From: Balanoglossus misakiensis
Lineage: Eukaryota; Animalia; Hemichordata
Assembly (NCBI GenBank): GCA_040954595.2
Contig: CM082580.2
Location: 1,726,783 to 1,790,782, forward strand
Reading direction: 5' to 3'
Length of the DNA: 64,000 bases
In this document: piece after piece, positions 1 through 64,000 of the stretch
Numbering within the stretch: position 1 is the first letter of the stretch
Layout of the letters: every line of letters begins with the position of its first letter
Position numbers and translations under genes: made by a program
The notes under the pieces: model-generated
The model's input: the letters and a program-made list of their open reading frames with translations, nothing else
Database searches by the model: none
Told to the model about the DNA's origin: nothing

Positions 1-641
1 GCATCATTGTATAAGTGGTATAAGTCCATGGTGCCAGTAAGAATTGGGGTAGGTCTTGTAATTGGAACAGTGCATGGGGGGGGGGGGGGCTGTTATGTGC
101 ACAGTATATGTTGTTGCAGACATTTGAATGAAATATGAAATAGCAAGAAATAGTGGGTGCATTTGTGCGACTCAATTTGTTACTATTATTTTGCAGAAGC
201 TGAGAAAACACGCCAGTGCTGTGTACACACCTGTGCATCAAAAGGCTTCTCTGAGGATAGTCATTACACGCCCAAACGAGGGTAAATCATTCCCAGGGCA
301 AACTATGTAAGTGTCAGTTCTTCATGTAAGCACGCCATCGCTCACACTTCTGCATCCCCCCAGTCCACGTCAGTATATACATGCATAATACACCCCTTCT
401 CTTTAGTACCTCATGTTATCCCATGCTTGCATTTTAATACACAGTTTAATTATGTAAATTTGTTGCTTTTAACAGGGAAACATTTTTTTTTCTCAATGAA
501 TTTGTTGACATAGGTCATGTTTATTCTGAATGCAATCATTTAGCCTTCTCTTTGTAAGTAAGTGGGGATTGAATTTTGTGAGTACTAAATGACTTTCACA
601 CCAATGTAATAATTATTGGTACTCTTTTTAATTTCAATCAG

Positions 642-1382
642 GTGATTCTAGACGAGGGCGAGCCTCTGCCACTGCAATATGAACGGCTTTCCAACTCCAA
701 CGTAGCGATTCCATCTGCCTGGTTGAGCATAACTTTAGGTAGATGCAAGAACAAGCCGCCATCTTACGTCATAAAAAAGCTGATGGATGGGTTGTTTAAA
801 ACCCGAACAACTGAGCGGGAAGAATACCAGCGCATTTATTGGAACACCCTACCAGCATGTTGTAACGGCACTGACTTGTAAGTAAAAGGTTTCTTTAAAA
901 TGTCGAAATGATTGTATTCTATGATAATGACATTTTTTGCATGTCCCTGGAGTGAAATTCTTTGATTGGCTATCCCATATTCACTGGATTCAAAATAAAT
1001 ATCATTATAATGGTGCATCTCATCCTTATACATTTCATTTTATTTGTTCTGACCATCTACTACAAATACACTCGATGAAATTTATCAGTTAGGTCAACAG
1101 TTTTTGTACCTGAATGATATTAAGTTTTTTTCCTGAATTTTAGTTGAATTGTGTGACTTCCGGTTGGTGGAAATTACTCGTATTGGGCAACTGCATATGT
1201 AACAATTATGCTTGGCAATCTTCTCCTTATTACTGCATGGTGTAACTGATATGTGTTTATTCTTCTCTTTTTCAGTATTTGGTGTCAACAAACTGAAGAT
1301 GTCAACAAAAGAGCTGATCCATGCATTCAACGCGAAATGCGCCACATGCAAACGGGCTGTCTTAAATAAAAACAGAGTGTAG
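642..1382 (+). pseudogene. BEN-domain-like gene, last two exons (642-877 and 1276-1382), with a +1 frameshift in an A-run at 798-801
   Basis: Acceptor tttcaatcAG at 640-641, donor GTAAGT at 878, acceptor ctttttcAG at 1274-1275; the phase-1 junction is compatible. Removing one A gives ...KKLMDGLFKPEQLSGKNT...VVTALT-LFGVNKLKMSTKELIHAFNAKCATCKRAVLNKNRV*, which resembles the BEN pattern (LMxxLFxxExL...NxKCxxxR). Confidence 0.55.
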
Positions 1383-1612
1383 TAGAGTAGGAAGTTTGTA
1401 GTGTAGTTTTTTATATTGGAAAAAAATTGTAGAGTAGCAAGTTTGTAGTGTAGTTTTTTTTATATAGAAAAAAAATTAGAGTAGCAAGTTGTTTGTAGTG
1501 TAGTTTTTTATATTGGAAAAACATTTTTTGCAGAGGAGCAAGTTGTGGTGTTTATATTTGTAGTGTAGCTTTTTTATTTTTTGAAAACCAATTTTTGTAG
1601 TGTGTAGTTTTA
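1376..1612. repeat. Degenerate ~55-60-bp tandem repeat (tagagtagcaagtttgtagtgtagtttttt...)
   Basis: gtagtgtagtttt recurs about five times immediately after the BEN-like stop codon. Confidence 0.7.
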
Positions 1613-2342
1613 CCATGTTGATTTTTTAGATTTCTTAACCCTGTGATTAAAATAGATTTTTTTTTAAATAAAAACTGTTAATTATAGTTTGCTTGTCTCT
1701 GAGGTTTTATGGGGGGTGGGGGTGGGTGGTTCAATGGTACCCCTAGTTAATTGTCTTGCTGCAAACTCACTGCAATGTTCAAATTTTCAAGGTGGCAATC
1801 TTGATTGCTGTGAACTCACTGCAGTATTCAAATTCCTGTGAACTCACTGCAGTATTCAAAATCTTGTTGCTGGAAGTTTGCAACAAATTTGCAAGTCCCC
1901 TAATTTGCATGGTAAAATCAGGACTGTTTGCCACTTTGCAGCAGCAGTTTGCAGTGAGTTCGCAGAATCCTGCTGCAGATTTGCGGGAGGAGTTTGCAGC
2001 AGGCCCTTTTTTCGTAAGGGATGTCCATATTATGGACATCACGAGGATGCGTCACGTTATCGACCAAACTTAGTGTAATAACCCCTTTATCATACATGAA
2101 CAGTAGCCCATAGCCAAGTGTGACAGGGCGATGCGATCAGGTGATCAACGTATAGGCCGTAGTATCATTCTAAGAGGGTTGGCAGCTTTCATTATGATGG
2201 GCACATGTGATTCAGGTCCCTCCCATCTACCTTAGCTGAGCTTGGGATCGCTTCGCCAAAGTTTATATGACAAGGGTGTTAGCCCATTCCTATCACAATA
2301 GGCTAGCTATATCGTTTATATGCCTTAATGAATTAATTAATA

Positions 2343-2404
2343 TGACTGACTGACGGACTGACTGACTGACTAACTGACTGACTCACTGAATGAATGAATG
2401 AAAG

Positions 2405-2437
<33 letters not shown>
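2343..2437. repeat. Compound microsatellite (GACT)n(GAAT)n(CAAT)n
   Basis: Read directly from the sequence. Confidence 0.9.
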
Positions 2438-2439
<2 letters not shown>

Positions 2440-3639
2440 TACCCAGACATGGCATGGAGGGATTCACCTCCTGTTGAGATGTTCGCACCCCCTAGCAAAT
2501 TGTCACAGGTGGGGTGGTCAGTGGCCCTTAAAATGATGTCACTCACATGATAGAGATATTAATTACATAACCCCTTACAGAGTGTGCTCTATTTATAGTC
2601 TGCACTATATACAGGTAAATGTGTAATGATATTTCAATAACTTTTGGAATCACAGGTCAGTAGAAAGGTTGATTGAACAAAAGGTTTTGAAATTCGTTCA
2701 CCTTGTATTGGAACAGCTCTTACAGACATCACAACATCATTCAACGCTAAATCTTCGTAACTTTTACATACTGTTAATATAAATATAATTATTTTTCTTT
2801 AAATTCATCCAAATATTACAATGTTTCTAGCAATTTCATAGCTGTATTATAGTTATTAAGATAATACTGTGTGTATGATATATACTTTGTGGATAGGATA
2901 CAGATCTTTGCTTATTACCAAGAATATAACACCATGTGTTTGGATTTTAAATGCAGTTCGGAGCTGACTGTGTTGCATTTTGACTGCAAAATTAAAATAT
3001 TTAGTTACATTTCCTTGCATTTAGTGTTGAAAATGTCACTTTCAGCTTTAAAATGAGCACTGATATCTATGGAACTAGAAGAATTGTGCTTTCTATTCTA
3101 CAACATACAACATTTACATTTAATCAAACAACAGGATGATATTTGACAGTCAATCAATAAATATAACATACGTGTGAGTTGCATGTACAAAACTAGACAC
3201 ATGTATGTATGTGATATTTAAAGGGACATTAACTGTTACACATGCTCTACACAGAACTCCACTTGTCAGCATAACCTGTATGTGTGTAACGGCTATTGAA
3301 ATGAATTCTAGTCCAGACTTGAATTCAAATTCACAATAACAATACTGAACAGACACACCTATATTTCATCATGATTCAGGGATCTGAAGAAGACACTGCA
3401 GTAAATACTTAAAACAAAAATACTGAAAACAAAGTGAAAAGTTACAGCTAATGAAGCTTTAACTATGTTCAGAAACAAGTAGAACAGGCAATCAAAACAC
3501 ATTATAAACATTGAGAAAAACACCCAAAGTTACATGTACTACCGGTATCTATGAGGGCCCGTTCTGGTCAAAATTGTAGTTTATTAATAAAACATGTTAG
3601 AATTAATTTTACCAGTATATAGAATTATTTTTTATGTGC

Positions 3640-5153
3640 TTTAATTATTTTTTTGTAGTCATGCAGAATTAATTTTATGTGTTCTAAATAATTATTTTAG
3701 CTTATCTTTGTTAGAAATAATTCTGCCAACATCTCGAATTATTTTTATGTGTAGACTCGAATTAATTTCACGTGTTGTGTCGAATTAATTTCACGTTGTC
3801 AAATAATATTGCCCTTACAATCCTTTGCGCGTAAATCAAGATGGCGGCGGCTGAGCATGTCTTTCTCGCCGCATAAAGTTAAAAAAGGGGCCGTTGTACA
3901 AGTTGTGAAACGTTTTGGGGCGATTTGCTGTCCAATATAAATGCAGTGTGCTCGAAAACGGCGATCGGTCCACGAGTTTTGGTCTACAGACAGAATTTTC
4001 TAGTCAAACCACTCAAAACCACTACCAGTTGGTGTAATCGCCAGCCTTGCTATGGTATAGCCCAGCTCTGCGTACAGTGTTCTTGGCGTGGAGGCCGTGT
4101 CATGGCGGGAACACACAGACCTGTACACAGAGCAAGCTGTTGCCCCGCGTTGCCAATTCGCCTTGATTGAATAAATTTTGACATCTGAACATACAAAAAT
4201 TGTGTTAATTTGTTATTTTCAGAACTAAGAAATAGCTGTAGGGCCCAGATCCCAGGAAACGGCGAATAAAATATTCCTTAAAATTTCCTTGTAAACTCAA
4301 GTTTTGTTTAAATAAATTTAAATAAAAAAGACAAAGTCTCTCTCTACATAACCATATTTAATGATAGCTTGCATTCTAGATTTACAACTGATAAGATAGG
4401 GTGTGGGGCATAGATAGTAAAGGGGCAGACCCCGTAGTCTCCACCTCCTCTGTAGGCTGCATTCACAAACACCATTGGAGGGTGGGGGGGGGGGGGGGTG
4501 GGCGAGAGAATTAAAAAATTTTACCGCTAATTTTCACATGCCCCCCCCCCCTCCCCCCGACACAACCCGAAATATTTACAAATCCCCCTTCCGAACTGCC
4601 AAAATTTTAAACACCCTCCCCCTCCATTTTCTTTCACAGAGCAAAACACATCACCTATCTATCTTGTAAAAGATGATATTAATTCGACACTACACCTGTA
4701 ATTAATTCAAGTCTACACGTAAAAAGAATTCGATATGTTGGCAAAATTATTTCTAACAAAGATAAGCTAAAATAATTATTTAGAACACATAAAATTAATT
4801 CTGCATGACTACAAAAAATAATTAAAAACATTGAATTCCCCCCAAAACGTCTCACAACTTGTACAACGGCCCCTTTTTCGAACTTTATGCGGCGAGAAAG
4901 ACATGCTCAGCCGCCGCCATCTTGATTTAAGCGCAAAGGATTGTGGGGGCAATATTAATTTGACACAATGTAAAATTAATTCGACACAACACGTGAAATT
5001 AATTCGACAAAACACGTGATATTAATTCGACACTACACCTGAAATTAATTCGAGTCTACACGTAAAAATAATTCGAGATGTTGGCAAAATTATTTCCAAC
5101 AAAGATAAGCTAAAATAATTATTTAGAACACATAAAATTAATTCTGCATGACT
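3640..5153. mobile_element. Non-autonomous repeat present as inverted arms: ~3640-3925 versus ~4831-5153, plus a partial extra copy at ~4675-4830
   Basis: caagatggcggcggctgagcatgtctttctcgccgcataaagtt (~3836) is the reverse complement of aactttatgcggcgagaaagacatgctcagccgccgccatcttg (~4881). The flanking aattaattcgac sub-repeats also mirror each other. Confidence 0.75.
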
Positions 5154-6778
5154 ACATGTCGGTCTCTGGCCCATGGACTATAACCAAACAATGATAGTCC
5201 CAAATAAAGCCAAGCCATCAACTCCAATTTTGGTTTATTGGTGATGTTTTCTGCGATCATGCTGGATGCAATGCGGATATAATAAAACTACTCTGTGAAA
5301 AATATGTTTGTTTACAAATTTGTTCACCTTTGTGGGTATATTGAACAGAAAGGGTTACTCCCCTTAACCTCTCAACAAACAAACAATCTTGACAATATTT
5401 GTAAACATACATATTTTTGTCACACATTTTTATATTAAACAAACACACACACACACTGCAAAGCAGGAGGAAGAGCTCCCTGTGGTCTTCCCACAAACGT
5501 TGGAATCACACTGCAGTGGTCGCCTGATTCAACCAGTAAAGGTCACATAAGGTCATCAATTGTTGTCGGTTTTCTGGTTGAATATTCTCTGAAAGCACGC
5601 CTTAACATTGATATTTTGCAATTGGTGTCAATAGTAATGAACTTTAAATAATGGAGCATCACTCGGCCCCAGTTACTAAGTTGCGATAGGGCGAAATCAA
5701 CAGCGGAAACTGATTGTCGATCGTCCATGTCTCAAGCTTACCTTGTTTACGGACTGAATCAGGGGACTACAGTAACGTTATCGCGATGAATGTGATTCTA
5801 CCCACACATTAAGTCGTGAAAACTATCAGTGATATCTTAAAACACACTAAATACTGTAATGTTTCAATACTCACTCCGCCAAATCTGTATATAGGAATAA
5901 TGATGGTGGACAGTGTGGGGGGCCTGAACCCATGACTTGCAGAAAACAGCTGGTACTTGCTCGCTCCTTGGCTTTGCATGTTTTCCGCTATTCTTTCAGA
6001 GAAATATGACACCGTCCTGGATGTGTAACAAACACTGGCCAACTAACGTCCATAGAAAAGGCGACATTGGAGTTGACGACAGAAAAAACTGGCAGATTCT
6101 CTAGCCTGCGTGTCACACATGTGTTTACAACGAAGACACAGAACTGGTCAAAGGAAACGGGTCGAAGGTCAGCAACAGCGCCCTCTTGGGGTATATTCTG
6201 CGGAACTTTTGAAAGTTCCCGATCTCGTATCCTAAGGACGCCAGCAGAATTTCCTGCGGCATTTTAATTCTCATTCAAATATGAAAGAAACAAAACTAAC
6301 CCGGTGTGAATTAGTTGGTTTAAAGGGGAGTTGGGGCAGGGTCTTCTTTCGGTAGTTTTGACCCCCAATAAGGCCTATTTACGGAGAGGATCTCTTATTC
6401 TTCAAATTTATTAATGGAAGTCGCGTATATGGGTAAGGGACCATTCAGTTTTTACGGCCGGGTGGGGCGGCAAAATCCAGGGGGGGGGGGGTCACTTAAA
6501 TTTTGAAGTCCGAAAGTGGGGGTAATCTTTTTTTTTTAAACGTTTAGGGGGTCACATACTTTTGCCGCAAAACTTTTGCTTTGAGTCCACAAAATTGCAG
6601 TTTCGCGCCCTTAATTTTACAAGATTTTCTAATATGGGAGGGGGACACCCCATCCCACACCCACCCCTCCATTCTTCGCTACATTTCATTTATTGCCTGG
6701 TTTGTCTAGTGTACAAGGGCAGACTACTTGCCACACCACCACACCGATGCTTACTTTGAGTGGAGTGGCAAAAGTAAA

Positions 6779-9700
6779 ATGCGCAGAACACATAGATAGG
6801 CCTATGCGCATAAGAACGTTTTCCACTAGACTCTGTGGATCGACGGATAGTTCCAAAATGCCCATGGTTGCTTCCAAACAACCTCGTTTGTTTACCGAAT
6901 TCTGTTGTGAGGCACATAACACATAGATAGGCCTATGTGCATAAGAAAGTTTTCCACTAGACTCTGTAGATCGAGAGATAGTTCTAAAATATCCATGGTT
7001 GCCTCAAAACACAGCCTCGTTTGTTTACAAAAATCTGTTGTGATGCGCAGAACACATAGATAGGCCTATGCGCATAAGAACGTTTTCCACTAGACCTTTT
7101 AGATCGACGGATAGTTCTAAAATTTCCATGGTTGTTTCCAAACAGCCTCGTTTATTTACCGATTTCTGTTGTGAGGCGCTGAACACATAGATAGGCCTAT
7201 GCGCATAAGAAAGTTTTCCACTAGACGCTGAAGATCGACGGATAGTTCTAAAATTTCCATGGTTGCTTCCAAACAGCCTCGTTTATTTACCGATTTCTGT
7301 TGTGAGGCGCAGAACACATGATAGGCCCATGCTCATAAGAAATTTTTCCACTAGACTGTGTAGATCGAGAGATAGTTCAAAAATTTCCGTGGTTGCTTCC
7401 AAACAGCCTCGTTTGTTTACAAAATTATTTTGTGATGCGCAGAACACATAGATAGGCCTATGCGCAAAAGAACGTTTTCCACTAGACTCTGTAGATCGAT
7501 GGATAGTTCTAAAATTTACATGGGTGCTTCTAAACAGCCTCGTTTATTTACCGATTTCTGTTGTGAGGCGCTGAACACATGATAGGCCTATACGCATAAG
7601 AAAGTTTTCCACTATACTCTGTAGATCGACGGATAGTTGTAAAATTTCAATGGTTGCTTCCAAACAGCCTCGTTTATTTACCGAATTCTGTTGTGATGCG
7701 CAGAACACATGATAGGACTATGCGCATAAGAAATTTTTCCACTAGACTCTGTAGATCGACGGGTAGTTCTAAAATTTCCATAGTTGCTTCCAAACAGCCT
7801 CGTTTATTTACGGAATTCTGTTGTGAGGCGCAGAACACGTAATAGGCCTATGCGCATTAGAAAGTTTTCCACAGGACTCTGTAGATCGACGGATAGTTGT
7901 AAAATGTCCATGGTTGCTTCCAAATACAGCCTCGTTTATTTACCGATTTCTGTTGTGATGCGCATAACATATATATAGGCCTATGCGCAAAAGAACGTTT
8001 TCCACTAGACTCTGTAGATCGACGGATAGCTGTAAAATTTCCATGTTTGCTTGCAAACAGCCTTGTTTATTTACGGAATTCTGTTTTGAGGCGCAGAACA
8101 CATGATAGGCCTATGCGCATACGACATTTTTCCACTAGACTCTGTAGATCGACGGATAGTTGTAAAATTTCCATGGTTGCTTCCAAACAACCTCGTTTGT
8201 TTACCGAATTCTGTTGTGATGCGCAGAACACATATATAGGCCTATGCGCATAAGAACGTTTTCCACTAGACTCTGTAGATCGACGGATAGTTGTAAAATG
8301 TTCATGGTTGCTTCCAAATACAGCCTCGTTTATTTACCGATTTCTGTTGTGATGCGCATAACACATAGATAGGCCTATGCGCATTATAACGTTTTCCACT
8401 AGACTCTGTAGATCGACGGATAGTTGTAAAATTTCCATGGTTGCTTCCAAACAGCCTCGTTTATTTACCGAATTCTGTTGTTAGGCGCAGAACACGTTAT
8501 AGGCCTATGCGCATAAGAAAGTTTTCCACCAGACTCTGTAGATCGACGGATTTTTGTAAAATTTCCATGGTTGCTTCCAAACAGCCTCGTTTATTTACCG
8601 AATTCTGTTGTTAGGCGCAGAACACGTTATAGGCCTATGCGCATAAGAAAGTTTTCCACCAGACTCTGTAGATGGACTGATAGTTGTAAAATTTCCATGG
8701 TTGCTTCCAAACAGCCTCGTTTATTTACTGATTTCTGTTGTGAGGCGCAGAACACATGATAGGCCAATGCGCATAAGACATTTTTCCACTAGACTCTGTA
8801 GATCGACGGATAGTTGTAAAATTTCCATGGTTGCTTCCAAACAACCTCGTTTGTTTACGAATTCTGTTGTGATGCGCAGAACACATATATAGGGCTATGC
8901 GCATAAGAAAGTTTTCCACCAGACTCCGTAGATCGACGGATAGTTGTAAAATTTCCATGGTTGCTTCCAAACAGCCTCGTTTATTTACCGAATTCTGTTG
9001 TGAGGCGCAGAACACATAGATAGGCATATGTGCATAAGAAAGTTTTCCACTATAGACTCTGTAGATCGAGAGATAGTTCTAAAATGTCCATGGTTGCTAC
9101 CAAACACAGCCTCGTTTGTTTACAAAATTCTGTTGTGATGCGCAGAACACATAGATAGGCCTATGCGCATATGAACGTTTTCCACCATACACTGTAGATC
9201 GAGAGATAGTTCTAAAACTTCCATGTTTGCTTCCAAACAGCCTCGTTTATTTGCGGAATTCTGTTTTGAGGCGCAGAACACATAGATAGGCATATGTGAA
9301 TAAGAAAGTTTTCCACTATAGACTCTGTAGATCGAGAGATAGTTGTAAAATTTCCATGGTTGCTTCCAAACAGCCTCGTTTATTTACCGATTTCTGTTGT
9401 GAGGCGCAGAACACATAGATAGGCCTATGCGCATAAAAAACTTTTCAACTTTAGATCAACGGATAGTTCTAAAATTTCCATGGTTGTTTCCAAACAGCCT
9501 CGTTTATTTACCGAATTCTGTTGTGATGCGTAGAACACATACATATGCCTATGCGCATAAGAAAGTTTTCCACTAGACTCCGTAGATCGACGAATAGTTC
9601 TAAAATGTCCATGGTTGCTTCCAAACAAAGCCTGGTTTGTTTACAAAATTCTGTTGTGATGCGCAGAACACATAGATAGGCCTATGCGCATATGAACGTT

Positions 9701-10990
9701 TTCCACTATACTCTGTAGATCGAGAGATAGTTCTAAAATTTCCATGTTTGCTTCCAAACAGCCTCGTTTATTTACGGAATTCTGTTTTGAGGCGCAGAAC
9801 ACATAGATAGGCATATGTGCATAAGAAAGTTTTCCACTATAGACTCTGTAGATCGAGAGATAGTTCTAAAATGTCCATGGTTGCTTCCAAACACAGCCTC
9901 GTTTGTTTACAAAATTCTGTTGTGATGCGCAGAACACATATATAGGCCTATGCGCATAATAACGTTTTCCACTAGACTCTGTAGATCGACGGATAGTTGT
10001 AAAATTTCCATGGTTGCTTCCAAACAGCCTCGTTTATTTACCGAATTCTGTTGTAAGGCACAGAACACATAGATAGGCCTATGTGCATAAGAAAGTTTTC
10101 CACTATAGACTCTGTAGATCGAGAGATAGTTCTAAAATGTCCATGGTTGCTTCCAAACACAGCCTCGTTTGTTTACAAAATTCTGTTGTGATGCGCAGAA
10201 CACATATATAGGCCTATGCGCATAATAACGTTTTCCACTAGACTCTGTAGATCGACGGATAGTTGTAAAATTTCCATGGTTGCTTCCAAACAGCCTCGTT
10301 TATTTACCGAATTCTGTTGTGAGGCGCAGAACACATAGATAGGCATATGTGCATAAGAAAGTTTTCCACTATAGACTCTGTAGATCGAGAGATAGTTCTA
10401 AAATGTCCATGGTTGCTACCAAACACAGCCTCGTTTGTTTACAAAATTCTGTTGTGATGCGCAGAACACATATATAGGCCTATGCGCATAAGAACGTTTC
10501 CACTAGACTCTGTAGATCGACGGATAGTTGTAAAATTTCCATGGTTGCTTCCAAACAGCCTCGTTTATTTACCGAATTATGTTGTGAGGCGCAGAACACG
10601 TGATAGGCCTATGCGCATTAGAAAGTTTTCCACTAGACTCTGTAGATCGAGAGATAGTTCTAAAATTTCCAAGGTTGCTTCCAAACACAGTCTCGTTTGT
10701 TTACAAAAGTCTGCAGTGATGCGCAGAACACATGATAGGCCTATGCGCATAAGAAACTTTTTCACTGTAGATCGACGGATAGTTCTAAAATTTCCATAGA
10801 CTCTGTAGATCGAGAGATAGTTCTAAAATTTCCATGGTTGCTTCCAAACACAGCCTCGTTTGTTTACAAAATTCTTTTGTGATGCGCAGAACACATAGCT
10901 AGGCCTATGCGCATAAGAAAGTTTTCCACTAGACTCTGTAGATCGACGGATAGTTCTAAAATGTCCATGGTTGATTTCAAACAGCCTTGT
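6779..10990. repeat. ~131-bp satellite, block 1
   Basis: Tandem monomers of 130-135 bp: aacacatagataggcctatgcgcataagaacgttttccactagactctgtagatcgacggatagttctaaaatttccatggttgcttccaaacagcctcgtttatttaccgaattctgttgtgaggcgcag. Confidence 0.97.
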
Positions 10991-12755
10991 TAGGTCCCAT
11001 TGGTATAGGCCTATATACCATGGGACCTTATGGGATGGGTTGCGTCTGTATGTATGTATGGATGGATGGATGTATGGATGTATGGATGTATGGATGTATG
11101 GATGTATGTCCGTCCACATCAAAAACTTGAAAACCGCTGCGCGTATCACCTCAATATTTGGTGTGTAGGTGCAGGCTGGGCTGTAGATGGGAGTTTGTCC
11201 AAACGAAGTTGCCAGGCCCAAAAATATGCAAATTAGCTTGTAAAATGTGAAATTGATCAAAACTCTGTAACTCAACAATTACTGGTCAGATTGCTTTGAA
11301 AATTGATATGTATGTACCTTATGTCAACCTCACACCGACCTGTAAGTGTTAAGTTGATATCATGGATGTTTTATTTTTTATGAATTTTTTAGTCTTTTTA
11401 TTAAATTTATACCTTTACTTATACCTCTATGGTTAAGCTATGTCCACGTCTTATTGTGGAATTCTGGTCTGTGCAATAGTCCTGTACAGTGACTGTCTAT
11501 TGGCCAGTGAGCACAATGGGGCCAAAATAAAAGGCAAATTTTTGGGCTCACCTGTAACACCTGCTTAACACATTAATTATGTGCATACCTAATTCCGGGC
11601 TAATTAATAGGGCTAGAGGTTTCGTTCTTGTGGGACATGGACCAGTATAGGGTCAAAATTTCTTGCCCAAATTTTGGGTGACCTCAGGTGACCTTTGACC
11701 TACTTTTCCATATCTTGGCATCCAGAGCAGGTACAGACTTGGCGTTTGGAGGATTGGCACTAAAATTGAGAAGCCAAAATTGGGGGTCACCTGTGACACC
11801 TGCATATCTCATTAATTATGTGCATACCTAATTCCAGGCTAACCAATAAGGCTATAGGTTTGGTTTTTGTTGAACATGGACCAGTATAGGGTCAAAATTT
11901 CTTGCCCAAATTTTGCATGACCTCAGGTGACCTTTGACCTACTTTTCCATATCTTGGCATCCAGAGCAGGTACAGACTTGGCGTTTGGAGGATTGGCACT
12001 AAAATTGAGAAGCCAAAATTGGGGTCACCTGTGACACCTGCATATCTCATTAATTATGTGCATACCTAATTCCAGGCTAACCAATAAGGCTATAGGTTTG
12101 GTTTTTGTTGAACATGGACCAGTATAGGGTCAAAATTTCTTGCCCAAATTTTGCATGACCTCAGGTGACCTTTGACCTACTTTTCCATATCTTGGCATCC
12201 AGAGCAGGTACAGACTTGGCGTTTGGAGGATTGGCACTAAAATTGAGAAGCCAAAATTGGGGGTCACCTGTGACACCTGCATATCTCATTAATTATGTGC
12301 ATACCTAATTCCAGGCTAACCAATAAGGCTACAGGTTTGGTTTTTGTTGAACATGGACCAGTATAGGGTCAAAATTTCTTACCCAAATTTTGCATGACCT
12401 CAGGTGACCTTTGACCTACTTTTCCATATCTTGGCATCCAGAGCAGGTACAGACTTGGCGTTTGGAGGATTGGCACTAAAATTGAGAAGCCAAAATTGGG
12501 GGTCACCTGTGACACCTGCATATCTCATTAATTATGTGCATACCTAATTCCAGGCTAACCAATAAGGCTATAGGTTTGGTTTTTGTTGAACATGGACCAG
12601 TATAGGGTCAAAATTTCTTGCCCAAATTTTGCATGACCTCAGGTGACCTTTTACCTACTTTTCCATATCTTGGCATCCAGAGCAGATATGCTTATTGCTA
12701 TGTTGCTATGTGCTATGTCCTCAAATGGGACCACAGTGTCCTTGACGCTATTTTT
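10991..12755 (+). mobile_element. Helentron-associated non-autonomous element (HINE/DINE-1-like) inserted in the satellite
   Basis: 5' hairpin aggtcccat(t)ggtata-ggcc-tatataccatgggacct at 10992-11028; (TGTA/TGGA)n microsatellite; internal 238-bp repeats; 3' subterminal IR atgggacc at 12725-12732; short hairpin agtgtc-ctt-gacgct; T-run. Inserted into a T-run of the monomer (gcct[c/t]gtt|tatttaccg) with no clear TSD. Confidence 0.8.
11546..12684. repeat. 238-239-bp tandem repeat inside the HINE (~4.8 copies)
   Basis: cacctgtgacacctgcatatctcattaattatgtgcatacc recurs near 11788, 12026, 12265 and 12504. Confidence 0.93.
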
Positions 12756-15700
12756 TATTTACCGAATTCTGCTGTGATGCGCAGATCACATAGATAGGCC
12801 TATGTGCATAAGAAACTTTTCCACTAGACTCTGTAGATCGACGGATAGTTCTAAAATTTCCATGGTTGCATCCAAACAGCCTCGTTTATTTACCGATTTC
12901 TGTTGTGAGGCGCAGAACACGTGATAGGCCTATGCGCATAAGAAAGTTTTTTACTAGACTCTGCAGATCGACGGATAGTTCTAAAATTTCCATGGTTGCT
13001 TCCAAACACAGCCTCGTTTATTTCCAAATTCTGTTGTAATGCGCAGAACACATAAATAGGCCTATGCGCATAAGAACGTTTTCCACTAGACTCTATAGAT
13101 CGACGGATAGTTCTAAAATTTCCATGGTTGCTTCCAAACACAGCCTCGTTTGTTTACAAAATTCTGCAGTGATGCGCAGAACACATGATAGGCCTATGCG
13201 CATAAGAAACTTTTTCACTGTAGATCGACGGATAGTTCTAAAATTTCCATGGTTGATTCCAAACACAACCTCGTTTGTTTACAAAATTCTGTTGTAATGC
13301 GCAGAACACATAGCTAGGCCTATGCGCATAAGAAAGTTTTCCACTAGACTCTGTAGATCGAGAGATAGTTCTAAAATATACATGGTTGCCTCAAAACACA
13401 GCCTCGTTTGTTTACAAAATTCTGTTGTGATGCGCAGAACACATAGATAGGCCTATGCGCATAAGAACGTTTTCCACTAGACCTTTTAGATCGACGGATA
13501 GTTCTAAAATTTCCATGGTTGTTTCCAAACAGCCTCGTTTATTTACCGATTTCTGTTGTGAGGCTCTGAACACATAGATAGGCCTATGCGCATAAAAAAG
13601 TTTTCCACTAGACGCTGAAGGTCGACGGATAGTTCTAAAATTTCCATGGTTGCTTCCAAACAGCCTCGTTTATTTACCGATTTCTGTTGTGAGGCGCAGA
13701 ACACATGATAGGCCCATGCGCATAAGAAATTTTTCCACTAGACTCTGTAGATCGACGGATAGTTCTAAAATGTCCATGGTTGCTTCCAAACAAAGCCTCG
13801 TTTGTTTACAAAATTCTGTTGTGATGCGCAGAACACATATATAGGCCTATGCGCATATGAACGTTTCCCACTATACTCTGTAGATCGAGAGATAGTTCTA
13901 AAATTTCCATGTTTGCTTCCAAACAGCCTCGTTTATTTACGGAATTCTGTTTTGAGGCGCAGAACACATAGATAGGCATATGTGCATAAGAAAGTTTTCC
14001 ACTATAGACTCTGTAGATCGAGAGATAGTTCTAAAATTTCCATGGTTGCTTCCAAACACAGCCTCGTTTGTTTACAAAATTCTGTTGTGATGCGCAGAAC
14101 ACATATATAGGCCTATGCGCATAAGAACGTTTTCCACTAGACTCTGTAGATCGACGGATAGCTGTAAAATTTCCATGGTTGCTTCCAAACTGCCTCGTTT
14201 ATTTACCGATTTCTGTTGTGAGGCGCAGAACACATGATAGGCCTATGCGCATAAGACATTTTTCCACTAGACTCTGTAGATCGACGGATAGTTCTAAAAT
14301 TTCCATGGTTGCTTCCAAACAGCCTCGTTTATTTACCGAATTCTGTTGTGAGGCGCAGAACACGTAATAGACCTATGCGCATTAGAAAGTTTTCCACAAG
14401 ACTCTGTAGATCGACGGATAGATGTAAAATGTCCACGGTTGCTTCCAAATACAGCCTCGTTTATTTACCGATTTCTGTTGTGATGCGCATAACACATATA
14501 TAGGCCTATGCGCAAAAGAACGTTTTCCACTAGACTCTGTAGATCGACAGATAGCTGTAAAATTTCCATGTTTGCTTCCAAACAGCCTCGTTTATTTACG
14601 GAATTCTGTTGTGAGGCGCAGAACACGTAATAGGCCTATGCGCATTAGAAAGTTTTCCACAGGACTCTGTAGATCGACGGATAGTTGTAAAATGTCCATG
14701 GTTGCTTCCAAATACAGCCTCGTTTATTTACCGATTTCTGTTGTGATGCGCATAACATATATATAGGCCTATGCGCAAAAGAACGTTTTCCACTAGACTC
14801 TGTAGATCGACGGATAGCTGTAAAATTTCCATGTTTGCTTGCAAACAGCCTTGTTTATTTACGGAATTCTGTTTTGAGGCGCAGAACACATGATAGGCCT
14901 ATGCGCATACGACATTTTTCCACTAGACTCTGTAGATCGACGGATAGTTGTAAAATTTCCATGGTTGCTTCCAAACAACCTCGTTTGTTTACCGAATTCT
15001 GTTGTGATGCGCAGAACACATATATAGGCCTATGCGCATAAGAACGTTTTCCACTAGACTCTGTAGATCGACGGATAGTTGTAAAATGTTCATGGTTGCT
15101 TCCAAATACAGCCTCGTTTATTTACCGATTTCTGTTGTGATGCGCATAACACATAGATAGGCCTATGCGCATTATAACGTTTTCCACTAGACTCTGTAGA
15201 TCGACGGATAGTTGTAAAATTTCCATGGTTGCTTCCAAACAGCCTCGTTTATTTACCGAATTCTGTTGTTAGGCGCAGAACACGTTATAGGCCTATGCGC
15301 ATAAGAAAGTTTTCCACCAGACTCTGTAGATCGACGGATTTTTGTAAAATTTCCATGGTTGCTTCCAAACAGCCTCGTTTATTTACCGAATTCTGTTGTT
15401 AGGCGCAGAACACGTTATAGGCCTATGCGCATAAGAAAGTTTTCCACCAGACTCTGTAGATGGACTGATAGTTCTAAAATTTCCATGGTTGCTTCCAAAC
15501 AGCCTCGTTTATTTACCGAATTCTGTTGTGAGGCGCAGAACACATAGATAGGCATATGTGCATAAGAAAGTTTTCCACTATAGACTCTGTAGATCGAGAG
15601 ATAGTTCTAAAATGTCCATGGTTGCTACCAAACACAGCCTCGTTTGTTTACAAAATTCTGTTGTGATGCGCAGAACACATAGATAGGCCTATGCGCATAT

Positions 15701-17477
15701 GAACGTTTTCCACCATACACTGTAGATCGAGAGATAGTTCTAAAACTTCCATGTTTGCTTCCAAACAGCCTCGTTTATTTGCGGAATTCTGTTTTGAGGC
15801 GCAGAACACATAGATAGGCATATGTGAATAAGAAAGTTTTCCACTATAGACTCTGTAGATCGAGAGATAGTTGTAAAATTTCCATGGTTGCTTCCAAACA
15901 GCCTCGTTTATTTACCGATTTCTGTTGTGAGGCGCAGAACACATAGATAGGCCTATGCGCATAAAAAACTTTTCAACTTTAGATCAACGGATAGTTCTAA
16001 AATTTCCATGGTTGTTTCCAAACAGCCTCGTTTATTTACCGAATTCTGTTGTGATGCGTAGAACACATACATATGCCTATGCGCATAAGAAAGTTTTCCA
16101 CTAGACTCCGTAGATCGACGAATAGTTCTAAAATGTCCATGGTTGCTTCCAAACAAAGCCTGGTTTGTTTACAAAATTCTGTTGTGATGCGCAGAACACA
16201 TAGATAGGCCTATGCGCATATGAACGTTTTCCACTATACTCTGTAGATCGAGAGATAGTTCTAAAATTTCCATGTTTGCTTCCAAACAGCCTCGTTTATT
16301 TACGGAATTCTGTTTTGAGGCGCAGAACACATAGATAGGCATATGTGCATAAGAAAGTTTTCCACTATAGACTCTGTAGATCGAGAGATAGTTCTAAAAT
16401 GTCCATGGTTGCTTCCAAACACAGCCTCGTTTGTTTACAAAATTCTGTTGTGATGCGCAGAACACATATATAGGCCTATGCGCATAATAACGTTTTCCAC
16501 TAGACTCTGTAGATCGACGGATAGTTGTAAAATTTCCATGGTTGCTTCCAAACAGCCTCGTTTATTTACCGAATTCTGTTGTAAGGCACAGAACACATAG
16601 ATAGGCCTATGTGCATAAGAAAGTTTTCCACTATAGACTCTGTAGATCGAGAGATAGTTCTAAAATGTCCATGGTTGCTTCCAAACACAGCCTCGTTTGT
16701 TTACAAAATTCTGTTGTGATGCGCATAACACATAGATAGGCCTATGCGCATAATAACGTTTTCCACTAGACTCTGTAGATCGACGGATAGTTGTAAAATT
16801 TCCATGGTTGCTTCCAAACAGCCTCGTTTATTTATCGATTTCTGTTGTGAGGCGCAGAACACATGATATGCCTATGCGCATAAGACATTTTTCCACCAGA
16901 CTCTGTAGATCGACGGATAGTTGTAAAATTTCCATGATTGCTTCCAAACAGCCTCGTTTATTTACCGATTTCTGTTGTGATGCGCATAACACATAGATAG
17001 GCCTATGCGCATAAGAACGTTTTCCACTAGACTCTGTAGATCGACGGATAGTTCTAAAATTTCCATGGTTGCTTCCAAACAGCCTCGTTTATTTACCGAT
17101 TTCTGTTGTGAGGCGCAGAACACATGATAGGCCTATGTGCATAATAAAGTTTTCCACTAGACTGTGTAGATCGAGAGATAGTTCTAAAATTTCCATGGTT
17201 GCTTCCAAACACAGCCTCGTTTATTTACCGATTTCTGCTGTGATGCGCATAACACATAGATAGGCCTATGCGCATAAGAAAGTTTTCCACTAGACTCTGT
17301 AGATCGACGGATAGTTCTAAAATGTCCATGGTTGCTTCCAAACAAAGCCTCGTTTGTTTACAAAATTCTGTTGTGATGTGCATAACACATGATAGGGATA
17401 TGTGCATAAGAAAGTTTTCCACTATAGACTCTGTAGATCGAGAGATAGTTCTAAAATTTCCATGGTTGCTTCCAAAC
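12756..17477. repeat. ~131-bp satellite, block 2
   Basis: The same monomer resumes in register after the HINE and stops at ...gcttccaaac. Confidence 0.97.
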
Positions 17478-17769
17478 CTATAATATTTAAAGCCTCATAA
17501 CTCCGCTGTAGAATATGCCTATTGTTATAGGAGTGGGTCCGGGTTTTATGTTATGTTATGCGAAACTCCCTGCTTTATGGATGAACAACTTTTCCTATTT
17601 CCCACCCAATCCTTCAATACCCATACACACCCACTCCTACACCCATAATATATATGAAAGCACGTGTCAATTTTAAAATATGAACTTTATTCTTGGTACG
17701 ATTATGTACAGAAATCAAGCCCCATACATCTGTAAATTAGGTTATTGTGCCATTAAGGAGCGGACTGGT

Positions 17770-19025
17770 TTAGAATGCCATAGTGAAGTCTGTTAGATCA
17801 TTCGCCTGTTCGTAGTTTCGCGTCAGGATCTCTCCTGCATCAGTCACCTCTTTTAACTTCTGGGCTGGTCCTTGGGCCGCTGACACAGAAGATAGTTTGG
17901 TGTAATGATTGGCTGTATCTTCTGAACGCCAACCTATGTGACGCATAAGCTCACTCAACAACACCCCCGCCAAGGATAATGTGATCGCACATGCGCTTCT
18001 GAGACTGTGTGGTGTTTCCCCTCTATCCATGTTTAGCTCCTGTAGGTACAATTTGAGGCGACTGTACGCTGTTTGGGATGATAGAGGGCGTTGCTCGACT
18101 TCACCGCTCGGGGTTGTTGGCCGAAATAGATTACCTCTGCACAAGTTTACCCCAATCCTTTCCGCCAATGTGATGTATTGTTCTACAGCGTGTACTGGGC
18201 AAATATCCACATCTTTACATCGTTTAAGGGCAAACATATTTGAAGATGCGCCTCTCAAAGTTTTTCCATAGGTGTGATTGAAAATGAAGCCGCAGTTGTC
18301 TGGAAAACGTAGAATTTCTTGTGTTTTTACATGCCCCAGATCACCCGCCCTGTCGCCGGAAAATGCAAGTAGTTTAAAGAACGCTAAATCCCTGGCCAGT
18401 ATGTAAATTTGGGCGAGCGATCTTGCTACGTCTACCTTACTTAATACGTGGTTGAATATACGTTTCATTTTTTCTAGAAACAGTGGTTTAGCTTGTCTAG
18501 GGGTAATATGTGCTCTGGCTTGTTCTTCCGATATTTTTTTACGTACCTAAGTACCATCGTGGATTTTGCCGGGTTTGCATTATTCGACACTGAGTTGAAA
18601 CAGACGCCGAGTTTTGAAACCATGTTTTTTATTGTACTTGATTTCAGTCGTCTGGGGCAATGACACGGCATTGTGCCTGTCCTTCCATAAAAGTCACAAG
18701 TATCAACGTGTATTTGCGTTTTAGCGTCTTTATCCTTGTATATTAGGAATCTGACGACATCCTCAGGTTTTGCCGTTATGAAATTGGTAGTTGGTGATGT
18801 AGCGGCTAGAAACTGCTCGAACTGCTGTATGAGTCTGTCCTGTATTTCGTATAGTGATCTTTGACCGAGAACCTCATGCATGCGTCGGTTTATAGCCTGG
18901 ATATCCGGCGGACTACCCTTCTTGTGACCCGTGTGTGGGGTTGTGAGAGAGACTAGGGTAGTAGAACATACATCACATTCAGTATTGGTGGTCTTGCTTG
19001 TAGTGCCACATATATAGCATATCAT
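17770..19025 (-). CDS. Tyrosine recombinase with N-terminal Zn-ribbon and ALOG-like domain; split by a 1-bp loss in an A7 run at 18534-18540
   Basis: Catalytic-type motifs GDRAGDL, GKT, HSLR, HIGWRSEDTANHY. N-terminal CxxC...CxxC, then KTQIHxxxCxFYG...CxCPRRL...NPA. Adding one A joins the two ORFs as YVKKISEEQARAHITPRQAKPLFLEKMKR. Confidence 0.9.
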
Positions 19026-19140
19026 CTGCTGGGAGACAAAGGAAATACTATTGTAGTTTAGATGCGATATTGAGCCTAATATTGTCACATATGGATGCCA
19101 TTGTGTCGAAATGTATTTGTACATTATAATTACTGGGAAT

Positions 19141-21320
19141 TTAAGTGCTGGGTTTGAAAATCACTGCATATATTCGCAGCGAAGTAGAAATTCATTGTAA
19201 CCATTTCGCGATGGCGCTTGAATGACCCCTTCTTCTCCCTTTTTACCAATTAGATTCGTGTGTGTTGCTTTTTGACGTATCAGTGGCCAGAACGGCTCCA
19301 AGAAGCGCCCTCTTGGGACTATGACTGTGGCTGTATACCGTTTATCTACGATGTGTCGGAGGACCGCATGCACCAATGGAAATGGCGGGTAGATATATAA
19401 GGTTTCCTGCCTAGAAAATGTGTGCTGGAAAAAGTTGACACCTTCACTTCTGGTTTGCTGAAATGGGGAGACGAACCGTGTTAGTTTTGCATTTGAGCTG
19501 TTTGCCATTGCATCAACGTGGTGTGGGCCAAATTTCTCTTCCAGTAATTGCCACGCACGTGGAGACAGACTTGAATTCTTTAGTGAGATATCGCGAGATG
19601 CTCCATCAGCTTCGTTTTCTGCGGATCTGACATGTATTAGCTTCAGTGTGACGTTGTTGTCCACGCAAAAACGGAATATTTTCCTGATAATTTCGTTGAG
19701 GGCGTTCGATTTGGTGCCTGGGACTCCATTTGACCATACCTGGACCAGTGTCATAGAATCCACGTGTACATCGAGCCGCGTGCTCTTAACAGATCCCTGG
19801 AATGCGATCAGTGCTCGAGACAGTGCTTCCGCCTCCTTCAGGACGATTGGGTTTTGTCTCCATACTGTCTCCCACATATCACTGACAGTGGTATCCGTGG
19901 CTTCTGTGTCCGATCTATGTAATACAGCACCCCATTTGTAAGAACTGGCGTCTGTAGACATGGTTACCCGGACATGGTTTTCAGTTGGCCAACGGAATGT
20001 CCTTGGGGTTGTGACCACTTGTACCCACTCTTGCAATTCTTCTCTGAGTGGGCCTTTGATTGGCACCATGTACTTTGCCTGTTTATTGGCGGCAGCAATT
20101 GAGTGTGCCATCTGACGGATATATAGACGAGCACACGGGATAGCAAGGGAGAACGAGACACACTTTCCCATGATCCTTTGTAGGGATGATAATGGAGCGA
20201 TACGACCGTCCAATACTTGGTTAACTAGCGTTATAAAAGTATGCCTCTTCTCGTCGGGTATTGAGAATGCGTTGGCTACTGTGTCGACGGTCATACCCAG
20301 CATAATTAGAGACTGTGTTGGTCTGAGGACGCTCTTATCTAAAGATATAAAATATCCCGCATCTATACATAACTTGATTAATATATAGGCCGCAGCTTCA
20401 GTGAGTTGGTACCTGGTCCATTCGTTGTCGGTAGTTGCTTGTGGTAAGCATAGTGCGCCCACATGTCTGTCGTCGATGTACTGTATACATGGTACGCCAA
20501 GAGACCTCGCATAGCTGGTAATACAGTATCCCACGTTCTGGTATATGAAGGCGGATAATTTCCATCCAAACGGTAGAGTGTTGTTCACATACCAGGATCC
20601 CGCCCACTGGAAACCAACGTAACGTCTTTCGTCCTCTGCCAGTAGGATGTGATCGTATCCGCTCTTGTCATCGCATTTTATTTGATAATCACACGATTGC
20701 AGATATTTTGAAACTTCTATCAGCTTATCCAATTTAAAAGGCATGTCCTTCATCCAAAGGTTGAGAAATCTCATATCGATACATAGACGAGGCTTTTGGG
20801 GTTCAATTGTGATGGGCATAACTATATGAGGGGGAGGGGCACACCCTACTCTGCCCCACACCGAAATGGCTCCAGACTTGATTCTATCTTGCAGGGTATG
20901 AGCAATAAATTCTCCGAATTTACTACAATTCGGGTTGTTGTAAAATAACTTGTGAGGGGGTGTATCGTGATCGTATTCGACTCCTTTAAATTGTCCCGAA
21001 AAGTGACGAGTGTAATCCGAGATTTTGACCTTCTCCCGCAACCAGGACATAACTAAGTCTTTGTTGTCTAGCCCATTTGTGATGCAATCCCATTCTTGAA
21101 GATGTTGATGGACTTCACCAGCCTTAAATTCAGCTGCATTTCTATAATTTAACTCTTGGGGGCGGGACAGGGTTCTTCCTAAGGCGACCTCTTCGACAGC
21201 TGGATTCCCTCCCATCACTTCCTGTCTGGGGGCGCCCTCCCATGATACCCATGAATACGAGACACGTCCACCACTTGCTTGATGAACGGGGTAGTTCAGT
21301 TCCCACTGTGGGGTCAAAAA
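19141..21320 (-). CDS. Pol: reverse transcriptase + RNase H + Dam-like adenine methyltransferase domain
   Basis: RT: KPRLCIDMRFLN, DDKSGYDHI, LPFGW, YIDD. RNase H: TDAS...KEAEAL...VDS...NEADGASR. MTase: VDAMA...N...YIYPPF. The track ORF ends at 19161; a 1-bp shift near 19172 would extend it to ...CELYAVIFKPST* (19141). Confidence 0.93.
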
Positions 21321-21356
21321 CTGAAACAAAAGGAAAACAGCAAAGCTTAGGACACT

Positions 21357-21388
<32 letters not shown>

Positions 21389-21599
21389 GACCCCCCAGAC
21401 AGGACCCTGCGAAGGCAGGTTGCTTTTAAAGGGATAGGGCTGTTATTGTTAGCCCCCCTGTCCGAAGGGAAAGGAAAATAAACTACACAAACACTGAGAT
21501 TACAGAGTCATATTATTTATTTTATTTTATTTATTTATTTTTTTTTTGCAATATTTCAATGCATCATCGGAAAAGTTATACGATTATCAGTACAATACA

Positions 21600-22130
21600 T
21601 TATTTTTTGTCGGGGCAGTCCCTCGCAATGTGCCCCAACTTCGCACATACAAAGCATTTAATTCCGGATTGCCCAGCCGAATTTCTTGGTTGCTCTCTTC
21701 TATAGTAGGGAGAATACGGTGTGCGGGTATATGATGTACGAAGTGGATAGGGCATATATCGTCGCGATTCATATTGAGAGAACTGATTAGATGAGCCAGA
21801 GTGTTTCATAAACTTGTACACTTTTGAAGCTATTTCTTCCTCTTCTTTATTTCCCAATAATAGAATAATTAATCTCCCCGCATCTTCCTCGAAATCGGTA
21901 GATTCAAACTGGGAGAGCACCGCTCGAAAACGCTGCAATTTTGGATGTGCGGTGGCTGTCGCTCTGTCGACCAGTGCCCTCAAAGCATTAAGTAGTTGGG
22001 TTCGGGATACGACTGCTGGATTGTGGGCCATATCCATTAGCTTTTGTAAAGCCTCTTCGACAGATGCTGTCCCAGCATTCTTTTCCAATAAGAGTAGTTT
22101 CTGTTTCAGCTCCAATAGCTGTTCCTTCAC
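21600..22130 (-). CDS. Gag-like protein, exon 2 (coiled coil + CCHC zinc knuckle)
   Basis: C-terminal CFVCAKLGHIARDC. No in-frame ATG at the 5' end; the ORF starts exactly after tttgtattgtAG (22132-22131). Confidence 0.85.
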   Translation of the reverse strand: MKEQLLELKQKLLLLEKNAGTASVEEALQKLMDMAHNPAVVSRTQLLNALRALVDRATATAHPKLQRFRAVLSQFESTDFEEDAGRLIILLLGNKEEEEIASKVYKFMKHSGSSNQFSQYESRRYMPYPLRTSYTRTPYSPYYRREQPRNSAGQSGIKCFVCAKLGHIARDCPDKK

Positions 22131-22357
22131 CTACAATACAAACACCGTTTTGTAATGAGTACATCACAGTAACACTAACGCCCATGTACAAAGGTTAACA
22201 TTATTTTGAATCAATTCTCCTTCCTTTCAGAGCCTCGTACCTTCATTTCATTATGAGCCTCATTGCTTCATTATTGTTATTTTGTATACAAATACATTTT
22301 TTTAAAACAATCTCGTTGCTAGGTTTCATAATCAAAGCCTCGCTGCTTTAAATTCAT

Positions 22358-25056
22358 AACCGAGCTTCACTGCTCTATTTCAATATCCGAGCTTCACTGC
22401 TCTAATTCAATAACCGAGCTTCACTGCTCTATTTCAATAACCGAGCTCCACTGCTCTATTTCAATAACCGAGCTTCACTGCTCTATTTCAATAACCGAGC
22501 TCCACTGCTCTAATTCAATAACCGAGCTTCACTGCTCTATTTCAATAACCGAGCTCCACTGCTCTATTTCAATAACCGAGCTTCACTGCTCTATTTCAAT
22601 AACCGAGCTTCACTGCTCTATTTCAATAACCGAGCTCCACTGCTCTATTTCAATAACCGAGCTTCACTGCTCTATTTCAATAACCGAGCTTCACTGCTCT
22701 ATTTCAATAACCGAGCTCCACTGCTCTATTTCAATAACCGAGCTCCACTGCTCTATTTCAATAACCGAGCTCCACTGCTCTAATTCAATAACCGAGCTTC
22801 ACTGCTCTATTTCAATAACCGAGCTCCACTGCTCTATTTCAATAACCGAGCTTCACTGCTCTATTTCAATAACCGAGCTCCACTGCTCTAATTCAATAAC
22901 CGAGCTTCACTGCTCTATTTCAATAACCGAGCTCCACTGCTCTAATTCAATAACCGAGCTTCACTGCTCTATTTCAATAACCGAGCTCCACTGCTCTATT
23001 TCAATAACCGAGCTTCACTGCTCTATTTCAATAACCGAGCCCCACTGCTCTAATTCAATAACCGAGCTTCACTGCTCTATTTCAATAACCGAGCTCCACT
23101 GCTCTATTTCAATAACCGAGCTTCACTGCTCTATTTCAATAACCGAGCTTCACTGCTCTATTTCAATAACCGAGCTCCACTGCTCTAATTCAATAACCGA
23201 GCTCCACAGCTCTAATTGAATAACCGAGCTTCACTGCTCTATTTCAATAACCGAGCTCCACTGCTCTATTTCAATAACCGAGCTTCACTGCTCTATTTCA
23301 ATAACCGAGCTCCACTGCTCTAATTCAATAACCGAGCTTCACTGCTCTATTTCAATAACCGAGCTCCACTGCTCTAATTCAATAACCGAGCTTCACTGCT
23401 CTATTTCAATAACCGAGCTCCACTGCTCTAATTCAATAACCGAGCTTCACTGCTCTATTTCAATAACCGAGCTCCACTGCTCTATTTCAATAACCGAGCT
23501 TCACTGCTCTATTTCAATAACCGAGCTCCACTGCTCTAATTCAATAACCGAGCTTCACTGCTCTATTTCAATAACCGAGCTCCACTGCTCTATTTCAATA
23601 ACCGAGTTTCACTGCTCTATTTCAATAACCGAGCTCCACTGCTCTAATTCAATAACCGAGCTTCACTGCTCTATTTCAATAACCGAGCTCCACTGCTCTA
23701 ATTCAATAACCGAGCTTCACTGCTCTATTTCAATAACCGAGCTCCACTGCTCTAATTCAATAACCGAGCTTCACTGCTCTATTTCAATAACCGAGCTCCA
23801 CTGCTCTAATTCAATAACCGAGCTTCACTGCTCTATTTCAATAACCGAGCTCCACTGCTCTATTTCAATAACCGAGCTTCACTGCTCTAATTCAATAACC
23901 GAGCTTCACTGCTCTATTTCAATAACCGAGCTCCACTGCTCTATTTCAATAACCGAGCTCCACTGCTCTATTTCAATAACCGAGCTCCACTGCTCTAATT
24001 CAATAACCGAGCTCCACTGCTCTATTTCAATAACCGAGCTCCACTGCTCTAATTCAATAACCGAGCTTCACTGCTCTATTTCAATAACCGAGCTTCACTG
24101 CTCTATTTCAATAACCGAGCTCCACTGCTCTAATTCAATAACCGAGCTTCACTGCTCTATTTCAATAACCGAGCTCCACTGCTCTATTTCAATAACCGAG
24201 CTTCACTGCTCTATTTCAATAACCGAGCTCCACTGCTCTATTTCAATAACCGAGCTTCACTGCTCTATTTCAATAACCGAGCTCCACTGCTCTAATTCAA
24301 TAACCGAGCTCCACTGCTCTATTTCAATAACCGAGCTTCACTGCTCTATTTCAATAACCGAGCTCCACGGCTCTATTTCAATAACCGAGCTTCACTGCTC
24401 TATTTCAATAACCGAGCTCCACTGCTCTAATTCAATAACCGAGCTTCACTGCTCTATTTCAATAACCGAGCTCCACTGCTCTAATTCAATAACCGAGCTT
24501 CACTGCTCTATTTCAATAACCGAGCTTCACTGCTCTATTTCAATAACCAAGCTCCACTGCTCTATTTCAATAACCGAGCTCCACTGCTCTATTTCAATAA
24601 CCGTGCTTCACTGCTCTATTTCAATAACCGAGCTCCACTGCTCTAATTCAATAACCGAGCTTCACTGCTCTATTTCAATAACCGAGCTCCACGGCTCTAA
24701 TTCAATAACCGAGCTCCACTGCTCTATTTCAATAACCGAGCTTCACTGCTCTATTTCAATAACCAAGCTCCACTGCTCTAATTCAATAACCGAGCTTCAC
24801 TGCTCTATTTCAATAACCGAGCTCCACTGCTCTATTTCAATAACCGAGCTTCACTGCTCTATTTCAATAACCGAGCTCCACTGCTCTAATTCAATAACCG
24901 AGCTTCACTGCTCTATTTCAATAACCGAGCTCCACTGCTCTATCTCAATAACCGAGCTTCACTGCTCTATTTCGATAACCGAGCTTCACTGCTCTATTTC
25001 AATAACCGAGCTTCACTGCTCTATTTCAATAACCGAGCCCCAATGCTCTATTTCAT
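22358..25056. repeat. 27-bp minisatellite (ccgagctYcactgctctaWttcaataa), ~100 copies, inside the retroelement
   Basis: Read directly; highly homogeneous with two main dimorphic positions; degenerate units at both edges. Confidence 0.98.
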
Positions 25057-25327
25057 AAAACTGGGCCGCATTGTTCTATCGAAAATGTACAGGCACCTGG
25101 CAGTGGGGCCATGTCACGGTTTTCCACTCCATGCATATTCAATGAGGATACAAACATTCACATTGGGGGCAGGTGGCATGCAGGAATTCAACAGGTGTAC
25201 GCTGTAGTATAATGGGCGTCGAGAAAACCCGTTAACAAAGTAATGGGGCATGCCGAATGAAACGTACAAATCTAGACATCGGAATGAACAATAAATAAGG
25301 TGTACACGAGAAAGGATTTATATGTAC

Positions 25328-25576
25328 CTCATTATCTGCGGTCGTTTGAGCGTTCCCTTGACGACTCGGACCCGGAACTTGAATATCTGGTCGGCTCGTC
25401 GCCCTTTGCTGAGTTTGCTGAGTTGGCTGAGATTGGGAGCCGGCATTACTACTTTGGCTGGTAGAAGGCCTGTGTGCAGCTAGGAACGCTGCAACAGCTT
25501 GGGTTGCACTCGGCTGTGCCTCTTCTGTGCCCGGTGGTGGTGGTGGCGGGCTTACCCGTACAGGTGGTTGAGCCAT
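25328..25576 (-). CDS. Predicted leader exon of the retroelement (83 aa, Pro/Gln/Ser-rich)
   Basis: ATG at 25576, 147 bp inside the element end. Low-complexity MAQPPVRVSPPPPPPG...TTADNE ends at GAG|GTACAT (phase 0), after which the composition turns intron-like. Confidence 0.65.
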
Positions 25577-25723
25577 CTTCTCTGCTATATGCTGCCTCCG
25601 TGGTTAAGGAATGGTACTGAGCCCATGTGCGGATATTCGCTGACTTTTGTACGGGTTCTCATGAATATTCATAATAAATTAGCATATGCGGATATATATC
25701 GCGTAGTGATGCGGCTTTAAATA

Positions 25724-28700
25724 ACTGCCTCGTTTGTTTACAAAATTCTGTTGTGACGCGCAGAACACATAGATAGGCCTATGCGCATAAGAACGTTTTC
25801 CACTAGACTCTGTAGATCGACGGATAGTTGTAAAATTTCCATGGTTGCTTCCAAACACAGCCTCGTTTATATACCGAATTCTGTTGTGATGCGCAGAACA
25901 CATAGATAGGCCTATGCGCATATGAACGTTTTCTACTAGACTCTGTAGATCGAGAGATAGTTCTAAAATTTCCATGTTTGCTTCCAAACAGCCTCGTTTA
26001 TTTACGGAATTCTGTTTTGAGGCGCAGAACACATAGATAGGCATATGTGCATAAGAAAGTTTTCCACTATAGACTCTGTAGATCGACGGATAGTTCTAAA
26101 ATTTCCATGGTTGCTTCCAAACACAGCCTCGTTTGTTTACAAAATTCTGTTGTGATGCGCAGAACACATATATAGGCCTATGCGCATAAGAACGTTTTCC
26201 ACTAGACTCTGTAGATCGACGGGTAGTTGTAAAATTTCCATGGTTGCTTCCAAACAGCCTCGTTTATTTACCGATTTCTGTTGTGAGGCGCAGAACACAT
26301 GATAGGCCTATGCGCATAAGACATTTTTCCACTAGACTCTGTAGATCGACGGATAGTTCTAAAATTTCCATGGTTGCTTCCAAACAGCCTCATTTATTTA
26401 CCGAATTCTGTTGTGAGGCACAGAACACGTAATAGGCCTATGCGCATAAGAAAGTTTTCCACCAGACTCTGTAGATCGACGGATAGTTGTAAAATTTCCA
26501 TGGTTGCTTCCAAATACAGCCTCGTTTATTTACCGATTTCTGTTGTGATGCGCATAACACATAAATAGGCCTATGCGCATAAGAACGTTTTCCACTAGAC
26601 TCTGTAGATCGACGGATAGTTCTAAAATTTCCATGGTTGCTTCCAAACAGCCTCGTTTATTTACCGAATTCTGTTGTGAGGCGCAAAACACGTAATAGGC
26701 CTATGCGCATAAGAAACTTTTCAACTTTAGATCGACGGATAGTTCTAAAATTTCCATGGTTGCTTCAAAACAGTCTCGTGTATTTACAGAATTCTGTTGG
26801 GAGGCACAGAACACATAGATAGTCCTAAGTGCATAATAAAGTTTTACACTAGACTCTGTAGATCGAGAGATAGTTCTAAAATTTCCATGGTTGCTTCCAA
26901 ACACAGCCTCGTTTGTTTACAAAATTCTGTTGTGATGCGCAGAACACATATATAGGCCTGTGCGCATAAGAACGTTTTCCACGAGACTCTGTAGATCGAC
27001 GGGCAGTTGTAAAATTTCCATGGTTGCTTCCAAACAGCCTCGTTTATTTACCGATTTCTGTTGTGAGGCGCAGAACACATGATAGGCCTATGCGCATAAG
27101 AAAGTTTTCCACCAGACTCTGTAGATCGACGGATAGTTCTAAAATTTCCATGGTTGCTTCCAAACAGCCTCGTTTATTTACCGAATTCTGTTGTGAGGCG
27201 CAAAACACGTAATAGGCCTATGCGCATAAGAAACTTTTCAACTTTAGATCGACGGATAGTTCTAAAATTTCCATGGTTGCTTCAAAACAGTCTCGTGTAT
27301 TTACAGAATTCTGTTGGGAGGCACAGAACACATAGATAGTCCTAAGTGCATAATAAAGTTTTACACTAGACTCTGTAGATCGAGAGATAGTTCTAAAATT
27401 TCCATGGTTGCTTCCAAACACAGCCTCGTTTGTTTACAAAATTCTGTTGTGATGCGCAGAACACATATATAGGCCTATGCGCATAAGAACGTTTTCCACT
27501 AGACTCTGTAGATCGACGGGCAGTTGTAAAATGTCCATGGTTGCTTCCAAACAGCCTCGTTTATTTACCGATTTCTGTTGTGAGGCGCAGAACACATGAT
27601 AGGCCTATACGCATAAGAAATTTTTCAACTAGACTCTGTAGATCGACGGATAGTTGTAAAATTTCCATGGTTGCTTCCAAACAGCCTCGTTTATTTACCG
27701 AATTATGTTGTGAGGCGCAGAACACGTAATAGGCCTATGCGCATAAGAACGTTTTCCACTAGACTCTGTAGATCGACGGATAGTTCTAAAATTTCCATGG
27801 TTGCTTCCAAACAGCCTCGTTTATTTACCGAATTCTGTTGTGAGGCGCAAAACACGTAATAGGCCTATGCGCATAAGAAACTTTTCAACTTTAGATCGAC
27901 GGATAGTTCTAAAATTTCCATGGTTGCTCCAAAACAGTCTCGTGTATTTACGGAATTCTGTTGGGAGGCACAGAACACATAGATAGTCCTAAGTGCATAA
28001 TAAAGTTTTACACTAGACTCTGTAGATCGAGAGATAGTTCTAAAATTTCCATGGTTGCTTCCAAACACAGCCTCGTTTGTTTACAAAATTCTGTTGTGAT
28101 GCGCAGAACACATATATAGGCCTATGCGCATAAGAACGTTTTCCACTAGACTCTGTAGATCGACGGGCAGTTGTAAAATGTCCATGGTTGCTTCCAAACA
28201 GCCTCGTTTATTTACCGATTTCTGTTGTGAGGCGCAGAACACATGATAGGCCTATACGCATAAGAAATTTTTCAACTAGACTCTGTAGATCGACGGATAG
28301 TTGTAAAATTTCCATGGTTGCTTCCAAACAGCCTCGTTTATTTACCGAATTATGTTGTGAGGCGCAGAACACGTAATAGGCCTATGCGCATAAGAACGTT
28401 TTCCACTAGACTCTGTAGATCGACGGATAGTTCTAAAATTTCCATGGTTGCTTCCAAACAGCCTCGTTTATTTACCGAATTCTGTTGTGAGGCGCAAAAC
28501 ACGTAATAGGCCTATGCGCATAAGAAACTTTTCAACTTTAGATCGACGGATAGTTCTAAAATTTCCATGGTTGCTCCAAAACAGTCTCGTGTATTTACGG
28601 AATTCTGTTGGGAGGCACAGAACACATAGATAGTCCTAAGTGCTTAATAAAGTTTTACACTAGACTCTGTAGATCGAGAGATAGTTCTAAAATTTCCATG

Positions 28701-31700
28701 GTTCTTTCCAAACACAGCCTCGTTTGTTTACAAAATTCTGTTATGATGCGCTGAACACATACATATGCCTATGCGCATATGAAAGTTTCCCACTAGACTC
28801 TGTAGATCGAGAGATAGTTCTAAAATTTCCATGTTTGCTTCCAAACAGCCTCGTTTATTTACGGAATTCTGTTTTGAGGCGCAGAACACATAGATAGGCA
28901 TATGTGCATAAGAAAGTTTTCCACTATAGACTCTGTAGATCGAGAGATAGTTCTAAAATTTCCATGGTTCTTTCCAAACACAGCCTCGTTCATCTACAAA
29001 ATTCAGTTGTGATGCGCTGAACACATACATATGCCTATGCGCATAAGAAAGTTTCCCACTAGACTCTGTAGATCGACGGATAGTTCTAAAATTTCCATGA
29101 TTGCTTCCAAACACATCCCCGATTGTTTACAAAATTCTGTTGTGATGCGCAGAACACATAGATAGGCCTATGCGCATAAGAACGTTTTCCACTAGACTCT
29201 GTAGATCGAGAGATAGTTCTAAAATTTCCATGGTTGCTTCCAAACACATCCTCGTTTGTTTACAAAATTCTGTTGTGATGCGCAGAACACATAGATAGGC
29301 CTATGCGCATTGGAAAGTTTTCCACTAGACTCCGTAGATCGACGGATAGTTCTAAAATTTCCATGGTTGCTTCCAAACAGCCTCGTTTATTTACCGAATT
29401 CTGTTGTTAGGCGCAGAACACATAATAGGCCTATGCGCATAAGAAAGTTTTCCACCAGACTCTGTAGATCGACGGATAGTTGCAAAATTCCCATGGTTGT
29501 TTCCAAACAGCCTCGTTTATTTACCGAATTCTGTTGTGATGCGTAGAACACATACATATGCCTTTTGCGCATAAGAATTTTTCCACTAGACTTCGTAGAT
29601 GGACGGATAGTTCTAAAATTTCCATGGTTGCTTCCAAACAAAGCCTCGTTTGTTTACAAAATTCTATTGTGATGCGCAGAACACATAGAGAGGCCTATGC
29701 GCATAAGAACGTTTTCCACTAGACTATGTATATCGACGGATAGTTCTAAAATTTCCATGTTTGCTTCCAAACACATCCTCGTTAGTTTACAAAATTCTGT
29801 TGTGATGCGCAGAACACATAGATAGGCCTATGCGCATTGGAAAATTTTCCACTAGACTCCGTAGATCGACGGATAGTTCTAAAATTTCCATGGTTGCTTC
29901 CAAACACATCCTCGTTTGTTTACAAAATTCTGCTGTGATGCGCAGAACACATAGATAGGCCTATGCGCATATGAACGTTTTCCACTATACTCTGTAGATC
30001 GACGGATAGTTGTAAAATTTCCATGGTTGCTTCCAAACAGCCTCGTTTATTTACGGAATTCTGTTTTGAGGCGCAGAACACATAGATAGGCATCTGTGCA
30101 TAAGAAAGTTTTCCACTATAGACTCTGTAGATCGAGAGATAGTTCTAAAATTTCCATGGTTGCTTCCAAACACAGCCTCGTTTGTTTACAGAATTCTGTT
30201 GTGATGCGCAGAACACATATATAGGCCTATGCGCATAAGAACGTTTTCCACTAGACTCTGTAGATCGACGGATAGTTGTAAAATTTCCATGGTTGCTTCC
30301 AAACAGCCTCGTTTATTTACAGATTTCTGTTGTGAGGCGCAGAACACATGATAGGCCTATGCGCATAAGACATGTTTCCACTAGACTCTGTAGATCGACG
30401 GATAGTTCTAAAATTTCCATGGTTGCTTCCAAACAGCCTCGTTTATTTACCGAATTCTGTTGTTAGGCGCAGAACACGTAATAGGCCTATGCGCATAAGA
30501 AAGTTTACCACCAGACTCTGTAGATCGACGGATAGTTCTAAAATTTCCATGGTTGTTTCCAAACAGCCTCGTTTATTTACCGAATTCTGTTGTGATGCGT
30601 AGAACACATACATATGCCTATGCGCATAAGAATTTTTTCCACTAGACTCCGTAGATCGACGGATAGTTCTAAAATTTCCATGGTTGCTTCCAAACAAAGC
30701 GTCGTTTGTTTACAAAATTCTGTTGTGATGCGCAGAACACATAGAGAGGCCTATGCGCATAAGAACGTTTTCCACTAGACTATGTATATCGACGGATAGT
30801 TCTAAAATTTCCATGTTTGCTTCCAAACACATCCTCGTTTGTTTACAAAATTCTGTTGTGATGCGCAGAACACATAGATAGGCCTATGCGCATTGGAAAA
30901 TTTTCCACTAGACTCCGTAGATCGACGGATAGTTCTAAAATTTCCATGGTTGCTTCCAAACACATCCTCGTTTGTTTACAAAATTCTGCTGTGATGCGCA
31001 GAACACATAGATAGGCCTATGCGCATATGAACGTTTTCCACTATACTCTGTAGATCGACGGATAGTTGTAAAATTTCCATGGTTGCTTCCAAACAGCCTC
31101 GTTTATTTACGGAATTCTGTTTTGAGGCGCAGAACACATAGATAGGCATCTGTGCATAAGAAAGTTTTCCACTATAGACTCTGTAGATCGAGAGATAGTT
31201 CTAAAATTTCCATGGTTGCTTCCAAACACAGCCTCGTTTGTTTACAGAATTCTGTTGTGATGCGCAGAACACATATATAGGCCTAAACGCATAAGAACGT
31301 TTTCCACTAGACTCTGTAGATCGACGGATAGTTGTAAAATTTCCATGGTTGCTTCCAAACAGCCTCGTTTATTTACAGATTTCTGTTGTGAGGCGCAGAA
31401 CACATGATAGGCCTATGCGCATAAGACATTTTTCCACTAGACTCTGTAGATCGACGGATAGTTCTAAAATTTCCATGGTTGCTTCCAAACAGCCTCGTTT
31501 ATTTACCGAATTCTGTTGTTAGGCGCAGAACACGTAATAGGCCTATGCGCATAAGAAAGTTTTCCACCAGTCTCTGTAGATCGACGGATAGTTCTAAAAT
31601 TTCCATGGTTGTTTCCAAACAGCCTCGTTTATTTACCGAATTCTGTTGTGATGCGTAGAACACATACATATGCCTATGCGCATAAGAATTTTTTCCACTA

Positions 31701-33720
31701 GACTCCGTAGATCGACGGATAGTTCTAAAATTTCCATGGTTGCTTCCAAACAAAGCGTCGTTTGTTTACAAAATTCTGTTGTGATGCGCAGAACACATAG
31801 AGAGGCCTATGCGCATAAGAACGTTTTCCACTAGACTCTGTATATCGACGGATAGTTGTAAAATTTCCATGTTTGCTTCCAAACAGCCTCGTTTATTTAC
31901 GGAATTCTGTTTTGAGGCGCAGAACACATAGATAGGCATCTGTGCATAAGCAAGTTTTCCACTAGACTCTATAGATCGAGAGATAGTTCTAAAATTTCCA
32001 TGGTTGCTTCCAAACACAGCCTCGTTTGTTTACAAAATTCTGTTGTGATGCGCAGAACACATATATAGGCCTATGCGCATAACAACGTTTTCCACTAGAC
32101 TCTGTAGATCGACGTATAGTTGTAAAATTTCCATGGTTGCTTCCAAACAGCCTCGTTTATTTACCGATTTCTGTTGTGAGGCGCAGAACACATGATAGGC
32201 CTATGCGCATAAGACATTTTTCCACTAGACTCTGTAGATCGACGGATAGTTCTAAAATTTCCATGGTTGCTTCCAAACAGCCTCGTTTATTTACCGAATT
32301 CTGTTGTTAGGCGCAGAACACGTAATAGGCCTATGCGCATAAGAAAGTTTTCCACCAGACTCTGTAGATCGACGGATAGTTCTAAAATTTCCATGGTTGC
32401 TTCCAAACAGCCTCGTTTATTTACCGAATTCTGTTGTGAGGCGCAGAACACGTAATAGGCCTATGCGCATAAGAAAGTTTTCCACCAGACTCTGTAGATC
32501 GACGGATAGTTCTAAAATTTCCATGGTTGTTTCCAAACAGCCTCGTTTATTTACCGAATTCTGTTGTGATGCGTAGAACACATACATATGCCTATGCGCA
32601 TAAGAATTTTTTCCACTAGACTCCGTAGATCGACGGATAGTTCTAAAATTTCCATGGTTGCTTCCAAACAAAGCCTCGTTTGTTTACAAAATTCTGTTGT
32701 GATGCGCAGAACACATAGAGAGGCCTATGCGCATAAGAACGTTTTCCACTAGACTCTGTATATCGACGGATAGTTGTAAAATTTCCATGGTTGCTTCCAA
32801 ACACATCCTCGTTTGTTTACAAAATTCTGTTGTGATGCGCAGAACACATAGATAGGCCTATGCGCATTGGAAAGTTTTCCACTAGACTCCGTAGATCGAC
32901 GGATAGTTCTAAAATTTCCATGGTTGCTTCCAAACACATCCTCGTTTGTTTACAAAATTCTGTTGTGATGCGCAGAACACATAGATAGGCCTATGTGCAT
33001 AAGAAAGTTTTCCACAAGACTCTGTAGATCGCGAGATAGTTCTAAAATTTCCATGATTGCTTCCAGACACAGCCTCGTTTGTTTACAAAATTACGTTGTG
33101 AAGCGCAGAACACATAGATAGGCCTATGCGCATAAGAACGTTTTCCACTAGACTCTGTAGATCGACGGATAGTTCTAAAATTTCCATGGTTGCTTCGAAA
33201 CAAAGCCTTGTTTGTTTACAAAATTCTGTTGTGAAGCGCAGAACACATAGATAGGCCTATGCGCATAAGAACGTTTTCCACTTGACTTTGTAGATCGACG
33301 GATAGTTCTAAAATTTCCATGGTTGCTTCGAAACAAAGCCTTGTTTGTTTACAAAATTATGTTGTGATGTACAGAACACATGATAGGCCAATGCGCATAA
33401 GAAACTTTTCCACTGTAGATGGACGGATACTTCTAAAATGTCCATGGTTGCTTCCAAACAGCCTCGTTTATTTACCGAATTCTGTTGTGATGCGTAGAAC
33501 ACATAGATAAGCCTATGCGCATAAGAAAGTTTTCCACTAGACTCTTTAGATCGACAGATAGTTCTAAAATTCCCATGGTTGCTTCCAAACACTACCTCGT
33601 TTGTTTACCGAATTCTGTTGTGATGCGCAGAACACATAGATAGGCCTATGTGCATAAGAAAGTTTTCCACTAGCCTCTGTAGATCGACGGATAGTTCTAA
33701 AATTTCCGTGGTTGCTTCCA
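25724..33720. repeat. ~131-bp satellite, block 3
   Basis: The monomer resumes in register after the retroelement and ends at gttgcttcca. Confidence 0.97.
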
Positions 33721-33969
33721 GTCTAATTAATTCAGATAAAAAGAATTGACACATTATGATGTAAATGTTTATAAAAGTAGTAATAATGGAAGAGATAACC
33801 ATAATTCAAAATTAATTAAATTCTAGTGTAATGTTAAAGTTTAGTTTTAAATTTTTCATGAAAAAAATAAGCATATCAAGTGACATGTTTAATAGTGAAA
33901 AAAGTACAGTATTATTTAAACCACAAATAAGAAAAATCTCCTTATTATGACTTGTCAGATTATTAGGTG

Positions 33970-34826
33970 ACAGACAGGAGTTGGCAGATGCTGGAGGCCG
34001 GGAGAAAATCATCCTATCTTATCTGCTCCAGATCGCTTTGAATATTATCCTCATCCTGATGTACACATATCAGATCAATCTTGTATGTTACTAATTGAAC
34101 AATTTGTTCTTCGGTATAACAGAACCAGTTGAATACTCAAAGTCATGCAAAGGGTAAGACAATATCTCTTCTCCAGAAAGTCAAGGGTTCTTGAGAATAT
34201 TCCTTCTACACAGGCAGCTCTAAAAGAACATGTGCTATGAGAAACCTAGCAAAGCTATATCAAACCAACAGAATCCCATTGGAAATCAAGTTGGAAAACT
34301 CTTAGTCAAGCCCAAGAAAAGAGTCAACCTCAGGAAATCAGTTGTAAAAAGTAATGCACATGTTCCTGTAGGTGCTTTAGGTCTAGTCTGACAGCAGTGG
34401 TCATTGTTACTGTGAAGGAGAATGTCATCAAGATTGATCTGATACATGTACATGAGGATTAGGATAATATACAGAGGAATGTATGGAAGCAAGTATGTTT
34501 TACAACCCATATTCCTGTTTCTGAGTGTTACAATTCACCAAAAAGTGCCAATAATGGGACAAAAGTGTGAATGCCAGTTTCTGGCCGCTATTTTGGGATC
34601 CATATTGGAAAATGTCCGCCATGGGTCAATGAATAATTGTACCAAATTTCATGCTTTTAACCCAAAGTGCGCGATTTTAAAGTTTGAATATCTGTTTCTG
34701 GTCACTAGAGGGCTGTGTCATTTTAGATCCATATCAGAAAATGGCCGCCATGGGTCAATGCATAACTGTACCAAGTTTCATGCTTTTAACCCAAATTGCA
34801 CGATGTTTGGGTTAACTGCCCCACTA
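33970..34826 (+). mobile_element. Decayed 3' end of an Academ-like DNA transposon
   Basis: Stop-riddled LENIPSTQAALKEHVL*ET*Q (~34190-34255) and SCKK*CTCSCRCFRSSLT (~34340-34392) match the PPTxxALxxHxxRAxYQ and Cys-rich C-terminus of such transposases. ~126-bp subterminal duplication; the end ...aactgccccacta reads TAG on the other strand. Confidence 0.6.
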
Positions 34827-35696
34827 CAAGGAGAAGTGCAGACTGAAATGCAGTGATTGTCAATGTTGTAAATGTATGTGTTGTTGTTTCTGTAAAATGT
34901 CATGTTTTTGTAGAATTGATGTTTAACAACTTAGCTACTTTGCATGTCAAGCAAGGAGTACACTTAGTCATGTGTAGTATGGTAGTTTAAGCTTAGCTTT
35001 ATTGAGATGTCATGTATGGAGAACATTCACTGGGTTTGAATATTTGCTTGTAGTTTTTAGTCATCCAAGAACTTAGTCTGAGGTTGCCAACCTGTCTATC
35101 AGATGTGAAGTTAATACCTTAAATAATTACAATGACATTGTTCATTTCCCCTGTATCTGTAAAAAATACATGTAATTCATTCAAAAGCTGACTACAAATC
35201 ACATAGCACAATGCTCATTCAAGACAAGATATAATTTTTAAGTTTTAAGTTATAAGGTTTATTTAGTAGAGCATGTTTTGTACATTACATTATATTTCCA
35301 GTTTTATTGGAAAAACTGCATGAAAATACGTGTTCGACGAGTTGCAATGACAGTATTACAGTACATCCATATCATTCCTAATTTTATGTAAGAAAACACT
35401 GTTGTTGGTATAAGTCGGAAACTGACATGAAACTGAATACATATAACTCTTCTTTACACAAGTAATTTCTCACAATATTTTAATGTGACTATACTATTGC
35501 TATTTGTATTTGATGTACCTGTTCCCAATTGTGAAAAAATAACACTTAGTATACAGTAAATATGAACAAGTTGTTTGGTTTATAGAGGTGATAAGTTTTA
35601 ATGTAGAGGTTTAATTCTTTACATTGTGTCTAAAGGCAAAGGATTCTGGAAACTGTTTTGTATAGACAGTGTTCTAAGGTTTTGACAGGGTTTGAT

Positions 35697-37252
35697 TAGT
35701 CCTGTTTCATAAGTCAGGTCCATGACATATGTACCGACATCTGTGATTGGTCCATCTGGTAATCTTAGGTCCACTTGCGGCACGCTGATTGGAGGGACCT
35801 TATGTGTTAGGTCTTATTACTATGTATTATTCACTAGACCTTGTAGGTTAGGTCTTATTACTATGTATTATTCGCTTTACAGCTCCATGATTGGTTAATG
35901 TGTAGGTCTGGTCCTCCAGTGTTCACTGCCTCATTATGCAGGACCTTGTAGGTTAGGTCTTATTAATATGTATTTATTCAATTTTCAGCTCCCTGATTGG
36001 TTGATGTGTAGGTCTCCAGATTTCACTGCCTCGTTATGCAAAGTCTTTTGTACTTTCTGAATACAGTTGTCGTATTCTGTCTGGCATGCTGCCTGCGCGT
36101 GGTCGAAGCTCGATCCCAATGTATAAAGAAAGGCACTCATATAATGATTGGATTTCACCTTTTCCTTCACTATTCATGGCATTTTATGTGATACTGTGAA
36201 CTAGATACTCGAAATAAAAATTGCCAGGAGAAATTTAGTATTTTATTTCCAGGGGCGGTTTGTTGAAATGGGCTAGTGTTTTGTTACGTAATGTCTTTCA
36301 GCGCATCACTTCGTGTAACACCTGGCTGAATACGAAGTGTGTGCTATTCATTCGAGCAAACCAAAAATATCTTACAATAGAAATGTTTAGAATAGCATTG
36401 CATTTCCTTGGGATACCTCATTAGTTGCTTTACAGGTATGATAACTTTTATTGTACTTCTTTCACGAAGCTGCACCGTCATAGTTCCATTTTTATGAAAA
36501 CAATATAGGAATGTATAAACGGACAACGTGGTCCTTATCACAACATCTTCGTCAAAACAAATTTACTTTAAAATAGTAATAACAACAATAATAAAATTGA
36601 TGATGAGAAGTAGGAGGGTGATTAAAAAAATATACAACTGTTAGCAAAAATGCTTAATCTTTCCAGGGTGTGGTTTATGTTGGAGATAGTATCAGTCAGG
36701 CTATTTCTCAGAAAATCAATGAACGATCTGCGGACAAACCGAATAATGTGTTACCACAACGCTAGCCAGGAAGCACATGGGACATTTCACAATGAGGCAG
36801 TGAACACTGGGGGGACCAGACTGACACGTTAACCAATCAGGGAGCTGTATGGTGAATAAATACATATTAATAAGACCTAACCTACAAGGTCCTGCATAAT
36901 GAGGCAGTGAACACTGGAGGACCAGACCTACACAATAACCAATCAGGGAGCTGTAAAGTGAATAATACATAGTAATAAGACCTAACCTACAAGGTCCTGT
37001 ATAATGAGGCAGTGAACACATGGGGGACCAGACTGACACGTTAACCAATCAGGGAGCGGTTAAGTGAATAATGCATAGTAATAAGACCTAACCTACAAGG
37101 TCTAGTGAATAATACATAGTAATAAGACCTAACCTACAAGGTCCCTCCAATCAGCGTGCCGAAAGTGGACCTTAGAGAAGCGGATAAACCAATCAGAACA
37201 TGCAATACATGTGTATAGGACGTGTAATGTAGGTCATTTTGAAACAGGACTA
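35697..37252. mobile_element. MITE-like foldback element with TAGTCCTGTTTCA termini and long, internally repeated inverted arms
   Basis: tagtcctgtttca at 35697 and tgaaacaggacta ending 37252; arms ~35765-36040 versus ~36790-37172 built from ~110-bp units. No TSD seen. Confidence 0.75.
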
Positions 37253-38538
37253 TTTAGACACAGGTTCTTCTGTTCATGACAGGCCCATAAACCTATATTC
37301 AGTACTAAATTACAGCCTGCCAATGGCATATATGATTCTAGAACATTTTTCTGTATCCTTACTGATCTTTACTGTAGCAACAGTAATCTTTTTTCAGTAT
37401 CCAGTTGTTTAGAGTACTTAACAAACCTTGCTTTTAGGTTTTCAGGCTTTTTCACAGATATTTCATGTGTAAACTTTGGGAATGCCTTGTGCTCCCTGTT
37501 AGGCTTTATTGTAAATAAATCCTTTAATTTATACATATTAACACACTTCCTCACATCTTTAATTGTGTTGCCAGCGGTGGTATGTGGTGTGTATTGGTAC
37601 TTGTCTGCTACTTGATCAAAATACAATTTCTCCAATGACTTTCCAAGCGAACCAACAAGTCTTGAGAATCTTGCCATTTGTGTATCATTGTATTGACCAC
37701 GACAGCGCTTCAGATTTTCTGAGACAAAAAATTGAACCAAAATTTACTAAATAAATACTCTAGGTATCATAATTGGCATATTGTAATAAATATGTTACAA
37801 AATTCTCACACATTTTTGAGAAAGCAAATAAATCAAATTTCACCAAAGTCATTAATTACAGGAAAAACAAAAGAGCTTGACATGTCCAAAAACAAGAACT
37901 TTTGTCCTACTTTCTTGTCCTATTTGGAGGTTAACCAAATATAGTTTTTCTTTACCGTAAACTTTATACATGTATTTATACTATGTACTGAGGGGAATAC
38001 GATAATGTTTATTGAGCTCAAAATCCCTGATGAAGCTTAGACTGTGGGTTGAAATCAAAATTTCAATTTCATTGAGAAAATTTACACCAAAATATCCACT
38101 GCAGCCCCTACAGACCAGTGTAAAATTTGCTGGTTCCATCAGACATGTAAATGACATGAAAGACTATTTGTAATACCTACGTTTGAATGTGTTATTCAAG
38201 AATTCATTGGCCAGATCCAAAGCCACATTATTGCAAATGCCTCCACGGATATTTACTGTTCGGTTCCACTTGATTTCTTCTGAGAGTCTCTTTGGCAACC
38301 ACCCATTTACTCCTGGGAAAGGAAATGTTTTAATTTATTTACCTAATCGGTTTTATCTTACTTGTCAAACCTGTACATGTTATGTCTCAATTCTAAGTAA
38401 ATATGACATGTTGTCAATAAACTCTCTTTTCCATGTTTGTATTAATTCTTCCTATAATTATTATCAATGGATTGAAGTCTGTCTATTATAAACATCCCCA
38501 GGAAGCAAATAAAAATCTGTAAGAAAGAGGTGCCTCAA

Positions 38539-39770
38539 TTCATGGTTCCACAGCTGTCAATCACACTGAACCCTCAGCCAATCAGAGCCGAGAAAAGTCA
38601 TGCTGTTCACACAACCGCCATTTTGTCCCACATATAATCAACAACGTGGCCCAGCCTACAGTACACGCTCAGGTAGAGATAGACAGACTGGAAGTTTTTT
38701 TTCAGTTTTAGGAACTTAATGGTTTTAAAATATCGGCCAGAATAGTGAAGAGATGCGCCTGGGGGACGTGTAAATCGGATGAAAGGTACCTTGACCCAAC
38801 ATCGAGTATATTTTTTGTTCCGTTTCCGAAGCCAAAAACGCAGAGAGAGAGGTGTCTCAGGTGGTGGATATTAAACGTTTGCGTTTAGATTTTAAACTGA
38901 CACGTCTTCAATATAAATATTTAACAATGATTTTATTGCTAAAGTGTTTGAAAATTTTGAAATTCATATGCTGCTTGCAATTTTCATTCGATAAGTCAAT
39001 GATGTTCGACCCGTTATAAAATTTCCGGCGTTGTAAACAATGGGGCCGCGCGCTGTCAATCCAAGTAACGTTCACGTAGTTTTCTGAATTCGCCGTGTTA
39101 TCAGTGCTTTCATCCATATTTACCTACCAAAAATATCTCCAGTTGAAGTGATACCTCTTGTGTCTCGTATTTCGTCTGATTTCACTCAGAAATAGCACGA
39201 TAAACTTAACCTTCGAGGTCCGTTATTACTAGTACTATAGCCACTGCTACAGCTGATCGCGGTTTAATGCCCGTTTGCGTGTAACCCCGACCGCATAACA
39301 TGATCTTTCGATCGTTTTAAAATAGTGCTATTTTATTGCTGAAATGTTTTAAATTCACAAAGAAGCTCAATTTCATGGAAACTAGGTCTATGTATGTGAT
39401 AAACATATAATTCCCCCGTATTCCTCACTCGTGTGTCTGCGTCGCGAACTCGACATTCCCAGTATAGCCTGCGGCCCGGGGGGATACGGCCGCTATCGTC
39501 CGCGATGCAGGCACTCTCGTTCGAAATACGGGGGAATTATACCTCATTAAACCCTTTTCCTGTGACTTCTTGGATAGGTTTTTTAACTCTGGTAGGTAGC
39601 ATACAGAAATATCGCCAGGAACGTTGCGCAGACTATCGCTGAACGAATCTAGTTTCCCCAACCACGTTGTGGAGCTATGGAGGTCAATGTCCCACAAGCT
39701 TTGAGCTTGTGGGGCGTAGCAACAGTAACTAAGGGGGGCGTGGCTTATTACCGTAGAGTGGAACTATGAA
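38539..39770. mobile_element. Non-autonomous element with short TIRs, inserted in an intron of the DUF6589-like relic
   Basis: ttcatggttccac at 38539 versus gtggaactatgaa ending 39770 (12/13 inverted match). The first ~400 bp recur almost identically at ~62301-62698. Confidence 0.65.
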
Positions 39771-40154
39771 TATACAGGTAGAATTCTATTCACATTGTCA
39801 CTTATGACTTGAAGTGGAAAATCTGCCATCAATGCAGAGGGGTCCTGATTAGATAGTTATCTTACCAGCTAATAACCTGTGACCCTGAATCAAAAATTTG
39901 TAATGGTTATTACACAAAAACTGTAACATATCCAGTCTCCAGTTTGAGATAATCCCCTCGCCATCAGTTACATAGCTACTACTCTCAAGATTGAGTGATA
40001 AATCCATAGGACACTTCAAAGTAATTGATTATAAAATCATCCAAAATGTGTATGGACAGTCATAACAGTGTCACAAACTGCTCTGTGTTATATATGCGGG
40101 TTTGGTTGTAACTGACCAAACATTATGTATTGGAGATATCACTGGACACAGATG

Positions 40155-40171
40155 GAGAGACAGACAGACAG

Positions 40172-40205
<34 letters not shown>

Positions 40206-40225
40206 ACACACACACACACACACAG
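40155..40225. repeat. (GACA)n(CA)n microsatellite
   Basis: Read directly from the sequence. Confidence 0.9.
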
Positions 40226-42572
40226 ATGTTTAGATAGGTTCAACCCAAATTATAAGCTCCTCATTGTGGGCTAAAAATTCACATAACATACTCCCCAGTG
40301 AATGCAGTTCATGTGATTCCCCCCCCCCCCCAGGTAGCATAGTACATTGTTTTCAGTGTGAGTTACATGTCATTGCAACACATATATGGTCCAAGTAATG
40401 GCATATTAATACATAAATGATAGACACTAACCCTCGGTACTGCCATATATACAGAATTCTCTATCATCCTCATCACCATCATCATTAGCTGTGAACACTT
40501 CTTTTATGGACCTGTAGTCTATGATTGGCCAAACCATCGACACAACATTTGAAGCTAAAGCCTTCAGGTGATCCACTTTGTCTCCAGGTGCGTTGTCGGG
40601 TATTTCGTCAATGTCATCTACCTGTAGAACTTTCATTGCAGCCAAAACTACCATAGCTTCAGTTGTGAAATTCAACAAATTATCCACATGATTGATGCAG
40701 TCCGCAATCTTTTTCTTCGCATTTCGATGGTTAAACACAGTTTTCAGATGGAAAAGTGTACCCTCTTGATCCGCACTTTTTCCAGTGAACAGAAGATCCA
40801 TTGTATCCTGAAAATAAATACATAACAATTCCACAAATAATTTAGCGTAAACATAAACAGAAAAACATTTCAAACAATGAAACACAATTTGAATGACATC
40901 TAATGGGCTATTCATTGTCCTATCATAGAACATTGAAAGGGTATATCAATAAGGCTTTCCAACAATAGGTACTACATAATTAGATTTATAAATTATTTTT
41001 CGCTTAAAATGAATATAGTGCAAACAAATCCTGAAAACATTGTGTCAATTTTATTCAAACAAAATTGCCAATATTGAAATGAATTCTTCAAATACATGTC
41101 ATGAATAATTGAAATATCAACCTGTCTTCTTTATTACTATATGTAGAAATCTTAAAACACTATCATTCTTATTAATATGCCCAGAAGATTGGGGTTTTAA
41201 GAATCACAGAAATGTTATTTATGAGCTGAGTACTTGATCTACAAGGTTTGATCGTGTTTGAACATTTTGAGGTGGTTCATCCAAGCAATAAAACAACCAA
41301 ACATGTTTTGAAATATAGCAATTTATAATATGTTCTTTTGGTGGTTTGTTTTCCACTTTATGAAAACTAAACTTCTCCTTGAATCCTCTGCCATAACAAA
41401 TGATAAGAAAACATTAATATAATTTTTACACACACACATATTTTAAATGTAGCTATTAAAACTATTAAACCTTACCACCTGATTTTTTGGCTCAATTTCT
41501 CATATTGTCAACACTAACAGCAATATTGTTATTTGTGATAGTTGAATTTCCCTTTACAATATATAGTCCCATTCGTTTGTACAACTACCAATGTCGCTAG
41601 TATTTAAAAAAAACTACATTCAACACACATCAAATCTGTTCTGGCTAATGAAACAAAAACCATATTCACGGCCAAAAGTGAATATCACTTACAATTTTTC
41701 TAATCTTTAAATAAATGCCATTACTACTAAAAGCGAAAACATCACATACAGTGATTCTAATCCTTGAATACATATGTCATTACAAATAAACATGAAAACA
41801 TCACCTAAAATGAACATTTGCAAAAAGGAGGGAGTTTCCCTAAATCCGTCATTTCAAGACTGAAAACAAACAAATGCCCCTCGTACGGCAGATTTTGATG
41901 ATCAAGACTAAAAATAATGATGTACAGCTCTTTGTTCTAAACAATAATTTGAATGACAAAAAATGATTACATTTTGTTGTAACAAAACAGAAAAAAATAA
42001 CAAAATGATCCACTTTATTTCTCTATAATGAGCACTGATGTATATTACTGATCATTTGTTGTGGCTTGTAAACAGAACATGCCACTTTCTTTGTATTTAA
42101 CCAATTACACTCACTTCATTTGGCCAATCTTGTGATGTTGACATGGCATCATTTTCGTCAGTCATTCCTTTGCAATTATCCAGTAAACCCGCTTTCATTG
42201 GATGCAGCTTAAATGTGTTTCTTTGATCTTGTCGTCTTCAGTTGTGTCATCTCTATCAGCATTTTCTCTGATTTGGCTTTTGGAATATTTTCTTTGTCAA
42301 TAATGTTTCTGTGGCTTTATCCGTCAACTTCAAATTCTCTAATTCAACCGTCGTAACATTTTCTGAATGACGTTGTTTGTTTAAGATTTATATCCTTGGT
42401 CTCGTATCGTGGTATCTTCAGTTGTGTCACCTGTACCGATATTTTATCCCATTCAAGTGTTGAAACATTTTCTGTGTCAATGTTGTTTGTATGGCATTAT
42501 CATTCTTCAACTTCAACATCCTTATCTTCAACTCCATAACTATTCTAGAGAGTCGTAATATGTGGCTGCTGA

Positions 42573-45500
42573 TTATTCCTTGCTAGGGCTTGACACACCC
42601 AGCTTTCTGAACATTTCATGGATTACACTCTGGGCATCTGGTCTGCTTCTTTCTTTCTGGTTCAATGCTGACAACAAAGAGGAGAAATTACTCCGATAGA
42701 ATTTCTTTCCTTCTGTTGGCACTGCACTACGGAGTGTACCATCCGCGCTCCTTTTAGACCACTCGGATATCACGAACAGTGTCGTTGACATCGGCTTGTC
42801 TTCCCAACCTTCAACTTCCTTGTACCAGATCCCCAACATGTCTGCCAAAGCTTTGTAGTCAAAACCAATGGGCCGTCTGACATCCATTAATATGGCAAAC
42901 TCTTTGAGGGCATCCTTCAGCATCCACTTGACATCACTTTCATATCCATATTTACGGAGGAATGTGGTATCATATCCAGCACAGAGCAAGTCAGTGACAG
43001 CTTCTACTTGACCTGTTTGCTCATCATACACTCCACTTCCATTCTGCTCAGCTTCTGTGATTTTCTGCATTGGGTAGAATCTTACATTCTCTGGGTTGCT
43101 GTGAATTCGTAGCGAGTGGGCGCTGAGAATATGGGTGTCGACCTCGATACCCGGACAGCAGATCTCTATGACGTCATGGATATCTTTGGTCACCATTTCC
43201 AGTAACTGGTAACACGCCCCTATGTCTTCTCCCTTTTCTGCTCTGACACAGGTGTGGATTGCCTTCCATCCATCTGTCATGTACACCAATCCTTCTACGA
43301 TGCGGCAGACTTTGATACCATTCTTCCATATTCCACTGGGAGGGTAACCCATTTCCTCAAAGTGACGGTAGAGCCTGGTCTGTAGGCGTGGGAACAAACC
43401 CGGTGTGAAGCTGTCTGTTTCATCATGGCATTCGATTCTTCTACCAAAATAGTGATGCTTAGTGGGATCCGATTCCCATTGATTTGCTGGCATTTTATCT
43501 TCTGAGAGTCCAGGGATGATGTAAGATTTTGGATTGGACTCATCTTCATGGAGAAGCTCAAAATGCTTGAGAAGAGCCATGACTAAGTTGGTATCACCGT
43601 AACCACTGAATACTCGAGCAATTTCTGTCTCGTGATAGAACTTCTGATTTTTCGGCAGTTTGTCGCTGTACTGAACGAAGATATCAGTTGCCATCAGTCG
43701 ACCTAAGATTTCTGAACACAACCATTGACCATCAAGAACAATGATATCATCACCAAGTGGATTCTTGACAAAGATAATCTGCAACAAACAAGAAGACAAT
43801 GAAATAAACTTCAGATGTTAACAAAAGTTGATTGAAAGAAATAATGTATTGATCAATGAGATGAGAAGGCAAGACTAGTAAATGAATCAATGAATAATGA
43901 TGGTTGGATGGATGGGTGGGTGGATGTATGTATATATGCATTCATGCATTCTCGCATGTATGTATGTATGTATGTATGTATGTATGTATGTATGTATTTC
44001 ATGAATGAAAGTGGTATGGAAGTAAAACATCGAAAATGTGGCATCCTCCACGGACAGCGAACCGGCAACAACTGGAAAAAGAACGCACAGACCGAAAAGA
44101 CAGTGGTATCGATCCAGAAAGCCCCCATACCGATGTATCAGCGTCACCAAACGTATACATATCTGGGCTACGATGTAAACATAGAAAATACAGCTGATAA
44201 AAAACAAGTGGACAAACTCATCACAGAACTCAAAGAAACACTAAAAAAGATAGACGGTTCGCTTTTGCCAAGCTCGGCAAAGCTTTCTGCTGTTAGTGTA
44301 ATGTGTATGTCAAAACTTAACTTCTACTATCCCAATTTGATTTTTACAGAAAGAAATCTAAAAAAGATCGAAGATGAAATTGTGAGTTATATACGACATT
44401 GGTTTGACTTGAACCAATCATCAACAAGATCCTTCTTTTTTACGCCAAAATCAGCTGGTGGAATGGGGTTAATTAACCCATGTATCATGTATTATGCCAA
44501 ACACTTGTCATTCTATTTATCAGTTATAAACAATGACGACCCCAATGTACGCCAGGCAGCAAGGCAAGCACTTAATCTACATATGGAGAAACGGGAAGCT
44601 GTTTGCACAAGCAATGACTCCCCGGATGTTGCCGGATTTGCTCTCGATGACAGTAATAATATCACAAAACAGTCAAAAATAAATTCGCCAAAGTCCATGT
44701 GGATAAATCTGCATGAAATGTGCAAACGTGAAGCCATCTCCATGTTTAGGAAAGGAGATAAATATATTTATGAAATGTCGCTCGATGAAGAGGTATCAAT
44801 AACATTTGATTCAGCTGAGAAGTTTTACACAATGTATAAGGTTGAAACAATACGAGAAAGATCTTAAGGCAAACTCCTCTCAGGGGAGAGTACTTAGAGA
44901 AGCAGGAAATGTTCTTCATTCAATTTCAGCTACGTATCTCAATAACCATAATATTGATGATAAGCTAAGATCATTTGTGGTGCGAGGCCGTTTACAGCTT
45001 TTACAATGTGAAAGCCTCATGTCCCTGTACTACCCGAGCAGTCGATCAAAATCATGCAAAATCTGTAAGCATCCCTCCGAAATGGCATCCCATGTTTTAA
45101 ACGGCTGCACTAAATTCCAGAAAATTTACCAGCAAAGACATAACAGAATTGTTGGTTTAATTTACGGAAAGATCGCTGGTTGTAACCCAAACATGATAAT
45201 TGTCAAAGATACAGTGCTCACCCATAAGTTGTTCAAGGACAATGATGACTTTTCTTTCCGGCATCACCACAAAAGACCAGACATAATTGTTGTTGACAAA
45301 GAAAACATGCAAGCAACTTTAGTAGAAATCGCCATTCCTTTTGATGCACATATCTCAAAATGCTTTCAGGCTAAATTCGACAAATATTACCCCCTTTCTC
45401 TCGAAATAAACGACATGGAATATCACTCATTGGTTGTCGTTTTAATCATCGGCAGTCTAGGCACAGTTCACCAAAAATTCATAACAGGGCTTATCAAAAC

Positions 45501-48500
45501 CGGGTTAATTAGATATGACGCCAAATTTATGGCCAGGTATTGCAGTATAAGCTCCATAATAGGCTCTAACAAAATTTGGAGAATGCGATGCCAGCAATAC
45601 GACATATAAATTGCTGTTTTGTTTAGTGACAAGGTGATGTAATGTGAAGGGACCATTTGGTACGTTTCCTGCCATATGCAATGTGTTTAACAATTGTTAT
45701 GTAAATATTGTATTTATATATCCCTCTGGGTGTATTTGGAAATAAAAGAAGTTGATGTGTATGTATGTATGTATGTATGTATGTATGTATGTATGAATGT
45801 AGTATGTATGTATGTATGTATGTATGAATGTATGTATGTATGTATGTATGTATGTATGTATGTATGTATGTATGTATGTATGTATGTATGTATGTATGTA
45901 TGTATGTATGTATGCATGCATGCATGCATGTATGTATGTATGTATGTATGTATGTATGTATGTATGTATTTGATAGGTAAAAGGGATGGACAGATGAGTG
46001 AAATAGTGATATGTGACTGTCTGGCTGGATGTATACAATAAATATGTGAGGTTTAATGACAGACAATGATTGGGTGGCCGGATTGGTGGATGAACTATTT
46101 GCTGTGTATCTACATTTACCTCGCCAATGCTATCCAGGTAAGATGTAGCTATTCTCAGAAAGGGCTCTTCAACCAATGGATCAATTTCCTTTACTTTTTC
46201 CACATATGTCTTCCAGTACAGGACAGGGAATTTAAGAAGCTCGTTACACCATATTCGCTTCTTGTCAACAAGTTCTGCACATAACCTTGGTATTTTTTCT
46301 TTCTTCTGTAATGCAATGAAGGAATGGAAAATTTTGATGAGTACCCATGTTTTTAAATCAGTGATTCAATGAACTCAGCCATGGAAAATGGGACCAAAGA
46401 CCATTCCCAAAATGTCACATGCAATAATAGTATATATTGCCGTCAACATGCAATTACATAATGCTTTTTGATCACTTCTGAACATCTGGAAACTTTCTGT
46501 AATCTCGCCTGTGTTGATAAGTGTGTATAGGAACCATCACCAACACCAAGAAAATGCCCTTAGTATTTGGTGCATTTATATATTATGTTACTACATAACT
46601 TGGTTCACTGAGTGAACCTGTGGTAAACAGATAGGGGATGAAAGTATGAAGAAATATTTACAGGAAAAACTGCATACAGATAAAGATTTCATCGGAGTGA
46701 TTAAAGCCTCAGTATTTCTCGTGGGGGCAAAATTTTGTTTGAAACGGCATCTATAATTTCTAAAAGTAGATGATAATTGATACTGAATCGAACAGTCATC
46801 ATCCCCAGCTCTGCTCATAAACTCATACAATTTACAATATAACGAGTGAAGAATGACTTTCTGTCCGGACAGAAAGTCACGTGAGTCAGGCTCCTGTTGA
46901 CACACGTGACTAGTGCGCATGCGCACTCAAATGTGAATCTATGCGGAAGAGGTTTGGTCGCCCCAAATCAAGCGACTCAGCGAAGAAATGCGCACTAATT
47001 CGGCGAAATTTTGGGAAGATAACTTTATGGGAGAAATCAGTCGATGGAACCAGATCAAATCCGAAAATGGTCTGACCATCAAATGTCAAAGTGGCACGTT
47101 TGCTGATCGACATGTACAACATTTCCGTTGTAAACAAACCCGCGCATCATTTCAAGTGTTACAGGAAATATTTACAGCTTGCACGTAGCTACAGTTGCCC
47201 AAACCTTTCTTCTATCGTCATTATGTAGTATTCCATGATGAATGTACAGGAAAAACGGGCATTTTTCGACAATGAAAAATGGATACACGAGAGAAATACT
47301 GGGGCTTTAATCTAACCTGGCCAATTGTTGTGAGAAATGTTGGATTGATCACTCCACTGAAATTATCATTCTGCTGTAGTGTTTTTATCATTTTTGTTTG
47401 GACATATATTAAAATCAATATGATATAAAAATAGTTATGCATTTATGTTAAACTCACCTTGAACCCACGTAAGATCACACGTAGTCTGCCCATTGCTTCA
47501 CTTTGAGATTCATGACAATTTACCAAAACTGTCTCATCCACGATATTCAAATAATCGCCAAATTTCTTCTTCAACTCTTTGCGTACCTTTTCTACAACCC
47601 ATTTGGCTATATTAGAAAACATAAAATAAAAAAAATGGGTTATGGTAATTACGGATGTACATGCAAAAGGTAAATTGGTAGACTTGGAACTTATGGGCAT
47701 GTCACTATTCCTATGAAAAAGAAAAAAAATGAGTATCCGGATTTAACTAGTATTCAAAGTTGGCGGGAAATGTCCCTTCTGACTAAAAGATTTTAAGTAA
47801 TTTATGTCAGATCTGTTGTAAAAAAAACATTATCGTGCATCACCTTACAATGTTTCGATAATTATATACCCCAACCCATCAAAACTCACGTGTATGTACA
47901 AACAGATAGGTCTGCTGGTCTAAATCAATATTGGTTTCCATTACATACTAGATTGTGTGTGTGTGTGAGTATGTGTGCATGTACCAGTGTGTTTAACAGT
48001 ATATGCATGTTGTAACTGCACTCAAACTAATTTACTTACCACTCTCTTGTTGAGATTCATCCAACATATCAGCTCTACCTGCGATCAATATCACAGTTGG
48101 TTTGGTGTCTTCACTCCGAGACGAAGCATCATCACTCTTTGATATGCTGCGTATCATGCCTTTGAAGAACTGGGCCCATATGTTGGTCTGAAAATTATCA
48201 CAATTAATTAATTACCCAATTACAATAAATCAATCAATAAATCAATCAATCAATCAATCAAGCAATCAATCGTGTAATCAATCAATCAATGTAGTTAATT
48301 AATTAATTAATTAATTAATTAGTTAATTAATTAATTCACAACTAATATCTGCAGAATCATAACTCCAGGTATGGATTCGTTTCTATAGACCAGTCATTTA
48401 AGAAAATATCTAAGTGCATCGCTACATACTTTGTCATTCACACTTGACCTTGTCTTGGGGATGCAATTGGCAGAATTTTTCATAATAGTGCCACTGTAAT

Positions 48501-51500
48501 GCCACACATAAACCATACTAAGTTCAGAGCTTACAAAATCATGCAACTCACGCCCTCACCCCCCAACCCATCCTCAAATGACTAGTTCTATATTTGGACA
48601 TAGTAGGTTAAAAAGTAGATTTCTTTCCGGTGTGTGTGTTGGTGTTTGCTTGTTTGTGTGTGAGGTGTGTGTGTGTGTAGCCGTTCTCAAATGACTAGTT
48701 CCATATTAGTCGAGTCGAAATTTTCCGAACCTAGAAATGTTCTTTCCTATGAAGTTTTTTTGCTGATTTGCATTCATATGGGTCACTAAAGCAATTTCAG
48801 CTTAGTTGCCAAAATGGCAACTTTGGGCAATTCTTCTAATTTGCATAATCGAAAATGGCCGCCAAACACATTCTCTAAAATTAACATTTTGCCCAGTTTG
48901 GCTCAAAATGGTGTGTAATATTTCATTTTAAAGATTTGCTTCATGTGGGCAGCTAAAACAACACAATATTAATGTCAAAAAGAGAGTTACGGGCAACTCT
49001 CCTAATTTGCATAATCAAAAATGGCCGCCGATTGCCTTTAAAGTTTAGATTTTGCTCTGTTTGTCCAAAAATGATGTGTTATGCCTCATTTTCAGGATTT
49101 TCATTCACATGGGCATCTAAAACAACTTCGACTTGGTTGCCATGGCAGTATTGGACAAATCTCCTAATTTGCATAATCCAAGATGGCCGCCGAATGCCTT
49201 AAAAATTAACATTATGCCCCGTTTCTCTCTGAATAATGTGTTGTGCCTCATTTTCATGATTTTCATTCACATGTGTATCTTAAACAATTTCCACTTGGTT
49301 ACCATGGCAGTATTTGGCAACCCTTCTAATTTGCATAATTCAAAATGGCCGCAAAACATCTTTTCGGGAATGTAATTTTGTCGTTCTTGTCCCAGGATCA
49401 TGTGAAAAACCTCATTTTATTTTCATTATATTTGTGCAACCCATTACTGATGTTAATTTATTCAATGCAGGTCACTACAGTGTAAACATTGCTCAGCCAA
49501 TATTAAATTTGACCTCCTGGTTGACGATGACTGGACAATTTAAGCACCTTGTTATTTATCTTGGGGTTTGCCAAATCACGCTCAACAAATATCCATTGTA
49601 GCACAATATATTTATGTACGACCAAAAAATGTTAAAGATTAATCATGTTTTTCCCCCAATTTTTTTAAAATGTAGTGTCTTCGAGGAGAGTTTACAATGC
49701 TTTGAACTTAGCAAAACCTACTGTAGTAAGCGGGTGTTTTCAATCAAATGGCACTAATTTTTTCTTATCAAATGTTGCATGACTAATTACTCTTTAATTT
49801 TATTGCAGGGTTCAAGATGGCAGATAATGTACTGGATGATAAAACTTGCTTTCTCCCGAGCTGCAACAAGTCTGGAAATTAAAATCGTTTAAGGCAAAGG
49901 CCACAAAGAAAATGATGGAGTGTACAAATGAACGGCGTGATGATGAAACCTTTACAAGAATGGGGGAGGTTGTGGATTCTCAAGGAGGAGAAGCATTAGT
50001 AGATGTTCATCAAGGCTGTGACTGTTCATACGTATCAAAATTTGGATAAGAAGAAATAGGGGGGTTCAGTCAATCCCGATGAACCACTAGTTCACAAGTG
50101 CAAGACTTTGATTTGAAAACATACTGTCTGTTTTGTGCCTCACACTGTGATGCTATAAATCCCAAGCATCTTGATAGGTGGAATAGAGTGGCACAGTGTG
50201 AAAGAAAGGGTGTTAAAGATGCCCACCTTTCAAATATGTTGTATTAAAGTATTATAATGATCAAAACGATGTGTGGAGTAGGGAAGTTGCTTTGCAGTGT
50301 GTCTTGGTGCACATGACTTAGCTACAGCTGAGGCACAATATCATATTACTTGTTATGGTGAATTCAGGAAAATTCCTGTGCATGCTGACCAGTGCTTGAA
50401 GATTGATGATGTATATTTGAAAATGCTTATTGATGAGATGTACATTAATAGAAAACTATGTACGTGGACATCCATTGAATTGTACGATATATATGCGAGT
50501 TTTGGTGGAAAACCGACACAAAAGCAAATGTTAACCAAACTGGTTAGTCTTATTTTGGTGATGAAGTGTTGGTTCTTTAGGCTGAGGGATGTGCATCTAT
50601 TATTGTTGGTTTCAGTGATTTTTGTTGGCAAGGTCCCTTTCTTTCACACTGTACCACTCTATTTCACCTATCGGGATGCTTGGGATTTATAGCATCACAG
50701 GGTGAAGCTCAAAACAGGCAGTGTGTTTTAAAATCAAAGACTTGCACTTGTGATTGTCTGATTCTGACAACTGGTGGTTCATCAGGATCTACTGAACCCT
50801 TCTTCTTCATCTTATCCAAAATTGTTTTGATACGTATGAACAGTCACAGCCTTGATGAACATCTACTAATGCTTCTCCTCCTTGAGAATCCACAACCTCC
50901 CCCATTCTTGTAAAGGTTTCATCATCACGCCGTTCATTTGTACACTCCATCATTTTCTTTGTGGCCTTTGCCTTAAACGATTTTAATTTCCAGACTTGTT
51001 GCAGCTCGGGAGAAAGCACGTTTTATCATCCAGTACATAATCAGCTATCTTGAATCCTGCACTAAATAAAGAGTAATTAATCATGCCGCATTTGATAAGA
51101 AAAGGTTAGTGCAATTTCATTAAAAAACACCCACTTATTTTTGCTCATTTCAAAGCATTGTAAACTGTCCTTGATGACACTACATTTAAAATATTTTGGG
51201 GAAAACATGATTAATCTTTAACATTTTTTTGGTCGTACATAAATATATTGTGCTACAAAGCATGATTTGGCAAACCCCAAGATAAATAACAAGGTGTTTA
51301 AATTGTCCAGTCATCATCAACCAGGAGGTCAAATTTAATATTGGCTTGTAGATTTTTACACTGAAGTGACCTGTACTAGATAAACATCAGAAATGGATTA
51401 TACATATATCATTAAAATAAAATGAGGTATTTTACGTGATCTTGGGATAAGAACGGCAAAATTACATTCCTGAAAATATGTTTTGCGGCCATTTTGAATT

Positions 51501-53849
51501 ATGCAAATTAGAAGGGTTGCCAAATACTGCCATGGTAACCAAGTCAAAATTTTTTAAGATACACATGTGAATGAAAATAAGGAAAATGAGGCATAACACA
51601 TCATATAGAGAGAAACGGGGCATAATGTTAAAGGTATACGGTTACCTATGGAAAATTAGGTATACATGTAGTTACCATGGCAAATTGATATCTAGCCAAT
51701 CACAGATTTTCAGTGGGTGGCACACGCTAAAAAAGAACGCCACCATATGTTCTTTAGAACGCTTCAATACTCCATTTCAGCCATATATGGGCGTATGTAA
51801 ATTGAAGGTGACTGTATACCTTTAATTTTAAAGGCATTCGGCGGCCATCTTGGATTATGCAAATTAGGAGATTTGTCCAATACTGCCATGGCAACCAAGT
51901 CGAAGTTGTTTTAGATGCCCATGTGAATGAAAATCCTGAAAATGAGGCATAACACATCACTTTGGGACAAACAGAGCAAAATTTTAATTTTAAAGGCATT
52001 CGGCGGCCATTTTTGATTATGCAAATTAGGAGAGTTGCCCGTAACTCTCTTTTTGACATTAAAATTGTGCTGTTTTAGCTGCTCATATGAAGCAAATCCT
52101 TAAAATGATATATTACACACCATTTTGAGCCAAACTAGGCAAAATGTTAATTTTAGAGAATGTGTTTGGCGGCCATTTTTGATTATGCAAATTAGAAGAA
52201 TTGCCCAAAGTTGCCATTTTGGCAACTAAGCTGAAATTGCTTTAGGGACCCATATGAATGCAAATCAGCAAAAAAACTTCATAGGAAAGAACATTTCTAG
52301 GTTCACCATTGAGCATATAGGACTGTCGACTGGACTATATTTGGACATACATGTTGTAGGTTAAATTGGACATACTTTACAGTTTCTATTTCATTCCGGT
52401 GTGTTTGTGTGTGTGAAGGGTCATGTCTCACCTCTTTCAGTGTTTGTTCCAACATCTCTATAGGCTTCTTCAAATGCTTTGGGTCATCTTTCACCATTTC
52501 TGTTATTTTAAACAGAAGCATAAACACAGCATCTTCTGCTCTCAGGAACATGTTGTGTGTCACGTAGTACTCACACTGTCCAGCAAAATCCATGACAATG
52601 TATTCCCCAACCTTTGGTATGTCGACAGTTTTGACATCAATACCGGGTGTCGGTGTGTACTCAGTCTTGTCCGGTGGAGGGGCTTTTTCTGCAGCTCGTT
52701 GAGTGACATTCGCTTTCCAGAAGCCCTGTATGAAAGCAGTTCACATAAAATTGCAGTAAGCGTTTGTGTTGACAGTGACACTGATGGGCAAGTAACACTA
52801 TCATTTAAACAAACTATTTCACCTGGACATAATGATTATGTGTAATAGATTGTAATAAAAATAGTTTGGTGAACTGTTTATGTATGCTGTATATTACAAT
52901 ATTCAGAAAAAATTCATAAACGAATAATTTAATAGTATCATTGTAATAGATAAAAAACGAACTTGAAACATCGATGATACATTTGAAGTTAAAAACAGTG
53001 TGACCATACAATGCTTGACAAAGATATAAGTACAGATATGATAATTATTGTTACCCGTTGCAAAGATTCCACAAGGGTTGTCTTTCCAACACCACCAAAT
53101 CCACAGACATGAACTCTGCTACTATTTCGGGTGATGCCTGGTTCTTTCATCAAAACACTAAATTCAATCTTCCTCTGTTCCGCCTGATGTTAACAAAAAG
53201 AACAACGTTAACAGCAAGCGACAGCATTCTCAGAAGCCTGGCGAAATATATTGACAAATGGACTGTGATATCAAGTGATCACAACAATTAATGACAAAAT
53301 TTGGCTATGACAGCCTCGTATTTAGTGCACTTAAAGGGACAAAATCTCTCTCACTGCCCCTTTTCCATTAATTATGTTTGATACAAGACACTGTTTAGGT
53401 TAATGTACATGTGGATATATAGTGAATCAATATTCGACCATACACACCTTTCATCCCACTTGTAGACACAAGAGTGAACAAACTCGCCAACATTGATAAT
53501 TGGTCTCTACAGTTTATTCATTTTGGGCGAGTTTTTACTCTCATATCCTACAAACAAAACGGTGTCTTGTATCAAACATAATTAATGGAAAATGGCAGTG
53601 AGAGAGAGACTTTGTCCCTTTAATTCAAAGAACCAAGTAGTGTGATAAGTCTGGTGTGTTATGCATATGTCAAAATGCAGCGATTATGAATTGTGGATGA
53701 AACACTGAATAAGAACGATGATACATGTTAGTATCATTCAGATGAAAGTAACAATAGTATTTTTGTGGCTCCTGCCAGAAATTGTCTTTATTTTCTATTG
53801 TACTCTATAATTTTGATGTAAATGCTTCCTATAATTTTTTGACAAATAA

Positions 53850-53886
<37 letters not shown>

Positions 53887-55751
53887 GTTAAGGGGTTTAC
53901 AGAATTATATAAACAATCTATCAATTTAATAAGCACGGGCGGATTTCCTGTACAATCATTCGTGATACTTCAGATTCATAATTAAGCGCTAAAGACAACA
54001 TTTTTCAAAGTGGCCTATGTATCTAAAATTGCAGACGACGTTTCAACACTTTCGGTTGGAGATTTTCTACCTAATATTCACAAAAAGACCTCGGGTATTG
54101 TTAAACACTATTTAAAACCTTGTTACCCGGTGAGTCTGGTGGCGTGTGTACGACAGATCTGAGGTACAAAACTTCGCTCGAAACCCAACACGAGTTGGAG
54201 ACCGAGTTTATTTACGTACAACATTGTAGCAATTTTTCGTATGTTTGCGCGCGCTCTGGAATCACGCGATGTCAACTGAGTGTGAACGAGCTGTTTCGCG
54301 TCGTGTCGTCTGCCCAGTTTTCGTGGCTAAAACGACAGGAATAATACCCCAGTTGGCTTTAGAATTGCACATATCATGAGATTTGAGCGCCATAGAAACC
54401 GCAGATATCGTGGAACAGGAAGGTTAGTGTTAAAATTATTGTTTTTAATCAAAGTATTGACCTCTGAGTTATGCTACGTTTGTGTCGGTGTCAAACGGAC
54501 GCAATGTTTACAATACAAGGCAGCCAAATAGAATCAGAGAAATGAAGAAATGTTATCACGATATTTTGGATTTCGTGTTATTATTTCTCGGGAATTTTAT
54601 TGTTTTCCCAGACGAGGTGACAGGACAGACACACGAGGCATCTCGCGGTTCCGTTTTCAATGTCGAATTTTATGTTTTGGCTGTATTTGCGTGTCAGCTG
54701 ACAGGTCTTCGCATTCATCAGAAGCTATCGTGCGTCGCTGAGATTTGATTCTTCATAGACGAAAATTATTTCATAACCATACCAAATAAAACATTTCCAG
54801 AAATTTAGAAGTTTGCAGACTTTTCTGCTAGTTGTCTATTTAGTGTTGAAGTCACGCTGAACTGCCAAATTTAACACAGACTCGCTGTCAATACTCAAAC
54901 AGTTTACTTCTACGAGTGTGTCCTGTAACTGCCTTCCTTCGCTAACCATACAACAACAAATAGACGGTAAATGTTTATGCAATACCAATGAATTTATGTT
55001 TTAAAACTGGTCGACAGTCTGGTAATGCATGAACAATCGATTGATTGGATTCCTTAACGATACTATTGTATCTTGTATTTTTTTGTAGTTACACTGTGGA
55101 AATCGGCAGGCTGCATTGCCAGTTTTTCTGCACATGCGCAGTTCCTCTGTCTTGAAAGAAAAGTCAAATTTCACCAACTTATTATTGTGCATTCGGAAAA
55201 TAAACCCCAAATGTTTTCTTTGTGAACAAAAATACTGCCAGTGTGATTTTGTGTTCAAATCCAACCAATTATTATGTAAATTGACTTGTGATACCCTCTC
55301 TTAGCACAAAAAGCATAATTTCAGCCCCAAAATGGTTGCCATAGAAACATGTGATCACTAAACGGATATCATTTTTGTTCTTATTGAGCCAAGATACCCC
55401 TATGGTGAAATTTTTTTGGAAATCGGACCTATTATTATTAAAATTATTATTTTAATATAATTCTTTATTTAATTATTTAATTATTATTATTATTATATTG
55501 TCAGTATTGTCAACAAGTGCACATGTTCCTATTAAAATCACCAAAGTAAAGAGTACAATATTTTAGACCAACCAATTAATGTAAATTAAACGAACATATA
55601 GCCACAGCCATGGTGATCTCATTGATGGTTGTATTACAAGTAAAAGCGTTCCTGTTGAATATGGCAGTTTCTTTGTATTTGTGGGAAATATTACCTTCAG
55701 CAGAGATTTGGCTCTTCTGTCGTATGCAACATCCAGAGGTGACTTTCCTTC
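42573..55751 (-). CDS. Host ROCO gene, DAPK1-like ankyrin-ROC-COR-death-domain protein, 3' part. Exons 55751-55695, 53183-53055, 52725-52432, 48187-48040, 47606-47458, 46305-46120, 43778-42573
   Basis: All seven exons have AG/GT borders and join in frame (intron phases 0,0,0,1,0,0). Ankyrin GKSPLDVA; P-loop GFGGVGKTT; G2 TPGIDV; G3 DFAGQ; G4-like VILIAGRAD; COR IVLDGQWLCSEILGRLM and FTPGLFPRLQ; death-like MDVRRPIGFDYKALADMLG. The 5' exons were not found in the window. Confidence 0.9.
43998..45755 (+). mobile_element. 5'-truncated non-LTR retrotransposon with restriction-like endonuclease (R2/R4/NeSL/HERO group), one frameshift near 44840
   Basis: RT thumb YTYLG and GGMGL; CCHC CKICKHPSEMASHVLNGC; RHN; endonuclease KRPDIIVVD...VEIAIPFD...KFDKY; stop at 45609; AATAAA at 45741. 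Confidence 0.9.
45756..45968. repeat. (TGTA)n microsatellite; a second tract lies at ~43905-43997
   Basis: Read directly; the two tracts flank the non-LTR element. Confidence 0.95.
48707..52304. mobile_element. Palindromic Academ-like relic: two ~1.5-kb 5' ends head-to-head
   Basis: 48727-~50215 is the reverse complement of ~50637-52304; the same ORF appears at 49846(+) and 51019(-). Decayed transposase N-terminus FDLKTYCLFC...DLATAEAQYHITCYGEF. The left end starts TAGTCGAG. Confidence 0.8.
51632..51821. mobile_element. 190-bp MITE with TTAA target duplication and AGG...CCT ends (Kolobok-type)
   Basis: ttaa|aggtatacggttacct...aggtgactgtatacct|ttaa; the opposite palindrome arm has the empty single ttaa (~49205). 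Confidence 0.85.
53335..53619. mobile_element. 285-bp hairpin MITE with TTAA TSD (Kolobok-type)
   Basis: ttaa|agggacaaa...ttccattaattatgtttgatacaagacac ... gtgtcttgtatcaaacataattaatggaa...tttgtccct|ttaa. Confidence 0.85.
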
Positions 55752-56984
55752 CTGTAAGGTGGAGAAAAGATTTAAGCCCATTGATATGATTTGGTTAAAA
55801 CTGCTTCATCACGTTTTATATGGAGTCTTCACAAATCTACTATTTGTAAAACATGTTTGCCTCTGGTTGGAATTTCTTGAGTATCGCAATGTGACAGTCG
55901 GGACAATTTTCATGGTTTTCTAGTGTTAAACTTTAAAGGGGAGTTCTCGTGGCGCTTAGATTGCGCCCTAGGGTGTCTCCCTTGATTAACACATTTCCCA
56001 GAATGCCTCACTATTCTCTGCAAATAAAAATGGCTGCTATGGATAGTAGTTAAGCGAGTTTAATTGACAGTAAAATTTTTTTTTTTTTAAATTAAAAGTG
56101 AAATGAAATGAAATTTCTTTCACCCATGGACTACAGCTGCCGTAGTCAATGGACAAAAGCTGCCGTTAGCCTACAGCTGCCACAGTATCTCGTGACGACG
56201 CTTTGTACACCAGCATGAACGGGGCCGGCCGGGCCTTTCATCGATGCACTTAGCCTGTCTCATAGTATACTATATGTAGCTCAGCATGGCAGGGCTGTGT
56301 TGTTACGGCTCGCCTTAATAACATAGCCTTGCCACGCAGAGCTAGGTTGGGGCCAGCCTGGCCTGTCATGTCTCGTAATAGCTCTGCGTGCTCCAGGCAT
56401 TACATGCACAGCCTCCACCACAGCCCTGGCGCCATAGACAAAACTGGTGCGTCTCGCTTTCTAAAACTTTCATGTTCATGATGTTTTTTTCATGATGTTT
56501 ACCCATGGAGATTAACTCGCTGTACTGTAAGCCTTATATTCAATATGCCGTTCTCAACATGTAAACACACAAAATAAATCATAACGCGAGCGGTTCGGAC
56601 GTTAAGACAAGTTAATCGCATCATATTTGGAGTCGGTTAGGAGGTAGAAGTAGACAGGGAAAGGATTTTGCTTCGATAAAATCGAATTCCGGCCGAAAAA
56701 GCTGCGGTTCCAATCCGTTAAACTCCAAAAATCTTCTTCTCCAGAACGGGCGATGACTGAGTCGCAAGATTTGGGGAGTATGGTCACTACACTGATGTCT
56801 ATCAAGTTTGCAAAGAGCATTGTGATTGGTCGAAGATTATGGCGGCCATATTGGATTTTGTAAAAAGCAGTGAAAAATTGGAATTCCTTTTTCTAGTCTA
56901 AAAATTGATAGCATACAAATTCTTTTTATAGATATCAATCGTCATGTGACTAAAATATGTTACAATTTTTTGGCGATTTTTCAC

Positions 56985-59900
56985 ATGACCTTTGACCTAC
57001 TTATCACGCGTTATTATTTCTGCATATCTAATTCCAGGCTAACCTATAGGGCTAGAAGTTTGGTTTTTGATGCATGTGGATTAGTGTGTGATCAAAATAT
57101 TTTGCTACTTTCCATGACCTGTTTGGCCTCTGCTGACCTCATTAATTATGTGCATAGCTAATTACGGGCGAACCAATAGAGCTAGAGGTTTGGTTTTTGT
57201 TGGACATGGATCAGTATGGGATCAATTTTTTTTGCCCAAATGTTGGGTGACCTCTGGTGACCTTTGACCTACTTTCGCATATCTCAGCATCCAGAGCAGA
57301 TACAGACTTGGCATTTGGCAGGATGGGACCAAAATGTAAAGCCACATTTTTGGGTCACCTGTGACACCTGCTGACCTCATTAAATATGCACATACCTAAT
57401 TACAGACGAACCAATAGAGCTAGAGTTTTGGTTTTTGTTGGACATGGACGAATATGGGTCAAAACAAATTTCTCAAAATTTGGGTGACCTCAGGTGACCT
57501 TTTACCTACTTTACTCTATTTCTGCAGCAAAAATACATACGTCCTTGTTATGTCATAAACACCCGATAGAGCATTCTGTTTCTTCTCATTCATACTGTGC
57601 ATATGTAATTCCGGATCAGCGCTTGGGCCCAACAATGCTGCTTGCAGCTTTAATCTTCTACTTCTTCTTCTTCGTCTGTCATTTTCTTTTGCGAGGTACA
57701 TCTGGAAAACTGCTAAACCTACCAATTTCATACTTGGCACAATGGTGCAGGCCAATGAGAGCTAGTGCAGTACCCTTGTGAATGTTTAATTAGTCACGTG
57801 ACCTGATGACCATATATGGGCAAAATTTTGAAATCGGTCTTATTTGCAAATGAATGGAGATATCAAAATTCTTTTAGCATTTTTTGCGGACCATGTGGTC
57901 AGTGTGAAATATGAAAATCGACCGATTTTTATATTAATTTTTGTATTAAATTTATACCTTTACTTATACCTCTATGGTTAAGCTATATCCATGTCTAATT
58001 GTGGAATTCTGGTCTGTGCAATAGTCCTATACAGTGACTGTCTATTGGTCAGTGAGCACAATGGCACCAAAATAAAAGGCACAATTTTAGGCTCACCTGT
58101 AACACCTGCTTAACTCATTCATTATGTGCATACCTAATTCTGGGCTAACTAAGAGGGCTATAGCTTTGGATTTTGCTGAACATGGACCAGTATAGGGTCA
58201 AATTTTCTTGCCCAAATTTTGGGTGACCTCAGGTGACCTTTGACCTACTTTCCTATATCTCGACATCCAGAGCAGGTACAGACTTGGCGTTTGGAGGGTT
58301 TGGACTAAAATTGAAAAGCCAAAATTGGGGGTCACCTGTGACACATGCCTACCTCATTAATTATGTGCATACCTAATTCCAGACTAACCAATAGGGCTAG
58401 AGGTTTGATTTTTGTTGAACATGGACCAGTATAGGGTCAAAATTTCTGCCCAAATTTTGCATGACCTCAGGTGACCTTTGACCTACTTTTCCATATCTTG
58501 GCATCCAGAGCAGATATACTTATTGCTATGTTGCTATGTGCTATGTTGGCTTGGGCCCGCTATTGCTGCTTGCAGCTATATTCCTCTTTTTTCTTCTACT
58601 TCTTTTTTAGGGCCCAAGCCAAGCAGGCTTGGGCCCTATTGGTATTACTTGGGGTTTTTAGGGCACAAGCGCCCTTAGGCGCTTGTGCCCTATTGGTATT
58701 GTTGGCTTTTTTCTTCTACTGATTTTTTTTTCTTGTGCAGTTTTTTCGGCCACTTTGATCTTGAAAACGGCTGAACCTACAAATCTCAAACTTGGCACAG
58801 TGGTGCAGGCCTATGAGAGCTAGTGCAGTACCCTCGTGAATGTTTAATAAGTCATGTGACCTGATGACAATATATGGGCAAAGTTTTCAAATGGGCCTAA
58901 TTTGCATATGAATGGAGATATCAAAATTCTTTTAGCGATTTTTACGGACCATGTGGTCAGTGTCCTACATGCCAAATGTCAAGGCCGTGGGTTAAGTCTA
59001 TTTTGAGAAGAAGATTTTTTTATTTTTCATATTTTTGGACCCAGCCATGGGCCTATACTTTCTATAGTTAAGCTATGACGCTATGTCCACGTCGGCTGAG
59101 CAATGGTCCTGTACAGTGACTCTCTATTGGCCCGTGAGCAGAATGGGACCACAATAAAAGGCAAAATTTGGGGCTCACCTGTAACACCTGCTTAACTCAT
59201 TAATTATGTGCATACCTAATTCCAGGCTAACTAATACGGCTCGAGGTTTTGTTCTTGTGGGACATGGACCAGTATGGGATCAAAAATTTTTGACAAAATT
59301 TTGGGTCACCTCAGGTGACCTTTGACCTACTTTCCTATATGTCGGCATCCACAGCAGTTACAGACTTGGCGTTTGGAAGGTTGTTACTAAAATTGAAAAG
59401 ACAAAATTGGGGGTCACCTGTGACACCTGCTTATCTCATTAATTATGTGCATACCTAATTCCAGGCTAGCCAATAGGGCTAGAGGTTTGATTTTTGTTGA
59501 ATATGGACCAGTATGGGGTTAAAATTTCTTGCCCAATTTTGGGTGACCTCAGGTGACCTTTGACCTACTTTACCATATCTCGGCAACCCATGCAGATACA
59601 GCCTTGGCATTTGGAGGCATGGAACTCCTAATGGAGCCTAATACTTTACCTCATTAGTTATGTGCATATCTAATTCTAGGCGAACCAATAGGGCTAGAGG
59701 TTTTGTTCTTGTGGGACATGGACCAGTATGGGATCAATAATTTTTGTCAAAATTTCGGGTGACCTCAGGTGAACTTTAACCTACTTTCCTATATCTCGGC
59801 ATCCAGAACAGGTACTGCATTTGTGTTTGGATGGATCGAACTATTAATGGAGTCTTACACTTTACATCATTAATTATGCGCATATATAATTTCAGACAAA

Positions 59901-62300
59901 CCAATAGGGCTAGAGGTCTGGTTTCTGTTGGACCTGGACTAGTATGGGGTCAAAACTTTTTGCCCAAATTTTGGGTGACCACATATTATGGCGCGTAATC
60001 GAGGCAAAAATTAACACCTCACTTTTTGAGTGGAACGCATTTGAATCGGACTCAACCTCATTTGATTTGACGGTCGACACTTTTGAATCGCCGAGGACCA
60101 CATTTGTTTTGACTGAAACGCATTTGAATCGGACTCAACCTCATTTGATTTGACGGTCGACACTTTTGAATCGCCGAGGACCACATTTGTTTTGACTGAA
60201 ACGCATTTGAATCGGACTCAACCTCATTTGATTATGAGGTCGACACTTTTGAATCGCCGGACCACATTTGTTTCGGACTCAACCTCATTTGAGTTGGGAC
60301 AAACCCTTTTTGACTTGGGGTACACTGCATTTGATTTGAGTGACGATACTTTTGAGTTGAGACAAACCGTTTTTGAATTTGAGTCCACCGCGTTCCATTT
60401 GAGGCTCAACTTGTGAATGGGACACCATCTCATTTGATTTGACTCAGGTTTTTCTTCTAATTGATTGTACCAGAATGTGGCTCTCTGAAAAACAACCCTT
60501 CTTTGTAGTGATTAGCTTTGCCCAGACAACATGAAACGTCACAAAGCGTCATGCCCTACGTCACATGACGTCATTAATATATACAGGTGTTTTCTGTTAC
60601 TGAACTGGGGGGTCTGGAAGGACTGACCCGGCACCATATATAGGTTGTGTGTTTCATATCAGTAATAGGTTCCCGCCCGTAGGCAACACATGTAAGTTCC
60701 CAAAAAGTTATATTAGAAACAATGAGACAGGCCTACAAGAGAAAAAAAGTAATGTCTATTTCTACTTTTCAAAAGAAAACATACCCAGCATGCATAGTGA
60801 TCGGACACATTAATTTTTCTAATTAAATTTATACCTTTACTTATACCTCTATAGTTAAGTCTTAGTGTGGAATTCTGGTCTGTGCAACGGTCCTGTACAG
60901 TGACTGTCTATTGGGCAGTGAGCACAAGGGGACCAAAATAACAGGCAAAATTTTGGGCTCACCTGTAACACCTGCTTAACTAATGAATTATGTGCATACC
61001 TAATTCCAGGCTAACAAATAGGGCTATAGGTTTAGTTTTTGTTGAACATGGACCAGTATAGGGTCAAAATTTCTTGCCCAAATGTTGCATGACCTCAAGT
61101 GACCTTTGACCTACTTTATCCTATCTTGGCATCCAGAGCAGGTACAGAATTGGCGTTTGGAGGGTTGGGACTAAAATTGAAAAGCCAAAATTGGGGGTCA
61201 CCTGTGACACCTGCATATCTCATTAATTATGTGCATACCTAATTCCAGGCTAACCAATAGGGCTCTAGGTTTGGTTTTTGTTGAACATGGACCAGTATAG
61301 GGTCAAAATTTCTTGCCCAAATTTTGGGTCACCGCAGGTGACCTTTGACCTACTCTCCTATATCTCGGCATTCAGACCAGGTACAGCCTTGGCATTTTGA
61401 GGGATGGAACTCCTAATGCAGTCTTACACTCTACCTCATTAATTATGTGCATACCTAATTCTAGGCTAACAAATAGGGCTAGAGGTTTTGTTCTTGTGGG
61501 ATATGGATCAGTATGGGGTCAAAAACATTTGCTAAAATTTTGGGTGAGTTCGGGTGACCTTTGACCTACTTTCCTATATCTCGGCATCCAGATCAGGTAC
61601 AGCCTTGGCATTTGGAGGGATGGAACTCCTAATGGAGTCTTACACTCTACCTCATTAATTATGTGCATACCTAATTCCGGTCTAACTAATAGGGCTAGAG
61701 GTTATGTTCTTGCGGGACATGGACCAGTATTGGGTCAAAAAAATTTTGCCCAAATTTTGGGTGACCTCAGGTGAACTTTGACCTACTTTCCTATATCTCA
61801 GCACCCAGAGCAGGTACAGACATGGCGTTTGGAGAGTTGGGACTGAAATTGAAAAGCCAAAATCTAGGGTCATCTGTGACACCTGCATAACTCATTAATT
61901 ATGTGCATACCTAATTCCACGCTAACCAATAGAGCCATAGGTTTGGTTTTTGTTGAACATGACCCAGTATAGGGTCAAAATTTCTTGCCCAAATTTTGCA
62001 TGACCTCAGGTGACCTTTGACCTACTTTACCATATCTTGGCATACACAGCAGGTACAGACTTGGCGTATGGAGGGTTGGGACTCAAATTGAAAAGCCAAA
62101 ATTGAGGGTCACCTGTGACACCTGCATATCTCATTAATTATGTGCCTACCTAATTCCAGGCTAACCAATAGGGCTATAGGTTTGGTTTTTGTTGGACATC
62201 GACCAGTATAGGATCAAAATGTATTGCCCAAATTTTGCATGTCCTCAGGTGACCTTTGACCTACTTTACCATAGCTTGGCATCCAGAGCAGATATGCTTA
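56985..62300 (+). mobile_element. Cluster of head-to-tail HINE-like units with the same core and ~238-bp repeats as 10991-12755
   Basis: The core ttaaatttatacctttacttatacctctat...gggctcacctgtaacacctgc recurs at ~57945 and ~60822 (partial at ~59060); many gtgacctcaggtgacctttgacctactt units; terminal hairpins at 57621-57648, 58549-58576, 58608-58638 and 58659-58692. Confidence 0.85.
60020..60445. repeat. ~21-bp tttga-periodic repeat containing an exact 83-bp higher-order duplication
   Basis: catttgaatcggactcaacctcatttgatt at 60038, 60121 and 60204. Confidence 0.85.
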
Positions 62301-62698
62301 TTCATGGTTCCACAGCTCTCAATCACACTGAACCCTCAGCCAATCAGAGCCGAGAAAAGTCATGCTGTTCACACAACCGCCATTTTGTCCCACATATAAT
62401 CAACAACGTGGCCCAGCCTACAGTACATGCTCAGTTAGAGATAGACAGACTGGAAGTTTTTTTACAGTTATAGGAACTTAATGGTTTTAAAATATCGTCC
62501 AGAATAGTGAAGAGATGCGCCTGGGGGACGTGTAAATCAGATGAAAGGTACCTTGACCCAAAATCGAGTATATTTTTTGTTCCGTTTTCGAAGCCAAAAA
62601 CGCAGAGAGAGAGGTGTCTCAGGTGGTGGATATTAACAGTTTGTGGTTAGATTTTAAACTGACACGTCTTCAATATAAATATTTAACAATGATTTTAT
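62301..62698 (+). mobile_element. Truncated second copy of the 38539-39770 element
   Basis: Near-identical to 38539-38935; interrupts a HINE unit at ...gatatgctta|tt. Confidence 0.85.
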
Positions 62699-62949
62699 CA
62701 TGCCCACCATTTACATGTATATTTAAAATTTGAGAAAGAAATATAGTTTATTAGTACAAAGGTGAATGATTGAATTTGTAAATAAATAATAATAAAATAA
62801 ATTAGTTAAGTAATTTATTAAACACTCTACGTTTTAATGAATTGAAAGTTGAAGAAATCAAGGTAGGTAAATATGAATATACACACATTTAAAAAAATCA
62901 TTAGCATAGTACTGTTTTGGCAATTCATTTCAAATAGATATAATACTCT

Positions 62950-63758
62950 GACAACATAGATTGCTGGCAAAGTCCCATCAAGATTTGCAAAGAAACCTAC
63001 GCCTTCATTTAATTTTAATTCCGTGAAGTAGGCATCTGGCGAAATCTTGACCGGAAGGGCAACTCATCAATTGCAGGGTTGTCAAAAAATTGTGCGGTGT
63101 ACATATCAGTTTGCTCTGACAATGACATCAACTCTAACACATCACCAGGAAAGAACAGCTGAAAAAAGTCAACGGGTGCAAAGTCATCAGTGTCAACTCA
63201 TAAACCTTAGCGACGATCGTATACAGACAAACAGTCCGGTGTGTAATTGTCATTTACGTCATACAAAACCCACCGCGTGTCACCATCAACGTTACGACGT
63301 CCGAGAACATGGCAAAAACCCTCCCTCTCTCTCTGTCTCTACTCTGTTTTCTCCGTGTCTGGCTTCTATTTCTGGTTCTATGATGTTGTTTTCCGTAATT
63401 TGGCCTCCGCTATCGCTATGATCGCTGTCACTATTCTGAAAGACTTGTTCAAGAACTTCGTCGGCATCAAACTGTGCCATTTTTAAAAACCAAGTGAATG
63501 GAAAAATATGATCGGGGCGACCTAAAACCAGCTGTATAAGGAAACCCTTTGATGACAAAATCGACTTGATTGTTTACAATACATATGCGCATGCTCAATT
63601 AGGGTTGACCCCTGTCCTATATATAGCCATACAAAATGAGTAAATAAGCAACGAACATAAAATAGAACAGACCCAGTAACGGACGCGACCTTGGCGCATT
63701 TATGCGCCTCCCGCATTCTGACTGCCGGCGCAGAAAACGCCCTCCCGCAGCGAAAGTG
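62950..63758 (-). mobile_element. piggyBac-like 5' end with decayed acidic transposase N-terminus
   Basis: ttaa|cactttcgctgcggg terminus on the minus strand (TTAA at 63759-63762), followed by MAQFDADEVLEQVFQNSDSDHSDS. No catalytic core or matching second end seen. Confidence 0.5.
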
Positions 63759-64000
63759 TTAAACCCCCCTGAAATTTTTCCTTGCCTTTTTTGCAAAATA
63801 CAGAATAATTTTTCAAGACATCGCGTCCAACATCGCGAAACTTATAATAGGCTAATATGAGCATTTGTGAACAGATAAACAGTTAGGCGTAGGTCGCACT
63901 ATACATGTATAGGGCTTAGTCGATATACTCGTGTCAACAATGGCGCGATTCAAGCGCCTGTACCACCTGTTGCAGTCATCTCAACAACAAGCTGACCGAC

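Follow-up and report, generated by a model that had tools for sequence, protein, structure and literature searches.

An ALOG-domain tyrosine-recombinase retrotransposon in a hemichordate satellite array, whose ends are probably the halves of a palindromic split-repeat junction

The window, the 64-kb stretch of Balanoglossus misakiensis DNA analysed here, contains an element at 17478..25723 that interrupts a 133-bp satellite and whose genes are read on the minus strand. Its features are given below, X1-X3 being DNA runs of one sample, which may itself be the source of the window.

12754..17477, no strand: 133-bp satellite array flanking the element's 3' end (array and junction read in the sequence)
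17478..17483, minus strand: 6-bp spacer between B and A, encoded by the element and retained at its 3' end (seen in the joined site of X1 and X2 contigs; absent from the satellite plus strand)
17478..17557, minus strand: B repeat including the spacer, about 80 bp (two contig records overlap at 17528-17557; the inner limit, 17557, is inferred from a contig break in X1 only, X2 having no break there)
17484..17506, plus strand: left arm of the inverted repeat, end of B (end comparison)
17770..18546, minus strand: tyrosine recombinase catalytic domain (PF00589, E 3.7e-11)
18474..19160, minus strand: ALOG DNA-binding domain (PF04852, E 1.7e-18)
19161..21425, minus strand: reverse transcriptase, RNase H and methylase-like (MT) domains (PF00078, E 1.9e-7)
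21600..22130, minus strand: gag-like ORF with a CCHC zinc knuckle (PF00098, E 4.8e-6)
22356..25055, no strand: 5'-region tandem array, 100 units of 27 bp (each of the three sense frames has stops)
25232..25603, minus strand: upstream ORF without a Pfam match, possibly the first gag exon (ORF list and Pfam search)
25600..25723, minus strand: A1 repeat, 124 bp, 5' end of the element (a 204-nt X1 record spans it and continues into B; two paths leave at 25600)
25701..25723, plus strand: right arm of the inverted repeat, start of A (end comparison)
25724..33720, no strand: 133-bp satellite array flanking the element's 5' end (one X2 record holds the junction)

The motifs GDR, HSLR, HIGW and HY were all found in the recombinase catalytic domain, which in this copy is separated from the ALOG domain by a frame break, the two lying in adjacent ORFs of different frames. 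The matches to RNase H (E 0.0016) and Dam (E 0.018) are weak, both falling below the Pfam cut-off. A family of plant developmental regulators descends from the ALOG domain. Judged by its predicted proteins, the element is an ALOG-domain tyrosine-recombinase retrotransposon of the DIRS order: ALOG precedes the recombinase, and a Gag zinc knuckle, RT-RNase H and a methylase-like domain lie upstream. The same set, with an extra 5' ORF, is described for ALOG DIRS1-type retroposons (PMC3537659, Iyer and Aravind 2012), relatives of which occur in marine invertebrates. In the available text of that paper terminal direct repeats of 159 bp are reported for the Ectocarpus element, the ends of animal copies are not given, and neither split repeats nor a palindromic junction is described; its supplement may describe the ends.

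The preliminary description of this DNA had reported an inverted repeat with six additional base pairs at the ends, and end comparison bears this out. The sequence at 17484-17506 is identical to the reverse complement of 25701-25723 at 20 of 23 positions, the outer 11 being perfect, and CTATAA (17478-17483) lies outside the left arm. The arm 11-mer occurs exactly once per strand within the window. Among 200,000 random pairs of non-satellite window DNA, with 13 offsets allowed, 21 gave a perfect 11-bp inverted match and 24 a 20/23 match, a chance rate of about 1 in 10,000 for either. CTATAA is, as had been stated, foreign to the satellite target, with no occurrence on the plus strand of the 12,721 bp of both flanking arrays. 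The further claim, that the satellite was split without a target-site duplication, holds insofar as the 133-bp satellite picks up in register on either side; the duplication itself may be 0 or 2 bp, since the satellite comparison fits either and does not separate them. The right flank is a rare satellite variant (ACTGCC), found elsewhere in the window in only one unit (14183), the short form of which implies a 2-bp AC duplication; the long-form ACTGCC unit required for zero duplication was not found within the window. The insertion site matches the arm at 6 of 11 positions, tied with 13 others of 286, and hence does not stand out as a dif-like target.

A repeat search, and self-BLAST after masking of the 27-bp array, detected no long ITR, internal complementary region (ICR) or split repeat inside the window copy, so that the reported absence of DIRS1-type ITRs and ICR stands. 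Arm-like words at 22329 and 22344 were considered as an ICR and rejected, being a decayed unit of the 27-bp array. DIRS1-like elements, with their ITRs, right extension, ICR and 3-bp junction (PMC3266345), share with the present element a short motif at both ends and the lack of target duplication. Going by the available text of that source, the 23-bp imperfect inverted repeat with six extra 3' bases would resemble a miniature "divergent ITR" (9-36 bp) with a right extension. The differences are that the window copy has only the 23-bp repeat in place of long conserved ITRs (66-316 bp), has no inverted ICR, and would have as junction template a direct internal copy.

It can be observed in the run contigs that the two ends are joined. 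The arm-CTATAA-arm site, which the preliminary description had obtained by joining the ends, is present as DNA at about the depth of the element, depths being contig means and not copy numbers; X3 contains almost nothing of the element. No RNA dataset was listed as containing it, which carries no implication for expression. One 204-nt X1 record (depth 394) spans 25600-25723 and 17478-17557, and one 326-nt X2 record (depth 946) spans 25694-25723 and 17478-17773. Whether the spacer is constant or variable had been left open; it is constant within the family of the window element, and a sister family with matching inner arms carries a different 6 bp, ACTTAA. In X1 two paths leave A at 25600, one into the body (209) and the other into 172 different letters (147), the latter reaching 57-70% of body depth. 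This second path is seen only in part, and neither B2 nor a complete tail was read in the X1-X3 sample; a 202-nt X1 record would imply a B1-B2 period of about 346 bp, within the range of 258-393 bp seen in 13 of 14 relatives. In X2 the outer 5' end, which forks into two flanks (721 and 257), has a k-mer depth of 900 against 786-1088 for most body contigs. A rough depth model places the tail in 0.7-1.1 of copies. Most family copies run past the left end of the window copy into a second 5' repeat, the very extension beyond these ends that the preliminary description had named as refuting its reading.

Split repeats were seen directly in relatives. Among 80 loci, 69 had enough downstream DNA for the repeat-pair test; a B1-B2 pair was found in 14 of these, in the layout A1-genes-B1/6 bp/A2-C-B2 and within single contigs, and was absent from the other 55, many of which end too early. 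The B repeats of relatives measure 64-94 bp, and A1-A2 pairs were found in L024, which is complete, and L028. Eleven ends join a single B directly to the flank, a structure that short-read collapse can also produce. Free A-C-B mini-cassettes, the reciprocal product of tail removal by the recombinase, were not found among the 80 loci, and no relative was found in the viral contigs searched. The earlier statement that split direct repeats are lacking is correct for the window copy and fails for its family, in which they are strongly indicated by the second 5' repeat and by the layout of the relatives. The A1..B1 A2..B2 layout and the MT domain are shared with PAT-like retrotransposons (PMC3266345, PMC6681497, PMC9210276), a likeness of layout and MT only; Nematostella, Lottia and Saccoglossus, all hosts of ALOG elements, are reported to have PAT-like families too. 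The present elements differ from them in a region C of about 60-250 bp between A2 and B2, and in the available text of these sources no junction palindrome is mentioned for PAT-like elements. The MT domain, absent from Ngaro and VIPER, is represented in the window element by the weak Dam match (E 0.018) after RNase H; an Ngaro-like assignment, with split repeats and no MT domain, was rejected, an MT-like domain being present.

Junctions were assigned in 40 of the 80 loci, initially via a palindrome search, which biases the pairing statistics upward. Removal of near-duplicates, outer ends and one wrong call (L004 +318) left 24, or 25 stems with the window, and the covariation set of 21 leaves out L003, L016, L024 and the window. 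Across the families of this set the junction is a covarying palindrome, ATA-N6-TAT. Paired cells amount to 79.6% against 62.1% after shuffling, a level reached by 0 of 500 shuffles; double changes number 70 against 28, and slid registers pair at only 35-46%. The inner pairs are nearly invariant (T-A in 21/21, A-T in 20/21), the outer pairs covary, and the 6-bp register is kept across the 21 related families as arm length varies. Furthermore, when arms are matched within their own family, 6.4 of 10 outer positions pair, compared with 3.3 for arms drawn from different families (0 of 10,000 permutations). In 13 of 16 repeat-defined loci, none of the roughly 190-280 neighbouring segments folds into a more stable hairpin than the junction. 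The dif-type 11-bp inverted arms around 6 bp of the preliminary description are found in the window element; in relatives the arms form imperfect stems, some of them bulged, that reach about 25 bp.

The ends were compared in 19 relatives, 35-49% identical in the recombinase, with L003 (circular path), L009 (cut short) and L022 (same flank as L063) excluded from the counts. The spacer at the B2 end equals the internal spacer of the family at 5 or 6 of 6 bases in 13/13 ends. At six 5' ends the spacer matches, position by position, in 0, 1, 1, 2, 0 and 6 of 6, only the last base being shared. Flanks at the 3' end match positions 1-4 of the A arm in 19, 19, 21 and 15 of 24 cases; TAT, which starts A, follows the 3' end exactly in 14/24 ends and with 1-2 mismatches in the others. 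Beyond position 4 the family-specific likeness is slight (3.4 vs 2.7 of 10), and 5' flanks match the B arm in only 0-3 of 6. By this comparison the crossover in relatives maps within 1 bp of the spacer/A border. The target resembles only one arm (A) and shares at most one spacer base, so that the integrated ends cannot be shown to rebuild the target site. In the X1-X3 sample the base before the A arm is T in both flanks against G as the last base of the spacer, which contrasts with the 6/6 match in relatives.

These ends are probably best read as those of a split-repeat ALOG retrotransposon present in the window as a tail-less copy, the ends being the halves of the B/A junction and the palindrome a likely recombinase site. 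The family architecture A1-genes-B1/6 bp/A2-C-B2 is highly probable, and the window copy likely lost an A2-C-B2 tail of about 350 bp; that the palindrome is bound and cut by the element's own recombinase is given an even chance. The standard split-repeat model has the ends rebuilt through copying of the internal B1/A2 junction by reverse transcription. The same copying would rebuild the ends here, and the spacer would be constant within a family because the internal junction templates them. The recombinase would exchange strands at the spacer/A border, for which a target loosely similar to the A arm, as (C)TATY, would suffice; with such an exchange the element's 6 bp would always remain at the 3' end, and no target duplication would arise. 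The simplest dif-like geometry would be one antisense-strand exchange, which replication or repair would then complete in the manner of CTXphi and VGJphi. The tail would have been lost via recombination between the two B repeats of about 80 bp, a route preferred only by default because no mini-cassettes were found. XerCD dif, CTXphi and VGJphi likewise have inverted arms around 6 bp, and a one-strand exchange of the CTXphi/VGJphi kind, finished by replication, would give the observed polarity; dif, as described in the available text, needs two matching sites, whereas the target here is one-armed (PMC5357621; PMC3442271). Crypton DNA transposons share a eukaryotic tyrosine recombinase, a 6-bp terminal feature and a proposed circle, but are described as lacking an RT and as carrying an identical 4-6 bp at either end (PMC3212892).

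A serious possibility, though rated below an even chance, retains this architecture and takes the palindrome as an RNA or single-stranded DNA hairpin acting in reverse transcription (priming, template switch or end ligation), with integration by the DIRS short-motif rule through a loosely matched (C)TAT. Its predicted products are identical to those of the preferred explanation, the TAT match at 3' ends agrees with it, and similar loose trinucleotide matches occur at DIRS1-like ends (PMC3266345 Table 3). Besides the bulged stems, sense-strand G.T mismatches exceed A.C (9 vs 2, p 0.065), the sense strand folds better in 19/25 stems as RNA and 22/25 as DNA, and about 6/25 stems are out of register, which favours a sense single-strand fold over a fixed double-stranded site or an antisense fold. 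However, the 6-nt spacing and the inner TA/AT pairs are near-invariant, and a hairpin alone need not fix the length or sequence of its loop; the crossover also falls exactly at the arm edge. One-sided strand exchange, and the 3-bp junction rule with a hairpin, would both fit and look alike at the sequence level.

That the short copy in the window arose by assembly collapse across B1/B2, and is not a real allele, is unlikely. The flank following B2 in L063 is found in L022 next to a single B, as collapse would produce, and no contig among those listed bridges 17477/17478; yet the 2.7-kb array of 27-bp units and the long satellite arrays are resolved unit by unit, which suggests long reads to which an 80-bp repeat would be no obstacle, and X1 depth allows up to about 30% tail-less copies. 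Quite improbable is a family without split repeats, the junction stemming from head-to-tail tandems or free circles and the second path from a short non-autonomous partner. Contigs being graph paths, tandem copies would yield the identical 204-nt record, the window copy has no internal junction, and the reduced depth of the second path in X1 is compatible with such a partner; against this, in X2 the depths of outer 5' ends, junction and body are roughly the same, where dimers would give 1:1:2, and relatives have true B1-A2-C-B2 tails of the predicted size in single contigs. Tn916-type coupling sequences are variable 6 bp from the previous host site, carried at either end. The preliminary description's own model, a new terminal class without split repeats in which a double-stranded circle undergoes two-strand exchange across 6 bp (dif/att) or Tn916-type coupling, is highly improbable: the 11-6-11 geometry does match dif (PMC5357621) and the joined site exists, but a shared overlap would place the same 6 bp at both ends (seen in 0/6 5' ends), coupling would leave target bases at about half of 3' ends (0/13 B2 ends, 1 in 8,192 if random), and the run-contig junctions, the split repeats of the clade and the spacer distribution contradict it.

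According to the available text of one source, how DIRS-order recombinases choose and cut DNA had not been tested as of 2020 (PMC7192593). Our literature search found no paper on a palindromic junction in ALOG or PAT-like elements, and a covarying ATA-N6-TAT junction with a crossover at the spacer/A border and a one-armed target was found in no paper searched; it may be in print in the Goodwin and Poulter papers or in Repbase entries. A new class of element ends is not supported; the results connect the ALOG elements with a split-repeat, PAT-like architecture. The palindrome, being short, covarying and mapped for its crossover, provides a concrete substrate for a binding and cleavage assay. 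We tentatively suggest that ATA-N6-TAT could be the missing substrate of DIRS-order recombinases: the ALOG recombinase would bind the arms and, at the spacer/A border, exchange only the antisense strand (first-strand cDNA) against a one-armed target, host replication finishing the insertion as it does for CTXphi at dif. If true, the same stem and short extension would underlie DIRS1 ITR junctions, so that a single recombination site would be common to the ITR and split-repeat classes.

In the window, a 133-bp satellite is interrupted by an 8.2-kb insertion, beyond which it is in register again. The parts referred to here are located as follows.

17478-25723, genes on the minus strand: the insertion (the element)
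17478-17483: six-base spacer (CTATAA), at the element's 3' end
17484-17506: left arm, end of repeat B (about 17478-17557)
25701-25723: right arm, start of repeat A
25600-25723: A1, the 124-bp 5' copy of repeat A
22356-25055: tandem array
21321, 22131 (by eye), 22240, 25327 and 25555, minus strand: donor- and acceptor-like splice sites
21356-21382 and 21520-21548: tracts rich in T (in A when read on the element strand), between gag and pol
21220-21232 and 21392-21404: 13-bp perfect inverted repeat accompanying these tracts
6781-10797, 11544-12685 and 59436-62291: further 130-133-bp satellite block and, at two places far apart, a 216-239-bp tandem family

The insertion ends form an inverted repeat matching at 20 of 23 positions, the outer 11 perfectly, with six extra bases outside the left arm at the insertion's left end; a comparable match occurs in about 1 in 10,000 random pairs, which confirms the ends first described. 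The plus strand of the flanking satellite lacks this six-base sequence. The absence of a target duplication, claimed in the preliminary description, is the most economical interpretation; however, the sole matching satellite variant in the window is compatible with a duplication of 2 bp. Neither self-comparison nor a repeat search detected a long ITR, an ICR or split repeats inside the window copy, as had been stated.

The element's minus strand carries a gag-like ORF containing a zinc knuckle, RT-RNase H accompanied by a weak methylase-like match, an ALOG DNA-binding domain and a tyrosine recombinase. It belongs to the ALOG class of DIRS-order retroposons as outlined in the portion covered of Iyer and Aravind (PMC3537659). 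Among named recombinases, that of Ptychodera flava is nearest (56% identity); used as query, it found 170 relatives, and sources among the 120 listed were corals, molluscs, amphioxus and metagenomes. The window copy has a frame break between the ALOG and catalytic domains, and deeper contigs from sequencing runs differ from it by small indels in this region as well as by about 20 letters in 2,832. Splice-like sites lie on both sides of the 27-bp array and ahead of the gag and pol ORFs; gag and pol may therefore come from spliced RNA, and the array may be intronic. Among 18 relatives whose upstream region spans 2 kb or more, 12 have a mostly non-coding tandem array ahead of RT, versus 1 of 12 downstream control regions (carriers besides the window: L004, L007, L017, L018, L024, L028, L029, L043, L045, L050, L051, L074). 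The units differ from family to family; as a feature of the 5' region, the array looks like a family trait.

With an alignment of 40 ALOG recombinases as query, 287 relatives were found among 600 pattern matches in metagenome contigs, of which 80 loci were kept; viral contigs searched with ALOG recombinases gave no relative. A direct-repeat pair (64-130 bp) follows the gene in 14 of the 69 loci with at least 200 bp downstream, spaced by 258-393 bp in 13 and by 79 bp in one. In L024 and L028 the segment after the B repeat also recurs at the 5' end, L024 being a complete A1-genes-B1-A2-C-B2 element. The relatives' B repeats terminate at a palindrome with an ATA-N6-TAT core, at whose TAT the A repeats start. 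The predicted period of the window family, about 346 bp, lies inside the relatives' range, and the window copy would therefore most simply be A1-genes-B, its tail lost. A single B joined to flank was seen at 11 ends in other loci, a pattern that short-read collapse can also give. Some ALOG elements are nested in others: L072 (1660-2064) holds a complete tail within another element's recombinase gene, L043 (6567-6626) a 3' end within another family's B repeat, and L029 (8893-9084) a 5' end 237 bp past a recombinase gene. In L043, A2-C is reduced to about 15 bp.

The element is present in two DNA runs of one sample (X1 and X2), which may be the window's source. High-depth contigs cross the six spacer bases and then enter the element's other end, not satellite: one 204-nt record in X1 runs from 25600-25723 into 17478-17557, and one 326-nt record in X2 fuses 25694-25723 to 17478-17773. 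The joined arm-spacer-arm site proposed at the outset is therefore real DNA, and the spacer, whose constancy was to be checked, is constant within the family; in a sister family, which differs at 6 of 40 letters, the inner arms match and a different 6-bp spacer is present. Depths are contig means. In X1, the 124-bp 5' segment exits into the gene body (depth 209) and into 172 other letters (147). The outer 5' end reaches a depth of 900 in X2, against 786-1088 for most body contigs, and divides between flanking satellite (721) and another flank (257). Such a set, in which each element has its body, its outer 5' end and a joined site once apiece, is what split direct repeats predict, and a rough depth model places the tail in 0.7-1.1 of copies. 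We infer this architecture in the window organism, B2 itself lying outside the contigs read. About 70-80% of the outer-5'-end depth in X2 abuts one satellite position, each time with an identical rare variant base (25724-25738), reflecting either repeated targeting of the satellite or one insertion amplified along with it.

Junctions were assigned in 40 of the 80 loci, initially via palindrome search, so that the pairing statistics lean upward: across 21 non-identical junctions, 79.6% of cells in a 14-pair stem were paired versus 62.1% in shuffles, and 35-46% in slid registers. Double-sided changes numbered 70 versus 28, with no shuffle among 500 as high. Inner pairs hardly vary and outer pairs covary; over 25 junctions, outer arms paired at 6.4 of 10 positions within their own family versus 3.3 with other families (0 of 10,000 permutations). 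At 16 loci with repeat-defined junctions, no local hairpin was more stable than the junction in 13, and it ranked within the top 7% in the other three. Several features disfavor a rigid double-stranded site. Of 25 stems, about 6 have bulges or a shifted register; isolated sense-strand mismatches are G.T in 9 cases versus A.C in 2 (p 0.065); and the better fold is that of the sense strand in 19 of 25 junctions as RNA or 22 of 25 as DNA. The perfect 11 bp of the window junction is the best among the 25. That the palindrome is the putative recombinase site is held at about even confidence.

Five or six of the six bases agree with the internal spacer at each of 13 of 13 B2 ends. The six bases before A, compared at six 5' ends, agree with it in 0, 1, 1, 2, 0 and 6 of 6 cases by position, so that only its last base, a C, is common to the relatives' 5' ends. 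The 3' flanks resemble the A arm (19, 19, 21 and 15 of 24 at positions 1-4, fading beyond), and flanks before the 5' end show no resemblance to the B arm. The crossover therefore lies at most one base from the spacer/A border, with a target resembling one arm only and the spacer always ending at the 3' end. In the window organism, both 5' flanks carry T where the spacer ends in G, and the one-base match is therefore not universal.

In the standard model, reverse transcription restores the ends from the internal B1/A2 copy, which would explain the constant spacer. Tyrosine recombinases form a 3'-phosphotyrosine, here on the arm side. An arm-bound monomer would thus cut the antisense strand at the spacer/A border, and exchange of this strand alone, followed by replication, would give exactly the product seen. 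CTXphi and VGJphi use a similar course in the accounts covered (PMC5357621, PMC3442271), and DIRS-1 cDNA, described as single-stranded in the portion covered of PMC7192593, would suit it. The full one-strand exchange model is nevertheless tentative and rather doubtful. The DIRS rule, as given in the parts covered of PMC3266345 and PMC7192593, places exchange across a short motif at the junction that has a match in the target; with TAT as motif it gives the same sequences as one-strand exchange, and the folding bias is toward the sense strand. A shared 6-bp overlap of dif or Crypton type, as represented in the portions covered of PMC5357621 and PMC3212892, is excluded by the crossover mapping, the 3' position of the spacer and the one-armed target. 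Exchange of the dif/att type, as first proposed, is thus not supported, since the relatives' 5' ends share only the last spacer base. A variable coupling sequence, as in Tn916, also initially considered, is excluded by the crossover mapping and the constant spacer at the 13 B2 ends.

PAT-like elements are defined by split repeats and an MT (methylase-like) domain in the sections covered of PMC3266345, PMC6681497 and PMC9210276; the covered text on five PAT-like families of Ectocarpus does not mention ALOG (PMC12477816), and partial loss of repeats is known in Ngaro (PMC9210276, PMC8547959). Literature searches that did not extend to the principal DIRS papers or the ALOG supplement gave none that describes a palindromic junction for ALOG or PAT-like elements. 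The element is not the new terminal class that had been suggested, its ends probably fitting the split-repeat layout of its relatives; the covarying palindrome and the mapped crossover add useful, testable detail.

Follow-up and report, generated by a model that had tools for sequence, protein, structure and literature searches.

A hemichordate ALOG-type tyrosine-recombinase retrotransposon with gag, pol and recombinase cassettes that may be expressed by alternative splicing of one leader exon

The means by which pol and recombinase genes are expressed downstream of gag in tyrosine-recombinase (YR) retrotransposons have, to our knowledge, been little studied; spliceosomal introns in some of these elements were reportedly mentioned by Goodwin and Poulter in 2004, and no earlier account of a leader-splicing scheme was found in the literature searched. 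The question is raised by an element in the window, a stretch of 64,000 nucleotides from Balanoglossus misakiensis, for which a first-pass annotation had proposed that a single leader exon is spliced separately onto gag, pol and YR. The element, its ends and its coding cassettes are listed below.

17478 to 25723, minus strand: whole element, inserted in an array of a 130-133 bp satellite, which stops at 17477 and restarts at 25723
25701 to 25723, minus strand: left terminal arm, 23 nt, matching the right arm in inverted orientation at 20/23 positions
17484 to 17506, minus strand: right terminal arm, pairing with the left arm
21600 to 22130, minus strand: gag cassette, 176 aa, with a C-terminal CCHC knuckle, starting right after a TAG acceptor
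21516 to 21540, minus strand: three AATAAA hexamers 3' of the gag stop, a possible gag poly(A) signal
19161 to 21320, minus strand: pol cassette, 719 aa, with RT, RNase H and Dam-like methylase, starting at a CAG acceptor with a long pyrimidine tract
18474 to 19028, minus strand: 5' part of the YR cassette, with a Cys-rich ribbon and ALOG domain, behind a tandem CAG-CAG acceptor (19028/19025)
17770 to 18546, minus strand: 3' part of the YR cassette, in another frame, with the tyrosine recombinase catalytic domain

The element belongs to the ALOG-type tyrosine-recombinase retrotransposons and comprises gag, an RT-RNaseH-methylase pol and an ALOG-YR gene. Pfam profile searches placed the RT above cut-off (PF00078), with sub-threshold matches to RNase H (E 0.0015) and, at the end of pol, to a Dam-like methylase (PF05869, residues 591-659, a weak match at E 0.017); the methylase region can nevertheless be aligned with relatives, in alignments spanning at least 90% of pol. 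Gag carries a zinc finger (PF00098, E 4.8e-6), and the integrating enzyme is a tyrosine recombinase (PF00589, E 3.7e-11) as opposed to a DDE integrase, with the ALOG domain (PF04852, E 1.1e-18) N-terminal to its catalytic domain. No ORF or Pfam match for LTR, env, protease or DDE integrase was found within the element. Ngaro elements are set apart by having no methylase domain, whereas the Dam-like region is present here. The terminal-arm alignment scored 37, a value equalled in 0/300 shuffles; the window copy has only these 23-nt arms, with no DIRS1-type long inverted terminal repeats, and no left internal complementary region, while a 19-nt right match was equalled in 8/300 shuffles. A frame break near 18540, unmentioned in the first-pass annotation, divides the YR gene; it falls in a run of A, and the reading frame is continuous in 14 aligned relatives. 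The window copy also lacks an internal copy of its own 5' end (the internal A2/B1 repeat), and because of these two defects is likely to be dead or non-autonomous.

Among described elements, the closest likeness in domains is to the ALOG-containing DIRS1-type retroposons of Iyer and Aravind (2012, PMC3537659), which combine a Zn-knuckle Gag, RT-RNase H, a methylase-like domain and a YR with N-terminal Zn ribbon and ALOG domain, and which occur in marine invertebrates, amphioxus and corals among them. The metazoan copies were regarded there as fragmented and inactive, and neither 'intron' nor 'splic' occurs in the main text as available; the relatives examined here, in contrast, often have intact ORFs laid out as splice cassettes. 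The echinoderm form of PAT-like elements, Pat1, reported in echinoderms, molluscs and cnidarians (PMC4157794), shares the methylase domain and the gag zinc finger. Its A1-B1-A2-B2 split direct repeats are present in 5/5 complete relatives checked, but the internal repeat is missing from the window copy. The likeness to Pat1 is one of features, the tree having covered the relatives only. The available text of PMC4157794 describes no splicing-based expression, with 0 occurrences of 'intron'. DIRS-1 and DIRS1-like elements (PMC7192593, PMC3266345, PMC5633606) likewise encode gag, RT-RH-MT and YR and transpose via cDNA, but differ in their long inverted repeats, internal complementary region and frequent pol/YR overlap, the latter in half of 28 elements (PMC3266345).

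The acceptor motifs that the first-pass annotation had placed at 22130, 21320 and 19028/19025 on the minus strand were all found in place. Gag and pol lack an ATG at their 5' ends, as had been claimed, the first in-frame Met being residue 32 in gag and residue 36 in pol, whereas YR has its own ATG immediately past the 19025 acceptor. The spacers separating the ORFs are non-coding, as described, and measure 279 nt from gag stop to pol acceptor and 132 nt from pol stop to YR acceptor. By a crude pyrimidine-tract score (the splice scores here are all approximate, with informally chosen weights), the pol acceptor ranks first and the two YR acceptors third and fourth among the element's 336 distinct AG contexts; that of gag lies outside the top 25 and is outscored by one other site within its own search interval (4.8 vs 5.2). 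The corresponding features at the 5' end are as follows.

25328 to 25576, minus strand: coding part of the leader exon, 83 codons, P/Q/A/S-rich, without a Pfam family, ending at the phase-0 donor GAG|GTACAT
25550 to 25558, minus strand: a second phase-0 donor seven codons into the leader, scoring higher than the first (8.8 vs 5.4), with the G of its GT at 25555
22131 to 25327, minus strand: putative intron 1, 3197 nt, containing a tandem array
22356 to 25055, no strand assigned: 27-bp unit repeated in tandem within intron 1 (TRF period 54, 50 copies)

The leader donor was likewise located at 25328/25327, 249 nt (83 codons, phase 0) from the ATG at 25576. It is a middling site, matching the consensus at 6/9 positions and being outscored by 10/488 GT sites in the element, and together with the weak gag acceptor counts against the scheme in the window copy. 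The 83-aa length of the leader is thus putative, with the stronger donor seven codons in offering a shorter alternative. Joining the leader in silico to 22130, 21320, 19028 and 19025 gave open frames of 176, 719, 184 and 183 codons past the junction, respectively. Taken in the window alone, three matching phases have a chance of 1 in 27, which is suggestive.

The arrangement is best explained, with a probability of roughly 0.8, by a single 5' coding leader that is alternatively spliced to the phase-0 acceptor of each gene, yielding three proteins. Gag, pol and recombinase genes would each begin at a splice acceptor, and the leader, joined in turn to all three, would provide the start codon and might also act as a common tag for targeting or assembly; acceptor choice would set the Gag:Pol:YR ratio, while unspliced RNA would be exported and packaged as the genome for reverse transcription. 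Directly observed are the domains, the non-overlapping cassettes, the phase-0 sites of the window copy and their conservation over tens of divergent families, the missing donors at the 3' ends of both gag and pol, and the split direct repeats of complete relatives.

The first-pass annotation had called for conservation of donor, acceptors and phase to be examined in related families, and the outcome was clearly positive. The comparison set comprised 89 related loci in 53 families below 75% pol identity, many with intact ORFs; the best acceptor before each ORF was chosen blind to phase, and the window copy was excluded from the counts. The best acceptor was in phase 0 in 31/38 families for pol (p 1.6e-7), 14/17 for gag (p 0.0024) and 11/14 for YR (p 0.0038), with the phase frequencies of local AG sites as the base rate. 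Decoy windows were in phase 0 in 25/107 cases within pol and 12/38 antisense, with median scores of 7.8 and 6.65, respectively, compared with 11.8 for the acceptors. For low-complexity leaders, which were identified from their composition, the best terminal donor is in phase 0 in 10/13 families (p 0.022 vs base rate); for a second, folded type of leader the same holds in 7/8 loci. On the strength of these comparative phase data the pattern is far beyond chance. Gag-pol spacers contain AATAAA in 14/26 cases, with 3.6 predicted by dinucleotide shuffling, but since AAATAA (12/26) and antisense TTTATT (11/26) are nearly as frequent, the test is unspecific and poly(A) signals were not counted as support.

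An unlikely alternative, though the best surviving, is that splicing is real but the upstream exon serves only some ORFs, gag and pol for instance, or that each ORF uses a small exon or internal ATG of its own, with any common tag short or incidental. The stronger donor after codon 7, a mini-exon (ATG-AAG|GT) lying 110 nt upstream of the gag acceptor in the window copy and the ATG of its YR would all fit such an arrangement, as would the RefSeq models P0001 and P0002 from the two nearest relatives, both beginning at an internal Met and having no leader. Start codons belonging to the ORFs themselves had been named beforehand as evidence against the scheme: an in-frame ATG does precede the conserved anchor in about half of intact families (gag 7/14, pol 14/29, YR 4/11), but at no fixed position, scattering from codon 1 to codon 34. 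Moreover, starts at internal ATGs would free the acceptor phase, which is instead fixed at 0 for three ORFs; leader composition breaks off at the donor, and a folded leader domain is conserved.

It is highly improbable that a single multi-exon mRNA, with spacers and stops spliced out, yields a leader-gag-pol-YR polyprotein or a Gag-Pol fusion. Database models do join the ORFs (P0043 as leader-gag-pol; P0079 and P0133 as pol-YR), but these omit conserved stretches, as gene predictors do, and the gene order is shuffled in relatives L034 and L083. The spliced polyprotein was rejected on the ends of gag and pol, which lack phase-0 donors: within the last 30 codons the best donor was in phase 0 in only 5/29 gag and 9/35 pol families, window included, with median scores of 3.6 and 4.0. 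Together with the conserved sites, this failure supports the claim that the leader is spliced separately onto each gene.

How introns would persist had been attributed to either an unspliced genomic RNA or a DNA-level route, and of these the RNA is favoured and the DNA route unneeded, because relatives carry the split direct repeats (A1..B1-A2..B2) typical of retroelements. Crypton-like excision and integration by the recombinase has even less to commend it than the polyprotein, in spite of the retained introns, including phase-matched introns within the leader of L034, L037 and L045, and of the finding that intron-less leader-ORF fusions were flagged at 3/114 anchors, all false upon reading. 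The end junction is also a palindrome with a short spacer, which we take to resemble a recombinase site. Against this, RT-RNase H and the gag knuckle are intact across the families compared, and two database proteins (P0126 and P0129) lack exactly an 87-nt GT..AG stretch beginning at the leader donor of L007, as reverse transcription would yield if the contigs are DNA; both deletions end at a proximal acceptor leading into a short junk frame. Finally, that motifs resembling splice sites arose by chance in T-rich spacers is next to impossible, weak as the donor and gag acceptor of the window copy are, given a phase bias at three ORFs over tens of families and flat decoys.

An amphioxus RefSeq model labelled 'isoform X1' (P0032) consists of a Q/P-rich leader joined to pol, without sequence similarity to the window leader, and in P0151 a leader domain is fused directly to YR. 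Among 120 listed pol matches a leader is present only in P0032 and P0043, and none of 150 YR matches carries one of P/A/V type. Searches with the P0032 leader returned 2 proteins, neither leader-gag nor clean leader-YR, and with the L007 leader 10 proteins, all without a join to gag, pol or YR, such that neither search found the same leader on two different ORFs; the viral contigs scanned gave no matches.

Separate cassettes, each fronted by an acceptor, would likely amount to a virus-like scheme if the splicing proposal is true. Foamy viruses express Pol from a spliced mRNA separate from that of Gag and without any Gag sequence (PMC3705302), to which the conserved signals and one leader-pol gene model may correspond here; the element differs in having no env, protease or LTR, in a coding leader that would be common to all products and in a YR integrase on its own cassette. 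In plant Ty1/Copia elements (PMC5580714), alternative splicing and early termination set protein ratios while full-length RNA is kept, much as is proposed here, but the available text describes a single spliced RNA encoding GAG only, with Pol derived from a polyprotein, and no shared leader exon or three cassettes. An engineered intron in Dictyostelium DIRS-1 is lost upon transposition (PMC7192593). If true, the scheme would present a retrotransposon whose whole coding programme relies on spliceosomal introns that must outlast reverse transcription, pointing to a retrovirus-like RNA export or packaging step. It would also account for such elements being read as fragmented and mis-joined by gene predictors, and for gene reordering and host capture. 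For the ALOG-type clade, the question of expression now reduces to three named junctions per element.

Held tentatively, at slightly under even odds, is a wider reading in which the whole marine-invertebrate YR clade has a hub-and-cassette genome, with one leader, folded or disordered by lineage, spliced onto interchangeable terminal cassettes (gag, pol, YR and sometimes a hydrolase). New promoters would then not be needed for genes to be gained, rearranged or read through, every protein would bear the same N-terminal assembly tag, and the intron-bearing genomic RNA would be shielded from splicing as in retroviruses. Were this true, cassettes with an acceptor in front would already be suited to capture as terminal exons by host genes. 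The authors of PMC4495291 infer that DIRS1-like gag in the LAP2alpha exons of TMPO and ZNF451 brought a splice acceptor and poly(A) signal; that case concerns host co-option of another gag family, and expression of the element by splicing is not described there. The L042 leader, of the folded type, was predicted with confidence (pLDDT 91); searches at E up to 0.001 found no counterpart for it among PDB or viral folds, Pfam families or PDB sequences. A fourth cassette, encoding a hydrolase, lies behind a phase-0 acceptor in L039. In L034 and L083 the cassettes run YR-gag-pol with acceptors retained, and the gag acceptor follows the YR stop by less than 40 nt, too short a gap to accommodate a separate promoter or leader for gag.

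The leader, gag, pol and tyrosine-recombinase (YR) cassettes of the ALOG-type retrotransposon lie on the minus strand of the window, and the donor, acceptor and leader motifs from which the first-pass annotation proposed alternative splicing of one leader exon onto gag, pol or recombinase were all found where it had placed them. The leader is as follows:

25576 to 25328/25327, minus strand: leader ORF, from its ATG (25576) to the donor GAG|GTACAT (25328/25327); 83 codons; P/Q/A/S-rich

Scripted joins of this leader to the acceptors at 22130 (gag), 21320 (pol), 19028 and 19025 (both YR) were open for 176, 719, 184 and 183 codons, respectively. Pfam searches revealed a CCHC knuckle in gag, a reverse transcriptase (RT) match together with weak RNase H and Dam-like matches in pol, and ALOG and phage-integrase domains in the YR gene, which is split in the window copy by a frame break near 18540. 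The claimed absence of an ATG from the 5' ends of gag and pol was confirmed, with the first methionine being at residues 32 and 36, respectively, whereas YR has its own ATG directly 3' of the acceptor. The window copy is likely to be inactive.

With regard to splice-site strength, the pol acceptor ranked first, and the YR acceptor pair (19028/19025) third and fourth, among 336 distinct AG contexts in the element; the gag acceptor was outside the top 25. The leader donor matches 6/9 consensus positions, with 10 of 488 GT sites scoring better. A stronger rival phase-0 donor, i.e. one that cuts between codons, is present at 25555, seven codons into the leader, and ATG-AAG|GT occurs 110 nt upstream of the gag acceptor.

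The phase of the acceptors was examined in related loci (L handles), comprising 80 of 382 confirmed metagenome loci plus nine genome-contig loci, gathered from an 80-sequence pol alignment and grouped into 53 families by a 75% pol identity cut-off. Within a fixed window upstream of a conserved anchor in each ORF, all AGs were scored blind to phase, with one locus counted per family and the window copy excluded; loci with too little upstream DNA or a missing anchor were left unscored, and L026 and L054 were removed from the gag set because the knuckle pattern had matched the wrong frame. The best acceptor was phase 0 in 31/38 families for pol (27 also open to the anchor; p = 1.6e-7), 14/17 for gag (14 open; p = 0.0024) and 11/14 for YR (10 open; p = 0.0038), such that the phase annotated in the window is conserved, the p-values, calculated relative to the phase-0 proportion among local AGs, being a guide only since the scores are crude and the families related. 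Decoy windows inside pol (25/107 phase 0) or on the antisense strand (12/38) also had lower scores. Where all three ORFs could be scored in the same locus, phase 0 applied throughout in four of five loci (3/4 families), and phase-0 families are scattered across the entire pol tree. A coding leader is argued for chiefly by the fixed phase, which is required only if translation begins 5' of the junction. In-frame ATGs upstream of the anchor were present at scattered positions in 7/14 (gag), 14/29 (pol) and 4/11 (YR) intact families. Among the matches listed, hemichordates (55% and 52%) and amphioxus supplied the closest named pol proteins. Loci L081-L089 are eukaryotic retrotransposon contigs within bacterial MAG records, and are likely to be host contamination.

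Leaders were sought upstream of gag by composition, as P/A/V/E/Q-rich frames with an ATG. Conservation of the donor was upheld, the best donor in these leaders being phase 0 in 10/13 families (p = 0.022 versus the base rate), a count that leaves aside two further leader loci that yielded no donor, and composition changes sharply at the donor site. Leaders in other lineages are ~100 residues long and contain a conserved helical domain:

L042:3771-4070; also in L039, L085, L086, L080, L037, L045, L065 and L034: helical leader domain, ~100 aa

The best donor of the helical leader is phase 0 in 7/8 loci, in windows set after the frames had been seen, with none found in L042. Structure prediction returned a confident fold for this domain, and fold and family searches gave no match to a known fold or family. 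A phase-matched intron interrupts the helical leader in L034, L037 and L045, the L037 acceptor being the second best. Intron 1 often contains tandem repeats, as at 22356-25055 in the window and upstream of gag in L005, L031, L067 and L079.

Database proteins (P handles) provided evidence of joined leaders. P0032, a RefSeq amphioxus gene model (isoform X1), has a Q/P-rich leader joined to pol; this leader resembles that of the window in composition, but not in sequence. A search with it returned two proteins out of 127 candidates, and neither a leader-gag nor a clean leader-YR protein, while none of the 10 proteins matched by the L007 leader continues into gag, pol or YR. In two of these 10, P0126 and P0129, the 87-nt GT..AG segment L007:1685-1771, running from the predicted leader donor to a nearby acceptor, is precisely missing. 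This shows use of the donor in the L007 family but does not extend to splicing onto the three cassettes, and not every family has an obvious proximal acceptor of this kind. Of the 150 best YR matches, none carried a P/A/V-type leader and three carried the helical leader (E below 1e-4), including P0151, in which it is joined directly to YR. Gene models of the two closest relatives begin at an internal Met. No true intron-less leader-ORF fusion was found among 114 anchors.

The best reading, to which we assign a probability of roughly 0.8, is that a single transcript would begin at the left end of the element, that its leader donor would be spliced to any one of the three acceptors (gag, pol or YR) to give three proteins sharing an N-terminus, and that unspliced RNA would be reverse transcribed and integrated by YR. 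As to a DNA route of transposition, A1..B1-A2..B2 split direct repeats were present in 5/5 complete relatives checked, an arrangement that favours the RNA route instead. The window copy ends in 23-nt inverted arms, and its 5' end is not repeated internally. The alternative of a single spliced polyprotein is rejected: within the final 30 codons, the top donor is phase 0 in 5/29 gag and 9/35 pol families. A separate poly(A) site for each cassette is plausible, but the poly(A) signal test was non-specific. At the B|A end junction, palindromic arms flank a ~6-nt spacer (L071:5653-5735, L081:6986-7019, L085 near 9717 and L029:1405-1477), an arrangement that we take to resemble a tyrosine-recombinase site.

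Introns in some YR elements were reportedly mentioned by Goodwin and Poulter in 2004. The element falls among the ALOG-type DIRS retroposons described in PMC3537659, the accessible main text of which contains neither 'intron' nor 'splic'. It lacks the end structure of strict DIRS1 and falls outside Ngaro on the membership test, and its relatives look PAT-like, PAT-type ends being described as A1..B1-A2..B2 split direct repeats in the available part of PMC4157794. According to the portions available, pol mRNA is spliced in foamy viruses (PMC3705302) and GAG RNA in plant Copia (PMC5580714); the element would work similarly, yet is neither a foamy virus nor a Copia. An acceptor and poly(A) signal have been inferred on a co-opted DIRS gag (PMC4495291, accessible part). 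Splicing of one common leader onto gag, pol and YR is described neither in the accessible parts of PMC3266345, PMC3783388, PMC4157794, PMC6681497, PMC7192593, PMC5633606, PMC9341512, PMC9940879 and PMC13465315, nor in the accessible text of the wider literature searched, mostly non-subscription papers.

Gene order is YR-gag-pol in L034 (2755-8377) and L083 (399-5126), with <40 nt from the YR stop to the gag acceptor. In L034 the second leader exon continues uninterrupted into YR and carries, where the leader finishes, a phase-0 AAG|GTACAT donor scoring 6.3, with two neighbours scoring 6.4 and 6.5; this read-through with an internal donor could reflect an ancient intron loss after which a functional donor remained. 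In L039 a fourth ORF (8571-9230), encoding a GDSL/SGNH hydrolase, follows YR directly 3' of a phase-0 TAG acceptor, and the L085 pol ends in a fused domain of this kind. Pol extensions similar to that of L085 are present in L082, L083, L086 and L046.

The element is surrounded by a 130-bp satellite. Other features of the window are as follows:

6781-10797, 12754-17477 and 25723-33720: 130-133 bp satellite arrays, the element being inserted inside one
11544-12685 and 60953-62291: 239-bp repeat
40427-40945, minus strand: short ORF, by eye
42573-43817, minus strand: host exon, by eye, presumably resembling a COR/death-domain protein
43860-45609, minus strand: broken RT tail with an HPSE..HVLNGC motif, by eye, which we take to be non-LTR retrotransposon-like
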